A stretch of 49,842 bases of DNA, taken from positions 1-49,842 of the forward strand of contig CAYWAD010000002.1 in assembly GCA_964456045.1 (NCBI GenBank), written 5' to 3'. Below, piece after piece: positions 1-49,842 of this stretch. Positions within the stretch are counted from its first letter, which is position 1. Each line of letters begins with the position of its first letter. The notes under the pieces are model-generated. The model ran no database searches. It was not told the origin of the DNA and saw nothing but the letters and a program-made list of their open reading frames with translations. Both the position numbers and the translations under genes were made by a program. Source of the DNA: an uncultured Lachnospiraceae bacterium (lineage in GTDB: Bacteria; Bacillota; Clostridia; Oscillospirales; CAG-272).

Positions 1-319
1 GTTTTGTCTTCTTAGTCATAGATACGCGATAATCGCGGGGCTTCGGGCCGAGAGCCACACCGCCGTGAACCCACTGAGGAGCTCTGCGGGAACCCTGTCT
101 TGCGCGGCCGGTACCCTTCTGTCTCCAAGGCTTCTTACCGCCGCCGGAAACTTCGGTTCTTGTGAGAGTGGACTGTGTGCCCTGTCTCTGATTGAGCAAG
201 AACGCTCTTACTGCCGAATGGAGGACCGCGCCGTTAATGTCGGCTGCGAAGATCTTGTCAGATAATGTGATTTCACCGACAGTAGCGCCGGTCATATCTA
301 CCACTTTCATATTAGGCAT
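1..319 (-). CDS. rplD: 50S ribosomal protein L4, N-terminal part (gene runs off the left edge)
   Basis: My reverse translation from ATG at 319 gives [19 protein letters not shown]...[25 protein letters not shown], an L4 signature. GGAGGAG lies upstream. It directly follows rplC, which is S10-operon order. It is absent from the ORF track because it is truncated. Confidence 0.85.
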
Positions 320-336
320 TGTCTTCTCCTCCTAAC

Positions 337-966
337 TTACGCTTTTACGCTGTCGCGAATGAACACGATACCGCCCTTGGCACCGGGAACGGCACCCTTA
401 ACAGCGATAAGGTTCTTTTCAGCGTCAACTTTTACTACCGCAAGGTTCTGCACCGTAACCTGTTCGTTACCATACTGACCTGCCATTTTCTTATTCTTGA
501 AGATGTGAGCCGGATCGATAACACCCATAGAACCGGGCTGACGGTGGATAGGACCTGTACCGTGAGTCATACGGAGTGTTGCGAGACCCCATCTCTTAAC
601 CGCACCTGTATATCCGCGGCCCTTTGTAATTCCCGTTACATCGACCTTTTCGCCTGCGGCGAAGGTATCGGCGGAGATTACGGAACCAACTTCAACGGAG
701 CTGATGTCTTCGAGACGGAATTCTTTAAGATGGCGCTTAACGTTTACGCCTGCACGTTTGAAATGACCTGCTTCGGGCTTAGTAGCCTTGGACTCTTTTT
801 TGTCCATGAAGCCGAGCTGAACTGCTTCATAGCCATCTGTTTCCTTAGTCTTTTTCTGAACGACTGCGCAAGGGCCTGCTTCTATAACAGTTACAGGAAT
901 CATGTTGCCGTTTTCATCAAAGATCTGGGTCATTCCGAGCTTTTTGCCTATAATGGCCTTTTTCAT
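337..966 (-). CDS. rplC: 50S ribosomal protein L3
   Basis: 209-aa ORF MKKAIIGKKLGMTQIF...; L3-like throughout; lies between rpsJ and rplD. Confidence 0.97.
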   Translation of the reverse strand: MKKAIIGKKLGMTQIFDENGNMIPVTVIEAGPCAVVQKKTKETDGYEAVQLGFMDKKESKATKPEAGHFKRAGVNVKRHLKEFRLEDISSVEVGSVISADTFAAGEKVDVTGITKGRGYTGAVKRWGLATLRMTHGTGPIHRQPGSMGVIDPAHIFKNKKMAGQYGNEQVTVQNLAVVKVDAEKNLIAVKGAVPGAKGGIVFIRDSVKA

Positions 967-1120
967 GAGTTTGTTTCCTCCTGTTTTGGTTATTGGTCGA
1001 TGACGATGGTAGTTGCGGGAGCCATCCGCACGTCTGCGACTTGACCTAAACTCGAACCGTACGCTTCATTTAGTAAGCGTCGTCATTCGGATCGGGTGGC
1101 TGTTTTTGTTTGCCGAGCAA

Positions 1121-1432
1121 TTAAAGCTTTACTTCAATCTCTACTCCCGCAGGGAGCTCGATCTTCATCAACGCCTCAATCACCTTCTGTGACGGCTTCT
1201 TGATAACAACGAGTCTGCGATGTGTACGCTGCTCGAACTGCTCACGGCTGTCCTTGTACTTGTGAACTGCACGGAGAATCGTTACGATTTCTTTTTCAGT
1301 AGGGAGCGGAATAGGTCCGGATACTTCGGCGCCATTTGCTTTAGCCGCCTCAACAACCTTCACGCTTGCCGCGTCTACGAGAGTGTGATCATAACCCTTT
1401 ATGCGAACATTGATCTTATCGTTTGCTGCCAC
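1121..1432 (-). CDS. rpsJ: 30S ribosomal protein S10
   Basis: GTG at 1432 is preceded by AAGGAGG (1441-1447) with 8-nt spacing, giving a 103-aa protein (V)[15 protein letters not shown]...[12 protein letters not shown]. The track ORF 1121..1510 over-extends the N-terminus. Confidence 0.93.
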
Positions 1433-1692
1433 GTTTGCTGCCTCCTTAATATTACTACTAAAGTGGGGCAATGAACTGCACACGGCTCCGTGCGTCCATC
1501 GTTTGCTCAAAATTCAGTGCCGACCAACGTACCACAGGATCCGTTATGCCGGCAACAGAGTTCAAGCTCAGAATACGCACCGAAATCGGCACATTTCATT
1601 TGGCCCGCCCGACTCAAGGTCGGACATACTCCACGGAAATTTCCTGCTTCAAGAGCAGCCACCTTCCGCTTCTTCGCACACCAAGCTTTACT

Positions 1693-1721
1693 ATTTTATC
1701 ACAAGAATATTGTTTTGGCAA
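1693..1721 (-). promoter_or_regulatory. Candidate sigma-A promoter of the S10 operon (TTGCCA-17-TAAAAT, TG-extended)
   Basis: Read on the minus strand: TTGCCA (1721-1716), 17-nt spacer, TAAAAT (1698-1693). It would give a ~250-nt 5' UTR before rpsJ. Confidence 0.45.
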
Positions 1722-1814
1722 GTGTTTTTTTACCTTTTATTTGATTTTTTCAAAGAAACCGCAGTAAATTTTTGCACGAACTTTGCTTCGATTTTTTGTG
1801 CACATTGCACACAC

Positions 1815-1850
1815 AAAAAAGCTTCGCGATCAAATGACCGCGAAGCTTTT
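1815..1850 (-). terminator. Rho-independent terminator after the lipoprotein gene
   Basis: 12-bp stem 1817-1828 / 1839-1850 (AAAAGCTTCGCG) with a 10-nt loop. On the minus strand the stem runs into a T tract. Confidence 0.8.
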
Positions 1851-1865
1851 CCGAGTCTCGCTATA

Positions 1866-3293
1866 TTACTTAATGTAAGAATTGAGCAACTCGCCGTTTA
1901 CGCAACCGTAAATGGTATTGTTGATAACATAAATGGTTACGTGATACCATTCACCTACGGTGTAAGTATCGGAGATCTGAGTTGTATTGGAAAGTGTACC
2001 GTTTTCGCAGATCTGGAAGCAGGTAAGCGTGTTAGACCAACCGCCCTGGTTCCATCTTACATAGTTAGCGGCAGAAGGATCTTCCGCGTAGGAAACCGCG
2101 AAGTAAGGCATAAAGCCTTCAGCTCCGCTATCCTTGCGAGCATCAAATTCCATTACGTAGTTGTTCCAATCAGCATTAGCGATGGATTCGGTAAGAAGAA
2201 TTCCGCCGCCGGTGATGCTTGTGGATACGCACTGGAGAATTCCGCCGTGTTCGCCATCCTCATCTTCCGTCACCATCCAATCATCATGCCAGTCACCGTC
2301 GGAGGTTACATTTGCCCATGCACCGTCAGCCGCAACGTAGGATTCCCAATCGGAAAGATCTGTATCGGAGAAGTCATTTTCGTACATAACTTCACCTGTG
2401 AGGCAGCTCGTAACCTTGACATTGTCGATAGAGTAAGCTGTGCTCCAAGTACCGAATCCGATACCGCCGGTGTAAACTGCGGATTCATCAACCGTAGCAT
2501 AAACCTCGAAAAGCTGAGTACCTGCCACATAAAGAACGACTGTTTTAGCATTAAGAACGATACTTACGTTGACCCATTCGCCAACGGGAAGCACGTAGGA
2601 AAGGTCGATAGTATCAACGGAAGCCTTGCCGCCTTCAACATGAGTTACATTAACTTGGGAGTTTGTTCCGCCACCGAGGTTAACAACGTAATAGTTGTTT
2701 TCATCGGTGTAGCCGAAGTAGATCTGAGCGCCGCCGCAATCTTCGGAGAGCATGATCTTGGTTGTGAGCTGGATTCTGTTCCAGTCGGATCCGCCGAAAC
2801 GGAGAACACCGTCACCGGAGGTTGTAAGCGCCTTGTTAACCGGTTCGGTTTCTTCAGCTTCGGTTTCTTCATCGTCTTCAGCTTCTTCGGCTTCAGCTTC
2901 AACTTCTTCGGAAGGCTCATCTACAATAGACCAATCGGCAATATCGCCTACGATAGCCGTGAAATCGTCAAGGTTTGCGCCTTCGTCGTCAAATGTGTGT
3001 TCGAAAAGTGTGAGTTTGGTCTGGATGCCGACGCCCTTGACGTTGTCAAAGTAGATCTGACCGCCTGCGGAAGCGATTGCGAAATAGCCGCCGAAACTTG
3101 CGGTAGCATCGGGAACGTATTCTCTTTCGGTTGTACCTGAGTTGCCGCTGTCCGTGTTACCGGAATCACCCGAATCGGAAGCGTCCGCTGTATCCGGCGT
3201 GGGAACAGGAAGTTCCGGATCGTCCGAGCAGGATGCCAAGCAAAGCGGCACGAGCATACAAAGAGCAAGGATAATTGCTGTTATTTTTTTCAT
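1866..3293 (-). CDS. Lipoprotein with two ConA/LamG-like beta-sandwich modules separated by a poly-acidic linker
   Basis: 475 aa. Lipobox signal peptide MKKITAIILALCMLVPLCLASC; Asp/Ser/Gly-rich stalk; EEVEAEAEEAEDDEETEAEETE linker. The two halves share a W/Y-rich beta-rich pattern. The domain family is assigned by eye only. Confidence 0.7.
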   Translation of the reverse strand: MKKITAIILALCMLVPLCLASCSDDPELPVPTPDTADASDSGDSGNTDSGNSGTTEREYVPDATASFGGYFAIASAGGQIYFDNVKGVGIQTKLTLFEHTFDDEGANLDDFTAIVGDIADWSIVDEPSEEVEAEAEEAEDDEETEAEETEPVNKALTTSGDGVLRFGGSDWNRIQLTTKIMLSEDCGGAQIYFGYTDENNYYVVNLGGGTNSQVNVTHVEGGKASVDTIDLSYVLPVGEWVNVSIVLNAKTVVLYVAGTQLFEVYATVDESAVYTGGIGFGTWSTAYSIDNVKVTSCLTGEVMYENDFSDTDLSDWESYVAADGAWANVTSDGDWHDDWMVTEDEDGEHGGILQCVSTSITGGGILLTESIANADWNNYVMEFDARKDSGAEGFMPYFAVSYAEDPSAANYVRWNQGGWSNTLTCFQICENGTLSNTTQISDTYTVGEWYHVTIYVINNTIYGCVNGELLNSYIK

Positions 3294-3329
3294 ATTGTCC
3301 TCCTGACAAATATTTTTTTATCACAATTA

Positions 3330-3358
3330 ATTATAGCACGTCAAAATGACTTTGTCAA
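3330..3358 (-). promoter_or_regulatory. Consensus sigma-A promoter for the lipoprotein gene (TTGACA-17-TATAAT)
   Basis: Minus strand: TTGACA (3358-3353), 17-nt spacer, TATAAT (3335-3330), ~35 nt upstream of the ATG at 3293. Confidence 0.7.
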
Positions 3359-3396
3359 CACGTCCGAGATTCGTGTTTTTTAGTCATTTTCACTTT

Positions 3397-4920
3397 TTAC
3401 ACGTCAATTTCCGAAAGTGCGCGACAATCCGATTTGATTTTATCGTAAAGGCACGTGTAAATTTCATGCAGTGCGGCATATTTTCTCACGTTTTCCGAAT
3501 CGGGCTCACAGACACTTTTTGTTTTCACGGTTGCGTCGCACGCCTCGCGGACGTTTGAGTAAAGTCCTGCTCCGACGCCGGCAAGCAACGCAGCGCCGAG
3601 CGCGCCGCCCTCGTTCGAAGCCGCCGTTTTGATCCTGCAACCGAAAACATCGGCAAGCATCTGCCTCCAAAGCGGACTTGACGCACCTCCGCCGCACGCC
3701 ATTATCTCATCAACGCTTATCCCAGCCTCGCCGAAAAGCAAGAGACTGTCGCGGAGCGCAAACGTCACGCCCTCCATAACAGCGCGAAGCATATCGTGGC
3801 GCGTGTGAATCGACGTAAGACCGATAAACGCTCCTTTGGCGAACGGATCAAGATGCGGAGTGCGTTCGCCCATCAAATACGGCAAGTAAAGCAGTCTGTT
3901 AGAGCCGACGGGAACTTTCGAGGCGTACTCGTCCATCACTTTGTATACATCCACACCTCTCGCATCAGCTTCCGACTGCTCCGCCGAACAAAAGTTGTCT
4001 CTGAACCAGCGCAGCGACAGCCCTGCCGACTGAATCACACCCATAACGTGCCATTCTCCGGGCACAGCGGCGCAAAAGCTGTGTATGCGTCCTTTAGGAT
4101 CGTACACAACGGTAGGACTGTGAGCGAAAACAACACCGCTCGTTCCGATCGTGGCAAACGCGCGTCCGCCAGAAACCGTTCCGCATCCAACAGCGGAAGC
4201 GGCATTGTCACCCGCCCCACCGACAACGGGAATTCCGACAGGCAGTCCCGTTTCTTCGGAGCACAATCTTGACACAGTTCCCGTTATATCCTGCGATTCA
4301 ACGACTTTTCCGAGCATAGACACGTCAATTTGAAGTTTTTCGAGCACCTCATCCGACCAATCGCGCTTCGCTATGTCAAGCAGTTGCATTCCGGACGCAT
4401 CCGAAACGTCGGTGGCAATCTCGCCCGTCAGCTTATAGCGTATATAATCCTTCGGCAAAAGTATCGTTTTACATTTGTCGTAGATTTCAGGCTCGTTTTC
4501 GCGCACCCACAAAATTTTCGACGCCGTGAACCCCGTGAGCGCAGGCGACATCGTGATCTCCATCAGCCTTTTCGCGCCTACAAGCTCAGTTATCTCGTCG
4601 CACTGCTTTGATGTGCGTTGATCGCACCAGATAATACTTTTGCGAAGGACTTCCCCGTCGCCGTCAAGCATAACAAGTCCGTGCATCTGCCCCGAAAGTC
4701 CGATCGAAACAATTTCCGTTTTGTCCACCTCTGCCGTGACAGACGCAATTCCGCGGCACGCAGCATCCCACCAGTCGTTCGGGTTCTGCTCCGCCCAGCC
4801 CGCGTGAGGCTGATACAACGGATACTCAACCGTCTCTGACGCAATTTTGGTGCCGTCCTCACGGAAAAGCACGGTTTTAGTCCCGGACGTTCCTACATCT
4901 ATTCCAATAATGTATGCCAT
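3397..4920 (-). CDS. xylB: Xylulokinase (FGGY carbohydrate kinase)
   Basis: 507 aa; MAYIIGIDVGTSGTKTVLF... N-terminal FGGY motif, and GGGASSPLWRQMLADVFG near the C-terminus is typical of XylB. There is no xylA in the window. Confidence 0.85.
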   Translation of the reverse strand: MAYIIGIDVGTSGTKTVLFREDGTKIASETVEYPLYQPHAGWAEQNPNDWWDAACRGIASVTAEVDKTEIVSIGLSGQMHGLVMLDGDGEVLRKSIIWCDQRTSKQCDEITELVGAKRLMEITMSPALTGFTASKILWVRENEPEIYDKCKTILLPKDYIRYKLTGEIATDVSDASGMQLLDIAKRDWSDEVLEKLQIDVSMLGKVVESQDITGTVSRLCSEETGLPVGIPVVGGAGDNAASAVGCGTVSGGRAFATIGTSGVVFAHSPTVVYDPKGRIHSFCAAVPGEWHVMGVIQSAGLSLRWFRDNFCSAEQSEADARGVDVYKVMDEYASKVPVGSNRLLYLPYLMGERTPHLDPFAKGAFIGLTSIHTRHDMLRAVMEGVTFALRDSLLLFGEAGISVDEIMACGGGASSPLWRQMLADVFGCRIKTAASNEGGALGAALLAGVGAGLYSNVREACDATVKTKSVCEPDSENVRKYAALHEIYTCLYDKIKSDCRALSEIDV

Positions 4921-4959
4921 ATTTTCTCCACCGGTATTTTTTTCTTCATTTTATTATAT

Positions 4960-4989
4960 CACACGCACACGCGCACGCGCACGTATACA
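4960..4989. repeat. 30-nt perfectly alternating pyrimidine-purine tract (CA/CG/TA steps)
   Basis: CACACGCACACGCGCACGCGCACGTATACA read directly from the sequence. It is intergenic between lnt-GNAT and xylB. Confidence 0.9.
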
Positions 4990-5015
4990 ATACCGAAAAT
5001 TTCGGACATTATTTG

Positions 5016-7127
5016 TCATTTGCGGATAACGAATTCATACGCGATTCGAACTCTGTCACCCTCACCGTGCGAAAGCTGCACCGTGCCGCATTCTTCAAAT
5101 CCGTGACGTGACAGAAACGACTGCATAACGATGTTTCCTCTGTGCGTGTCCGCGCGAACGCTCTCCCTGCCGTCTGCTTCCGCAAACTTCAAAAGATACT
5201 CCACAAGAGCAGACGACGCTCCGCGGCCGCGGTAAGCTTCCGACGCGGAAACTCTGTGAATGACAGCGTAATTGTCCGTGTCCTTTTTCCATTCACCGTC
5301 GATTTCGGCGTAATCCGGCTCCGGCGGAGGCAAATACGTAGCCGCAGCCGCAATCCGTTCGGCTTCTTCGGCAACGTAAAGCGAATGCGCTTCAAGGTCC
5401 GCTTCCACAACCTCACGCGACGGATAGCCGTCCTGCCATTGGTCTATTCCAAGTTCTGCAATCGCCTTTCTTCCATCTGCGTACACCGCGAAAAGCTCAT
5501 CAAGATCCGTTTTATCCGCAAGGCGAAATGTGTAGCTCAGACGTTTGTTTTTTTTACGTTTTACGGCAACAAATATCGAATCCGCAAACAGAATTAAGAC
5601 AATCGCCGCAAACACCCAAACGAACAAGTTCCCTATGATCGAATAAAGCGTCCTCGTCGAGCGCATATAAACTTCGGACACGACGTAATTTTCCTCGTCT
5701 ATCGCGATTTCGTCAATGATTTCACCTGTTGGAGACAACACGCAGGTATAGCCTGTGTTCGCCGCACGCACAATGTAGCGATCTGTCTCAACGGCACGCA
5801 AAACCGCCTGCGCCGTATGCTGATACAGCGCCGCACTTTGACCGAACCACGAGTCGTTAGTCGAAATCGTCAAAAGCTCCGCGCCGTCGCGCACCGCGGC
5901 AAGCGAATATTCCTCGTAAATCGAATCAAAGCAGACAAGATTTCCGACCTTCCCGTAATCCGTCTCGGCAACGTAAGCGCCGTCGCCGGTGGAGACTGCG
6001 GACGAAAACATATCAAGACCCGCAAGCGGCGGAAAGACTTTTTTGACAAACGCCTCAAATGGGACAAACTCCCCAAACGGAACAAGCCTTTGCTTCCTGT
6101 ACACGCATTCGGTGTCGATACCGGACGTCGGTGACACGTTCAAAACCGCATTGTATGTATCTCCGTCGTCATCCCAGAACGAAGTTGCGAAGATCGTCAC
6201 GTCGGTTTCGGCAGCGAGACCTTCCACGAATCCCATCATGTACACGATCTTGTTGATCACGTACGGCAAGGTGGTTTCCGGCCACACAACAATTTCCGCG
6301 CCGTCCGCCGCGGCAGCATCGGTCAGCCGTTCGTACACATCGGAAACATTTGCATAGCCGTTGTCGCTCCATTTGTCCGCAGATGAGATATTGCCCTGCA
6401 AAGCCGCGATTGTCACGGCTTTTTCCTCACCACAGGCTGTATGTGTCGCGGAAACGATTCCGCCGAGCGCGAGATTTAAGGCAAATGTCGCGCACGCCAA
6501 ACTGAGCGAGACTATCGTCTTTGCGTTTTCGCGTTTGACCGCCCACAGCGCGGCAAGCGCCGCATATCCGTTGACAGCAACGATCACAAACGACACGAAA
6601 CACGATCCAAACAGTGACGCGGATCGCACAAATACAGGCGTATATGCCTGACCGATCGCAAGTCTGCCCCAAGGCACGCCTGCCCAGGTGAAAGTCTGAA
6701 GCCACTCAAAAACAGTGTATATCCCACCAAAAATGACAGGATAAAGCAGTTTTTTCGCAAATTTACTTCGAGCAACCGCAAGAAACAGTGGAACTTGAAG
6801 CATTGCGAACAACGCTTGGATCAGCGGAAGTCCGAGCCACGCCGCGACAACGGCGGCAAGCGCCGCAGGAGGTGTAAGTCCCGTAAAATCGAGCGGATAC
6901 ATCAGCAAAAACCAATGCCAAACCACTAAATAATACGGATAAAAGTACGCGAATCCGACAAAAAAGCCGCGCCGCGGAGACACTTCGGCTTTCGCAAGCC
7001 AAAATACGACCGTCAAAAACGGAACGAGAGCAAACCACTCCGCGGCGGCAGGCAAAAAGTATGAAACACAAAGTCCCGTAAGCACGCCCGACAGAGGCAA
7101 CAGTAAATAACACCACTTCTTTTTCAT
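5016..7127 (-). CDS. lnt: Apolipoprotein N-acyltransferase (Lnt, CN-hydrolase) fused to a C-terminal GNAT acetyltransferase domain
   Basis: Start chosen at ATG 7127 (MKKKWCYLLLP, GGAGAG upstream). Polytopic N-terminus, with the Lnt catalytic E/K/C contexts VVWPETTLP, YRKQRLVPFGEFVP and LVCFDSIYE, plus STNDSWFGQS. A last TM (LFVWVFAAIVLILFADSIFV) is followed by a ~170-aa GNAT-like domain (..VIHRVSASEAYRGRGASSALVEYLL..). Confidence 0.85.
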   Translation of the reverse strand: MKKKWCYLLLPLSGVLTGLCVSYFLPAAAEWFALVPFLTVVFWLAKAEVSPRRGFFVGFAYFYPYYLVVWHWFLLMYPLDFTGLTPPAALAAVVAAWLGLPLIQALFAMLQVPLFLAVARSKFAKKLLYPVIFGGIYTVFEWLQTFTWAGVPWGRLAIGQAYTPVFVRSASLFGSCFVSFVIVAVNGYAALAALWAVKRENAKTIVSLSLACATFALNLALGGIVSATHTACGEEKAVTIAALQGNISSADKWSDNGYANVSDVYERLTDAAAADGAEIVVWPETTLPYVINKIVYMMGFVEGLAAETDVTIFATSFWDDDGDTYNAVLNVSPTSGIDTECVYRKQRLVPFGEFVPFEAFVKKVFPPLAGLDMFSSAVSTGDGAYVAETDYGKVGNLVCFDSIYEEYSLAAVRDGAELLTISTNDSWFGQSAALYQHTAQAVLRAVETDRYIVRAANTGYTCVLSPTGEIIDEIAIDEENYVVSEVYMRSTRTLYSIIGNLFVWVFAAIVLILFADSIFVAVKRKKNKRLSYTFRLADKTDLDELFAVYADGRKAIAELGIDQWQDGYPSREVVEADLEAHSLYVAEEAERIAAAATYLPPPEPDYAEIDGEWKKDTDNYAVIHRVSASEAYRGRGASSALVEYLLKFAEADGRESVRADTHRGNIVMQSFLSRHGFEECGTVQLSHGEGDRVRIAYEFVIRK

Positions 7128-7149
7128 AGGCTCTCCAAAAGCAAAAAAT

Positions 7150-7184
7150 ATAAAAACACCGGAGAAGCGAGACGCTTCTCCGGT
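7150..7184 (-). terminator. Rho-independent terminator after the upp-rlu operon
   Basis: 12-bp stem ACCGGAGAAGCG / CGCTTCTCCGGT (7158-7169 / 7173-7184) with a 3-nt loop, followed on the minus strand by GTTTTTATATTTTTT. Confidence 0.8.
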
Positions 7185-7202
7185 ACGCAAATTTTGATTA
7201 AA

Positions 7203-8192
7203 TTACTTTGCGTCTTTGAATTCACGCATAAAGTCAACAGTTTTCAAATCTATCGAAAAGCTCTTGCCGTTAAGATACGCAAGCTCTCCGTCATATCCAC
7301 CGAGGCAAAACTCGATTTTGTACGCACAAAGCGCCTGTGAACGATACCCTTTCGTCCTGTCCGCGAAGTTTTTGCCGTAGCGCCCCTCGCCGAGAAGCGG
7401 CCATCCGCAATGCTCCATGTGAGCGCGGATCTGGTGGGTACGTCCGGTAACCAGTTCGATTTCGCAAAGCGAAAGCGCGTCCTCGCCTACTCCGACAGTC
7501 TTCAGCCGTTTATATTTCGTGACGATAGGCTTCGCTCCGGGCACGTTTTTGTCATACACACGGACACCTCCCGCGTTTTCGCGACGAAGATACGCTTCAA
7601 GCGTAGCAGACGTCGGATTCGGCTTGCCGTGAACGGCGCAAAGGTAAATTTTCTTTACCAAATGTTCCTTAATGATAAAATTCATTTCGCGAAGCGCCGC
7701 CGCGTTTTTCGCCGCGATAACAAGTCCGCGAGTGTTTCTGTCTATGCGATTGCAAAGCGCGGGCGCAAACGTATTTTCGCAAAGCGGATTGTACTCGCCG
7801 CGTCCGTAAAGATACGCCTGAATATGCCCAATGAGCGTGTTTTTGTCGTTCGACGCTTCACCGTCCGCATCGCCGGAATGCACCAGCACTCCGACAGGCT
7901 TATCGCATATAATGATATTATCATCCTCGTAAACGACAGTAAGCTTAGGTTTGATCGAGGCAATTGCGATATTTTCGTCCGAATCCGAAAAAAATTCATC
8001 GCTGATAAAAAGCTTTATCTCGTCCCCGACGTTAAGCATCAAAGACGGATCCGCCTTTTTGCCGTTGACCTTGACGCATTTCTGACGTATGTACTTATAC
8101 AAAAGCGACTTCGGCATTCCGACAGTCGCCTTTGCGAGGAACTTATCAAGACGTTGACCGCCATCGTTGACTCCAACGGTAAGAAGGCGCAT
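7203..8192 (-). CDS. RluA/RluD-family 23S rRNA pseudouridine synthase with N-terminal S4 domain
   Basis: 329 aa. S4-like N-terminus (RLDKFLAK...), catalytic-loop motif NRIDRNTRGLV, and C-terminal GRTHQIRAH. Confidence 0.85.
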   Translation of the reverse strand: MRLLTVGVNDGGQRLDKFLAKATVGMPKSLLYKYIRQKCVKVNGKKADPSLMLNVGDEIKLFISDEFFSDSDENIAIASIKPKLTVVYEDDNIIICDKPVGVLVHSGDADGEASNDKNTLIGHIQAYLYGRGEYNPLCENTFAPALCNRIDRNTRGLVIAAKNAAALREMNFIIKEHLVKKIYLCAVHGKPNPTSATLEAYLRRENAGGVRVYDKNVPGAKPIVTKYKRLKTVGVGEDALSLCEIELVTGRTHQIRAHMEHCGWPLLGEGRYGKNFADRTKGYRSQALCAYKIEFCLGGYDGELAYLNGKSFSIDLKTVDFMREFKDAK

Positions 8193-8815
8193 CAGATAGT
8201 GCCGAAAATTCTGTCGCCGGCGTCGCCGAGGCCGGGAACGATATACTTATCCTCGTTGAGGCATTCGTCAACCGCTGCGATATAAAGATCAACATCCGGA
8301 TGAACTTCCTCAAGATATTTAATACCTTCGGGAGCGCCTACAAGACACATAAGTCTGATCTGCTTGCAGCCCTGATTCTTCAAAATCGTGATGGAATCAA
8401 CCGCGCTGCCGCCCGTTGCGAGCATCGGATCGGAAAGAACAACAAGTCGGGAAGCGATGTCTTCGGGAAGCTTGCTGTAATAAAGCACAGGCTGATGAGT
8501 TTCATGATCTCTGTAAAGACCGATGTGGCCTACCTTTGCTGCGGGAACTATCTTCAAAAATCCGTCCGACATGCCGAGGCCGGCGCGAAGGATCGGAACG
8601 ATCGCAAGCTTTTTGCCCGACAGCTGCTTTGCATTCATTTTGCAGATGGGCGTTTCGATTTCATACTCCTCAAGAGAAAGGTCTCTCGTGATTTCGTATG
8701 ACATAAGCATGGATATTTCGTAAAGAAGCTCTCGGAATTCCTTTGTTCCCGTGTTCTTATCACGCATAATGGAAAGCTTATGGGTAATAAGCGGGTGGTC
8801 TATTACATGTACCAT
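8192..8815 (-). CDS. upp: Uracil phosphoribosyltransferase
   Basis: 207 aa; [20 protein letters not shown]...; PRPP-binding [13 protein letters not shown]; C-terminal [16 protein letters not shown]. Confidence 0.95.
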
Positions 8816-8975
8816 TAGTTAATATTCCTTTCGGTCTTTTATTTACGTTAATTATACTCCAAGAACGAATTTATTGCAATAGTAATTATTGCACAATCCT
8901 TTGTTTTTTGAATATCTTTGTGAATATTTATAAAAACGCGAGCGAAAATCGGCAAATTTTCAAGCAAACGATTAG

Positions 8976-9004
8976 TTTACACGTTTCGAGACAAATGATA
9001 TAAT
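8976..9004 (+). promoter_or_regulatory. Candidate sigma-A promoter for asd (TTTACA-17-TATAAT, TG-extended)
   Basis: TTTACA at 8976-8981, 17-nt spacer ending in TGA, TATAAT at 8999-9004. Confidence 0.6.
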
Positions 9005-9072
9005 AGATGCGGCAGCTATATAATTTACATCATTTTTATCAGCATAAATTCCCTTATCGAAAGGTAATAACA

Positions 9073-10158
9073 ATGAAAAAAATCCGTGCAGGTATCGTTG
9101 GCGCTACCGGAATGGTCGGTCAACGCTTTATAACATTACTCGAAAATCATCCTTATTTTGAAATTTCCGTGCTTGCCGCATCTCCCAGATCCGCAGGCAA
9201 AACTTATTCCGAAGCCGTTAACGGTCGTTGGAAAATGGCAACTCCGATACCGGAATGTGTTCGCGATATGACTGTATATAACGCTTCCGCCGTTGACACC
9301 GTTGCCGCTCTTTGCGATTTCGTTTTCTGCGCCGTCGATCTCTCCAAGGAGGAGGTTCGCGCGCTTGAGGAGGCATACGCAAAAACGGAAACTCCCGTCG
9401 TTTCCAACAATTCCGCAAACCGCGGAATCCCGGACGTACCGATGCTCATTCCCGAAATAAACGATTCACATCTCAAGGTCATCCCATATCAGCAGAAGCG
9501 CCTCGGAACTACGCACGGTTTCATCTGTGTAAAGCCGAACTGCTCGATCCAAAGCTACGTTCCGATGCTTACGCCGCTACTTCGATTCGGCATCAAACGC
9601 GTCATCGTTTCGACATATCAGGCTATCTCCGGTTCGGGCAAAACACTTGCCGAAACGCCCGAAATGAACGATAACGTAAAGCCCTACATCGCCGGCGAGG
9701 AAGCTAAAAGCGAGCAGGAGCCGCTCAAAATTTGGGGCACTGTCAAAAACGGCTTGATCGAAAACGAAAAAAACATAAAAATCTCGGCGCATTGCGTGCG
9801 CGTCCCCGTTTCAGACGGTCACCTCGCGTCTGTATTCGTTGATTTCGAAGAAAAGCCCACAAAAGCGCAAATCATCGACGCCTGGAACACATTCAAGGGC
9901 AAGCCTCAGCTGCTTTCTCTCCCCTCCGCGCCGGAACAGTTCATCACTTATTTCGAGGAAGCGGACCGCCCGCAAACCGCGCTCGACCGCGACACTTTCC
10001 ACGGAATGGGCGTAAGCGTCGGCAGACTTTGCGAGGACACAATCTTTGATTACAAGTTCATCGGTCTTTCTCACAACACGCTTCGCGGTGCCGCCGGCGG
10101 CGCACTTCTTTGCGCGGAATTGCTTTACAAAGAGGGTTACATCACCGCTAAGCAATAA
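9073..10158 (+). CDS. asd: Aspartate-semialdehyde dehydrogenase
   Basis: Start at ATG 9073 (MKKIRAGIVGATGMVGQRF, a Rossmann motif). Active-site Cys context KPNCSIQ. The track ORF starts 66 nt too early. Confidence 0.9.
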   Translation: MKKIRAGIVGATGMVGQRFITLLENHPYFEISVLAASPRSAGKTYSEAVNGRWKMATPIPECVRDMTVYNASAVDTVAALCDFVFCAVDLSKEEVRALEEAYAKTETPVVSNNSANRGIPDVPMLIPEINDSHLKVIPYQQKRLGTTHGFICVKPNCSIQSYVPMLTPLLRFGIKRVIVSTYQAISGSGKTLAETPEMNDNVKPYIAGEEAKSEQEPLKIWGTVKNGLIENEKNIKISAHCVRVPVSDGHLASVFVDFEEKPTKAQIIDAWNTFKGKPQLLSLPSAPEQFITYFEEADRPQTALDRDTFHGMGVSVGRLCEDTIFDYKFIGLSHNTLRGAAGGALLCAELLYKEGYITAKQ

Positions 10159-10278
10159 TGAACAAAAATATTTCCGAAATTTTCGTTTTTGTGTTTATTT
10201 CGACACAACTTTATGCTATAATATAATTGCGAAACGGGAATACCGTGTTTCGTAATTCAATAAAAGGCGGTAAAGAAA

Positions 10279-10809
10279 ATGAAAACAACGATCATCGGTA
10301 AACAAATGAACGTGTCGGAAGACTTAAAAACTCTTGTTACAAAAAAGCTTTCGAAGTTCGACAAGTTCTTCAAGGATGGTGCCGAAGCCTTCGTAACCTT
10401 TAACCGCAGGCACGATCAAGAATGCCTTGAAATTACAATTTCGGCAAACGGAACGCTTTTCCGTAGCGAAAAGAAAAGCTCAACCTTCCAAAACGCACTT
10501 GACGAATGCGTAGAGGCCATCGAACGTCAGATCAGGAAGAACAAGACACGCCTTGAAAAGCGTCTGCGCGAGGGCGCATTTGTTTCGTCGGGCGAAAGTT
10601 CCGCTTTCGCTGACACGGAAGAAGAAAAAGAGCTTATAATCCGTACAAAGAAATTCCGCTTAAAACCAATGACGCCGGACGAGGCAATCTTGCAGATGAA
10701 TCTTCTCGGTCATGAATTTTTCGTGTTCATTGACTCGCAATCCGAAGATACCTGCGTCGTTTATAAACGTAATGACGGAAATTACGGTCTCATTATCCCC
10801 GAAAAATAA
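10279..10809 (+). CDS. hpf: Ribosome hibernation-promoting factor (long HPF)
   Basis: 176 aa. N-terminal S30AE/RaiA-like domain plus the C-terminal dimerisation domain (KPMTPDEAILQMNLLGHEFFVF..YKRNDGNYGLI). Confidence 0.9.
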   Translation: MKTTIIGKQMNVSEDLKTLVTKKLSKFDKFFKDGAEAFVTFNRRHDQECLEITISANGTLFRSEKKSSTFQNALDECVEAIERQIRKNKTRLEKRLREGAFVSSGESSAFADTEEEKELIIRTKKFRLKPMTPDEAILQMNLLGHEFFVFIDSQSEDTCVVYKRNDGNYGLIIPEK

Positions 10810-10822
10810 TCAAAAATCAAGA

Positions 10823-10861
10823 AAGCGATGCTGAGTTTCACTCAGCATCGCTTGTTTTTTT
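10823..10861 (+). terminator. Rho-independent terminator after hpf
   Basis: 13-bp stem AAGCGATGCTGAG / CTCAGCATCGCTT with a 5-nt loop, then GTTTTTTT. Confidence 0.85.
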
Positions 10862-10939
10862 GCTCGAAAATCAAGACTTTTTTATTTTTACTCAAATGCA
10901 TAAAACCTTGCACGCACTGTTATACAAATGAATAACAAA

Positions 10940-12295
10940 TTACGTTTCCGTTGCACCGTCATGTTCTTTTGTGAGAAATTTTGTGTATTTTCCGATCCAG
11001 CCGATTGGGACATTGCCTACAGAACCGTGACGGTTTTTCGCAACGATAACCTCGGCTTCCTCCTCCGCGGCACCGGTGGTTTTATAATACTCGCCGCGGT
11101 AAAGGAACATTACCATATCCGCATCCTGCTCAATCGCACCCGAATCTCTGAGGTCGGAAAGCATCGGACGTTTGTCCTGACGCGATTCCGGTCCGCGGGA
11201 AAGCTGTGCACAGCAGATAAGCGGCACGCCGAGCTCTTTCGCAAGCAGCTTCAAGCCGCGCGAAATGTCCGCAACTTCCTGCACTCTGTTGTCGATACGC
11301 CTGTCACTCTGCATAAGCTGAAGATAATCGACGACGACAAGCCCTACATTCTTCATTCTGTGCAGCTTCGCTCGCATTCCGGCGATGGTGATTCCCGACG
11401 TATCATCTATATAAATATCGCATTCGGAAAGCACCGACGATGCTTCCGCGAGTCTACGCCAATCATCACGCGAAAGCGAGCCACGGCGCAAGGTCGTACT
11501 GTCCACGAGCGCTTCGCTCGAAAGCAAACGCGACGTAAGCTGTTCCGCCGACATTTCAAGCGAGAACACGCAAACGGAAATTTTCTGTTTTTTTGCAACA
11601 TTGACCGCGATATTCATCGCAAACGAGGTCTTACCCATACCGGGACGCGCGCCGATCAACACAAGATCTCCCGGAGCCATACCAACAAGTGTTCGGTCAA
11701 GATCGGAAAAACCGGTCGGAGTTGTGGCATTTGCATCGGGATTTTCCGCGATCTCCTGAATTGAGTTAAACTGCTTTATGAGGACGTCTCTTATATGTAC
11801 AAATCCCCCCTTTTCGCTTCCCTGCGACAAACCGAGGATTCGAGATTCAGCCGAATCTATAAGATAGTCCGTGTCCTCGCCCTCCGTGTACGCCGCTGCC
11901 GACACATCATCGCAAACAGCGATCAACGCGCGAAGCTTCGCCTTATCGCGAACAATAACGGCATAATCCTTCACATTGGAAGCCGACGGAACTATCTCCG
12001 CAAGAGTGCGAAGGTACTCTTTTCCGCCGGATTCGTCATAAACGCCGAGTTTAACAAGCGTGTCCATAACAAGAACAGGGTCAATGTCCTTATTTTTAAG
12101 GAAAAGTTCCTGCATCGCAAGATAGATCTGGCGATGTTCCTCAAGATAAAAGTCCGAGCTTGAAACGGAGTCCGCAATAATGTCAAAGCATTCCGGCGAA
12201 ATCAAGATGGAGCCGAGGACCGACTGCTCCGCCTCAAGCGAAAACGGCATTTTTCTGCCTGTAATGTCGTTTGCCATATTATTTCTCTGCGACAA
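10940..12295 (-). CDS. dnaB: Replicative DNA helicase (DnaB family)
   Basis: 451 aa; Walker [12 protein letters not shown]; DnaB N- and C-terminal domains are recognisable; sits downstream of rplI. Confidence 0.95.
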
Positions 12296-12725
12296 GAACG
12301 TTCAGCGTTCCGACAACATCCGCGTGAAGCTTAACCTTGACCGCAAACGTTCCGAAGCTCTTGATAGGCTCGGAAAGAACAAAGCGATGCTTGTCAATTT
12401 CGATTTTATGCTGTGCTTTGAGCGCGTCGCACACGTCTTTCGCCGTAACGGAACCGTAAATTTTGCCGTCTGTGCCGGTGTTGAGCGAAAGCTTAACAAG
12501 AACGCTCTCAAGCTTTTCTGCCTGAGCCTTTGCCGCTGCAAGCTCCTCCGCCGCGATGCGAGCCTTTTCCGCTCTGCGTTCTTCAAGGTCCTTTAGGATT
12601 GCGGGAGTTACTTCAAGCGCCAGCTTTCTGGGAATCAGATAATTTTTCGCATATCCGTCCGAGACGTTGATTATATCGTCCTTTTTTCCCTGTGATCTTA
12701 CATCCGTAAGAAGAATTACTTTCAT
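12279..12725 (-). CDS. rplI: 50S ribosomal protein L9
   Basis: 148 aa; [36 protein letters not shown]. Confidence 0.95.
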
Positions 12726-12727
12726 TA

Positions 12728-14788
12728 TTATTTGCCTCCGTAGGTGTTTTTCAATTTTTTCGTATCTATGTCAGACTCCTCAATGTAGTCGTCTATCGCT
12801 TTTTTGAGACTTACCAGCACTGCTTCAAGCTCGGAATTTTTTATTTGCGCACCCGCACCGTCGAAATGACCGCCGCCGCCGAGCTTTTCGAGTATAAGCT
12901 GAACGTTGATAACGCCTGTCGAGCGTGCGGAGATGTGCACCGCGTCACCGATGCGAACGACCGCGAACGCCGCCAAGATGCCGCGCACATTCAAGAGCTT
13001 GTCCGCCGCCTTTGCCGCCGCAACGCGATCCTCCGATTTACCGTCTCCGGGCGAGCACGCAATTACCGTCACGTCGCGATAACGCGCTACATTGGATTCG
13101 AATTTCGCTTCGCGCTCCAAGCTTTCAAGCCCCTCTCGGAAGAACGCGGATGCGGTTTCCGGGTTAGCGCCGCAGCTCTGCAAATACATTGCCGCAGAGA
13201 AAGTTCTCGCTGTTGTACAGCGCGAAAGCTGCTTTGTATCAAGCAAAATTCCGGCGTACATAACATCCGCCTCGGCAGACACAACTCCTCCGGACTGATA
13301 AAGCTGCTCCAGCATATCCGAAATCAGCTCGCAAGTCGAGGACGCGGACGGCTCGATATATGAAAGAAGCGTCGAGCGAGGCGGATCCGCAACTTTAATG
13401 TGATGGTCAATAATGATCAGTCGTTGCGCAAGCTTTGCTATATCGGGTGCGGCAAAATGCGAGAAATTATTAACGTCGCAGGTGATGACAAGCGTATCGG
13501 AGCGAAGCATGTCCATCACGGTGACTTCATCGGCGAACATGGTTTCATAACCGGAAATCCCGGCGACATGCTCAACCGCCTCTTTTATGTTTTTATCGTT
13601 CACATCCGTGACAATATTTACCGGCACACCGCAGTGGATCGCAAGTCTCGCTATGCCGACGCAAGCGCCGATCGAGTCAAAGTCCGGATAACGGTGCCCC
13701 ATGATAATGACATTGCCGGAATTACATATGTGACGCACAAGTTCGCCGGCAATGACGCGCGAACGCACCTTTGTGCGTTTTTGCGTGGCTTTTGTTCTTC
13801 CGCCGAAAAATTCCGTACCGCCGTCGGACCTCAAAACTACCTGGTCGCCTCCGCGCTGAAGCGCGGTATCAAGCGCCGCGAAAGACGCACGTTCGCATTC
13901 CGCGAGCGTTCCCTCGTCACGCGAGATTCCGATCGAAACCGTGACAGGGGCAAACCCCTCTCCGACGCGAACGGAGCGCACTTTATCAAGCACGTCAAAT
14001 TTGCGGATCACAAACTGATCTATATAGCGCTCCTTGAAGAAGAACACATACTTGTTTCGTTCGTACTCGCGCAAAACACCGTTTACGCTGTCGGACCACG
14101 CTTTAAGTATTGAATCAACATCTCTTGCTGCATCGCGGAATTCGCCTTGCTCATACTGCGAAATCTCGTTAAGGTTATCTATTTGAATGTACGCCACAAG
14201 AGTACGCTCGGCGTTCAGCTCGCGTCGAAGCTCCTCCGCTTCCGTCCTGTCATAGACGGACACCATATGAAACGGATTGCCGTTCACGCGGAAGCGATAG
14301 TTTTTCACAACAAACGAACGACGTTCCGTTTCCACAAACACACCGTTTCCGTCGCTGTCCGTTATTTCGGAAAACTTCACAGGCACAACGCCTTGAAAAG
14401 GTTTTCCCCTAAGCTTACCGCCAACCCCCAGCTCGCTCGCAAGCTCCGTAAACGCGCCGTTATTCCAAATGACAACACCGGTCGCCGAACATATCGCGGA
14501 CGGAACGGAAATATTCATCATCGCATCCGTCATTATGTCGCCCAAATAAGGTGACATTTTTTCTTCGAAAAGTCCGCCGCGCTTTTTGTATCGCAAAAAA
14601 GCTATCGAGCCGCCCACAACAAGCACATACAGAACCGCGCACACAATTCCGAAAAGGAACGTCGGCTTTTCCGCCAACGAATACACGATCGTTGCCGTGA
14701 TAAGCAGCACAACCGCGAAAAAAACGGAAATTATCAGCTCTGCGGAAAAAGCGCTGAGTTTTTTTGCTTTATTTGATTTTGTTGACAT
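12728..14788 (-). CDS. gdpP: Membrane-anchored DHH/DHHA1 phosphodiesterase (GdpP/YybT-type cyclic-di-AMP phosphodiesterase)
   Basis: 686 aa with two N-terminal TM helices, a PAS/degenerate GGDEF-like middle, DHH motifs ([17 protein letters not shown]) and DHHA1 GGGGH. The gdpP-rplI-dnaB order is conserved. Confidence 0.85.
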
Positions 14789-14825
14789 AATTTATCCTCC
14801 GTAAGGTAAATGTCGAAACAAAAGA

Positions 14826-15542
14826 TTATTTTTCCGGCGGTTTATGTATATCCCCCGAAAGGAATGCGAGAGTTCGCGGCACGGCATCTTTTGCGTTATA
14901 CCAAGGCTCGTCATTGTATCTGTAGTCAAACTTCTTGCAGAACCACGAAACATCCTCCGTGAGCTGATCGAAGTACGCAAGCTCCAGCGCCGAAACGACT
15001 TTGTAAAATTCGGGAAATTTCTTCTTTCCGAGGCGAGACTTCGCTATTTCAAGAAACATTTTATAATGCGGCAGGCAAAAATACGGCTGCGCCGCCGTTT
15101 TTTTACGGAATTCCTCGTCCTTTTCCCAAAGAAGCGTCGCCGTTTCAACCATCATGCGAAAATTACGTTCAATACGACCGCAAACATAACAGGTACTTTC
15201 AAGTTCCGACAGTCCCTTTATGACTTCGGCACCGGGATTGATAAGCTCGGAAAGTCCTCCGACCGATATGTTTTTTCTCTGCTCGGAAAGATGACTTTCA
15301 AGCATAAGTGCGAGCGGAAGTCTGTTTTTTCGTTGAAACATCATATCAAAATGAGTTTTGCAAAAGCCGAGCTCGTTTGTTTTGATCCTTATGTCGGGTT
15401 CCATCATCGAAGCACCGAGTATCAATCCGAGTTCGTCCTCCTCAAGCATACGGTACAGCGCGCAAAAAGGACATCCGAGCGAATGATCCTCCATAGACGC
15501 TTCGAATTTTTCATTTACAGGAATAGTATAAATTTGTTCCAT
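14826..15542 (-). CDS. Conserved Cys-rich hypothetical protein (two CxxC...CxxH modules; DUF6062-like by recollection)
   Basis: 238 aa with CPFC...CKTH in the N-terminal half and CYVC...CLPH in the C-terminal half. No known catalytic motif was recognised. Confidence 0.6.
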   Translation of the reverse strand: MEQIYTIPVNEKFEASMEDHSLGCPFCALYRMLEEDELGLILGASMMEPDIRIKTNELGFCKTHFDMMFQRKNRLPLALMLESHLSEQRKNISVGGLSELINPGAEVIKGLSELESTCYVCGRIERNFRMMVETATLLWEKDEEFRKKTAAQPYFCLPHYKMFLEIAKSRLGKKKFPEFYKVVSALELAYFDQLTEDVSWFCKKFDYRYNDEPWYNAKDAVPRTLAFLSGDIHKPPEK

Positions 15543-15689
15543 AAAGATAAATACCGCCGTAACTCTTGATTTTACGCCCCCATTAGGGTATACTTACAAT
15601 ACATTATATAACATTTATTTGATTTTTACAATAACAATTTTAGTGATACGGGCGCGATTGGCAACGTATCGCAAACAAAAGGCAAAAAA

Positions 15690-16616
15690 ATGACAAATCT
15701 CATCACAAAATACACCGTAACCGAAAGCACGCTTTCAGACGGAACCGTCTATGTCAAGGCAACGGGCGTTTATCCGATTGACGCGGAAGCTACTTTCGAA
15801 TGCGGTCAATGCTTCAGGTTCGAACGCACAGATCCGCGTTTTCCCGAACTGTACGGCACAGATATCGCCTACGCGGGTGTCGCATACGGCAAATACATAA
15901 GCGTCATGACTCCCGATTCGGACACGTTAATCATCGAAAACACAACAAAATCGGAGTTCGACTCGATTTGGGCGAAATATTTCGGTCTTGATCTTGACTA
16001 TGCCGCAATAATCAATGCAATCGAACAAAAATGGGGCACAGACAGCAGACTCGCGCTCGCCGCGCGCTCAGGCTCAGGTATAAGGATTCTCGCACAGGAT
16101 CCATGGGAGGCTCTCGTTTCCTTTATAATTTCGCAAAACAACAACATTCCGCGAATCAAAAGCATCATAAAACGTCTGTGCCGAGAATATGGTGAGCCTG
16201 TTTCGGGCGCGGATGAATACGCGTTTCCCTCTCCGCAAAAGCTTCACGACGCAGGCGTTGACAGCCTGTTCGCGCTGAAAATGGGCTTCCGCGCAAAATA
16301 CGTTTTTGATGCAGCAGAAACGGTGATTTCGAATCCGCAGTTTCTCGAAAAAGTCAAATCCGCGCAATCCTACGAAGAAGCGGAAGCGGAGCTTACGTCG
16401 ATCAAAGGCGTCGGTTCCAAGGTGGCGGCTTGCACACTGCTTTTCGGTTTCGGACGCTTGAACGCTTTCCCTGTTGACGTATGGATCAAGCGCACGATAG
16501 GCAAGTATTTCGAAAACGGCATACCGACAGTGTCGGACTTCGGCGCCCTCTCTCCCTATGCCGGCATCATTCAGCAGTACATATTCCATTACGAGCGAAA
16601 TTGTTTCCCGAACTGA
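15690..16616 (+). CDS. ogg: 8-oxoguanine DNA glycosylase (OGG1-type, HhH-GPD)
   Basis: 308 aa; the HhH-GPD motif IKGVGSKVAACTLLFGFGRLNAFPVDVWIKR carries the catalytic Lys and Asp contexts. Confidence 0.85.
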   Translation: MTNLITKYTVTESTLSDGTVYVKATGVYPIDAEATFECGQCFRFERTDPRFPELYGTDIAYAGVAYGKYISVMTPDSDTLIIENTTKSEFDSIWAKYFGLDLDYAAIINAIEQKWGTDSRLALAARSGSGIRILAQDPWEALVSFIISQNNNIPRIKSIIKRLCREYGEPVSGADEYAFPSPQKLHDAGVDSLFALKMGFRAKYVFDAAETVISNPQFLEKVKSAQSYEEAEAELTSIKGVGSKVAACTLLFGFGRLNAFPVDVWIKRTIGKYFENGIPTVSDFGALSPYAGIIQQYIFHYERNCFPN

Positions 16617-16639
16617 TCCGTACTTTGCAAAAAATACTC

Positions 16640-16668
16640 TTGCCATCGGGCTTCACGCGTGCTATAAT
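16640..16668 (+). promoter_or_regulatory. Candidate sigma-A promoter (TTGCCA-17-TATAAT)
   Basis: TTGCCA at 16640-16645, 17-nt spacer, TATAAT at 16663-16668, upstream of the CDS at 16721. Confidence 0.6.
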
Positions 16669-16720
16669 ATCATTTGGATATTTCCGAAATTTAATTATCA
16701 ACCGAGGAGAATCATTAAAA

Positions 16721-17347
16721 ATGAGTGGCGAAAATAAGTACAACTGCGACTATGCCGTGCCGAAAAAATCTGAAGGCGATTACAAAACCAAACGAATCCT
16801 TATGAAGCTTGCATATTGGCTCGTTCCGCTTGCAATCATCGGAGTGCTCTTTACAATTATATCTTATATGGCATTCGTGTTCGTTCCCGTTTTCGTTATT
16901 CTCGCACGTCCGCTTATCAACGGCACATGGAGATACGTTAACTACGACCAGCGTTATGAAATCAAAAATGCAGGCACGATCCGTTTCACACGTTACTACG
17001 GCAAGAAGTTCCGCGTTGACAAGAACGACGAGCACGCCGAAGAACAGATCGCGGAAAAGCTCGTTCTCGAAATGAAGATCAAGGATTTCGAAATGATTGC
17101 ACCCTACAACGAAGAAGAACACCGTCGTACGTTTGATGAGCTCGGCATCAAGCCCGAAAACATCATCAATCACACGTCTTCTCCCGTTCACCCCAACGTT
17201 TATTACGGCGTTTATACGAAAGAAAACGGTGAAAAAGCCGCTATCCTTTTCGATATGATCGACAAATCTCTCGGCATCATCGTATATTACAACAAGAAAA
17301 CCGTTGTTACAGAGCTCCATTTTGCAGGAGAAAACGCGCTGAAATAA
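16721..17347 (+). CDS. Hypothetical membrane protein (two TM helices plus a soluble C-terminal domain)
   Basis: ATG 16721 is preceded by GAGGAGA (16704-16710). 208 aa, MSGENKYNCDYAVPKK...; TM pair LAYWLVPLAIIGVLFTIISYMAFVFVPVFVIL. The track ORF 16481.. is an upstream over-extension. Confidence 0.7.
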   Translation: MSGENKYNCDYAVPKKSEGDYKTKRILMKLAYWLVPLAIIGVLFTIISYMAFVFVPVFVILARPLINGTWRYVNYDQRYEIKNAGTIRFTRYYGKKFRVDKNDEHAEEQIAEKLVLEMKIKDFEMIAPYNEEEHRRTFDELGIKPENIINHTSSPVHPNVYYGVYTKENGEKAAILFDMIDKSLGIIVYYNKKTVVTELHFAGENALK

Positions 17348-17391
17348 TCGCGTCAACGGAATAAGTCTCGGTCAGCTTACATAAAAATGTT

Positions 17392-17420
17392 ACGGCGCTG
17401 AAAAGCGCCGTGATGTTTTT
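17392..17420 (+). terminator. Probable rho-independent terminator
   Basis: Stem ACGGCGCT / AGCGCCGT with a GAAA loop, then GATGTTTTT (interrupted T tract). Confidence 0.55.
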
Positions 17421-17438
17421 ATATTGACGGAGGCTGTG

Positions 17439-17996
17439 ATGAAAAAGCTGATTATCGCGTTATTTACCGTTTTTATTTTCCTTTCATCGTGCGGTTCACC
17501 CGCAAATTCGGATCTGCTTGCATATCAGTCGGCGGGTGCGGAAATCAGCGGAATACTTACAACAGACACAGGCTCGGTACGTCTTTCCGTTATCCTCGAA
17601 AATGCAACGGAAAGCGAAATTTCATCCGGATCACGCAATGCAGTCCTCTGCTTTAACTGCACTCTCGGAACACATACTGTAACAATATCAAACGGAGAAA
17701 TATCACTTTCCGCAGACGGTATTTCGATTCCGTGCTCCGAACACGCAAGCACCGCTTATTCGACGCTTGCATCCTTTTTCGCTATTGATCAGGAATCGCT
17801 TTACTCAGCCGAGAACGGCGATGACGGATCTTTGACGCTTTCTTTCGGTGATCAAAACGGAAACGCCGTGACGGTAACGCTCGACTCCGTAACGAAGCTT
17901 CCGCGAAAAATCGCACTTATAAATTCAAATTGCACCTATGAGATAGACAGCTACCGTCTCACAACGGATATCAATAAAAACGAGAAAATACAATGA
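17439..17996 (+). CDS. Hypothetical lipoprotein
   Basis: ATG 17439 lies 5 nt after GGAGG. Signal peptide MKKLIIALFTVFIFLSSCGS (lipobox). 185 aa. Confidence 0.75.
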   Translation: MKKLIIALFTVFIFLSSCGSPANSDLLAYQSAGAEISGILTTDTGSVRLSVILENATESEISSGSRNAVLCFNCTLGTHTVTISNGEISLSADGISIPCSEHASTAYSTLASFFAIDQESLYSAENGDDGSLTLSFGDQNGNAVTVTLDSVTKLPRKIALINSNCTYEIDSYRLTTDINKNEKIQ

Positions 17997-19123
17997 TTTA
18001 CGAAGAAAACAGCATCAAGCATAAAACATGGGCGGAGATAGATCTTTCCGCATTGAAAAACAATTATTCAAGCATAAAAGCAACAGTCGGTTCATCTGAG
18101 GTCATGTGCGTTGTCAAGGCCGATGCATACGGTCACGGCGCAGAAAGCTGTGCGGCGGCGCTTTACCGAACCGGCGCACGTTGGTTTGCTGTTTCCTGTA
18201 TCGAGGAAGCACTTCAGTTGAGCAGCACATTTGACGCACAAAAATTGACCGGCGCGAAAATATTGATTCTCGGCTATACGCCCCCCGAAAACGTCGCACT
18301 TTTAGCTCAAAACGACATCAGACAAACCGTTTTTTCCTCCGAATACGCCTCTGCTCTTTCAAATGCCGCAGTAAAAGCAGGTTGTGAAGTCAAAGCGCAT
18401 TTCAAGCTTGACACAGGCATGAACAGGCTCGGATTTGACGCAGACGCAAATGCCGCAGACGAAATCTGCACTGCATCGGAGCTTCCCGGTATAGTTTCGG
18501 AGGGATTGTTCACTCATTTTGCTTGCGCCGACGAGGATGACGACACCGAAACACGCCTCGCTTTCGAGCGCTTCAAAAAAGTTGACGAAATGCTCCGCGC
18601 ACACGGGCTCAATTTGAAGCGCCACGTCTGCAACAGCGCCGCAACGCTCAAATTCCCGGAATATCATCTTGACATGGTGCGCGCCGGGATCATTCTTTAC
18701 GGTCTCATGCCATACAGTGACAAGCCGCAGATCGAGCTTCGTCCCGTTATGACATTCAAAAGCATAATTTCCCACATACATACCGTAAAAGCCGGCAAAA
18801 AAGTCAGCTACAACGGCATTTACACCGCCGACCGCGATGTACTTACCGCAACGGTACCGGTCGGATATGCGGACGGCTTTTTGCGTCATTTCAGCGGAGG
18901 CGTATATATCAACGGTCATACAGCTCCCATCCTCGGCAGAATATGCATGGATCAATGCATAGTCGATATCAGTGCCATTCCCGATGTCAAAGTGGGAGAC
19001 GAGGTCATCATCTTCGGTGGCGATCCAAAGCGTCTTGACGATTTGGCAAGCTCTGCGGGAACGATCAACTACGAGCTTGTGTGCCTTGTCGGCAAGCGAG
19101 TTGCGAGAATCTACACAAATTAA
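17993..19123 (+). CDS. alr: Alanine racemase
   Basis: 376 aa; PLP-Lys motif VVKADAYGHG; the C-terminal beta domain is recognisable; overlaps the upstream stop codon by 4 nt. Confidence 0.93.
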   Translation: MIYEENSIKHKTWAEIDLSALKNNYSSIKATVGSSEVMCVVKADAYGHGAESCAAALYRTGARWFAVSCIEEALQLSSTFDAQKLTGAKILILGYTPPENVALLAQNDIRQTVFSSEYASALSNAAVKAGCEVKAHFKLDTGMNRLGFDADANAADEICTASELPGIVSEGLFTHFACADEDDDTETRLAFERFKKVDEMLRAHGLNLKRHVCNSAATLKFPEYHLDMVRAGIILYGLMPYSDKPQIELRPVMTFKSIISHIHTVKAGKKVSYNGIYTADRDVLTATVPVGYADGFLRHFSGGVYINGHTAPILGRICMDQCIVDISAIPDVKVGDEVIIFGGDPKRLDDLASSAGTINYELVCLVGKRVARIYTN

Positions 19124-19158
19124 GGATAATTAGCTATCAATCGGAGTAAACTTTAATT

Positions 19159-19788
19159 ATGGTACTTGATAAAAAAGAAACCACCGTTGCGTATCGCTGC
19201 CCCGAATGCGGCGCCGGTGTAATAAGTCTTGTCGGTGCATTTGCGCTTTCTGCGGACATGATCAAGCTGAAATGCTCCTGCGGCGGCTCGGAAATGCACA
19301 TTATGTACGGCTCGGACAAACGCGTCAGGCTGACTGTGCCCTGTCTTTTCTGTTCGAATCCGCATCATTTAACGCTCGGAAGCTCCGTTTTCTTCGGACG
19401 TGAACTTTTCACCTTCGCCTGCCCATACACAGGGTTGGACATTTGCTTCATCGGCGGCAGGGGAGCTGTCGGTCAAGCGCTCGAACGCTCTGAAAAGGAA
19501 CTGCTTGAGCTTCTCGGCGACACATCTCCCGACGCTTTTTCCAAGCTCAAGGCGGACTCAATCACGGATCCGCAAGTCTTTGACATTGTAAATTTCGTTG
19601 TTCGCGAGCTTGAGGCCGAGGGAAAAATCCACTGTTTCTGTAAGGACAGCGGCGATTATCGCGTCCGCATTGAAGAAAACGCGATTCGCGTCATTTGCGC
19701 CGAATGCGGTGCAATGAAGGAGTTCCCTGCCGACAGCATCGGTGCCGCAAACGAGTTTCTCAACGCAGACGAGCTTATTTTAACGTAA
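19159..19788 (+). CDS. Hypothetical Cys-rich (zinc-ribbon-like) protein
   Basis: 209 aa with CPECG..CSCG, CLFCSNPHH and CFCKD..CAECG motifs. No family was recognised. Confidence 0.65.
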   Translation: MVLDKKETTVAYRCPECGAGVISLVGAFALSADMIKLKCSCGGSEMHIMYGSDKRVRLTVPCLFCSNPHHLTLGSSVFFGRELFTFACPYTGLDICFIGGRGAVGQALERSEKELLELLGDTSPDAFSKLKADSITDPQVFDIVNFVVRELEAEGKIHCFCKDSGDYRVRIEENAIRVICAECGAMKEFPADSIGAANEFLNADELILT

Positions 19789-19876
19789 CACATTTCGATC
19801 TCCGGCATATTATGATTAGCGAGAAGGGATTTTCACTTTCTCCCTTCGCTTCACATCTTAATACGGAGGTACCGAT

Positions 19877-19975
19877 ATGGGTAACTGTCTTTGCGGAACA
19901 TTTAACGACGGCAATATTTGCTGGATCATCATAATCGCTCTTGTGATTCTGTTCTGCTGCTGTCAGGGCAACTGA
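19877..19975 (+). CDS. Small Cys-rich membrane peptide, 32 aa (below the ORF-track cutoff)
   Basis: ATG 19877 lies 7 nt after ACGGAGG. Sequence MGNCLCGTFNDGNICWIIIIALVILFCCCQGN*. A strong terminator follows immediately (20001-20033). Confidence 0.6.
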   Translation: MGNCLCGTFNDGNICWIIIIALVILFCCCQGN

Positions 19976-20000
19976 TTTTGCCGCATATAATTAACAATAA

Positions 20001-20033
20001 CGGGAGACTCGGCTTTGAGTCTCCCGATTTTTT
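20001..20033 (+). terminator. Rho-independent terminator after the small ORF
   Basis: 10-bp stem CGGGAGACTC / GAGTCTCCCG with a 6-nt loop, then ATTTTTT. Confidence 0.85.
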
Positions 20034-20164
20034 CGAAAATGTCGGAAATTCGGTCGCTTTTATCGAAAACAAACGATAATTGCGATTGATTTATTACCCG
20101 TAAAATGATAAAATATAAGTTACGGTGAAAACCGTAATACATATAAAACAAGGACAACGAGCTT

Positions 20165-20653
20165 ATGGATCGCGTTTCAAAAACAGAATATTACCTTGAC
20201 ATAGCTCAGACGGTCTCCGAAAGAAGTACCTGTCTGAGAAAAAGATACGGTGCCATCATCGTAAAAAATGACGTAATTGTTTCAACCGGATATAACGGCT
20301 CTCCTCGCGGACGTAAGAACTGCACAGATATAGGAACCTGCCAGCGTGAAAAGCTCGGAATTCCACGCGGCGAGCGCTATGAACTTTGCAGAAGCGTACA
20401 CGCCGAGGCGAACGCCATCATCGCAGCTCCGCGTGATCAGATGCTCGGCTCTACGATCTACATCTGCTGCACGGATCCTGCGGACGGAAGCGTCGTAGGT
20501 GGCACTTCAAGCTGCATGATGTGCAAACGTCTCATCCTCAACGCAGGCATAAAAACCGTCGTGATCAGGGATTCCGTCGGCACCCACAGAGAGATCGAAA
20601 CCGTTGAATGGATCGAAAACGACGATTCACTCTCCGGCGTTTTCGGATATTAA
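20165..20653 (+). CDS. comEB: dCMP deaminase (ComEB-type cytidine/deoxycytidylate deaminase)
   Basis: 162 aa; zinc motifs VHAEANAI and SSCMMCKRL. Confidence 0.85.
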   Translation: MDRVSKTEYYLDIAQTVSERSTCLRKRYGAIIVKNDVIVSTGYNGSPRGRKNCTDIGTCQREKLGIPRGERYELCRSVHAEANAIIAAPRDQMLGSTIYICCTDPADGSVVGGTSSCMMCKRLILNAGIKTVVIRDSVGTHREIETVEWIENDDSLSGVFGY

Positions 20654-20654
20654 A

Positions 20655-21134
20655 ATGAGTCCGAATTTTCGAGTAGTCCTGCAAAATTCCATATCAGACA
20701 CGCAAGCGGACGAGCTAATGTTCGCGGAAGCGGAATGCTTCGGCACAAAAAACGCTTGGTCGCGTGCGTCGATCGTCGAATACGCGGAAAACGACTGCAA
20801 TCACTTTGTACTTGCTTACGCTGATAACGCGCTCGTAGGATACGCGTTCGTCTCCGTTTTGTTTGACGAAGCGGAGCTTGCAAACATCGCGGTTTTACCC
20901 ATTGCGCGTCGCAACGGCATTGCAAAAGCTATGCTGAAAAGCCTTGTTTCCGAGCTGAAAAGTTCGGACGTACAAAAGCTTCACCTCGAAGTTCGCGAGA
21001 GCAACGTTCCTGCGCGCGCACTTTACGAGTCGTTCGGCTTTTCGATCGACTGCAAACGCAAAGGTTACTACTCCGAGCCTCGCGAGGACGCAATCTTAAT
21101 GACACTGAATTTTAACGAAATCAAAGAAGACTGA
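20655..21134 (+). CDS. rimI: Ribosomal-protein-alanine N-acetyltransferase (GNAT)
   Basis: Start at ATG 20655, just after the comEB stop. GNAT motif IAVLPIARRNGIAKAML. It lies immediately upstream of tsaD, as is typical. Confidence 0.75.
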   Translation: MSPNFRVVLQNSISDTQADELMFAEAECFGTKNAWSRASIVEYAENDCNHFVLAYADNALVGYAFVSVLFDEAELANIAVLPIARRNGIAKAMLKSLVSELKSSDVQKLHLEVRESNVPARALYESFGFSIDCKRKGYYSEPREDAILMTLNFNEIKED

Positions 21135-21136
21135 AA

Positions 21137-22144
21137 ATGATTATACTTGCACTTGAAAGCTCCTGCGACGAAACCTCCGCCGCAGTTGTCAAAATGAGCG
21201 AAAACTCGCGCGAGATTCTTTCAAACGAGATCGCATCGCAAATTGAAATACATCGTCGCTTCGGCGGCGTCGTTCCCGAAGTTGCCGGTCGAGCACACAT
21301 TGAAATCATCGCAAAACTCACTCACGAGGCGCTCGCGAATGCGAACGTCACGCTTGATGAAGTCGATGCCATCGGCGTAACGAACACACCCGGTCTGATC
21401 GGCGCACTTCTCGTCGGCGTGAATTTCGCGAAATCGCTCGCGTATTCGTCCGGCAAGCCGCTCGTACCGGTGAATCACATTCGCGGTCACATCGCTGCCG
21501 CGTACCTCACGCATCCCGAACTGAAGCCGCCCTTCCTCGCAATGGTTGCCTCCGGCGGTCACACAAGCATTATCGCCGTCCGCTCCTACACCGACTTTGA
21601 GGAGATCGGATACACTCGCGACGATGCCGCAGGCGAAGCCTTCGACAAAGCCGCGCGCGTCATAGGTATTCCCTATCCCGGCGGCGCCGAAATGGACAGG
21701 CTTGCATGCCTCGGAAATAAAAACGCAATAAAGCTTCCCTCACCCGCGATCCACGGAGACGCGGTCGAATTTTCGTTTTCCGGCTTAAAAACCGCCGTAA
21801 TAAACTACGTCAACACGGCGAAAATGAAGGGCGAGGACGTTTGCAGAGAAGACATCGCCGCATCCTTTACCGCTGCGGTTTGCGATGCCATTACGGAAAA
21901 GCTCGCGCTCGCTCTTGACAAAACCGGTCTTGACAAGATCGTGCTTGCCGGCGGCGTTGCGGCAAACTCGCATTTGCGTGCTGCCGTTTCGGAGCTTGCG
22001 GAAAAGCGCGGAATCACATTCTATGTGCCCTCAAGATCGCTGTGCGGCGACAACGGCGCAATGATCGGCGCACAGGCGTACTACGATTATCTATCCGGTG
22101 TTCGCGCGGACACGGATTTGAACGCTCGCGCGACCGGCGAATGA
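21137..22144 (+). CDS. tsaD: tRNA N6-adenosine threonylcarbamoyltransferase
   Basis: 335 aa; MIILALESSCDETSAAVV...; Kae1/TsaD His motif NHIRGHI. Confidence 0.95.
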   Translation: MIILALESSCDETSAAVVKMSENSREILSNEIASQIEIHRRFGGVVPEVAGRAHIEIIAKLTHEALANANVTLDEVDAIGVTNTPGLIGALLVGVNFAKSLAYSSGKPLVPVNHIRGHIAAAYLTHPELKPPFLAMVASGGHTSIIAVRSYTDFEEIGYTRDDAAGEAFDKAARVIGIPYPGGAEMDRLACLGNKNAIKLPSPAIHGDAVEFSFSGLKTAVINYVNTAKMKGEDVCREDIAASFTAAVCDAITEKLALALDKTGLDKIVLAGGVAANSHLRAAVSELAEKRGITFYVPSRSLCGDNGAMIGAQAYYDYLSGVRADTDLNARATGE

Positions 22145-22273
22145 TCCCAAGCACATCGAAAAGCATTTTGCGACAGGGACGCACATGCTTGTCTCTAAAA
22201 AAATCTTTTTTGACAATAAATTCTGCGATTGTTTGCAGAAAAAGCGGTTTAGACAGCGAAATTTACGCTTGTC

Positions 22274-22303
22274 TGTGGAAAACTCTGTTGAAAATGTGGA
22301 AAA
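22274..22303. promoter_or_regulatory. Cluster of DnaA-box-like 9-mers upstream of the dnaD/dnaI-like operon
   Basis: TGTGGAAAA at 22274-22282 and again at 22295-22303 (both fit TGTGNAWAA, the complement of TTWTNCACA). TGTTGAAAA at 22287-22295 has one mismatch. Confidence 0.4.
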
Positions 22304-22356
22304 TTATGGAATCGGCGCAAAACCCGAAGAATCGTTTCGCAATTTAAGGAGATTAT

Positions 22357-23274
22357 GTGAAAATACGCATCGAATATAAAAACGGAATATTGAACATTCC
22401 AGCCGCCGTGATCGACAATCTCGTCGGTGCAACAAAAACAGACCTCGCGCTGATTATGTTGCTTGCAAAGGATCCGTCTGTGTGTGAATCACTTGAAACA
22501 AAAACACAGGAGCTTGCGGAAAAGCTCGGCACAGACCGCGACGACATAAAATCCGCAATCGCGTTTTGGCGCGGTGCAGGTGTGCTCGCTGTTGAAGACA
22601 AACGGGACGAAAGACGTGTCGCTCCGAAACGTGAAATTCCGCCGCTTTCCGCGTCGGATGTTGAGCGAATGTCAAAGGAAGCTCCGGAGCGTCTTTCCTT
22701 GCTCGATGCTTGCTCGCAAACGCTCGGTCACATACTGAATTCTTCCGAAAGCTCATGTCTTTTGGCTCTGCGTGACTATCTCGGAGTTGAGGACGAGTAC
22801 ATATTGCTCGTCGCGGCGTATTGCGCCAGAAAGGGCAAGAAAAACGTAAAATACATTGAAAAAACAGCGCTTTCAATATACGATAACGAAATTGAAAGCA
22901 TACTTGCGCTTGAGGAATATCTGTTCAAGCTTGAAACGAAGGACGAATTCGAGAATCGCTTGCGCCGCCTGCTCGGTGTGGGGGCTCGAACTTTCACAAA
23001 AGCGGAACGCGAACGCTTTGATCGTTGGCAAAACACATTCGGCTTCGGATTTGACTTGATTGAGCTTGCATACGAAAAAACCGCAAACGCAACAGGCACG
23101 GCATCTGTCGCTTACATGGATAAGATACTTTCCTCGTGGAACGAAAAGGGGATCAAAACTCCCGACGACGTTGCCGCATGCGACGCAGAAAAGAAAAGTA
23201 TCGAAAGCAGTTTCGACACTGACGACTTTTTCAGCATGGCTGTCAAGCGCGGCCTCAAAACCGATCAACAATAA
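22357..23274 (+). CDS. DnaD-domain replication initiation / helicase-loading accessory protein
   Basis: GTG 22357 lies 5 nt after AAGGAG. 305 aa with a DnaD/DnaB-2-like repeat region (..YILLVAAYCARKGKKNVKYIEKTA.., ..AYMDKILSSWNEKGIKT). Confidence 0.75.
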   Translation: MKIRIEYKNGILNIPAAVIDNLVGATKTDLALIMLLAKDPSVCESLETKTQELAEKLGTDRDDIKSAIAFWRGAGVLAVEDKRDERRVAPKREIPPLSASDVERMSKEAPERLSLLDACSQTLGHILNSSESSCLLALRDYLGVEDEYILLVAAYCARKGKKNVKYIEKTALSIYDNEIESILALEEYLFKLETKDEFENRLRRLLGVGARTFTKAERERFDRWQNTFGFGFDLIELAYEKTANATGTASVAYMDKILSSWNEKGIKTPDDVAACDAEKKSIESSFDTDDFFSMAVKRGLKTDQQ

Positions 23275-23292
23275 CACACACGGAGTATTTTT

Positions 23293-24264
23293 ATGAGTTA
23301 CAGACGTGAAGATTACTTGAAAGCGAACGCGGTTCTTACGGAGCGCAAGCTCGCGGCTGAGGCTTCTGCCTCAAAACGCCTCTCCGACATTTACGGTAAA
23401 ATCCCCGAAATAAAGGCAATCGACACCGAACTTGCCGGCACCGAAAGGAAAATAATCAATGCAATTTGCCTTGGCCCCGACGGGATAAAGGAACGTATGA
23501 ACGCGCTTGAAGCCGAAAGCATTGTGCTTTCCGAAAAAAGAAGCGCCCTATTAGTCGAAAACGGCTACCCTGCGGACTACACGGAGCCGAAATATTTCTG
23601 TCCCGAATGCGGCGACACCGGCTACGTAAAAGAAAAAATGTGCGTTTGCAAGAAGCGTGCGCTGATTATGGCAGGCTACGAAAGCTCCGGTATCGGCGCA
23701 CTTATGAAAACGCAAACTTTCGATTCATTCTCCCTCGATTATTATTCCGGTGACGCGCTCACAAGAGCGAAAAACAATTATGCAACAACAAAAAAATTCG
23801 CGGAAAGCTTCACCGGAAACGGCGATGGAAACCTGCTTTTCGCAGGCGCGACAGGTCTCGGCAAAACGCATCTGTCAACGTCGATCGCGGTAGCGGTCAT
23901 TGAACGCGGCTTTGACGTGAAATACGAAACCGCGCAAAATCTCATCGGCGATTTCGAGGACAAGCAATTCAGAAGTTCATATTCCAACGTCGATGCGGAT
24001 CCAACGGAACGCTATTTTGACTGCGATCTTTTGATAATCGACGATCTCGGCACGGAAATGACCAATCAGTTCACAATCTCGTGCCTTTACAATCTCATCA
24101 ATTCGCGAATCAACCGCGGCAAGGCAATGATAATCAACACGAATCTTTCCTCTGTCGAGTTGCGTAATCGCTATTCGGACAGAATCACAAGCCGTCTTTT
24201 CGGCGAATTTGCCGTGCTGCTCTTTGAGGGTAAGGACATCCGCGCCACGAAGCTAAAAAAATAA
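23293..24264 (+). CDS. DnaC/DnaI-type helicase-loader AAA+ ATPase
   Basis: 323 aa; zinc-binding CPECGDTGY..C.C; Walker A GATGLGKTHL; Walker B LLIIDDLG. Confidence 0.85.
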   Translation: MSYRREDYLKANAVLTERKLAAEASASKRLSDIYGKIPEIKAIDTELAGTERKIINAICLGPDGIKERMNALEAESIVLSEKRSALLVENGYPADYTEPKYFCPECGDTGYVKEKMCVCKKRALIMAGYESSGIGALMKTQTFDSFSLDYYSGDALTRAKNNYATTKKFAESFTGNGDGNLLFAGATGLGKTHLSTSIAVAVIERGFDVKYETAQNLIGDFEDKQFRSSYSNVDADPTERYFDCDLLIIDDLGTEMTNQFTISCLYNLINSRINRGKAMIINTNLSSVELRNRYSDRITSRLFGEFAVLLFEGKDIRATKLKK

Positions 24265-24271
24265 ATACAAC

Positions 24272-24313
24272 AAAAACCTCCCGGCAGAAACGTGAACCGC
24301 CGCGGAGGTTTTT
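24272..24313. terminator. Bidirectional hairpin terminator between convergent genes
   Basis: AAAAACCTCC / GGAGGTTTTT stem extended by CGGC/GCCG. A/T tracts flank both sides. Confidence 0.6.
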
Positions 24314-24321
24314 CTACAATT

Positions 24322-25059
24322 TTATCCTTTACGAAGCTTTTGCACCGCTTCGCATTCGGAAACGCCGAGATATTCAAGCGCATCCTCGATTATTTCGTTT
24401 TCGTCCGCGCATACGGCTTTGCCGTAGTCAAAAACGGACATAAGGCGTTCGGAAAAAGCGTTCGCGCAAAAACGTGAGTTCGGCAATCCGTGGAAATCCG
24501 AACCTGCCGTGCGGTGAAGCTCGTAATGAGTTGCGTAAAAATTGCTCAGCTCCGAATCCTTCGGCGTTTTGTTTACCGTGCAATTATAGACCTCGGCAGC
24601 GTCCGTCAATCGTGGGAACAAGCGCAAAAACGGCACCCACTGCGCCTCCCTGAACGGATGCGCCTGCGAAAGAAACGCGCCTGCATCGTGCGCGCGGCAA
24701 CAATATTCGTTCACACTCCAACGGCACACGTCGGGATTTGCAAGGAGCCATTCCTTGTCGAGACCGTAAGTCAGGATTTCCGAACCGCCGTGACAATATT
24801 CCCAACCGAAAAACACATCCAAACCGACCTCGTCGCCGCGTTTTTTCGCGCTCTCGTATCCGACGAAGAAACGCTCGACTCTCTCCTCCCACGGAAGCTC
24901 GCGTGGGACGGCGCAGTTTCCGTTAAAGAAATGGTCAGTGACGATTATACCCGTATAGCCGAGCGCTTTATAAAAATCAACCGCATCCGCTCCCTTTATG
25001 CGAGAACAAGCACTACCCTCGGACGTATGTAAATGTGCTTCATACAAATATTTCTTCAT
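24322..25059 (-). CDS. PHP-domain metal-dependent phosphoesterase
   Basis: 245 aa; the N-terminal EAHLHTSEGS motif and a later TDH.. and SDFHG are typical of the PHP fold. It overlaps the nuclease gene by 20 nt. Confidence 0.75.
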   Translation of the reverse strand: MKKYLYEAHLHTSEGSACSRIKGADAVDFYKALGYTGIIVTDHFFNGNCAVPRELPWEERVERFFVGYESAKKRGDEVGLDVFFGWEYCHGGSEILTYGLDKEWLLANPDVCRWSVNEYCCRAHDAGAFLSQAHPFREAQWVPFLRLFPRLTDAAEVYNCTVNKTPKDSELSNFYATHYELHRTAGSDFHGLPNSRFCANAFSERLMSVFDYGKAVCADENEIIEDALEYLGVSECEAVQKLRKG

Positions 25060-25858
25060 ACTTCGCCTCGTAAAAACTCAAATCCCCTGTGACAACATAG
25101 TCGGGATCTTCTTCGCTTTCACCCGTTTGATAATCTATAATGATTCCGGGCTGGACGTTATAAACATAGACATTGAACATTATCCCCTCACCGTCATCCT
25201 CAACGGACTTCGCTTCGAGAATAACTCCGCGCGCAATAAGTTCATCTCCCTCGAAAACTGGAGTCACTTTATAAACGACATGATTGCACGTTTCTTTCAC
25301 ATAGTCCGCGATCATATTTTCAAACGGAAGCATTCCGGTAACATTAAGATAGCGCGTGCCGGTGATGAGATTCTTCTCATTCGCGTTTTCACCCGTAAGC
25401 TGATAGCCGATAAGATGACAACGATTATAAAGGTTACCTCCGGGAACGACATCATAGCTGACGCTGTGCCAACCTGTGGGGTGGATCTGACTGATGTTTC
25501 CTCTTTCCTCGGTCGGCATAAGATCCTGACCGACAGACGCAATCGCAACGCCGCATCTGCCAAGCTCGTCCAAATCCGAATAATATTCATACGATTCGGC
25601 GGAAAATTCCTCGTCGGTGAAAACGGGGATGTTGCCGTTCAGCTCGCAATACGGCTCGCCGGAATATTCGGGAATCTCGTCGGAACCGTTTTCGACAGGG
25701 ACATTCGATTCATGCAAAGAATCGGCAGGTGTCGGGTTAGACTGAAACGAAGCGTTCGACAAGTAAAAATATGCCAAAAGCGCCAAAACCACAAGGATTA
25801 TGACCGAAAGGACGGGATTTTTCTTAAAAGCACGCTCAAATTGTCTGTTTTTTCTCAT
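25040..25858 (-). CDS. Membrane-anchored secreted DNA/RNA non-specific endonuclease (NucA / DNA-entry-nuclease-like)
   Basis: 272 aa; N-terminal TM VLSVIILVVLALLAYFYL; catalytic-core-like NRCHLIGYQLTGENANEKNLITGTRYLN. Confidence 0.75.
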   Translation of the reverse strand: MRKNRQFERAFKKNPVLSVIILVVLALLAYFYLSNASFQSNPTPADSLHESNVPVENGSDEIPEYSGEPYCELNGNIPVFTDEEFSAESYEYYSDLDELGRCGVAIASVGQDLMPTEERGNISQIHPTGWHSVSYDVVPGGNLYNRCHLIGYQLTGENANEKNLITGTRYLNVTGMLPFENMIADYVKETCNHVVYKVTPVFEGDELIARGVILEAKSVEDDGEGIMFNVYVYNVQPGIIIDYQTGESEEDPDYVVTGDLSFYEAKYEEIFV

Positions 25859-26265
25859 CTGTAGGTTTCCTCCGTTATTTTTTCGTGGGAGCTTCCGACA
25901 AATTCGTCGCTTGCGATAAGCTTTCGCCCTGCGAGCAGCTCCTTAGGGAACTTCACGCTTGACGGATACGTGCGATTCCACTTATAAAGCGTGATCGTTT
26001 CGATCTTTTCGGAATAGGGCAAAAGCTCGACATTTTCCACGAAGCACACGTCTCCGTCGCTTGCTATGTCGAGGAAGTTTTCGTCCGTAAAAATCTCGTT
26101 TGCTCCCTCGTCCTCGGAAAATTGACCGAAGGAATAGCTGTTCATTCGAAAGTTTCTGCCGTTAAGCCCGGAAAGAACACGCGCGCGAAGCACGCTGTCC
26201 TTGCTTTGGCGTCTTTTATTGAAAAGCATTCCGCCGTTATCGTCAACACACACAATAATATGCAT
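25855..26265 (-). CDS. Hypothetical 136-aa protein (possibly a DHFR-like fold), translationally coupled to the nuclease gene
   Basis: MHIIVCVDDNGGMLFNKRRQSKD... Its stop overlaps the nuclease start as ATGA (25855-25858). The function call is weak. Confidence 0.6.
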   Translation of the reverse strand: MHIIVCVDDNGGMLFNKRRQSKDSVLRARVLSGLNGRNFRMNSYSFGQFSEDEGANEIFTDENFLDIASDGDVCFVENVELLPYSEKIETITLYKWNRTYPSSVKFPKELLAGRKLIASDEFVGSSHEKITEETYR

Positions 26266-26329
26266 AAATCACCTCAAGCGCGAGTTTTTTCGCTTATATT
26301 GTATAACGCTAAAAAAAATTAGTCAAGCG

Positions 26330-26360
26330 CAAAAAACGGAAAAGCAAGCTGCTTTTCCGT
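26330..26360 (-). terminator. Rho-independent terminator after the 26367-26936 gene
   Basis: Stem ACGGAAAAGC / GCTTTTCCGT (26336-26345 / 26351-26360), followed on the minus strand by TTTTTT. Confidence 0.8.
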
Positions 26361-26366
26361 TTACGT

Positions 26367-26936
26367 TCAATCTTTTATTGTGCCAACGGGAGAATCGTCT
26401 CCGCGACGGCTTTTCGCATATATAAAATCGAATATTTTGACGATACGTTCCTTGGGCAAAAGGTACGCGATCAGAAGCGAGAGTGCGACGCCTGCCGCAG
26501 TGTCGAGTATACGGTTGAGCGAATATGAAACGTAGCTTTCAACGGGCTGATTGAACAGCACGATACAAAGCATAACGCCGCCGGGCTGAACAGCGCCTCT
26601 CCATTTGAAAGTGTATGCCGCAAGAATCAAAAGCAACACTCCGACGAAGACAATGGGAAGCATAAGCGCAGTAAGCTCACCGTTCGGGCAGAAAATAAGG
26701 TAAAGTCTGAAAAGCGCCATGCCGATAAAGCCGCCGAAGATCGTTCCGAACAGTCTGTTACCGCCGTTGAGTCTCGAATCTGCCATATCGCTGCCGAGTC
26801 CGAACACGGCACCGATGCAAGCGAAGGTGGGATTTCTTCCTATAATAAGATAAACAAGCGTGCAAATCGTAACGGAAATTGCCGTTTTTACGCATCTTGT
26901 ACCATGAATATTGACATGACTATTAACTGTGTTCAT
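26367..26936 (-). CDS. Integral membrane protein (short FUSC / aromatic-acid-exporter-like)
   Basis: 189 aa with ~5 TM helices. N-terminal TAISVTICTLVYLIIGR..FACIGAVFG resembles the ArAE/FUSC N-terminal module (assigned by eye). Confidence 0.6.
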   Translation of the reverse strand: MNTVNSHVNIHGTRCVKTAISVTICTLVYLIIGRNPTFACIGAVFGLGSDMADSRLNGGNRLFGTIFGGFIGMALFRLYLIFCPNGELTALMLPIVFVGVLLLILAAYTFKWRGAVQPGGVMLCIVLFNQPVESYVSYSLNRILDTAAGVALSLLIAYLLPKERIVKIFDFIYAKSRRGDDSPVGTIKD

Positions 26937-27001
26937 ACTGCTTCCTAACCGCTTCGTTCATCCTCGCAAAGCACATTTCATTTTTCAAAAAACCACATAA
27001 T

Positions 27002-27030
27002 ATTATAGCTTTTCGCGAGGTTAAGGTCAA
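27002..27030 (-). promoter_or_regulatory. Candidate sigma-A promoter (TTGACC-17-TATAAT) for the 26936 gene
   Basis: Minus strand: TTGACC (27030-27025), 17-nt spacer, TATAAT (27007-27002). Confidence 0.55.
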
Positions 27031-27100
27031 CACCAATAACTGTCAATCTTGTACAAAGAGGCCTGCGTTTTTTTGTGCAAAACAACAATGCACACTCATA

Positions 27101-27140
27101 TAAAAAGCACAAGAAAAAGCAAAAAACTTTTTCTTGTGCT
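27101..27140 (-). terminator. Rho-independent terminator after the paaK-ACT operon
   Basis: 14-bp stem AGCACAAGAAAAAG / CTTTTTCTTGTGCT with a 7-nt loop, then TTTTA on the minus strand. Confidence 0.8.
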
Positions 27141-27147
27141 TCGATTG

Positions 27148-27570
27148 TCAGAACAGCTCCGTCTGATTTACCGTTTTCACGCCTGCGCCAGCCAAAGCGG
27201 CCGCCGCGACGACATTGTCGTCAACACGGAAAATCATATACGCGCCCGATTTTGCTGATATAAACGCGTACGTATATTCGACGGCAACTCCCGCCTCGGA
27301 AAGGACTTCGAGAACTGAGGCAAGGCTACCGGGCTTATCGTCAATGGAGACGGCAAGCACCTCCGTCACAGCCACGATATATCCACCGCTTTTCAGTTCC
27401 TTTTCGGCAGAAGCCGGATCATCGCAAATTACGCGAAGGATACCGAAATCCTGCGTATCCGCGATTGATAGCGCTTTCAAATTAATGTTTTTATCGGCGA
27501 TGTACCTTGTTGCTTCCGCAAGCTTTCCGGATTTATTTTCGATAAAAACGGATATTTGTTTTAAGCTCAT
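27148..27570 (-). CDS. ACT-domain (amino-acid-binding) protein
   Basis: 140 aa with two tandem ACT-like halves (ISVFIENKSGKLAEATRYIADKNINL.. and VLAVSIDDKPGSLASVLEVLSEAGVAV). Confidence 0.8.
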   Translation of the reverse strand: MSLKQISVFIENKSGKLAEATRYIADKNINLKALSIADTQDFGILRVICDDPASAEKELKSGGYIVAVTEVLAVSIDDKPGSLASVLEVLSEAGVAVEYTYAFISAKSGAYMIFRVDDNVVAAAALAGAGVKTVNQTELF

Positions 27571-27588
27571 ATTCGCATCTCCTTTCGG

Positions 27589-28896
27589 TTAATCGTGAAG
27601 CTTTCTCTTGTCTACGACGCGAACAGCCTTACCTTCGCTTCGCTGTATCGTTTTCGGCGCGACAAGATGCACCTTCGGATTGATTCCGAGCATCGTTTTG
27701 ATCGCATCGGCAAGATCGCGCTCTTTTTGCGCGAGATATTTTACGGTATCGGAGAACTGCTCCGGCGAAAGCTCAACATAAATATCAAGCGTATCCGTAT
27801 TTTTCACGCGGTCGACCTCGATCAGATAGTTTGAAGAATATCCTTCCTTGAAAAGCACGGTTTCTATTTGCGACGGGAAGACGTTAACTCCGCGGATTAT
27901 AAGCATATCATCGCTTCTGCCCATCGGCTTGGACATTTTTACGAGAGTGCGTCCGCAGGAGCATTTTTCGCGTGTGAGGACGCATATATCGCGTGTGCGG
28001 TAGCGCAACAGCGGAAATGCTTCTTTATCAAGGCTTGTGAAAACCAGCTCGCCTTTTGAGCCTTCCGGCAGAACCTCGCCGGTTTCGGGATCTATTATCT
28101 CGGCGAGAAAATGGTCCTCGTTTATGTGCATTCCCTCCTGAGATTCGCATTCGAACGCAACGCCGGGGCCGGAAGTTTCCGTCAAGCCGTAAATATCGTA
28201 TGCTTTTATTCCGAGAGATTTTTCTATATCGCGGCGCATTTCCTCGGTCCAAGGTTCGGCGCCGAAAATACCTGCTTTAAGGTCAAGATCGTCCGACGTG
28301 AGTCCCATTTCCTTGATCGCTTCGCCTATGTACGCCGCATACGACGGGGTGCAGCAAAGGATCGTCGCGTGAAGGTCGCGCATAAACTGGATTTGGCGCT
28401 CCGTATTGCCCGACGACATCGGAAGCGTCAAACAGCCGACTTTATGCGATCCGCCGTTGAGTCCGGGGCCGCCGGTGAAAAGCCCGTAGCCGTATGCGAT
28501 TTGGCAAACATCCTCGTTTGAGCCGCCTGCGGCAACTATCGCACGCGCGCAACACTCCTCCCAAAGGTCAACGTCCTTTTGCGTATAAAACGCAACGACA
28601 CGTCTGCCCGTTGTTCCGCTTGTGGATTGTATACGAACGCAGTTTTTCAAATCCGTTCCCAAAAGTCCGTACGGATATGCATCTCGCAGATCCGCTTTCG
28701 TCAAAAACGGGAGCTTATGAAGGTCGTCCACGGACTTAATATCGTCGCACGAAACGCCTTTTGCGTCCATAAGCTTGCGGTAATATTCGACATTTTCATA
28801 TACATGCTTCACTTGCTTTACGAGCTTTTCGTTTTGGATAGCTCGCATTTCCTCGCGTGAGGCACATTCAATCTCAGACTGATAATATTTTGGCAT
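27589..28896 (-). CDS. paaK: Phenylacetate-CoA ligase
   Basis: 435 aa; AMP-binding motif STSGTTGRRVV; PaaK-like throughout (..YGLTETSGPGVAFEC..). Confidence 0.88.
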   Translation of the reverse strand: MPKYYQSEIECASREEMRAIQNEKLVKQVKHVYENVEYYRKLMDAKGVSCDDIKSVDDLHKLPFLTKADLRDAYPYGLLGTDLKNCVRIQSTSGTTGRRVVAFYTQKDVDLWEECCARAIVAAGGSNEDVCQIAYGYGLFTGGPGLNGGSHKVGCLTLPMSSGNTERQIQFMRDLHATILCCTPSYAAYIGEAIKEMGLTSDDLDLKAGIFGAEPWTEEMRRDIEKSLGIKAYDIYGLTETSGPGVAFECESQEGMHINEDHFLAEIIDPETGEVLPEGSKGELVFTSLDKEAFPLLRYRTRDICVLTREKCSCGRTLVKMSKPMGRSDDMLIIRGVNVFPSQIETVLFKEGYSSNYLIEVDRVKNTDTLDIYVELSPEQFSDTVKYLAQKERDLADAIKTMLGINPKVHLVAPKTIQRSEGKAVRVVDKRKLHD

Positions 28897-28977
28897 AAAA
28901 TCTCCGTTTGCGGCACGAAATTCGAAGTTTAATTTGCCGGTTTCGCTCCGTCACTTTTTTAAGGGGGTTATATTAAA

Positions 28978-29007
28978 ATAATACACCCAAAAAAAGAACG
29001 TTGTCAA
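28978..29007 (-). promoter_or_regulatory. Candidate promoter for paaK (TTGACA-18-TATTAT)
   Basis: Minus strand: TTGACA (29007-29002), 18-nt spacer, TATTAT (28983-28978). Confidence 0.4.
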
Positions 29008-29065
29008 CATATTTTTTCATATGAACGAATAATTATGCAAACTGCAAAAAAATTTCCGCGAAGTC

Positions 29066-29094
29066 TTGACAAGGTGCATTTACGCTGATATAAT
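29066..29094 (+). promoter_or_regulatory. Consensus sigma-A promoter of the aro supraoperon (TTGACA-17-TATAAT)
   Basis: TTGACA at 29066-29071, 17-nt spacer, TATAAT at 29089-29094, 250 nt upstream of the first structural gene. Confidence 0.75.
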
Positions 29095-29132
29095 CATAAA
29101 TAAATTATTAACATCGAAAAGATGAAATCAAT

Positions 29133-29201
29133 ATGATGAGCCGAGTTTTTGCAAACGAATATTATTACTTTTACTTTTTCTTTATCAAAAAAGATAGGTA
29201 A
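29133..29201 (+). CDS. Candidate Tyr/Phe-rich leader peptide (22 aa) of the aro operon attenuator
   Basis: ATG ATG AGC ... TAA translates to MMSRVFANEYYYFYFFFIKKDR*, with 8 consecutive Tyr/Phe codons at 29160-29183. It lies between the promoter and an intrinsic terminator. The SD is weak (GAAAAG ~12 nt upstream). Confidence 0.55.
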   Translation: MMSRVFANEYYYFYFFFIKKDR

Positions 29202-29259
29202 GAGTAAATTCTGTTGCACAAAAATAAATTCGGAAGAATGGAAATTTCAGATTCAACCT

Positions 29260-29300
29260 ACGGATTTTGCAGAAAGAATTTACTGCAAAGTCCGTTTTTT
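29260..29300 (+). terminator. Leader (attenuator) terminator upstream of DAHP synthase
   Basis: 13-bp stem ACGGATTTTGCAG / CTGCAAAGTCCGT (29260-29272 / 29283-29295, one G-U pair) with a 10-nt loop and T6 at 29295-29300. It ends 44 nt before the ATG at 29344. Confidence 0.7.
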
Positions 29301-29343
29301 CATCTTATGCATAAAATCATCCAACCCGAAAGGATTTATTAAA

Positions 29344-30351
29344 ATGATAGTAGTTCTCAAACAAAACAGCGACAAGCTTCAAATCGAAAATTTGATCGAA
29401 TGGTTAAAGGAACAAAACCTGGACATACACATTTCCGAGGGTAAAAATCAGACGGTACTCGGTCTTGTCGGTGACACGACAAGAGTTGACGGCGAGCTTA
29501 TCGAATCGCTCGAAATCGTTGACAGCGTAAAGCGCGTGAGCGAGCCGTTCAAGAGTGCGAACCGCAAATTTCATCCGGACGACACGATTGTAAACGTAGA
29601 TAACATCAAGATCGGCGGCGGCAATTTCGCAATTATTGCAGGTCCTTGCTCGGTTGAAAGCGAGGCGCAAATTCTCGAAGTTGCGACAAAGGTAAAGGAA
29701 GCGGGCGCACTTCTGCTTCGCGGCGGTGCATTCAAGCCGAGGACTTCGCCGTACGATTTCCAGGGACTTCGCGCTGAGGGAATTGATCTTTTGATCAAGG
29801 CGAAAAAAGCGACAGGTATGCCCATTGTAACCGAAATTATGGACGCAAAATACCTTCCCTTATTCGAGGACGTTGACGTTATTCAAGTCGGCGCGAGAAA
29901 CGCGCAAAACTTCGAGCTTCTCAAGGAACTCGGAAAGATCCGCAAGCCGATCCTTCTCAAGCGCGGCACTGCCGGCACCTTGAAAGAGCTTTTGATGAGC
30001 GCGGAATACATCATGGCAGGCGGAAACGAAAACGTCATTCTTTGCGAGCGCGGCATCCGTACATACGAATCCTACACGAGAAACACGCTTGACCTTTCCG
30101 CAGTCCCGGTACTCAAGGAGCTTTCTCACCTTCCCGTTATCGTTGACCCCAGTCACGCTTGCGGAATTTCACGTCTTGTCAAGCCTATGGCAATGGCTGC
30201 CGCCGCTGCCGGCGCAGACGGTCTTATGATCGAGGTTCACAACGATCCCAAGCGCGCGCTTTGCGACGGCGCACAATCGCTCACCCCCGAAGAATTCGCG
30301 GACGTTGCTGCTCGCGTTAACGAAATCAGACAAGTAATCGCTGCAAATTAA
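29344..30351 (+). CDS. aroF: 3-deoxy-7-phosphoheptulonate (DAHP) synthase, type I-beta with N-terminal ferredoxin-like regulatory domain
   Basis: ATG 29344 (MIVVLKQNSDKLQIENL...) after GAAAGGA. Catalytic-core motifs GPCSVES and KPRTSPYDFQG. The ~65-aa N-terminal extension resembles the Thermotoga-type regulatory domain. The track ORF 29149.. over-extends. Confidence 0.88.
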   Translation: MIVVLKQNSDKLQIENLIEWLKEQNLDIHISEGKNQTVLGLVGDTTRVDGELIESLEIVDSVKRVSEPFKSANRKFHPDDTIVNVDNIKIGGGNFAIIAGPCSVESEAQILEVATKVKEAGALLLRGGAFKPRTSPYDFQGLRAEGIDLLIKAKKATGMPIVTEIMDAKYLPLFEDVDVIQVGARNAQNFELLKELGKIRKPILLKRGTAGTLKELLMSAEYIMAGGNENVILCERGIRTYESYTRNTLDLSAVPVLKELSHLPVIVDPSHACGISRLVKPMAMAAAAAGADGLMIEVHNDPKRALCDGAQSLTPEEFADVAARVNEIRQVIAAN

Positions 30352-30371
30352 AGCATTGAAAGGAAGCTCTA

Positions 30372-31235
30372 ATGAACATCGGAATAGTTGGCTTGGGACT
30401 TATCGGCGGTTCATTTGCAAAGGCGCTCACGGCAAGTAAAAAGCACTCCGTTTACGCGTACGACATTGACAAAACGATATTGAATTACGCTATAATGACG
30501 GGTGACGTTGCGCAAAAGCTGACGGATGAAAATCTCTCGTCCTGCGAAATGATAATCGTTTCACTTTACCCGACGGCGACGCTTGATTACCTAAAAAAGA
30601 ACTCTCATTTGATCCGCAAGGGTACGATCGTAATCGACACTGCCGGAACAAAGCGAAGCATTACCTTATCCGCGTTTGAGCTTGCGGAGCGCCACGGCTT
30701 CACGTTTGTCGGCGGTCATCCCATGGCAGGAACGCAATTTTCCGGCTTTAAGCACGCAAGAGCGACACTTTTCAACAATGCCGTTATGGTTGTCACACCC
30801 CAAAAAAACGAGGATCTTCACATTCTGGACAAAGTTAAGTCCGTAATGCTCGATTGCGGTTTTGCCAAGTTAAATGTTACAACGCCTGAGACGCACGACG
30901 AGCTTATCGCGTACACGTCTCAACTTGCGCACGTTGTTTCGAACGCATACGTTAAAAGTCCGTCCGCTCTGCGGCACAAAAATTTCTCCGCCGGCAGCTA
31001 CCGCGATCTTACGCGCGTTGCTCGTTTGAACGAGGACATGTGGACGGATCTCTTCCTTGACAATCGCGACAATCTAATCGGTGAGCTAGACACAATCATA
31101 GAAAACCTGCAAAAATACCGCGATGCGCTCGACAAAAGCGACGCGGACGAATTAAAATCGCTCCTGCGCGAAGGCAGGGTCATAAAGGAAAGGACTCTGT
31201 ATGGTGAAAAAGATCAAAATAAAGACCTCTCATAA
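30372..31235 (+). CDS. tyrA: Prephenate dehydrogenase
   Basis: 287 aa; Rossmann motif IGIVGLGLIGGSFAKAL; GGHPMAG motif. Confidence 0.88.
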   Translation: MNIGIVGLGLIGGSFAKALTASKKHSVYAYDIDKTILNYAIMTGDVAQKLTDENLSSCEMIIVSLYPTATLDYLKKNSHLIRKGTIVIDTAGTKRSITLSAFELAERHGFTFVGGHPMAGTQFSGFKHARATLFNNAVMVVTPQKNEDLHILDKVKSVMLDCGFAKLNVTTPETHDELIAYTSQLAHVVSNAYVKSPSALRHKNFSAGSYRDLTRVARLNEDMWTDLFLDNRDNLIGELDTIIENLQKYRDALDKSDADELKSLLREGRVIKERTLYGEKDQNKDLS

Positions 31236-32253
31236 TTATGACGTTCTTGTCGGTTCGGGGGCTGCCTCGATGATCGGTGCGGAAATCTCCTCGCTCAGTT
31301 CTGCCTCACGCATTCTGACCGTGACAGACGACAATGTTGCGCCTTTGTATGCGGACACGTTCACAGCTCGTTTGCCCGAAGCAACGGAAAAGCATATTTT
31401 TACGCTTCAGCACGGCGAAGAACACAAGTCCATCGAAACCGTTATATCCATCATCGCATATTTGAAAGAACACGGCTTTGACCGAAACGATCTTATCATC
31501 GCGCTCGGCGGCGGCGTCACAGGTGACATGGCGGCATTCGCCGCTTCGATCTACATGCGCGGAATTGATTTTATCAACGTGCCGACGACACTTTTATCGC
31601 AGGTGGATTCCTCAGTCGGAGGCAAAACGGGCGTTGATTTTTCCGGTGCGAAGAACATCATCGGCACATTTTATCAGCCGATTGCGGTCATATGTGATAC
31701 GGACTATCTAAAAACTCTCCCCGATGACATTTTCGCGGACGGCTGTGCCGAAGTCATAAAATACGCGTTTATAAACGACCCCGATTTGCTCGGACTTATC
31801 GACGACGGCATCAAAAAGAACATCGACGAAATCGTTGCGCGCTGTATCTCGAACAAAAACGACATTGTATCGCGCGACGAATTTGACCGCGGCGAGCGTG
31901 CGCTTTTGAATTTCGGGCACACTGTCGGTCATGCGATTGAAAGCCTGAGCGAATATAAAATCAGTCACGGCAAGGCTGTCGCGATAGGCATGTCCATTAT
32001 ATCGAGCGCGTGCGAGACGGCAGGAATCTGCGAGAACGGCGTTTTCGAAAGGCTTAAATCCGTTTTGACGGCAAATTCACTTCCGACAAAGGCGGATTTT
32101 TCCGCGGAAGATCTGACCTGTGCAATCAAAAACGACAAAAAGAAAAGCGGAGACGAAATTTCCGTAATCGTTCCCGTCTCGCTTTCTAAAACGCAAATCA
32201 AAAAAGTAAGTTTTGACGAGCTTTACTCGCTTATAAAAGGAGTTATCCTATGA
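31201..32253 (+). CDS. aroB: 3-dehydroquinate synthase
   Basis: 350 aa; GGGVTGDMAAFAAS and the HTVGHAIE metal-site motif; SD AAGGAAAGGA upstream; overlaps the tyrA 3' end by 35 nt. Confidence 0.88.
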   Translation: MVKKIKIKTSHNYDVLVGSGAASMIGAEISSLSSASRILTVTDDNVAPLYADTFTARLPEATEKHIFTLQHGEEHKSIETVISIIAYLKEHGFDRNDLIIALGGGVTGDMAAFAASIYMRGIDFINVPTTLLSQVDSSVGGKTGVDFSGAKNIIGTFYQPIAVICDTDYLKTLPDDIFADGCAEVIKYAFINDPDLLGLIDDGIKKNIDEIVARCISNKNDIVSRDEFDRGERALLNFGHTVGHAIESLSEYKISHGKAVAIGMSIISSACETAGICENGVFERLKSVLTANSLPTKADFSAEDLTCAIKNDKKKSGDEISVIVPVSLSKTQIKKVSFDELYSLIKGVIL

Positions 32254-33515
32254 CTGTAACGGTTTATCCGTCGCGGCTGACGGGCACTGTGTCCGCGATA
32301 GCATCAAAGTCTGTCCTGCACAGGCTTCTTATCTGCTCCGCCCTCTCGGACGGAAAAACGCGCATCGACAACGTTACGCTGTCCAAGGATATTTACGCGA
32401 CGATGAGCGCGGCGGAGGGGATGGGAAAGGCGGTTACGTTTGAAAACGGCTCGCTTTTTGTGACGGATGGGGTAAAAACTTCGGAAATAAACGTCAACGA
32501 AAGCGGCTCGACATTCCGTTTTATTCTTCCGATCGCGGCGGTGACTGCGCGAAACGAGGCTTTGACGATACAAGGCTCGGAGTATCTTGCATCACGTCCG
32601 ATTTCTCCGCTTTACGAGGAGCTTACCGCACACGGAGCGAAACTTTCGAAAAAGGGCAAATTTCCGATGCGCGTCGGCGGCGAGCTTTTGTCCGGCGATT
32701 ATTCCCTTCCCGGAAACATATCGAGCCAATTTATTTCCGGTTTGCTTTTTGCGCTTCCGCTTTGCGACGGCGACAGCAGAATACGAATCACGGGCAAGCT
32801 TGAATCGAAGCCCTACATCGACATAACGTTGGAATGTCTCAAGGCGTTCGGCATCACAATTGAAGCGGTCGAGGACGGTTATTACATTCAAGGCGGTCAA
32901 AAATACGTCTCTCCCGGCATCATCACCTGCGAGGGTGACTGCTCCAATGCCGCGTTTTTTCTTGCGGCAGGCGCATTTTCCGAGGATTTCGTCGGCGTTC
33001 GCGGCATCAACCGCAAAACCGCGCAGGGAGACTTCGCCGCAGTTGAAATTCTTAAAAACTTCGGCGCCGAAGCGCACGAATCGAACGACTGTATTGAGTT
33101 TCGTCGTGCGGAACTGCGCGCTCGCGATATTGACGCTACCGACATCCCGGATCTGATCCCGATACTTTCGCTTGTTGCGTCCGTTTCCGTCGGCACGACC
33201 ACGGTATACGGCGCGCGCCGTCTGCGTTTGAAGGAAAGTGACCGTCTTTTTTCTGTGACGGATGTGCTTTCTTCGCTCGGCGCGGACATAAAAGAAACCG
33301 ACGACGGGCTGATAATTTCCGGTGTCGGAAGACTTCACGGCGGGAGAGTCTCCTCGCACAACGATCACAGAATCGCCATGACTGCCGCGATTGCTTCCCT
33401 CGTGTCGGACGGAGAAATAATCATCGACGGCTTTGAGGCGATAGACAAATCATATCCGGATTTCATCCGCGACTTCACCGCGCTCGGCGGAAGGATTGAA
33501 GTCACACACGATTAA
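32250..33515 (+). CDS. aroA: 3-phosphoshikimate 1-carboxyvinyltransferase (EPSP synthase)
   Basis: 421 aa; EPSPS-like throughout (..LKESDR.., ..DHRIAMTAAIASL..); ATGA overlap with aroB. Confidence 0.92.
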   Translation: MTVTVYPSRLTGTVSAIASKSVLHRLLICSALSDGKTRIDNVTLSKDIYATMSAAEGMGKAVTFENGSLFVTDGVKTSEINVNESGSTFRFILPIAAVTARNEALTIQGSEYLASRPISPLYEELTAHGAKLSKKGKFPMRVGGELLSGDYSLPGNISSQFISGLLFALPLCDGDSRIRITGKLESKPYIDITLECLKAFGITIEAVEDGYYIQGGQKYVSPGIITCEGDCSNAAFFLAAGAFSEDFVGVRGINRKTAQGDFAAVEILKNFGAEAHESNDCIEFRRAELRARDIDATDIPDLIPILSLVASVSVGTTTVYGARRLRLKESDRLFSVTDVLSSLGADIKETDDGLIISGVGRLHGGRVSSHNDHRIAMTAAIASLVSDGEIIIDGFEAIDKSYPDFIRDFTALGGRIEVTHD

Positions 33516-33538
33516 ATTCACTTATAACGGAGAAATAA

Positions 33539-34612
33539 ATGTCAATTTTCAACGGAAAAAAACTCAGCGTAGCTTTATTCGGTCAGTCTCATTCGGAGGC
33601 GATCGGCGTTACGATAGACGGCTTGCCTGCCGGGATCCCGATCGACGAAGCCGCAATTACCGCGTTTATGAAGCGACGTGCGCCCTCCGCATCCGCATTT
33701 TCCACGGCAAGATCTGAGCCGGACATTCCCTCATTTGTCAGTGGAATTATGAACGGCGTCACGACGGGAACCGCGCTGACGGCAATAATTTACAACAAAG
33801 ATCAACGCAGTCGCGACTACTCCGCGCTTGTGAGCACGCCGCGTCCCGGTCACGCGGACTACCCCGCAAAAGTAAAACACGGCGGCGCTGAGGACTTTCG
33901 CGGAGGAGGTGCGTTTTCCGGCAGGATGACGGCTCCGCTTTGCGTCGCAGGTGCGATTGCAAACGAATATCTGCGTTCGTTAGGCATTACCACGGGTTCG
34001 CACATTTTCTCAATCGGAAACATACGCGACGAAGTTTTCGATCCCGTTCTTGTCTCAAAGGACGAGCTTGACTCGGTAACTTCAAAGGCGTTTTCGGTCA
34101 TTGACGAGCGGAAAGGCGAGGAAATGCTTGATTTTATCGCGCACACGAGAGCGAACAAGGATTCCGTTGGCGGAATTATCGAATGTGCCGCGGTAGGTGT
34201 GCCTGTCGGACTCGGAGGCGAACTTTTCGACGGAATCGAATCAAAGCTTGCACGTCTTGTTTTTTCGGTACCGGCTGTCAAGGGATTTGAAATCGGCTCC
34301 GGATTTGAGTCCGCAAAGTCACACGGAAGCGATAACAACGACGAATTTTACTTTGACGGAGACAATGTGAAAACTCGCACGAACAATGCCGGAGGCATTC
34401 TCGGAGGAATTTCCAGCGGTATGCCGATCATATTCAGAGTCGCGATAAAACCTACTCCGTCGATTGCGAAACCGCAAAGGACCGTCGATCTTTCGTCCCG
34501 TACAAACACGGAAATTACGATTGGCGGAAGACACGACGCTTGCATTGTACCGCGTGCACTGCCCGTCATTGAATCTTGCTTAACTCTCGCCGTTTTAGAC
34601 GAAATTTTATAA
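33539..34612 (+). CDS. aroC: Chorismate synthase
   Basis: 357 aa; FGQSHSEAIGVTIDGLPAG and GGRHDACIVPRA motifs. Confidence 0.92.
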   Translation: MSIFNGKKLSVALFGQSHSEAIGVTIDGLPAGIPIDEAAITAFMKRRAPSASAFSTARSEPDIPSFVSGIMNGVTTGTALTAIIYNKDQRSRDYSALVSTPRPGHADYPAKVKHGGAEDFRGGGAFSGRMTAPLCVAGAIANEYLRSLGITTGSHIFSIGNIRDEVFDPVLVSKDELDSVTSKAFSVIDERKGEEMLDFIAHTRANKDSVGGIIECAAVGVPVGLGGELFDGIESKLARLVFSVPAVKGFEIGSGFESAKSHGSDNNDEFYFDGDNVKTRTNNAGGILGGISSGMPIIFRVAIKPTPSIAKPQRTVDLSSRTNTEITIGGRHDACIVPRALPVIESCLTLAVLDEIL

Positions 34613-34629
34613 ATATCGGAGAAATTATC

Positions 34630-35772
34630 ATGAGCATGGAAAATTACAGAAACGAAATAAACCGCATTGACGAAGAACTCGTTCGCCTTTTCATCGAGCG
34701 CATGGAAACAGTTAAAAAAATCGGTCAGTACAAAAAGGAAAACAATCTGCCCGTACGCGATCCCATGCGTGAGCGCAAGATGCTTGAAGCGATTGCGGAA
34801 ACTGCCGGTCCCGAATACGAAAACAGCCTCAGTCAGCTTTATTCTATGATCCTCGAAATTTCGCGCGCGCAGCAGACGAAGATCGTCTCAGCGCCTTCAA
34901 AGTTGACCGAGATGATGGAAAACGCCGTAAAGGACACGGCGCAGCTCTTTCCCGAAAAAGCGACCGTTGCCTGCCAAGGAACGGACGGTGCATATTCGCA
35001 GGCTGCCGCAGAAAAGATGTTCAAACATCCGTCCATAATGTTCCTTTCGTCGTTTGACAAGGTTTTTGCCGCAGTTGACAAGGGGCTTTGCCGCTTCGGA
35101 ATCCTTCCGCTTGAAAATTCAACCGCCGGCTCCGTTAATCAGATTTACGATCTGATGGTCAAGTACAATTTTTCCATCGTCAGAACCGCGCGCATCCAGG
35201 TTTCGCACACTTTGCTTGCAAACCGCGGCACGAAGCTTTCGGAAATCAAAGAAATTTACTCCCACGAACAGGCGATCGCGCAATGCAGCGAATTTCTCTG
35301 CTCACTTTCCGGCGTGAACATCATTCCCTGCGAAAACACTGCCGTTGCGGCAGCCAAGGTTGCGGCTTCCGGCAGAACGGATGTTGCCGCGATCTCGTCC
35401 AAGGAATGCGCGGAGCTGTACGGTCTTTCCGTAGTCGCAGACAGAATTGCAAATGAAAAGGACAACTACACGCGCTTCATCTGCATCTCAAAAAAGCTTG
35501 AAATTTATCCCGGTGCGGACAAAACGAGCATCATGATGATCCTTCCGCACAAGTCCGGCTCGCTTTACAAAGTGCTTTCGCGTCTGAATGTACTCGGTAT
35601 CAATCTGAACAAGCTTGAAAGCCGTCCCATTCCCGATCGCAATTTTGAATTTATGTTCTATTTTGACATAGACGAATCCATTTACTCACCTGCCCTCAAG
35701 GAGCTCCTCGGTGAGCTTGAACGTGAGGCGCAGGAATTCCGTTATCTCGGAAGCTATTCCGAAATCGTTTAA
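34630..35772 (+). CDS. pheA: Bifunctional chorismate mutase / prephenate dehydratase (P-protein) with C-terminal ACT domain
   Basis: ATG 34630 after GGAGA. CM domain RNEINRIDEELVRLFIERM; PDT VACQGTDGAYS; ACT TSIMMILPHKSGSLYKVLSRLNVLGINLNKLESRP. Confidence 0.9.
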   Translation: MSMENYRNEINRIDEELVRLFIERMETVKKIGQYKKENNLPVRDPMRERKMLEAIAETAGPEYENSLSQLYSMILEISRAQQTKIVSAPSKLTEMMENAVKDTAQLFPEKATVACQGTDGAYSQAAAEKMFKHPSIMFLSSFDKVFAAVDKGLCRFGILPLENSTAGSVNQIYDLMVKYNFSIVRTARIQVSHTLLANRGTKLSEIKEIYSHEQAIAQCSEFLCSLSGVNIIPCENTAVAAAKVAASGRTDVAAISSKECAELYGLSVVADRIANEKDNYTRFICISKKLEIYPGADKTSIMMILPHKSGSLYKVLSRLNVLGINLNKLESRPIPDRNFEFMFYFDIDESIYSPALKELLGELEREAQEFRYLGSYSEIV

Positions 35773-35784
35773 GGAGACACTCAC

Positions 35785-37014
35785 ATGAAATGCGGTCTGC
35801 TCGGCAAAAAGCTCGGTCACAGCTATTCTCCCGAAATTCACCGTCACCTTGCCGACTACGAGTACACGCTTATGGAGCGCGAACCGGACGAGCTTGACGA
35901 TTTTTTCGTTCGATGTGATTTTGACGCAATAAACGTGACAATTCCGTACAAGGAAGCGGTCATCAAATACTGTACCGACATTGACGAAAAGGCGAAAAAG
36001 ATCGGCTCGGTCAACACGATCGTCAAAAAAGACGGCAAGCTGTACGGCTACAACACGGATTATTTCGGATTCAATCTTATGCTCGAACGCTTGACTGATG
36101 TCAACGGCAAAAAAGTCCTCGTTTTGGGAAGCGGCGGCTCGTCAAAAACGGTATGCGCCGTTGTCCGTGATCTCGGCGGTGAGCCTGTTATCATCTCGCG
36201 CACGGGCGAAAACAATTACGAAAACATCAGCCGTCACTATGCCGATACGGACGTTATCGTTAACACAACGCCTGTCGGAATGTATCCGAACAATCTTATC
36301 GCCCCGATTGAGCTTGACAAATTTACCTCTGTTTCGGCAGTGCTGGACATAATTTTCAATCCGTCGAAAACGAAGCTGCTACTCGACGCGGAAAGGCTTG
36401 GAATACCGTTTTCCAACGGCTTACTTATGCTCGTCGCACAGGCAAAACGCGCCTCCGAGCTTTTCAGAGACGTCTCCGTTCCGGATTCGGCAATTGACGA
36501 AATTCTTCGCTCGATACAGCGCGAGGTTTTGAACATAGTCATCGTAGGTATGCCCGGTTGCGGAAAATCCGTCGTCGGCAAAAAGATTGCAAAGCTGCTC
36601 GGCAGAGAGTTTGCGGACGTGGACAAGCACATTACAAAATCCGTCGGCATACCTCCGAAGCAGATCATCGAAAATGAGGGAGAATCCGAGTTCAGGCGAA
36701 TCGAAACGGAAGCGCTCAAAGAGCTTTGCAAGCGTTCCTCACTCGTCATCGCAACGGGCGGCGGCGCTGTTACGGTAAAGGAAAATTTCGACGTCATTCG
36801 TCAAAATGCGGTTGTGATTTATTTGAAGCGCGACCTTTCCCTTTTGTCAACCAAAGGCAGACCTTTGTCCGCCGGAGGAGACAAGGCGTTGGCGCATCTT
36901 TTTGAAAATCGCAAGGACGCATACGCGAAAATCGCGGATTTTGAACTTGAAAGTACAGGCATGATTTCAAAAACGGCGGAAAATGCTTGCAGAATTTTCC
37001 GCAACTGCATATAA
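35785..37014 (+). CDS. aroE: Fused shikimate dehydrogenase (AroE) / shikimate kinase (AroK)
   Basis: 409 aa; the N-terminal ~250 aa are AroE-like (GHSYSPEIH.., VLGSGGSSK). The C-terminal ~165 aa carry the AroK P-loop IVGMPGCGKSVVGKKIA and GGGAV. Confidence 0.88.
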   Translation: MKCGLLGKKLGHSYSPEIHRHLADYEYTLMEREPDELDDFFVRCDFDAINVTIPYKEAVIKYCTDIDEKAKKIGSVNTIVKKDGKLYGYNTDYFGFNLMLERLTDVNGKKVLVLGSGGSSKTVCAVVRDLGGEPVIISRTGENNYENISRHYADTDVIVNTTPVGMYPNNLIAPIELDKFTSVSAVLDIIFNPSKTKLLLDAERLGIPFSNGLLMLVAQAKRASELFRDVSVPDSAIDEILRSIQREVLNIVIVGMPGCGKSVVGKKIAKLLGREFADVDKHITKSVGIPPKQIIENEGESEFRRIETEALKELCKRSSLVIATGGGAVTVKENFDVIRQNAVVIYLKRDLSLLSTKGRPLSAGGDKALAHLFENRKDAYAKIADFELESTGMISKTAENACRIFRNCI

Positions 37015-37065
37015 TGCGGTTTACTTAGAATCAAAGCTGAAAATTCAGCAATTACAGGAGTTTTT

Positions 37066-37509
37066 ATGAACAACATCGGCAAAAATGTACTGGTCATCAA
37101 CGGGCCGAACTTGAATTTGCTCGGACTGCGCGAGCCTGAAATATATGGGAACAAAAACTATTCCGCATTACTCGATTTTATTAAGGCATCTGCCGAAGAT
37201 ATCGGTTTTGAAGTCGATTTTTTTCAATCCAACCACGAAGGCGCGATAATTGACTCGATCCAAGCAGCGTACGGGAAATATGCCGCGATCGTCATCAATC
37301 CCGCGGCGTACACGCACACGAGCGTTGCCATCTTGGACGCGCTGAAGGCAGTCGCGATACCGACTGTCGAAGTTCACCTTTCCGACGTAAATGAGCGCGA
37401 GGAATTCCGTCGTTTTTCGTACGTCTCGCTCGTTGCGAAAAAGACGATCTGCGGAAAGGGCTTCGATGGCTACCGTGAGGCACTTCTGTTCCTTAAAGAA
37501 ATTTTGTGA
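37066..37509 (+). CDS. aroQ: Type II 3-dehydroquinate dehydratase
   Basis: 147 aa; VLVINGPNLNLLGLREPEIYG..QSNHEG..NPAAYTHTSVA. Confidence 0.93.
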   Translation: MNNIGKNVLVINGPNLNLLGLREPEIYGNKNYSALLDFIKASAEDIGFEVDFFQSNHEGAIIDSIQAAYGKYAAIVINPAAYTHTSVAILDALKAVAIPTVEVHLSDVNEREEFRRFSYVSLVAKKTICGKGFDGYREALLFLKEIL

Positions 37510-37574
37510 AATCATATCTGCATATTCTTCGCATGTTTTGCAAAAAATAACGCAAAACGATTCGGAGGATATAC

Positions 37575-38261
37575 ATGGACGTCCTAAAAGTAATACTAAC
37601 GTCGTTACTTTCGGTGGCGGCACTGTTCGTCATCACAAAGCTTATGGGGCACAAACAAGTCGCGCAATTTGATTTTTTCGATTACATCAGCGGAATTACG
37701 ATCGGCTCCATCGGCGCAGAGCTTGCAACCGAGCTTGAGCAGCCTTGGAAGCCATTTATAGCGCTCGTAATTTACGGAATTGTATCGGTTTTGCTTATAA
37801 TTTTGACAAATAAGCTACCACAGACGAGAAAATTCATAAACGGCACTCCTACGATTCTGTTTGACAAGGGGCTGCTCTATCGAGACAGCCTGAAGAAGGC
37901 AAAGTTAGATCTGTCCGAATTTATGCTGCTTTGCCGAATGCAGGGCTTTTTCAATCTGGACGACATTCAAACGGCTGTTTTTGAGCAAAACGGCAAGCTT
38001 TCAATCCTGCCGAAGTCCGAAAAATGCCCGGCGACTCCGTCCGATCTCGGAATTTCGCCAAAAGAGCACTGCATCGGAGTTGAGCTGATTTTAGACGGTG
38101 AAATCCTCGTAAAAAACCTGAAAAGCATCGGCAAAAACGAAAAATGGCTGCAAAATCAACTGCAAAATCAAAAAATCAAGGACGAAAAGAGCGTTATGCT
38201 CGCCATTTTTCACTCGGAGGACGGCTCCGTTTCATTTTACAAAAACGGTTCGAATAAATAA
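37575..38261 (+). CDS. DUF421/YetF-family membrane protein
   Basis: 228 aa; the N-terminal TM helices and the motif KLMGHKQVAQFDFFDYISGITIGS are typical of YetF-like proteins. Confidence 0.75.
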   Translation: MDVLKVILTSLLSVAALFVITKLMGHKQVAQFDFFDYISGITIGSIGAELATELEQPWKPFIALVIYGIVSVLLIILTNKLPQTRKFINGTPTILFDKGLLYRDSLKKAKLDLSEFMLLCRMQGFFNLDDIQTAVFEQNGKLSILPKSEKCPATPSDLGISPKEHCIGVELILDGEILVKNLKSIGKNEKWLQNQLQNQKIKDEKSVMLAIFHSEDGSVSFYKNGSNK

Positions 38262-38291
38262 AAAAGGTGTACAAAATTGTACACCTTTTTT
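38261..38291. terminator. Bidirectional terminator between convergent genes
   Basis: 13-bp stem AAAAAGGTGTACA / TGTACACCTTTTT with a 4-nt loop. A/T tracts flank both sides. Confidence 0.85.
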
Positions 38292-38292
38292 G

Positions 38293-38892
38293 TTAAAATT
38301 TGCGTCTAAGCTCGACGACCTTGCCCACAACCTTCACGGGCGTGCTTTCAATTTCGTCATTTGTGTAATACATCGGATCGTACGTCGGATTGTTAGGCAC
38401 AAGCCAAACTCCCGCCTTATCCTTCTTTAGTTTTTTGCACGTCGCCTCACCGTCCGCTATCAGCACGACGACGGTATCACCCGGATCCGCGTCCGCTTGC
38501 AGGCGAACGATGACGGTATCTCCGTTGCATATTTGCGGCTTCATGCTGTCGCCCTTTATTTTGAGTGCGATGTATTTTCCGGAAGCTGCAAGTGCCGGAG
38601 TTATCTCCTCGTAACCGATAATTTCCTCAATCGCATCAACGGGGATCCCCGCCGGGACGGTTCCGTAAACGGGGACACGCACGGCAGCTTTTTTTTCGTC
38701 TCCGAGAAGCTCGTCAACTCCCATGCCGAAATACTCCGCGATCGCGCAAAGCCTCATTGCAGACGGTGATTTTGTCCTCCCCGATTTCATTTCCGTGAAG
38801 AAGTTTTTCGAAAATCCGAGATTATGTGCGAGCGTCGCCGGTTTAATGCCGTTTTGCTCGCAAAGAGCGTATATTTTTTCGTAAAGCGTCAT
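38293..38892 (-). CDS. Phage CI/LexA-like repressor (XRE-type HTH plus S24 self-cleaving peptidase domain)
   Basis: 199 aa. HTH_XRE N-terminus (LCEQNGIKPATLAHNLGFSKNFFTEMKSGRTK), LexA-type cleavage context GTVPAGIP (Ala-Gly), S24 Ser motif KGDSMKP and a downstream Lys (CKKLKK). Confidence 0.85.
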   Translation of the reverse strand: MTLYEKIYALCEQNGIKPATLAHNLGFSKNFFTEMKSGRTKSPSAMRLCAIAEYFGMGVDELLGDEKKAAVRVPVYGTVPAGIPVDAIEEIIGYEEITPALAASGKYIALKIKGDSMKPQICNGDTVIVRLQADADPGDTVVVLIADGEATCKKLKKDKAGVWLVPNNPTYDPMYYTNDEIESTPVKVVGKVVELRRKF

Positions 38893-38907
38893 TTTCTTTC
38901 CCTTTTG

Positions 38908-38923
38908 TCACAGCAATTTGTGA
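38908..38923. promoter_or_regulatory. Operator-like palindrome O1 (TCACA-N6-TGTGA)
   Basis: TCACAGCAATTTGTGA, 16 nt upstream of the repressor ATG. Confidence 0.55.
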
Positions 38924-38930
38924 TTTGCGC

Positions 38931-38959
38931 TTGACAATCACACAATTTTGTGATATAAT
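38931..38959 (+). promoter_or_regulatory. Rightward consensus promoter (TTGACA-17-TATAAT) with operator O2 filling the spacer
   Basis: -35 at 38931-38936 and -10 at 38954-38959. O2, TCACACAATTTTGTGA, is at 38938-38953. Confidence 0.7.
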
Positions 38960-39004
38960 ACAGTCACGTTGCAAAAATATGTGATTTCATTCTCTCACGG
39001 CCTC

Positions 39005-39033
39005 ATTTTAACACATATTTATGTGACGGTCAA
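39005..39033 (-). promoter_or_regulatory. Leftward promoter (TTGACC-17-TAAAAT) for the repressor gene, with operator O3 filling the spacer
   Basis: Minus strand: -35 at 39033-39028 and -10 at 39010-39005. O3, ACACATATTTATGTGA, is at 39011-39026. It faces the rightward promoter. Confidence 0.55.
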
Positions 39034-39084
39034 CATATATTTTGCGAGGGAGGAATAATTATCACAGTCTGGACAGACCACACA

Positions 39085-39372
39085 ATGAAGTTCACCTTTC
39101 CCGTTTCCGTCGAGGAAAGTGAGCTTTACATCACGCTCACACAAAACGGAAAAACCGTCATCGAATACACGGAAACATCATCCGGGGTCAGCGTATGCGA
39201 GGACACCGTAACGCTTAAAATGACGCCAAGCGAGACATCGCTTTTCAGTGCCGCAAACACCGATGCGTTCGCTCTCGTTCAAATCAACCTCGTTGCAGAC
39301 GGTGAACGTCACGCAACGCGACCAATCAAGTTTCCTGTTCGTGCAAATCTCAAAGCGGAGGAAGCCGTATGA
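39085..39372 (+). CDS. Hypothetical phage-related protein (95 aa)
   Basis: ORF MKFTFPVSVEESELYITLTQNGK...; its stop overlaps the next gene's start. The start is uncertain, because the strong SD GAGGGAGG (39045-39052) lies 32 nt upstream of this ATG while in-frame ATT/ATC codons sit at 39058/39061. Confidence 0.55.
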   Translation: MKFTFPVSVEESELYITLTQNGKTVIEYTETSSGVSVCEDTVTLKMTPSETSLFSAANTDAFALVQINLVADGERHATRPIKFPVRANLKAEEAV

Positions 39373-40364
39373 CCGACGCTTATGAAGTTTGTTTTGAAAA
39401 CGAGCCGTACTATAAGGTTGATTTTACGGAATTTCAATCGATCACGGTAAAGGTGGAATCGGTAGGCACGGACACTTCGGATGCAACGGCATCATCAGCA
39501 GATATTCTCACGGGAAAGACCGCTTACGTCAACGGAGATAAGCTTGTAGGTGCTCATGTATGCGAAAGTGAGCAGGACGAGGAGCTGCTTCACAGCATCT
39601 TGAACAGGACGATCACGTCATTTTCAAACGACAAACTCGAAGAGATCGGCGCACACGCCTTTGAGGGTTGTACGAATCTTACGTCGGTATCCATTCCGAA
39701 CATCACAGCGATTTCAGGAGAATACGCGTTCTCGACGTGTACAAATCTGACTTCGGTAAACTTGCCGAAGCTCAAAACGATTTTCGGTGAGTATGTTTTT
39801 TCGGAATGCACGAGCCTGACATCGATTTCGCTGCCTAAACTTGAAGCTTTGTCGGACGGTTCCCATCTGTTTTACGCTTGCACCTCGCTTGAGAGCGTGG
39901 ATCTTCCGTCACTTGAAACACTCAAGGGGCACTCTTCCACCTTTTACGAGTGCACTTCGCTGAAAAACGTCAATCTGCCGTTATGCAAGTCTCTCGGCAC
40001 TTACACGTTTTCAAACTGTACATCGCTCGAAAGCATAAACTTGCCTTCCTTCGACGGTAATCTTGATTTTCATGATTTTAACAACTGCGAGTCTCTGAAA
40101 AGAGCTGATTTCGGCGGAAACGTCACTTTCCCCAAATCGCTGGCATTCCAAGGCTGTTGGGTTCTCGAAACGCTCATTCTGCGCGGCGACACTGTTGCGC
40201 AGATCTCAAACATAAACAATTTTTCGGGAACCCCGATCATAGACGGTGACGGATACATTTACGTTCCGTCGGCGCTTGTTTCTGCCTACAAAAAAGCAAA
40301 GGTTTGGAGTAACTTTTCCGGTCAATTCCGGGCAATCGAAGACTATCCGAGCGTTTGCGGATAA
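39369..40364 (+). CDS. BspA-type leucine-rich-repeat protein, probable phage tail fibre / receptor-binding remnant
   Basis: 331 aa; ~8 repeats of the pattern F..CT.L.S(V/I).LP; the N-terminal motif ADILTGKTAYVNGDKLVG is one I associate with phage fibre proteins; GGAGGA SD. Confidence 0.7.
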   Translation: MTDAYEVCFENEPYYKVDFTEFQSITVKVESVGTDTSDATASSADILTGKTAYVNGDKLVGAHVCESEQDEELLHSILNRTITSFSNDKLEEIGAHAFEGCTNLTSVSIPNITAISGEYAFSTCTNLTSVNLPKLKTIFGEYVFSECTSLTSISLPKLEALSDGSHLFYACTSLESVDLPSLETLKGHSSTFYECTSLKNVNLPLCKSLGTYTFSNCTSLESINLPSFDGNLDFHDFNNCESLKRADFGGNVTFPKSLAFQGCWVLETLILRGDTVAQISNINNFSGTPIIDGDGYIYVPSALVSAYKKAKVWSNFSGQFRAIEDYPSVCG

Positions 40365-40393
40365 AAAAAGACGCGCAACGCGCGTCTTTTTTT
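40363..40393. terminator. Bidirectional terminator
   Basis: 13-bp stem AAAAAAAGACGCG / CGCGTCTTTTTTT with a 5-nt loop, between convergent genes. Confidence 0.85.
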
Positions 40394-40404
40394 AATCTGT
40401 TAAA

Positions 40405-41826
40405 TTAAACAGCGAGGAAGAACTTTACAAGGAAAATAGCGGAGATTACGTAAGTAAGCACGGAAACTTCCTTGCCCTTGCCTGTGAACAGCTTGATAAC
40501 CGTGTAGGAGATGAGTCCGAGGCCGATGCCGTGACCGATGGAGCCGGAAATGGGCATTGCGATGAGCATAAGGCAAACGGGAACGAACTGGTCAATATCG
40601 TCGAAATCAACGTTTTTGAGGCCCTGGAGCATCAGCACTCCGACGTAAATGAGGGCGGAAGATGTAGCTGCAGCGGGGATGATTGCCGCGATGGGGGCGA
40701 TGAAGATACAAGCGAGGAAAAGAATACCTGTTGTAAGAGCGGTAAGACCTGTACGTCCGCCGGCTTCAACGCCGGAAGCGGATTCAACGAAGGTTGTTAC
40801 TGTAGAAGTACCTGTGCAAGCGCCTGCAACAGTGCCGACAGCATCGGCAAAGAGCGCTTCCTTCATATTGGGCATATTGCCGTTTTCGTCAACCATACCT
40901 GCACGGGAAGCGGTACCGACAAGAGTTCCGATGGTATCGAACATATCAATCATGCAGAAAGTGATGATAAGCGTGATAACGGTGAACCAGCCAATTTCAA
41001 GGAAACCTTGGAAGTTGAATTTGAAAAGAGTTGTTTCAATCATATCGGAGACGGGAGGCACAAACGAAGCACCCTTGAGAGAAGCAAAGGGGTTTGTGTC
41101 AAGGAAGAACCACTGACCTGCCCAGTTGATAACAGAAGCTGCGAGCATTCCGATAAGAACCGCGCCATTGATCCCCTTCTTGGCAAGGATAACGATCAAG
41201 AAAAGACCTACGAACATGGTGATAACCGAAAGCACCATTGTGGGATATGCGGAACCCATATTATCCTTTGCAACGCCTGCGGTAAGGGAACCGAAGAAGT
41301 CCTTCATAACATAGAACTGATTGAAGTTTTCGTCTGCAATGTAGACATTTGAGCCGAGACCGATGTTCATGAGCATAAGTCCGATTGCGGGAGCGATACC
41401 GAGGCGAACACCGAGCGGAATAGCATTTACGATCTTTTCGCGTATATTGAGTAGGGAAAGGATGATGAACACTATACCTTCGATAAGGATGATAACGAGA
41501 GCAGACTGAAAGGACTCAGTGTAGCTGAGACCGGTAATGCTTGCGATATTGGCAACAACAATCGCAAAGAAGCTGTTAAGTCCCATACCGGGCGCCATTG
41601 CGAAAGGTTTGTTTGCGGCAAACGCCATCACGAACATACCGATTGCGGATGCGATACAGGTTGCAAGGAACACGCCGTTCCAAAGAGCGGAGCCTGAATC
41701 GTAGTTTGTGAGCAAATTGGGGTTGAGCGCGATAATATATGCCATTGTCATAAATGTGGTAAGACCGGCAACAATCTCTGTTTTTACGCTCGTTCCATTT
41801 TGTTTGAGCTTAAAGAGCTTTTCCAT
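40405..41826 (-). CDS. NCS2/AzgA-family purine (adenine/guanine/hypoxanthine) permease
   Basis: 473 aa; MEKLFKLKQNGTSVKTEIVAGLTTFMTMAYIIALNP is a typical AzgA/PbuG N-terminus; polytopic. Confidence 0.88.
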   Translation of the reverse strand: MEKLFKLKQNGTSVKTEIVAGLTTFMTMAYIIALNPNLLTNYDSGSALWNGVFLATCIASAIGMFVMAFAANKPFAMAPGMGLNSFFAIVVANIASITGLSYTESFQSALVIILIEGIVFIILSLLNIREKIVNAIPLGVRLGIAPAIGLMLMNIGLGSNVYIADENFNQFYVMKDFFGSLTAGVAKDNMGSAYPTMVLSVITMFVGLFLIVILAKKGINGAVLIGMLAASVINWAGQWFFLDTNPFASLKGASFVPPVSDMIETTLFKFNFQGFLEIGWFTVITLIITFCMIDMFDTIGTLVGTASRAGMVDENGNMPNMKEALFADAVGTVAGACTGTSTVTTFVESASGVEAGGRTGLTALTTGILFLACIFIAPIAAIIPAAATSSALIYVGVLMLQGLKNVDFDDIDQFVPVCLMLIAMPISGSIGHGIGLGLISYTVIKLFTGKGKEVSVLTYVISAIFLVKFFLAV

Positions 41827-41873
41827 TGAAGATTCTCCTCATTAAAAATTAAAAAAGAATAATTTGCAGTAAA

Positions 41874-41902
41874 ATTATATCACATCGTTTTTTATTTGTC
41901 GA
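41874..41902 (-). promoter_or_regulatory. Candidate extended -10 promoter for the permease (TCGACA-17-TGATATAAT)
   Basis: Minus strand: -35 TCGACA (41902-41897) and TGnTATAAT (41882-41874). Confidence 0.5.
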
Positions 41903-41928
41903 CCGATTTTTTGTTTTTTCCGGTCAAA

Positions 41929-41944
41929 ACACAACATTTTGTGC
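41929..41944. promoter_or_regulatory. Operator-like palindrome O4 (ACACA-N6-TGTGC) upstream of the lysis cassette
   Basis: ACACAACATTTTGTGC has the same CACA-N6-TGTG core and ATTTTGTG right arm as O1-O3. A single extra match could be chance. Confidence 0.3.
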
Positions 41945-42041
41945 AGTTAATCAAATGAGATTGCAAATTTTGTGTTTTTTCGGCAAATTACACAACGCAA
42001 TAAATGCTCTGCAAATTACGTTTACGCAAAGGAACGACCAA

Positions 42042-42317
42042 ATGAATGACACAATAATCGTAGCCATGATCTCATTTTTTGGCACGATCGTCGGCACGTT
42101 CGGCGGAATACTGACGTCAAGCAGACTGACGAACTACCGAATCGCACAGCTTGAAGCAAAAGTAGAACGGCACAACAAGGTCATCGAGCGTGTTTACACG
42201 CTTGAAAAGCACAATGCCGTCGTTGACGAAGAGATCAAGGTTGCAAATCACAGAATTGATGATCTTGAAGATTTTCACAAATCAACGCCGATTTCGGCAG
42301 AAAGAGGTAATGTATGA
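42042..42317 (+). CDS. Small membrane-anchored coiled-coil protein of the lysis module (XhlA-like?)
   Basis: ATG 42042 after AAAGGAA. 91 aa with N-terminal TM IIVAMISFFGTIVGTFGGIL and then a heptad-like segment LEAKVERHNKVIERVYTLEKHNAVVDEEIKVANHRIDDLE. Confidence 0.55.
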   Translation: MNDTIIVAMISFFGTIVGTFGGILTSSRLTNYRIAQLEAKVERHNKVIERVYTLEKHNAVVDEEIKVANHRIDDLEDFHKSTPISAERGNV

Positions 42318-42532
42318 GTACAAAAACAAAAAAGTGGCTTCGCGCGGCTTCTATCCGTGCGATCAAGACTGTTGCACAGACCGCCGTTGCGACGATCGGC
42401 ACATCTGCGGTGCTCGGTGATGTTCATTGGGTATCGGTTGTGTCCGCGTCCGTACTTGCAGGGGTGCTTTCAATTTTGACAAGTGTTGCCGGGCTTCCCG
42501 AAGTCAACGAAGGGGGCGAAGCCGATGTTTAA
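42314..42532 (+). CDS. Phage holin (r1t-type, recognised by eye)
   Basis: 72 aa; RAASIRAIKTVAQTAVATIG...VHWVSVVSASVLAGVLSILTSVAGLPE; two TM helices and an acidic tail; overlaps both neighbouring genes. Confidence 0.65.
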   Translation: MSTKTKKWLRAASIRAIKTVAQTAVATIGTSAVLGDVHWVSVVSASVLAGVLSILTSVAGLPEVNEGGEADV

Positions 42533-43358
42533 GCTTGCGCTTAACGCAGGTCACGGAATGGGTACTGCCGGTAAACGCTGCATGAAGTCTCTTGACGCAA
42601 ACGAGACGCGCGAATGGTGGCTTAACGATCGCATTGCGGACGGCATCGAGAAGATTCTTGCCGAATATGACGGCATAGAAGTTCTCCGCACAGACGACAC
42701 GACAGGTGCAAAGGATGTTTCCGTAACTACGAGGCTATCTAACGCCGACAAATGGGGCGCGGATTTTTATCTGTCGATACACCACAATGCAGGAATCAAC
42801 GGCGGCGTGGGCGGCGGCATCGTCGCGTTTGTGCACACATCGCCGCTTGCGGAGTCGGTAGAATGGCAGGATGCGCTTTATTCCGCCGCGATTGAAGCTA
42901 CGGGACTGAAAGGCAACAGAGCGACACCGAAACCGAAGAAAAATCTTGCGGAGCTTCGTATTGCGAAATCCCCTGCCGTGCTTATGGAGTGCGGATTTAT
43001 GGATTCCGCAACGGACGTACCGATAATTTTGACCGACGCTTACGCGGATGCAATGGCAAAGGCGGTTGCGGATGTTATAATCAAGCGCGCCAAGCTCGAA
43101 AAAAAGGCGGTTGCAACGGAAACGGAAGCGACTACGCTTTATCGCGTGCAGGTTGGCTCGTATTCGAAGAAGAAGTACGCGGAAAACATGCTCACGAAGC
43201 TGAAAGAAAAAGGATTTGACGGCTACATCAAGACGGCAGACGTTAACGGAAACGTCCGCTATCGTGTTCAGGTCGGCGCGTATTCGAAGAAGTCGAACGC
43301 AACGGCGATGCTATCAAAACTCAAAGCATCGGGGATTGCCGGTTATGTGACAACGTAA
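42525..43358 (+). CDS. N-acetylmuramoyl-L-alanine amidase (Amidase_3) with two C-terminal SPOR domains (endolysin / CwlC-like)
   Basis: ATG 42525 after AGGGGG. NAGHGMGTAG..E..SIHHNAG zinc-amidase motifs. Two repeats of YRVQVG(S/A)YSKK...L(T/S)KLK..G..GY. Confidence 0.85.
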   Translation: MFKLALNAGHGMGTAGKRCMKSLDANETREWWLNDRIADGIEKILAEYDGIEVLRTDDTTGAKDVSVTTRLSNADKWGADFYLSIHHNAGINGGVGGGIVAFVHTSPLAESVEWQDALYSAAIEATGLKGNRATPKPKKNLAELRIAKSPAVLMECGFMDSATDVPIILTDAYADAMAKAVADVIIKRAKLEKKAVATETEATTLYRVQVGSYSKKKYAENMLTKLKEKGFDGYIKTADVNGNVRYRVQVGAYSKKSNATAMLSKLKASGIAGYVTT

Positions 43359-43399
43359 AAAGCAAAAAAAGCACGCTTTCGCGTGCTTTTTTTGCTTTT
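43358..43399. terminator. Long bidirectional hairpin terminator between the amidase gene and tRNA-Ser
   Basis: 19-bp stem AAAAGCAAAAAAAGCACGC / GCGTGCTTTTTTTGCTTTT with loop TTTC. Confidence 0.8.
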
Positions 43400-43487
43400 C
43401 GGAGAAGGAGAGATTTGAACTCTCGCGCCGGTAACCCGACCTACACCCTTAGCAGGGGCGCCTCTTCGGCCTCTTGAGTACTTCTCC
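43400..43487 (-). tRNA. tRNA-Ser (anticodon GCU), type II with a long variable arm; CCA not encoded
   Basis: Hand-folded cloverleaf: acceptor GGAGAAG/CTTCTCC, discriminator G, anticodon stem CGCCC/GGGTG with loop CTGCTAA, 19-nt variable arm, and T arm GAGAG-TTCAAAT-CTCTC. Confidence 0.9.
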
Positions 43488-43544
43488 CTGTCAAGAAACT
43501 TCTTCTTGTTTATTAACTTACGATAAAGTCATAACGTAAGATCT

Positions 43545-43573
43545 ATTATACACAACTTTGCCCACGATGTCAA
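43545..43573 (-). promoter_or_regulatory. Consensus sigma-A promoter for tRNA-Ser (TTGACA-17-TATAAT)
   Basis: Minus strand: TTGACA (43573-43568), 17-nt spacer, TATAAT (43550-43545), ~55 nt upstream of the tRNA 5' end. Confidence 0.65.
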
Positions 43574-43688
43574 CAACTAATTTCATTCCGCCGAAAAATA
43601 TTTTTTCGTTTTCACTTTACAAATCACCTTTATTTTGCGATAATATAGCTGTAGACAAACAAAATTCCCCGAAACGAGGTTAGATAAA

Positions 43689-44216
43689 ATGAACAACGGA
43701 AAAAACATCCTTGTATTATCGGACGAGACTTCCATCGACGAACAAAGCGAACAACGCGAACCAAACGAAGCGGGCGTTTCCCTTGAAGCCGAGGTTGAAT
43801 CGGACGCTGAGGAGATCGCTTCGCGTTTGCACGAAATGATCAAGCAGGCATCCGACGAAGCGAAGCTTGAAAAAAGCGCCGCGCCCTCTCCGAAAACCGC
43901 ACGGCTTTCCTACAGCGCATATTCCGACATGCGTCCGTCTGACGATTCAATTTACGCGCCGGCAGGTATATTCACTTACTTCTGGCTGCTCATCCTTGCG
44001 TCGATCCCCGTCATCGGCTTCATTTCGGCGGTCATAATCGCGTTCGCGGCAAAAAAGCTCGCTATAAAACGCGTTGCGACAGCGATCATCGCCGTTCAAA
44101 CGCTGATACTGCTCATTGTTGCCGTTTTTGTGTCATTGTCCGTATTCGTATGGGAAACAAACCCGCTCGATTTTGTAAAAGACACGTTTGAATTCTTAAA
44201 AAATTACTTCGGCTGA
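43689..44216 (+). CDS. Hypothetical membrane protein with an acidic N-terminal region
   Basis: 175 aa; Glu/Asp/Ser-rich first ~80 aa followed by ~3 TM helices; SD ACGAGGT upstream. Confidence 0.65.
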   Translation: MNNGKNILVLSDETSIDEQSEQREPNEAGVSLEAEVESDAEEIASRLHEMIKQASDEAKLEKSAAPSPKTARLSYSAYSDMRPSDDSIYAPAGIFTYFWLLILASIPVIGFISAVIIAFAAKKLAIKRVATAIIAVQTLILLIVAVFVSLSVFVWETNPLDFVKDTFEFLKNYFG

Positions 44217-44224
44217 TTAGCAAT

Positions 44225-44779
44225 TCAACCTTCATACGATGGCACTCGTTTTGCAAGCGCGTGGTTTTTGTAGCGGCTGTCGGCGGTTACATCGCGAAGC
44301 ACGCTGATTTCGGGTGGAAGTTCGAACTTTGCAGTCTCGCTCGGAAGTTCCACCTCCATAACGGCAATCTCGCTCCAAAATGAATACACGTCAATTTCAA
44401 AAGCATAACCGCGGTACGGTAAAACGTACCGCTTTTTTATTATCGGTTTCGTCCCGGACTCGATGTTTTCCGCAAGGCGGAGATATTCATCCTCGGAAAT
44501 TTCGGTTTCGTCCTCGATTGCGCTCATTGCGGTCAGCCTTTTCTTTTTCGTGTGGGTATAGACGATTTTATCTGCGTATTTGCGCTTACGCACGCGTTCG
44601 CCGTCATATTTTTCCGATGCTGTTATATAAATTTGCTCTATCTCGCTTCCTTCGATCGTCGAAAGCAAGTCCTCGGACGGCATTTTTATCAGATATTTCA
44701 TTTCTGTTTCGATGTTCAAGGTCTGTTTCTCCGTTAATTTAATCTTTTCAATTATACTACTCTTTTTTTCGATATTCAA
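44225..44779 (-). CDS. CYTH-domain protein (triphosphate tunnel metalloenzyme family)
   Basis: 184 aa; ExExK-type motif IETEMKYLI near the N-terminus, plus later ERVRKR and EIDVY..MEVEL strands. The listed start is TTG, so the start is uncertain. Confidence 0.65.
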   Translation of the reverse strand: MNIEKKSSIIEKIKLTEKQTLNIETEMKYLIKMPSEDLLSTIEGSEIEQIYITASEKYDGERVRKRKYADKIVYTHTKKKRLTAMSAIEDETEISEDEYLRLAENIESGTKPIIKKRYVLPYRGYAFEIDVYSFWSEIAVMEVELPSETAKFELPPEISVLRDVTADSRYKNHALAKRVPSYEG

Positions 44780-44799
44780 CCGTAAAACCGCATCCGCTG

Positions 44800-44828
44800 T
44801 TGAAATTCCGCTTCATAGGTGATATAAT
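44800..44828 (+). promoter_or_regulatory. Candidate sigma-A promoter (TTGAAA-17-TATAAT)
   Basis: TTGAAA at 44800-44805, 17-nt spacer, TATAAT at 44823-44828. Confidence 0.6.
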
Positions 44829-44865
44829 TTTCTCAAAAGATTCTTTGTTTCCGAAAGGAATACCC

Positions 44866-45381
44866 ATGAAACGTTTATCTGTTACCCTTATTCTCACTCT
44901 TTTGGCAGTTGCACTCCTTGTTTCGTGCGCGTCAAACTCATTTGTACTCGTTTACTACGAAAATTACAGTCTCGTTTCCGATGCCCTGTCGTTTACGTTA
45001 AAGGAAGTCCCCGAAGAAGAAAACGCAGTGATTTTCGGCGCGATGGACGGCAAGCTCGGCCAGATAAATTATGAAGTTTTGGACGATGTCGGCGAGCCTG
45101 TCGGCGCTCTCGTTTACAGGCAGGCGACGCGCGATTACGCGGAAGCATTCGCTGCCGAAACGGGCAGTCTCGGCATATCGGGCAAGGCGTGCTCCGTCTC
45201 GTCCACGGAACGAATCGGCGTATATGAGGTATCATATAGCTTAACAGGCAACGTCGCTATCGCAGTTTGGAACGAGGACGAATATTCCTATTCGCTCGTT
45301 TTTACATTCTCGGACGAAGGGACCGTCGCAACAACGGATAAGGTTCGCGAATACGCAATCTCGCTCATTTCGACAAGATAA
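44866..45381 (+). CDS. Hypothetical lipoprotein
   Basis: ATG 44866 after GAAAGGA. MKRLSVTLILTLLAVALLVSCASNS (lipobox). 171 aa. Confidence 0.75.
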   Translation: MKRLSVTLILTLLAVALLVSCASNSFVLVYYENYSLVSDALSFTLKEVPEEENAVIFGAMDGKLGQINYEVLDDVGEPVGALVYRQATRDYAEAFAAETGSLGISGKACSVSSTERIGVYEVSYSLTGNVAIAVWNEDEYSYSLVFTFSDEGTVATTDKVREYAISLISTR

Positions 45382-45399
45382 ACCGAAAGGATTTACATT

Positions 45400-46407
45400 A
45401 TGAAATACATCACACTCGGTAAGACCGGGCTTAAAGTTTCACGTCTCGGCTTCGGCGGCATACCGATACAGCGCATAGACAGCGCCGGGACAGTCAAGCT
45501 TTTTGATGCGCTCGAAAAGCACGGCATCAACTTCATTGACACAGCGCGCGGCTACACCGTAAGCGAGGGCTACATCGGTGACGCCATACGCGGCAGACGC
45601 GAAAAATTCGTCATCGCCACAAAAAGCATGGCTCGCACGCGTGACGCAATGGCGGCGGACATCGAAAAGAGTCTTTCGCTTCTCGGAACGGACTACATAG
45701 ACATTTACCAAATCCACAACGCCTCCCCCGAACAGTTAGCAACGGTTATGGCAGAGGGCGGTGCGCTTGAAGCGCTCACAGAAGCTAAGGCGGCGGGCAA
45801 GATCGGTCACATCGGACTGACTTCTCATTCCGTCGAAACGTTCAAGCTTGCGCTTGATCTGCCGTGGGTCGAGACTTTTATGTTCCCGTACAACATCGTA
45901 GAAAACGAAATCGAGCCTTTAATTGAAGAATGCGCTAAAAAGGGCATTGCTTTCATCGCGATGAAGCCACTTGCCGGCGGTGCCATCGACAACGCGCGCC
46001 TCGCGCTCAGATACATCTCCGCAAACGAAGCTTTGACGGTAGCTCTCCCCGGAATGTACTCCGAGGATGAGGTCGAAATTAACGATTCCGCAGTCAACGA
46101 CGAAAGTCCGCTAAACGAATCCGAAATTGCCGACATCGAACGCATTCGCGCATTGCTCGGCGGCAACTTCTGCCGCAGATGCGGCTATTGCGCCCCCTGC
46201 ACCGCAGGCATAAACATCCCTCAGGTGTTCCTTTTTGACGGGTATTACACGCGCTACGGCTTGACAGAATGGGCAAGCTCGCGCTATCAAACGCTTAACG
46301 TCAAGGCATCCGCCTGCGTTGACTGCGGCGCTTGCGAGACCCGCTGTCCGTACAATCTCCCGATTCGAAAAATGCTGCGTGACGCGGCGGAAAGATTCGG
46401 AGAATGA
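45400..46407 (+). CDS. Aldo/keto reductase with a C-terminal 4Fe-4S cluster-binding domain
   Basis: 335 aa; AKR N-terminus MKYITLGKTGLKVSRLGFGG; C-terminal CRRCGYCAPC and CVDCGACETRCP. Confidence 0.85.
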   Translation: MKYITLGKTGLKVSRLGFGGIPIQRIDSAGTVKLFDALEKHGINFIDTARGYTVSEGYIGDAIRGRREKFVIATKSMARTRDAMAADIEKSLSLLGTDYIDIYQIHNASPEQLATVMAEGGALEALTEAKAAGKIGHIGLTSHSVETFKLALDLPWVETFMFPYNIVENEIEPLIEECAKKGIAFIAMKPLAGGAIDNARLALRYISANEALTVALPGMYSEDEVEINDSAVNDESPLNESEIADIERIRALLGGNFCRRCGYCAPCTAGINIPQVFLFDGYYTRYGLTEWASSRYQTLNVKASACVDCGACETRCPYNLPIRKMLRDAAERFGE

Positions 46408-47060
46408 ACAACATCCGCACACTTTACGAGGACGGGGACATCATCGTTATCATAAAGCCGGCAGGCGTTGAATCGCAAGCGTCCAAGGACGGTAATGATG
46501 TTCTGTCAATCATAAAAAACGCATCCGGTGCGGAGTTTTACCCCGTACACCGTCTCGATCGCGGCACGGAGGGCGTTATGGTCTACGCAAAGACACAGCT
46601 CGCGGCGGCTTCGCTTTCGCAATCCTTTGCATCGGGCGAAACGGACAAGACTTACCTTGCCGTTTTGTGCGGCGTTCCGTCGGAGCCGTCCGGTGAGCTT
46701 GAAGATTTACTCTATCACGACAGGGCAAAGAACAAATCCTATGTTGTCGCACGAAAACGCGCCGGCGTTAAGCGTGCTTCCCTTTCATATCAAGTTATGG
46801 ATGTACAAAGCTCGCACGCGCTTGTAAGAATAAAGCTACACACAGGGCGAACGCATCAGATCCGCGTTCAATTTGCGTCACGAAAGCTGCCGCTTTTGGG
46901 AGACGTGCGTTACGGCGGTGAGCAGTCCGGCTGCATTCCCAAGGGGTGCTTCGCGCTTGCGGCTGTGTCGCTTTCGTTTCCGCATCCGTCAACGGGGAGA
47001 CGCGAAAGTTTCTCGTTTCAGCCGTCCGGCGGCGTATGGGACGTTTTTTCGCAGGAATAA
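46404..47060 (+). CDS. RluA-family pseudouridine synthase (no S4 domain)
   Basis: 218 aa; catalytic motif HRLDRGTEGVMV; GRTHQIRVQ. Confidence 0.85.
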   Translation: MNNIRTLYEDGDIIVIIKPAGVESQASKDGNDVLSIIKNASGAEFYPVHRLDRGTEGVMVYAKTQLAAASLSQSFASGETDKTYLAVLCGVPSEPSGELEDLLYHDRAKNKSYVVARKRAGVKRASLSYQVMDVQSSHALVRIKLHTGRTHQIRVQFASRKLPLLGDVRYGGEQSGCIPKGCFALAAVSLSFPHPSTGRRESFSFQPSGGVWDVFSQE

Positions 47061-47065
47061 ACATC

Positions 47066-47095
47066 AAAAAACGGACAGCAAGCTGTCCGTTTTTT
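47066..47095. terminator. Bidirectional terminator
   Basis: Stem AAAAAACGGACAGC / GCTGTCCGTTTTTT with a 2-4 nt loop, between convergent genes. Confidence 0.85.
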
Positions 47096-47102
47096 ATGTT
47101 TG

Positions 47103-48323
47103 TCAATAATATTCGCCGACGGCAAAACTGATCCAAGCCATCCATTCCTTATCATATACTGCTTTCAGATGGCAACCGTCGCCGGAAAGCTCCGAATAGA
47201 GCCAACCGTCACTGTCCGTAAAATAATCGTTGACATGGATATAGTATATCTCGTACTTTTCAGCCATTGCCTTGAGATATTTGTTCAAGTTGCTGATGTT
47301 AGACGGCAAGAACGAATCCGGATATTTTGACGATTTCGAAAACTTCTGCGTTACAGCCATAACCCCTTGGATAATGATATCCGCATCGGGCTGATATTTT
47401 TTAACCATATCCAAAAGCTGCATATATTTTGCAACAATACTGCTTGCGCTGTAACCGCACTCGTTGATGCCGAGATTGATAAATATCTTTCCGTATGTCT
47501 TTGATTGCAGCAATTCTTCGAGCGTTTTGTTCGAAAAATTTTTATCCGAAAGCACCTTTGTGTCATAATTGAACACAGACATACCGACCGCGCAGAAATA
47601 GTCCGCCTTGCCTACGCGCGCATAATCACGAAGACCTACCGTACGCGACTCACCGATAAACAGCACATCATCGTACCACGATTCGTCAACGGCGCCGACC
47701 GAGAAATCATATCCCGGATATGTGTCGGTTTTGGGATCTTCCGACGGTTTGGTCGTCGTTTCCGGCGCTGTTGTAACCGGTTCGCTGGTTTCGGGTTCCG
47801 TTGTTACAGGCTCCGTTGTTACAGGTTTGGTTGTTACAGGCTCCGTCACCGGCTCTGTTGTAATCGGTTCGGTGGTTACCGGTTCTGTTGTTTCGGGCTC
47901 GATCGACGGTTCTGTTGTCTCCGGCTCGATCGTTACGGGATCTGTCGTTACAGGGTCGGTCGTTTCGGGTTCGGAGGGAATGGTATCCGGTTCGGGCTCG
48001 GTATCCGTTACGGGTTCAATGTCCGGCGTTGTCTCGATTTCAATCGGTTCCGGATGCTTCACGGGCAACTCCAAATCGCCAAACAAATCATCAAACAGAT
48101 CGTTATAATAATCGTCCTCGTCATCATCATCCGACATTGCCTGATCTATCGAAAAGCGCAAGGCATCATCCGCCGCAAAAGCAAACGGCAACTCTAACAT
48201 ACTGTAATCATGTTCGATGCCGTAAGGCTCTATTATTTGCTTTTGAATGTAGAATCCCGTGCCGAAAAGGAGCACGGCAAAAACCGAAATTGATGTCAAA
48301 AGGGCAAAAACTCTGAATTTCAT
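47103..48323 (-). CDS. Membrane-anchored SGNH/GDSL-like hydrolase/acyltransferase with an acidic and a Thr/Pro/Glu-rich linker
   Basis: 406 aa; N-terminal TM; SDDDDEDDYY acidic patch; ~110 aa of (P)ETTEPVTTEP-like repeats; SGNH block I LFIGESRT and block V DGCH near the C-terminus. Confidence 0.75.
   Translation of the reverse strand: MKFRVFALLTSISVFAVLLFGTGFYIQKQIIEPYGIEHDYSMLELPFAFAADDALRFSIDQAMSDDDDEDDYYNDLFDDLFGDLELPVKHPEPIEIETTPDIEPVTDTEPEPDTIPSEPETTDPVTTDPVTIEPETTEPSIEPETTEPVTTEPITTEPVTEPVTTKPVTTEPVTTEPETSEPVTTAPETTTKPSEDPKTDTYPGYDFSVGAVDESWYDDVLFIGESRTVGLRDYARVGKADYFCAVGMSVFNYDTKVLSDKNFSNKTLEELLQSKTYGKIFINLGINECGYSASSIVAKYMQLLDMVKKYQPDADIIIQGVMAVTQKFSKSSKYPDSFLPSNISNLNKYLKAMAEKYEIYYIHVNDYFTDSDGWLYSELSGDGCHLKAVYDKEWMAWISFAVGEYY
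47726..48060 (-). repeat. Imperfect in-frame short tandem repeats encoding the TEPVTT/PETTEP linker
   Basis: Reiterated GGTTC(N)GTTGTTAC-like units are visible on the plus strand; on the coding strand they encode the Thr/Glu/Pro/Val repeats. Confidence 0.8.
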
Positions 48324-48335
48324 TTTTTCTGTTCC

Positions 48336-49712
48336 TCAATACTGAAAATAAAGAAACGGATCTTGCGCCGATGTTGCGATGTAAAATATCGAAACCCAAA
48401 ACAAGGCAAATATAAGCACATCGGTCACCGCGTATTTGCGAATCTTCTTCCAAACAATTCTCGGAAGCGGCGTAGCAAACACGACACCCGCGATCAGCAA
48501 GCCGAGATATTCCTTGCCCCAAATCAACCAGTCATGGGAATTCAAGGCAGGCGAGCCTGCGCCGAAAATTTTTGCCGCGAAAGCGAGCATTTGCGAGGTG
48601 TCTCCGATCGCAAACGGGATCCAGCTTATCAATATCGCAACAACAGCGTAAATATTCGCAAGCGGACCTATGCGCTCCAGGACGCGGCGCAGCCACAGTC
48701 GTTCGTTGATTACAAAGAAGAACAAAATCAGCGCCCACAGAAGATAATTTCCGCCGACACCGTGCCAAAGACCCGTAAAGAGCCAAACGATCGCCAGATT
48801 GAAGATCGTTCGCATGGTGCCTTTTCTGTTTCCGCCGAGAGGGATATAGATATACTCGCGGAACCATGCACCGAGCGTGATATGCCAGCGACGCCAAAAT
48901 TCACTGACGGATTTTGATGCATACGGATCTCGAAAGTTTTCGGGCAATGAGAAGCCGAGCATTTTTCCGATACCGACCGCCATAATGCTGTAACTCCAAA
49001 AGTCAAAGTAAAGTTGCATCGCATAGCAGATCAACGCCAACCACGCAAACGGTGTCGAAATGCTTTCGTATCCGATCGTTATCGCCTGCGACCAAATTCC
49101 GCCGACGCGATTTGCAAGCATAACCTTCATTGCAAGTCCTATAACAAACTCTCGAATACCGTCGTAAAACAGTTCATATGAGCATTTCGGAGATTTGACC
49201 TGTTTCTTAAGCTGTTTCGGTTCAACAAGCGGCCCCATAAGCAGCTTCGGAAACATCACAACTTCCGCCGAATACAAAAGCAGGCTTTTGTCTGCGCAAA
49301 TTCTGCGGCGATAAACATCAATCAAATACGCCGCAATTTGAAACGAATAAAAGCTCATTCCGACAGGAAGATAACTTCCGCCGTCATAGCATTTGAAGAA
49401 CATCAACTCCGCGCCGAGAAACACCAGTCCGAGTGCAAGCAAACGCTTGTCCCCGGTAAGTTCGATTCGACGTGCAATATAATAAGTTACCACAGTCGAA
49501 ATGCCAAGCAAGAGCAAGTAAAGCGTGGGATTTGAGCCGGCATAAAAGTAAAAAACAACACCGGAAATTACAAGGACGCTTATTCTTAAATATTCAGGAA
49601 CAAGATAATATATTGCCAAAACAATCGGCAAAAACAAAAATACAAACGATATGCTGTTAAAAATTATGATTTCGTCCTCCTTAACAAAATGTCCGCTGCT
49701 TTTACGTATCAT
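48336..49712 (-). CDS. MBOAT-family membrane-bound O-acyltransferase (AlgI/DltB/PatA-like)
   Basis: 458 aa; polytopic; contains the conserved MBOAT His context (WRRWHITLGAWFREYIYIPLGGNR...GLWHG). Confidence 0.85.
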   Translation of the reverse strand: MIRKSSGHFVKEDEIIIFNSISFVFLFLPIVLAIYYLVPEYLRISVLVISGVVFYFYAGSNPTLYLLLLGISTVVTYYIARRIELTGDKRLLALGLVFLGAELMFFKCYDGGSYLPVGMSFYSFQIAAYLIDVYRRRICADKSLLLYSAEVVMFPKLLMGPLVEPKQLKKQVKSPKCSYELFYDGIREFVIGLAMKVMLANRVGGIWSQAITIGYESISTPFAWLALICYAMQLYFDFWSYSIMAVGIGKMLGFSLPENFRDPYASKSVSEFWRRWHITLGAWFREYIYIPLGGNRKGTMRTIFNLAIVWLFTGLWHGVGGNYLLWALILFFFVINERLWLRRVLERIGPLANIYAVVAILISWIPFAIGDTSQMLAFAAKIFGAGSPALNSHDWLIWGKEYLGLLIAGVVFATPLPRIVWKKIRKYAVTDVLIFALFWVSIFYIATSAQDPFLYFQY

Positions 49713-49750
49713 TATACACTTTTCGACAAGCTATATCAATACAAAAAGAA

Positions 49751-49780
49751 AAAAAACGCATCCGATCGGATGCGTTTTTT
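49751..49780. terminator. Bidirectional hairpin terminator
   Basis: AAAAAACGCATCCG / CGGATGCGTTTTTT palindrome. Confidence 0.75.
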
Positions 49781-49787
49781 ATGTTAT

Positions 49788-49842
49788 TCAGATCATTTCG
49801 TAAGGATCCGCTTCGTTTGCGAAAACGGGTGTAATCGCAAAT
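49788..49842 (-). CDS. 3' end of an unidentified gene entering from the right edge
   Basis: Open minus-strand frame ending ..FAITPVFANEADPYEMI* (stop at 49788-49790), followed by the terminator. It is too short to identify. Confidence 0.3.
   Translation of the reverse strand, partial: FAITPVFANEADPYEMI

Follow-up and report, generated by a model that had tools for sequence, protein, structure and literature searches.

A lipoprotein N-acyltransferase fused to a GNAT domain in a Clostridia genus looks like a lineage-specific merger of adjacent genes

The window, i.e. the whole 49,842-nucleotide stretch of DNA analysed here, belongs to a metagenome-assembled genome (MAG) of an uncultured, monoderm gut Clostridia bacterium (233 contigs, 67% complete). 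On its reverse strand, to which all coordinates below refer, upp (8192-8815) and rluD (7203-8192), the latter encoding an S4/RluD-type pseudouridine synthase, lie upstream of and co-directional with lnt::GNAT (5016..7127), a gene for an apolipoprotein N-acyltransferase (Lnt) that runs on into a GNAT acetyltransferase domain. A gene for an FGGY-family sugar kinase (3397..4920) is located downstream. The other genes of the operon, upp, rluD and the sugar kinase, are plainly unrelated in function.

The lnt::GNAT coding sequence is a single open reading frame of 703 codons, extending from an ATG at 7127 to a TGA stop at 5016-5018, with a GGAGAG ribosome-binding site 4 nt 5' of the ATG. An alternative TTG start at 7190 was discarded, as translation from it would cross a terminator-like hairpin and homologues start at MKKK. 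The hairpin, 14 bp long, GC-rich and equipped with a T-run, occupies 7156..7186 in the intergenic region that separates rluD from lnt. As the stretch from this element to the ATG yielded no promoter-like site, transcription of the gene probably relies on read-through from upp-rluD.

The N-terminal membrane domain of Lnt comprises residues 1-235 (6423..7127) with seven transmembrane (TM) helices, as delineated by the Pfam family LNT_N (match at residues 14-187), the helices of the AF2 model, the distribution of lysines and arginines and superposition on E. coli Lnt. It is followed by the extracytoplasmic nitrilase-like (CN-hydrolase) domain, residues 236-491 (5655..6422; Pfam CN_hydrolase at 239-491, E 6e-31), and by TM8, spanning about residues 499-527 (5547..5633), which returns the chain to the cytoplasm according to the AF2 model and the K/R count and terminates in the K/R-rich stretch KRKKNKR. 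A linker of only five residues (528-532; 5532..5546), placed at the former gene boundary by junction alignment and AF2, then leads into the cytoplasmic GNAT domain, residues 533-703 (5019..5531), a member of a 2pc1-like family that matches Acetyltransf_1 (PF00583) at 564-677 (E 2.8e-11; 44.1 bits vs a gathering cut-off of 20.7). The full-length AF2 model is of high confidence (pLDDT 94.6, pTM 0.89), with the first GNAT strand beginning at residue 533 after a TM8 helix that covers 501-527, and the pTM may reflect a fixed orientation of GNAT relative to Lnt. An earlier note on this DNA had read the gene as a polytopic Lnt N-terminus and a CN-hydrolase domain with a complete GNAT domain after the last TM helix, an architecture that is confirmed by Pfam, NCBIfam TIGR00546 and AF2. 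Its placement of GNAT across the membrane from the nitrilase-like domain is supported as well: the eight-TM E. coli Lnt superposes on the AF2 model, and the short predicted cytoplasmic segments contain 14 K/R in 44 residues vs 2 in 42 in the external loops.

By homology, the Lnt half is a genuine, canonical lipoprotein N-acyltransferase. It scores 256.8 bits against TIGR00546 'lnt' (curated cut-off 132.9), and LNT_N and CN_hydrolase both exceed their Pfam gathering scores. Structurally, the model matches E. coli Lnt (8b0p) with a TM-score of 0.87 over approximately 530 columns, and Foldseek gives TMt values of 0.81-0.87 for 8b0p and others. The catalytic codons E284 (6276-6278), K345 (6093-6095) and C399 (5931-5933) lie within the three motifs that the earlier note had quoted as catalytic contexts and align with E267, K335 and C387 of E. 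coli Lnt, and the triad is invariant in 60 Lnt sequences from Clostridia. Equivalents W253 and E353 are conserved in the same alignment. In E. coli Lnt, Y388 and E389 are reported as essential in the mutagenesis literature, and W237 and E343 are listed likewise; at the positions of Y388-E389, directly after C399, the present protein carries F400-D401, a conservative replacement in which both residues are invariant in the Clostridia clade. The protein shares with the Lnt of E. coli and P. aeruginosa (TIGR00546; PDB 5N6H, 5VRG, 5XHQ, 8B0P) the eight TM helices, a nitrilase-like domain inserted after TM7 and before TM8, the E-K-C triad with a conserved tryptophan and a second glutamate, and the preceding pathway steps of Lgt and LspA, encoded in the source genome by two genes and one gene, respectively. 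It differs in its low identity (about 24%), its monoderm Clostridia host, the F-D pair after the catalytic cysteine and 176 additional C-terminal residues that constitute the GNAT domain. A lipobox lipoprotein gene is found 2 kb from lnt::GNAT, and a search of the host for Omp85/BamA yielded no match.

The statement of the earlier note that low-GC Gram-positives generally lack Lnt holds broadly, in agreement with reviews that describe Firmicutes as devoid of it (PMC7530257, PMC3850990) and with an even sample of 301 genomes from the class, in which only 16 exceed the Lnt cut-off. It does not extend to the genus studied here, where Lnt is universal (19/19 species genomes), and many Clostridia MAGs already carry an Lnt annotation. 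Our literature searches retrieved no paper describing Lnt in Clostridia and none on an Lnt-GNAT fusion. With a full Lnt in this monoderm gut lineage, its lipoproteins are probably triacylated; if so, this would affect how host TLR2 heterodimers perceive these abundant gut bacteria.

The GNAT half appears equally intact. Its model is well defined (pLDDT 97.2) and superposes with TM-scores of 0.88-0.90 on 2pc1, which is the nearest PDB entry (E 3.7e-21 across the whole domain). All seven family-invariant residues are retained, the motifs DQWQ-GYP, HR, RGRGAS and DTHRGN are recognizable, and the acyl-CoA pyrophosphate-binding motif A (R/Q-x-x-G-x-G/A) is present as R633-G-R-G636-A-S638, with Ser638 replacing, as one small residue for another, the alanine found at the final position in most of the family. 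The dN/dS ratios are 0.13-0.25 for GNAT vs 0.07-0.25 for the Lnt parts, and 0.17 for the least saturated pair; dS is saturated in most pairs, so that only the closest ones are informative. Judged from these substitution patterns, GNAT is under purifying selection. At E<=1e-10 the family comprises 1772 clusters at 50% identity, the majority of which are free-standing proteins some 170-190 residues long, among them the structural-genomics proteins 2pc1 and 3h4q from Streptococcus agalactiae and Staphylococcus aureus. These share the fold and the DQWQ-GYP, HR, RG-G and DTH-N motifs, but are free soluble proteins rather than fused to Lnt. Function labels in NCBIfam and the ESM Atlas are limited to a generic 'GNAT family', and no substrate for any member is described in the PDB titles or family libraries searched.

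GNATs of this family are found joined to a wide range of partners, including RluA-type synthases, TrmD, a methyltransferase, an aldo-keto reductase, mannitol dehydrogenase, a cyclase and DUF3267. Fusion to a PseudoU_synth_2 domain occurs at roughly 13 of 80 GNAT loci, and the pseudouridine synthase encoded next to lnt::GNAT was considered as the true partner of GNAT. This reading was rejected, since the fused domain, of RluA type and without S4, is only distantly related (E of about 1e-22 to the RluD-like gene of the window) and an RluD orthologue lies near only 2 of 75 free-GNAT loci.

The fusion itself is real. It is present in-frame in 14 protein clusters of 55-100% identity (NCBI, ENA and Logan assemblies) and in 7 of the 19 species genomes of the genus, without internal stops and in the constant gene order upp-rluD-lnt::GNAT-FGGY kinase. 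In a MAG as fragmented as the source genome, a frameshift or a mistake in sequencing or assembly might be suspected of having merged two genes, particularly as true split forms exist in relatives. Nevertheless, the recurrence of the fusion across independent projects and species excludes such an artefact, short of one error shared by all these assemblies, and we assign it a negligible probability; the linkers are furthermore homologous within clades, and the domains flanking the junction are under purifying selection. The earlier note had named an artefact of this kind as one finding that would refute it.

Comparison within the genus reveals three forms of the locus, all of which keep the upstream upp-rluD synteny. 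In four sister lineages, lnt is a gene of its own and the same GNAT is encoded separately, immediately or almost immediately behind it, with a gap of 33 nt (L092/L093, where the GNAT gene starts with GTG after a GGAGGAGG ribosome-binding site of its own) or of 1 nt (L091), with a 4-nt overlap (P0017 contig) or with an ATGA overlap (L108). These split forms share the synteny of the fused form, their GNATs have no membrane anchor, and their Lnt C-termini correspond by homology to what precedes the linker in the fused proteins, among whose clades the linker varies in length and sequence. In the GNAT-less congeners, the kinase gene directly abuts or overlaps lnt, which identifies the GNAT gene as an insertion between the two.

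The 16 lnt-linked GNATs form one clade among free GNATs (SH-aLRT 97), and none of the 75 other GNAT loci has lnt at a distance of 6 kb or less. In the Lnt tree, the GNAT carriers all fall on one side of a weakly supported branch. A quick version of this tree needs two changes for the fusion state, whereas a careful version leaves the node as a polytomy, and one clade of all fused forms remains compatible with the data in the AU test (p 0.337). Once established, the link, fused or translationally coupled, is retained down to about 47-50% identity. Only three conserved substitutions in Lnt are specific to the clade, none of them at the triad or on the cytoplasmic face. Complex prediction for a split pair (Lnt P0019 with GNAT P0270), run without controls, scored 0.00 vs a mark of 0.32, which argues neither way on binding.

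Taken as a whole, the fusion looks like a lineage-specific merger of adjacent genes and not like new lipoprotein chemistry. We consider it fairly probable that the protein is a canonical Lnt and an independent cytoplasmic acetyltransferase joined through loss of a stop codon, and propose that it operates as follows. Residues 1-527 would act as Lnt on the outer face of the membrane, where a membrane phospholipid would donate an acyl chain that Cys399, together with Glu284 and Lys345, would bind as a thioester. From there, the chain would be transferred to lipoproteins previously processed by Lgt and LspA, at the free alpha-amino group of their diacylglyceryl-cysteine, presumably yielding triacylated lipoproteins in a monoderm Clostridia bacterium. 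Residues 533-703 would represent a complete GNAT of the acetyl-CoA type, kept at the inner face by the five-residue tether. Judging by its genomic context, this domain most likely N-acetylates a small molecule or a protein in the cytoplasm that has no part in lipoprotein maturation. The arrangement likely arose within one genus when a free GNAT gene was inserted between lnt and the downstream kinase gene, and the stop codon between the abutting lnt and GNAT genes was then lost in some descendants. Fusion would thereby provide 1:1 co-expression and membrane tethering, but no new reaction.

The earlier note had instead suggested a coupled or alternative acylation chemistry, and the conserved lnt-GNAT link and the very short tether, by which GNAT is pinned to the membrane surface, would also fit a functional link. 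Such coupling is unsupported, however, considering that sister lineages encode the same GNAT as a free soluble protein just downstream of lnt, that congeners possess lnt without GNAT, that the GNAT family is prone to fusion with unrelated partners and that Lnt displays no clade-specific adaptation. That GNAT loads acetyl or a short acyl chain onto a lipid of the inner leaflet for use by Lnt as donor or, more broadly, serves as a dedicated Lnt partner in the manner of the mycobacterial Ppm synthase, is in our estimate unlikely. If true, N-acetyl or short-acyl lipoproteins would be reached by a second route, one based on Lnt, in monoderms lacking PcrB and LhaT. Spelled out by analogy with Bacillus, GNAT would use acyl-CoA to charge a membrane lipid carrier with acetyl or a short acyl chain; this carrier would cross the membrane and act as Lnt donor for N-acetyl or short-acyl lipoproteins. 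This version, which we rate as very unlikely, can draw on the conserved linkage, the five-residue tether in a confident model and the Bacillus precedent, in which a cytoplasmic acetyltransferase, a lipid carrier and an outward-facing transferase N-acetylate lipoproteins (PMC12345273). It is also consistent with the Bacillus route not being occupied here: LhaT (DUF1405, PF07187) had no match in the source genome (67% complete) or in four congeners (96-98% complete), and PcrB (PF01884) had none above cut-off in the same number of genus genomes, i.e. five, including the 67% complete source genome. Against it stand the unanchored, soluble GNAT of the sister lineages, the occurrence of Lnt without GNAT in most congeners, the single origin of the association and the lack of clade-specific changes in Lnt around its active site or the lipid entry. 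Moreover, GNATs normally form amides, whereas Lnt requires an ester-linked donor. The Bacillus enzymes also belong to other families. There, lipoprotein N-acetylation proceeds via PcrB, YvoF and LhaT without Lnt or GNAT (PMC12345273), and no other scheme is known in which a cytoplasmic acetyltransferase could contribute to the N-modification of lipoproteins. The likeness lies in the coupling of a cytoplasmic acetyl-CoA-dependent transferase with a membrane enzyme that faces outward and acts on the alpha-amine of the lipoprotein; the differences are that LhaT is a DUF1405 protein, that YvoF and PcrB belong to neither the GNAT nor the Lnt family, and that a heptaprenylglyceryl carrier is required.

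A housekeeping role of GNAT at the membrane, linked to the Lnt cycle, has been weighed as well. As Lnt releases one lysophospholipid per turnover (PMC6828757) and GNAT is tethered tightly to the inner leaflet, the domain might acylate or acetylate an amine lipid or lysophospholipid there, e.g. for disposal or re-use of the Lnt by-product or for N-acylation of PE-type lipids, and retention of the genes in fused or co-transcribed form would agree with this. We regard this as distinctly unlikely, given the soluble split forms, the GNAT-less congeners and an association that arose once; searches of Pfam and NCBIfam returned no lipid-handling family, and the closest relatives are small soluble GNATs in unrelated contexts, such as next to hprK. 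It is more doubtful still that GNAT regulates Lnt, sensing acetyl-CoA or acetylating lysines of Lnt or of a partner and thereby tuning lipoprotein N-acylation to the metabolic state. The lysine-rich KRKKNKR stretch directly adjoining GNAT would be a conceivable target, and bacterial GNAT lysine acetyltransferases are known (e.g. PDB 4ava, a weak match). Yet the K/R cluster also occurs in GNAT-less Lnts as a normal positive-inside signal, no regulatory domain accompanies GNAT, and Lnt bears no sign of co-adaptation.

A close parallel to the architecture is mycobacterial Ppm1 (Rv2051c of M. tuberculosis, BCG_2070c of BCG), where the Lnt C-terminus likewise runs on into a cytoplasmic enzyme domain, and where fused and split versions also exist, as M. 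smegmatis and C. glutamicum have the two functions as adjacent separate genes (PMC3850990). In Ppm1, however, the partner is a GT2 polyprenol-phosphate-mannose synthase with a known link to lipoprotein glycosylation; the partner here is a GNAT with no evident pathway link, no glycosyltransferase family was matched in lnt::GNAT (Pfam, NCBIfam), and the fusion is limited to part of one genus. If the GNAT partner is irrelevant to lipoprotein maturation, which we judge most likely, the locus cautions that even a conserved 'Rosetta-stone' fusion can stem from mere adjacency. lnt::GNAT represents a second example, after Ppm1, of the cytoplasmic C-terminus of Lnt as a docking point for an enzyme, and the series of fused, split and absent forms within one genus constitutes a clean natural experiment on the role of the partner in lipoprotein maturation.

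The gene at 5016-7127 on the reverse strand (lnt::GNAT) consists of one open frame of 703 codons, with an ATG start at 7127 preceded at 4 nt by a GGAGAG ribosome-binding site. Its product comprises an Lnt membrane domain (residues 14-187), a carbon-nitrogen hydrolase domain (residues 239-491, E 6e-31) and an Acetyltransf_1 GNAT domain (residues 564-677, E 2.8e-11, above the gathering score), as determined using Pfam, and reaches 256.8 bits against the NCBIfam equivalog model for Lnt, TIGR00546 (cut-off 132.9), confirming the fusion proposed in the earlier note. The GNAT part matched no specific NCBIfam family in the NCBIfam scan. In an alignment to E. coli Lnt (5vrg), E284, K345 and C399, located within the motifs quoted previously, are placed opposite E267, K335 and C387, i.e. 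the catalytic triad is kept, and the conserved W253 and the second glutamate, E353, are retained as well. The two positions following the catalytic cysteine differ, being F-D here and Y-E in E. coli Lnt.

The fusion is not an artefact of assembly or frameshift, an alternative that the earlier note had raised. A search of 5.8 billion proteins recovered this combination of four Pfam domains in another 13 clusters (700-722 aa, 55-70% identity) originating from NCBI, ENA and Logan assemblies, followed by ordinary Lnts of 520-600 aa from Clostridia MAGs at ≤58% identity, and the fused form is present without internal stops in 7 of the 19 species-representative genomes of the window's genus. The architecture appears confined to this clade. 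With the GNAT region as query, 5 of the best 80 loci in genome contigs were Lnt-fused, all of them in the genus. An exhaustive HMMER scan covering 1.84 billion representatives contained a single Lnt-fused representative among the best 150, and neither these searches nor a word-based search of long proteins found the architecture outside the clade. Lnt itself is encoded in 19/19 genomes of the genus and exceeds the cut-off in 16 of 301 evenly sampled genomes of the class, and is thus a minority trait of Clostridia that is fixed in the genus. The positives cluster in a few families of the class (e.g. f25, 8/8, and three f42 genomes), suggesting several Lnt-positive monoderm lineages rather than sporadic contamination. 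Reviews state that Firmicutes lack Lnt (PMC7530257, PMC3850990); in public databases, the Clostridia proteins are already annotated as Lnt, and our literature search yielded no description of an Lnt-GNAT fusion.

An AlphaFold2 model of the full-length protein, generated from 108 aligned sequences (pLDDT 94.6, pTM 0.89), contains seven helices ahead of the nitrilase domain and one long helix (501-527) behind it. The first GNAT strand begins at residue 533, leaving a tether of only ~5 residues. The top Foldseek matches are the Lnt structures of E. coli and P. aeruginosa (TM 0.81-0.87, target-normalised, ~530 columns), in which eight transmembrane segments bear a periplasmic nitrilase domain (PMC6828757). 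Lysine and arginine account for 14 of 44 residues in the short segments with a predicted cytoplasmic location, compared to 2 of 42 in the short outer loops, and KRKKNKR directly follows TM8. Together, the model, the fold match and the positive-inside rule place the nitrilase domain outside and the GNAT domain in the cytoplasm, a predicted topology that agrees with the opposite-face arrangement suggested earlier.

The GNAT domain is complete, with 2pc1, 3h4q and 2fia (structural-genomics entries) as the nearest solved structures (2pc1: E 3.7e-21, fold TM 0.88-0.90). It belongs to a family of free proteins of ~170-190 aa, mostly from Bacillota, with 1772 clusters at 50% identity (E≤1e-10). All seven family-invariant residues (Q563, W564, P569, D577, H624, T661 and G681) are kept, the CoA-binding RGRGAS loop is present, and dN/dS among fused orthologues is 0.13-0.25 for GNAT, similar to or slightly higher than the 0.07-0.25 of the Lnt parts (least saturated pair, 0.17 versus 0.09-0.11). 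The retained residues and low dN/dS argue for a maintained, probably active enzyme rather than one in decay. Fusions are strikingly common in the family, with an RluA-type pseudouridine synthase as partner in ~13 of the best 80 loci and further partners including TrmD, a SAM methyltransferase, an aldo-keto reductase with ferredoxin domains, a mannitol dehydrogenase, a cyclase, DUF3267 and a second GNAT. Fusion to RNA-modification enzymes is a recurrent architecture, seen in 13 loci (L037, L039, L043, L046, L049, L058, L062, L063, L064, L069, L079, L082, L087), where GNAT forms the N-terminus of ~400-460-aa ORFs, and in P0162, P0273 and P0274; GNAT is repeatedly fused upstream of an S4-less RluA-type pseudouridine synthase domain, and in two clusters the partner is TrmD. 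In two other Clostridia genomes (L052:5836-9810, L055:6001-9916), a free GNAT of the family lies ~2.2 kb upstream of a co-directional orthologue of the window's RluD gene, with one gene in-between.

All fused cases share the gene order upp, S4/RluD-type pseudouridine synthase, lnt::GNAT, FGGY sugar kinase. The same order is found in GNAT-less congeners (L008, L009, L094), where lnt leads directly into the kinase gene, and in four metagenomic relatives with lnt and GNAT as two genes, which represent the intermediate state. Here, the genes are separated by 33 nt in L092/L093, with a separate GGAGGAGG site and GTG start for GNAT, and by 1 nt in L091, and overlap by 4 nt in the P0017 contig and through an ATGA stop/start in L108. 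Split-form Lnt C-termini (IYNKMKKK-stop) are homologous to the pre-linker sequence of one fused clade, and linker length and sequence vary between fused clades. The GNAT-domain tree unites the lnt-linked GNATs, 14 fused and 2 split, in one clade (support 97) among free GNATs. The nearest relative that is not lnt-linked adjoins hprK, and lnt occurs within 6 kb of none of the 75 other GNAT loci among the best 80. In a careful Lnt tree, all GNAT carriers fall on the same side of a branch with weak support, and monophyly of the fused forms is not rejected (AU p 0.34). In the simplest history, a free GNAT gene would have been captured once, between lnt and the kinase gene, after which the stop codon separating the abutting genes would have been lost one or more times, or a single fusion would have been followed by one fission. 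The split-form Lnt of L092:2035-3837 (P0019) carries a ~60-residue Glu/Lys/Ser-rich, low-complexity insert (residues ~55-118) in the cytoplasmic TM2-TM3 loop that is missing from all other homologues.

While architecture and topology thus stand as interpreted in the earlier note, the coupled or alternative acylation chemistry it also proposed, with the cytoplasmic GNAT as partner of Lnt in lipoprotein acylation, is not supported. The very short tether, the high pTM of the full-length model and a linkage kept down to ~47% GNAT identity are in its favour. However, the same GNAT is predicted without membrane anchor in the split sister lineages, 12 of the 19 congeners have Lnt without GNAT, and the association appears to have originated once only. 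The other genes of the operon (upp, rluD, sugar kinase) are conserved to the same degree and their functions are clearly unrelated, and synteny therefore carries little functional information. Moreover, only three conserved differences separate the Lnts of GNAT carriers from other Clostridia Lnts, none at the cytoplasmic face or in the triad.

The nearest architectural precedent is mycobacterial Ppm1 (Rv2051c/BCG_2070c), in which Lnt is fused to a cytoplasmic polyprenol-phosphate-mannose synthase, the two being adjacent genes in M. smegmatis and C. glutamicum (PMC3850990); lnt::GNAT repeats this pattern with a different partner. The tentative link to N-acetyl lipoproteins drawn in the earlier note has to be weighed against a pathway reported for Bacillus in 2025. 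In it, PcrB and YvoF, both cytosolic, produce acetyl-heptaprenylglycerol, from which the DUF1405 membrane protein LhaT moves the acetyl group onto the lipoprotein N-terminus (PMC12345273). This route uses neither Lnt nor GNAT, and searches of five genomes from the window's genus recovered neither DUF1405 nor PcrB, yet it demonstrates that a cytoplasmic acetyltransferase can serve extracytoplasmic lipoprotein modification via a lipid carrier. We therefore retain an Lnt-based analogue as an improbable reading, drawn by analogy.

Omp85/BamA was not found in five genomes of the genus, and the cell is therefore most likely monoderm. The window's own genome encodes one LspA and two Lgt paralogues, both above the Pfam cut-off (C9:2579-3334, L095, 221.9 bits; C44:10607-11308, L096, 125.7 bits). 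Two genes (~2 kb) downstream of lnt::GNAT, a 475-aa protein (1866-3293, reverse strand) has a signal peptide ending in the lipobox L-A-S-C, making it a likely Lnt substrate as judged from this motif; an orthologue is also located behind the kinase gene in L092/L093. A strong terminator-like hairpin (7156-7186, reverse strand; 14 bp, 8 GC pairs, T-run) separates rluD (stop, 7203) from lnt (start, 7127), and no promoter-like site was found between the hairpin and the lnt start. Hence, lnt::GNAT may be expressed by read-through only, which could be a means of holding Lnt levels low.

Follow-up and report, generated by a model that had tools for sequence, protein, structure and literature searches.

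A candidate leader-peptide attenuator with a run of Tyr and Phe codons upstream of the aromatic amino-acid operon in Clostridia

The operon for Phe and Tyr biosynthesis of an uncultured Lachnospiraceae bacterium is preceded by a short ORF containing eight consecutive Tyr/Phe codons, by an intrinsic terminator and by RNA segments with alternative pairing partners. We consider this leader to be, with a probability of about 85%, a ribosome-mediated transcription attenuator with four regions, similar in type to pheL and hisL, that governs the aro operon (Phe+Tyr). From its sequence, it most likely fits the known class of ribosome-mediated attenuators and belongs to a Clostridia-wide family without a match among catalogued RNA families. 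The window referred to below is the whole 49,842-nt stretch of contig CAYWAD010000002.1 that was analysed.

Anatomy of the leader and its alternative folds

The features of the leader and of the operon are collected in Table 1. A promoter scan gave 12/12 consensus matches together with an extended TG, and transcription is predicted to start near 29101. The leader ORF encodes MMSRVFANEYYYFYFFFIKKDR, without Trp codons, and has a further in-frame ATG at 29136. It is the sole ATG ORF (8-70 aa) with at least 7/8 Tyr/Phe on both strands of the 49.8-kb window, and a covariance-model alignment matched it to the ATG and Shine-Dalgarno columns of 60 related leaders. The leader region is 29% G+C. An F/Y-rich ORF of the opposite strand (29010..28951) was considered as a second leader and rejected; it overlaps predicted paaK promoter hexamers and its structure z-score was 0.02.

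Table 1. Positions of the leader elements and of the downstream operon in the window.
Feature	Position	Strand	Details
Sigma-70 type promoter	29066..29094	+	-35 TTGACA 29066-29071, 17-nt spacer with TG, -10 TATAAT 29089-29094
Leader ORF	29133..29201	+	22 codons; stop TAA 29199-29201
Control codons	29160..29183	+	8 consecutive Tyr/Phe: TAT TAT TAC TTT TAC TTT TTC TTT
Region 1, 5' strand of the 1:2 (anti-antiterminator) hairpin	29141..29183	+	segments 29141-48, 29150-54, 29157-60, 29165-76, 29179-83
Region 2 as 3' strand of 1:2	29190..29233	+	29190-94, 29196-29207, 29208-11, 29214-18, 29226-33
Region 2 as 5' strand of the antiterminator		+	29203-12, 29214-18, 29226-32
Region 3, antiterminator 3' strand	29261..29284	+	terminator 5' arm, loop, first 2 nt of 3' arm
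Intrinsic terminator (attenuator)	29260..29300	+	13-bp stem 29260-72/29283-95, 10-nt loop, U6 29295-29300
Regulated operon (putative)	29344..37509	+	DAHP synthase, tyrA, aroB, aroA, aroC, pheA, aroE/aroK fusion, aroQ; Pfam

According to Pfam, the first gene of the operon (aroF, 29344-30351) encodes a DAHP synthase with an N-terminal ferredoxin-like domain, and pheA combines chorismate mutase, prephenate dehydratase and ACT domains; both tyrA and pheA are present and trp genes are absent. The short or overlapping gene junctions suggest that the operon genes are co-transcribed. The features listed in the first-pass annotation (ORF, Trp-free Tyr/Phe run, consensus promoter, 13-bp hairpin with T6, operon with tyrA and pheA and without trp genes) were all recovered where it had placed them. 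It had also regarded an upstream extension of aroF as spurious, correctly: the ORF list carries the DAHP synthase upstream to TTG 29149, and both the Pfam FXD domain and homologues align from residue 1 of the protein starting at ATG 29344. Its caveat of a weak Shine-Dalgarno sequence holds for the window copy, AAGAUGA (29119-29125), which lacks GGAG, while a GGAG or GAGG lies between -18 and -4 relative to the ATG in 45/67 related leaders.

The isolated terminator hairpin (-17.9 kcal/mol) formed in every fold and ends 43 nt upstream of the DAHP synthase ATG. A simple terminator scan of 28800-29500 found nothing, because the 10-nt loop exceeds the 8-nt limit of that scan. Region 1 includes the Tyr/Phe control codons, and region 2 holds the leader stop codon and a conserved motif, GUAAnAGyGAUUUnUGCUGC, present in the window as GUAAGAGUAAAUUCUGUUGC; the 1:2 hairpin that they form in the folds (29141-29233) has an energy of -25.3 kcal/mol. 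That the Tyr/Phe codons are the 5' strand of a conserved helix with the stop-codon region had been overlooked in the first-pass annotation. The antiterminator it had proposed, 29209-29225 with 29264-29274, does exist as a pairing, but constrained folding gave a better, larger and shifted one between 29203-29232 and 29261-29284 (29203-29212:29275-29284, 29214-29218:29268-29272 and 29226-29232:29261-29267), with -18.7 kcal/mol for 29203-29284.

With a ribosome placed on the Tyr/Phe codons and the nascent RNA reaching to 29284, the antiterminator had the lowest energy of the possible folds. Constrained folding of the window leader thus changed from terminator to antiterminator in the way that the model predicts. 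In the full-length leader with region 1 masked, the terminator state was still lower at equilibrium (-34.6 vs -26.5 kcal/mol), so that the switch must be kinetic. Compared with shuffled sequences, the leader fold had a z-score of -6.1.

Conservation of the leader and co-evolution of its helices

The 400 nt upstream of DAHP synthase were analysed in 80 species-representative Clostridia genomes. They contained 57 ATG ORFs with at least 6/8 Tyr/Phe and 34 with at least 7/8, against 3 and 0, respectively, in the flanking sequence, which amounted to 962,610 nt over the two strands and was about 30 times longer, which corresponds to an enrichment of several hundred-fold. A Tyr/Phe ORF was combined with an intrinsic terminator in 66/80 loci, giving 67 leaders with that of the window; their median terminator hairpin energy was -19.3 kcal/mol, and in the loci examined a distance of 14-146 nt separated the terminator from the DAHP synthase start behind it. 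These loci are not assembly duplicates of one sequence, since their DAHP synthases are 66-78% identical to that of the window and their leader peptides differ.

A covariance model of the family (R1) gave exactly one match in the window (29118-29299, 101.5 bits) and 60 matches among the Tyr/Phe loci, in every case immediately ahead of the match to DAHP synthase. Some weak additional R1 matches were taken as spurious: L016:980-1156 runs into the end of a gene for an ABC ATPase, and the minus-strand matches in L003, L006 and L031 have marginal scores. A metagenome scan by DNA motif alone recovered 39 loci, all of them R1 matches (39/39). Of the 35 loci in which the downstream DNA exceeds 140 nt, 34 have a DAHP synthase start, usually followed by tyrA, 79-195 nt downstream. 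The seed leaders had first been selected by their Tyr/Phe ORF, which makes the argument from an in-frame ATG partly circular, a circularity mitigated by the background count and by the DNA-only scan. Among the labels of these gut and rumen Clostridia are Oscillospiraceae, Acutalibacteraceae, Ruminococcus, Lachnospiraceae and Anaerovoracaceae. The carriers are mostly MAGs from gut, rumen and bioreactors; cultured ones include Sporobacter termitidis DSM 10068 (L062), Angelakisella massiliensis (L044) and Hominicoprocola fusiformis (L005).

Several properties indicate that the leader is read as codons. Among the 67 leaders, the Tyr/Phe run comprises 6-10 codons (median 8); TTT, TTC, TAT or TAC account for 460/530 run codons (87%), in an about equal mix of Tyr (244) and Phe (216). 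Over the whole of the leader peptides, Phe makes up 19% of residues, Tyr 16% and Trp 0.1%. They measure 14-42 aa, their N- and C-terminal residues vary and their flanks are unconserved at the peptide level, the apparent motifs FAAEY and FCC corresponding to the RNA segments GCAGC and GCUGC. At a second codon position lying within helix 1:2 (columns 75:115 of alignment A3), the pairs were UA 22, UG 17, AU 11 and CG 1; thus Phe-to-Tyr codon swaps are compensated in region 2 and Ser/Cys codons are avoided. Where second codon positions vary, the base is always U or A; in the terminator, by contrast, every pair type is represented. The placement of the stop codon tracks region 2 across leaders, and a mean of 76% of the region-2 bases of 2:3 is occluded by a ribosome at the stop or translating through, vs 1% by a ribosome stalled in the middle of the run.

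RNAalifold, applied to MAFFT and model alignments, returned the terminator as the sole consensus, without 1:2, and masked runs found no consensus antiterminator. For this reason the helices were assessed by counting pairs explicitly, by duplex z-scores for each locus and by swap tests. The combined 1:2 + 3:4 structure was 84-86% paired (31-50% in slid controls), with a covariation score of 0.44-0.49 vs 0.21-0.22 in shuffles (0/500), a result that stands on both plain MAFFT and model alignments. Of the two 1:2 family helices, one was 83% paired and had two-sided changes in 8/12 pairs; the other was 79% paired, with such changes in 4/6. Two-sided compensatory changes occurred in 12/12 stem pairs of the terminator, in which 92% of cells were paired. 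In 66/67 loci, the same stretch of region 2 serves both of its pairings.

In the swap tests, the duplex energy of each locus with its own partner was compared with that obtained with partners from other loci. For 2:3, cognate duplexes reached -17.6 kcal/mol vs -12.5 for swapped ones (z = -13.7, 0/5000); z was -13.8 for 1:2 and -28 for 3:4, and about -1.4 for the controls 1:3 and 2:4. The 2:3 effect was located in the conserved 24-nt motif (-15.6 vs -10.3 kcal/mol, z = -14.6), the linker giving z = +2.1. The conserved 6-bp core of 2:3 (GCUGC with GCAG) is complementary and displays no covariation beyond conservation, 326/500 shuffles reaching the observed pairing. The support for 2:3 consequently comes from the swap tests and from the anchored diagonal, which was 68% paired vs 62% in shuffles. 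Taken together, the covariation, the duplex energies and the footprint geometry support three predicted, mutually exclusive helices (1:2, 2:3 and 3:4). The pheL/hisL-type attenuation proposed by the first-pass annotation is in agreement with this comparison of relatives, since the aromatic codon run, the ORF, the terminator and the alternative helices are conserved across about 100 related loci.

Alternative explanations and known systems

The leader could instead act through translation or RNA stability (uORF-coupled translation of aroF, Rho, RNase), or its hydrophobic peptide could have a function of its own, which we regard as improbable. There are precedents for both, as erm-type leader ORFs of Firmicutes use translational attenuation (PMC8274638) and leader peptides are able to act in trans (PMC7298713). 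However, the hairpin and its U-tract are conserved with full covariation just ahead of DAHP synthase, and no fold of the window pairs the aroF Shine-Dalgarno sequence (29328-29334) with the leader. A function of the peptide itself is difficult to reconcile with its variable length, its unconserved flanks and motifs that are those of the RNA.

According to another view, a conserved structured RNA would bind a protein, a tRNA or a small molecule (T-box, TRAP-like, riboswitch), and the ORF would be a by-product of a UACUUU-rich stem. The Tyr/Phe codons are indeed a strand of a conserved covarying helix, so that RNA structure alone constrains part of them, and reports of T-boxes in Firmicutes cover tyrosine as well as most aminoacyl-tRNA synthetase genes (PMC1262725, PMC2494555). 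Nevertheless, a cmscan of 28900-29450 against Rfam with E up to 10 gave chance-level snoRNA, miRNA and sRNA matches alone and neither a T-box, a riboswitch nor any other leader family. At the gathering threshold, the sole match in the whole window was the S10-Clostridia leader, located elsewhere, and T-boxes were absent from the window and from 14 related loci, in line with the first-pass annotation, which had seen no T-box motif. Moreover, an in-frame ATG, usually with GGAG/GAGG, precedes the run in 66/80 loci, and the run changes in length and order yet remains Tyr/Phe. The restriction of variable second codon positions to U/A and the tracking of region 2 by the stop codon also argue against such an RNA, as does the lack of a conserved unpaired loop or bulge that could serve as ligand pocket, the loops and linker varying freely. 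This explanation is thus judged very unlikely.

That the Tyr/Phe ORF arose by chance in T-rich DNA beside an ordinary terminator-like hairpin, with control residing elsewhere, e.g. in feedback inhibition of DAHP synthase, is hardly credible: the region is AT-rich, as the first-pass annotation had cautioned, the window copy has a weak Shine-Dalgarno sequence and the opposite-strand F/Y-rich ORF does resemble chance, but the leader ORF is unique in the window, ORFs of its kind are several hundred times more frequent ahead of DAHP synthase in the 80 genomes than in the background, and about 100 loci fit one covariance model, with a window fold far from that of shuffled sequences.

T-boxes are the usual control expected for the aromatic biosynthesis operons of Firmicutes. 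They share with the window leader the regulatory position and a terminator/antiterminator choice reporting tRNA charging; a T-box senses uncharged tRNA directly, whereas the proposed sensor of the window leader is the translating ribosome. In attenuation of the pheL type, it is the ribosome position that decides between antiterminator and terminator (PMC3082878, PMC11802643). The window leader has in common with E. coli pheL-pheA (and with trpL and hisL) a run of end-product codons, four alternately complementary regions and a terminator before the first gene. It displays no sequence or model similarity to E. coli pheL or to Rfam Phe_leader, and differs in that its family mixes Tyr and Phe codons about equally, that its operon begins with DAHP synthase and contains both tyrA and pheA, and that its host is a Clostridia-class Firmicute and not a gamma-proteobacterium.

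Besides E. coli pheL and the Acholeplasma motif described below, the closest relatives include aroR of Corynebacterium glutamicum, a Phe/Tyr leader peptide before aroF for which ribosome-mediated attenuation has experimental support (Neshat et al. 2014, as summarised in PMC11802643) and which, according to the same summary, responds to Phe and not to Tyr. Compared by description alone, this actinobacterial leader shares its position before a DAHP synthase operon and its logic with the window leader and has a Phe-Tyr-Phe triplet instead of a run of 6-10 codons. Brewer et al. (2021, PMC8632094) described the candidate uORFC-13-1, which precedes aroF in Acholeplasma and in environmental sequences without assignment; its 24 sequences contain 'at least one phenylalanine', and neither a Tyr/Phe run nor an antiterminator model was given. 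Like the window leader, it has a promoter, a ribosome-binding site, a start codon and Phe codons rich in U, closely followed by an intrinsic terminator, and it shares gene context and logic with it; uORFC-13-1 is found solely before aroF and has an additional conserved helix, as does the window family, to which, from descriptions alone, some of its 'environmental' members could belong.

Ribosome-mediated transcription attenuation also exists elsewhere in Firmicutes, as in the His leaders that belong to hisZ and the hisS paralogues of Bacillus (PMC2965389) and in the leader-peptide attenuator of B. subtilis bmrB-bmrCD (PMC4191407). These respond to other amino acids or to antibiotics, precede other genes and have no sequence relationship to the window leader; neither occurs in Clostridia or controls aromatic biosynthesis. 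The novelty claimed by the first-pass annotation was accordingly too strong, as Tyr/Phe leaders before DAHP synthase had already been described in C. glutamicum and proposed in Acholeplasma, and leader-peptide attenuators had been published for Bacilli. No description of a Tyr/Phe leader element in Clostridia was found in the full-text literature, the coverage of which is incomplete and leaves such an absence unproven.

Proposed mechanism and significance

We propose that the RNA begins near 29101 and that a ribosome starts on the 22-codon leader. With plentiful charged tRNA-Tyr and tRNA-Phe, the ribosome would clear the eight Tyr/Phe codons and arrive at the stop (29199) or, in relatives with longer ORFs, translate straight through region 2. 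In both cases its footprint would mask the 5' part of region 2, leaving region 3 to pair with region 4, and the 13-bp hairpin with U6 would terminate transcription at about 29300, before aroF. If either charged tRNA were scarce, the ribosome would stall within 29160-29183 and hold region 1 open; the free region 2 (29203-29232) would then capture region 3 (29261-29284) while the terminator still lacks its 3' arm, and the operon would be transcribed. With no translation at all, 1:2 and 3:4 would both form and transcription would end. Since Tyr and Phe codons alternate, too little of either one would be expected to relieve repression of the common pathway and of both terminal branches.

Transcription and translation are asynchronous in B. 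subtilis (PMC8586808). A similar asynchrony would disfavour this mechanism in Clostridia unless polymerase pausing synchronises both processes. Because such an attenuator needs a ribosome that paces the polymerase, or pausing that synchronises the two, the family would be a natural and testable reporter of transcription-translation coupling in Clostridia. If attenuators of this family are the chief control of the aro operon across gut and rumen Clostridia, the ribosomes of this class would trail RNA polymerase closely enough for classical attenuation, unlike those of B. subtilis.

For annotation, the element would fill a blank 5' region ahead of the genes for aromatic amino acids in numerous genomes of Clostridia. 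About 100 members were retrieved with the seed alignment and its covariance model, which could serve to annotate leader ORFs and to keep gene callers from carrying aroF too far upstream, as they did in the window. At least one leader of the same family (L085) seems to precede an aryl-CoA ligase / indolepyruvate:ferredoxin oxidoreductase (paaK/ior) operon; such a leader could mark an alternative route from arylacetates to aromatic amino acids.

The N-terminal domain of the window DAHP synthase is of the ferredoxin-like/ACT type (Thermotoga-type enzyme), from which we presume allosteric control, and attenuation would complement it. The attenuator would add a well-supported leader-peptide system to a phylum thought to be dominated by T-boxes, riboswitches and protein-mediated attenuation. 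We see about even chances that transcription of the shikimate/aro operon in gut and rumen Clostridia is controlled mainly by a large, uncatalogued family of attenuators sensing both Tyr and Phe.

Leader, promoter and operon in the window

The first-pass annotation had described a leader ORF rich in Tyr and Phe codons, preceded by a promoter and followed by a terminator, ahead of the aro operon, and each of these elements was found where it had been placed (see table). The leader ORF is the sole ATG ORF of 8–70 aa with at least 7/8 Tyr/Phe on both strands of the 49.8-kb window. The leader is far more stable than its shuffles (z = −6.1) and its 13-bp hairpin with U6 was present in all window folds, reaching −17.9 kcal/mol in isolation. 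A consensus terminator scan did not call this hairpin in the window leader, because the loop limit of the scan is 8 nt. The caution already expressed about a weak Shine-Dalgarno (SD) sequence holds for the window copy, which has only AAGAUGA and no GGAG/GAGG, while GGAG or GAGG occurs at −18 to −4 in 45 of 67 leaders. A four-codon mini-ORF (AUG AAA UCA AUA UGA, 29122-29136, plus strand) overlaps the leader start as AUGAUG and, in view of the weak SD, might aid leader initiation via termination-reinitiation.

Features of the aro leader, its operon and the divergent operon
Feature	Position	Strand	Description
Sigma-70 promoter	29066-29094	+	TTGACA, 17-nt spacer with TG, TATAAT; perfect match
Leader ORF	29133-29201	+	translation MMSRVFANEYYYFYFFFIKKDR*
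Tyr/Phe run	29160-29183	+	eight consecutive Tyr/Phe codons; leader ORF without Trp
Terminator hairpin	29260-29272 / 29283-29295	+	13 bp, 10-nt loop, into U6 29295-29300
aro operon		+	DAHP synthase, tyrA, aroB, aroA, aroC, pheA, aroE/aroK fusion, aroQ (Pfam)
aroE/aroK fusion	35785-37014	+	single 409-aa ORF
Divergent operon upstream of the aro leader	27148-28896	-	paaK-like AMP-forming (aryl-CoA) ligase, 435 aa, then ACT-domain-pair protein, 140 aa

The first structural gene, encoding DAHP synthase, starts at ATG 29344 and not at TTG 29149 as in the ORF list, because the Pfam ferredoxin-like domain and the homologues both align from residue 1 of the shorter product; the N-terminal extension is spurious, as had been suspected. 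Pfam analysis also bore out the expected operon content, with tyrA and pheA encoded and no trp genes in the operon. The pheA product combines chorismate mutase, prephenate dehydratase and ACT domains, and the aroE/aroK ORF carries a shikimate dehydrogenase N-terminal domain (residues 5–79) and a shikimate kinase domain (257–394).

The aro operon and the divergent paaK-like operon are separated by 447 bp, an intergenic region in which the latter and the aro leader probably have back-to-back promoters. A minus-strand ORF facing the paaK-like gene (MLTTFFFWVYYFNITPLKK, 29010..28951) contains 6/8 F/Y plus one Trp. It overlaps both hexamers (−35 and −10) of the promoter predicted on the minus strand, and its region has no structure signal (z = 0.02); T-rich promoter DNA probably gave rise to it by chance, and it was not taken as a second leader.

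Conservation of the leader among relatives

A genome scan with the window DAHP synthase led to the recovery of 80 species-representative loci, whose DAHP synthases share 66–78% identity with it and whose labels are Clostridia-type except for two probable mis-binnings. Alignment of orthologue upstream regions had been proposed as a check of the element: an ATG ORF with at least 5/8 Tyr/Phe followed by an intrinsic terminator is kept in 66/80 loci, starting 130–290 nt 5′ of DAHP synthase (for example MLCKTNATAYSFFYFYFYFNEK, MKHTSFATAYYFYFYFNRKK and MSSAAQFYFYYYYFFTQKK), and the related terminator hairpins have a median of −19.3 kcal/mol. The 400-nt zones upstream of DAHP synthase (31 kb) contain 57 ORFs with at least 6/8 Tyr/Phe and 34 with at least 7/8, against 3 and 0 on both strands of the remaining 963 kb. 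TTT, TTC, TAT or TAC account for 460 of the 530 codons in the runs (216 Phe, 244 Tyr), and Trp for 0.1% of all leader residues. Peptides range from 14 to 42 aa with variable flanking residues; the conserved feature is the Tyr/Phe run rather than the peptide sequence.

R1, a covariance model of the leader family, matched the window once (29118-29299, 101.5 bits) and gave 60 matches in the 80 loci, all immediately 5′ of the DAHP synthase match. Among the 14 loci without a Tyr/Phe leader call, L071 and L079 are too short to judge. Eight loci (L004, L036, L040, L042, L057, L069, L070 and L080) have no Tyr/Phe ORF in the 400 nt upstream of DAHP synthase, no R1 match within 3 kb, and no T-box or other Rfam element upstream of the gene. 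Five other loci of the 80 (L020, L046, L061, L065 and L067), one of them labelled Faecalibacterium, have GC-richer leaders with almost purely Tyr runs (e.g. MSSSRFGYYYYYVLCSLCRA, MARYAYYYVLYGKCRA) and strong terminators; R1 did not pick them up, and they may belong to a distinct subfamily specific for Tyr.

Metagenome contigs were scanned for an exact DNA pattern taken solely from the region 2 motif and a portion of region 1 (regions defined below), which yielded 39 loci, all 39 matched by R1. Downstream sequence exceeds 140 nt in 35 of these loci, and in 34 of them DAHP synthase lies 79–195 nt 3′ of the leader, mostly followed by tyrA. The exception, L085, has a complete leader (MSILVFAAAYYYFYFIYSVSKSDFCCN, 3314-3469, minus strand, 115 bits) with its own promoter, SD and terminator, and the genes on its strand encode a paaK-like aryl-CoA ligase and an iorA-like indolepyruvate:ferredoxin oxidoreductase (3109..1787 and 1790..45), not DAHP synthase; a second promoter (TTGACA/TACAAT) lies between the leader terminator and the ligase. 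The paaK-like ligase is thus behind the leader in L085 and a divergent neighbour of the aro operon in the window. This arrangement hints that the two operons are functionally linked, perhaps by forming aromatic amino acids from arylacetates.

Mutually exclusive helices and ribosome position

Region 1 denotes the Tyr/Phe-codon strand, region 2 the stop-codon region, and regions 3 (with the loop) and 4 the terminator arms, so that 1:2 is the anti-antiterminator, 2:3 the antiterminator and 3:4 the terminator. A MAFFT alignment of 34 leaders gave the consensus SD, ATG, 4–12 codons, UUUGCAGC, UAY/UUY codons and a variable loop, then AAAGUAAnAGyGAUUUnUGCUGCA, a variable linker, GCnCGCAGUG, loop, CACUGCGnGC and a U-run. 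FAAEY and FCC are segments of this RNA consensus read as codons and are only apparent peptide motifs. On this unfitted alignment, 1:2 (two helices) and 3:4 had 84% of cells paired (slid controls 34–50%) and a covariation score of 0.444 versus 0.218 in shuffles (0/500). RNAalifold by itself returned the terminator as the only consensus structure and did not recover 1:2. In the 61-sequence R1 alignment, 85.7% of cells were paired and 24 of 30 pairs showed two-sided changes, with covariation in 12/12 terminator pairs and in 8/12 pairs of the 1:2 helix in which the Tyr/Phe codons pair with the stop-codon region. Columns 75:115 read UA 22, UG 17, AU 11 and CG 1, column 75 being position 2 of a Phe/Tyr codon, so that region 2 makes up for a change from Phe to Tyr (UUU to UAU). 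Column 75 hardly ever holds C or G, which would code Ser or Cys; a sequence constrained by coding and pairing at once would be expected to show this pattern.

The antiterminator was folded in the window with a ribosome on the Tyr/Phe codons and the transcript ended at 29284, the 3′ arm being not yet made. The minimum-energy fold pairs 29203-29212:29275-29284, 29214-29218:29268-29272 and 29226-29232:29261-29267 (duplex −20.3 kcal/mol, isolated structure −18.7). The pairing first put forward, 29209-29225:29264-29274, overlaps this structure but leaves out its strongest 9–10-bp helix. A ribosome at the stop codon excludes that helix (29203-29212:29275-29284); weaker 29214-29232 pairings with the 5′ arm persist in nascent RNA, and the terminator forms in the folded full-length transcript. 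The masked folds thus behave as anticipated, with the antiterminator in nascent RNA under a stalled ribosome and the terminator at full length with the ribosome at the stop.

Region 2:region 3 duplexes across loci had a median z of −2.4 against dinucleotide shuffles, and identical region 2 bases serve 1:2 and 2:3 in 66/67 loci. In an alignment-free co-evolution test, each region 2 was paired with its own region 3 and with those of other loci: cognate duplexes reached −17.6 versus −12.5 kcal/mol when swapped (z = −13.7, 0/5000 permutations). The 1:2 helix behaved similarly (z = −13.8), and the controls 1:3 and 2:4 gave z ~ −1.4. The 2:3 effect lies within the conserved 24-nt motif (z = −14.6), the linker having none (z = +2.1). 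The invariant core GCUGC:GCAG was 70% paired (slid controls 13–55%), with covariation not above conservation in a column-wise test, and an anchored ungapped diagonal of 11 positions was 68% paired versus 62% in shuffles (0/500).

When the footprint was modelled as −15 to +14 nt about the A-site codon, on average 76% of the region 2 bases used in 2:3 were masked by a ribosome at the stop, or past region 2 in long-ORF variants, and 1% by one stalled mid-run. The stop codon sits within GUAAnAG in many members, which fits this footprint logic.

Attenuation model and precedents

Taken together, the anatomy, conservation, helix support and footprint geometry are best explained by a classical four-region ribosome-mediated attenuator, to which we assign a probability of about 0.85. 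We infer leader translation, stalling, termination and a physiological response as follows. With ample Tyr-tRNA and Phe-tRNA, the ribosome would get to the stop codon and cover region 2, 3:4 would form and the transcript would end near 29300. Were either tRNA short, the ribosome would stall within the run and keep region 1 open, and region 2 would be free to pair with region 3 ahead of region 4 synthesis, allowing operon read-through. Equilibrium folding still places the terminator state lower in energy; the choice must therefore be kinetic, as in trpL.

The element reported by the first-pass annotation is hence real, and its pheL/hisL-type reading essentially right. The element shares its logic with pheL, trpL and hisL (PMC3082878, PMC11802643). 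Among the nearest functional precedents are C. glutamicum aroR, a Phe-Tyr-Phe leader peptide ahead of aroF described with experimental support and reported to be Phe-responsive (PMC11802643), and, compared by description only, uORFC-13-1, a candidate ahead of aroF in Acholeplasma and unassigned environmental sequences (PMC8632094). Bacilli, too, have known leader-peptide attenuators (PMC2965389, PMC4191407). Judging by cmscan of the window leader, Rfam 15 lacks this family, and the T-box that had to be excluded was not matched either. The window's only gathering-threshold match is an S10-Clostridia ribosomal-protein leader (RF03136, 1605-1682, minus strand, 39.7 bits), consistent with a Clostridia origin. 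In the full-text literature, whose coverage is incomplete, no account of this leader family in Clostridia was found.

The family is a new, large and well-supported addition to a kind of regulator that is already known, rather than a new kind. Transcription and translation are reported to run asynchronously in B. subtilis (PMC8586808), and the main interest of the family lies in its wide occurrence as a ribosome-dependent attenuator in a Firmicutes class where such control counts as unusual.
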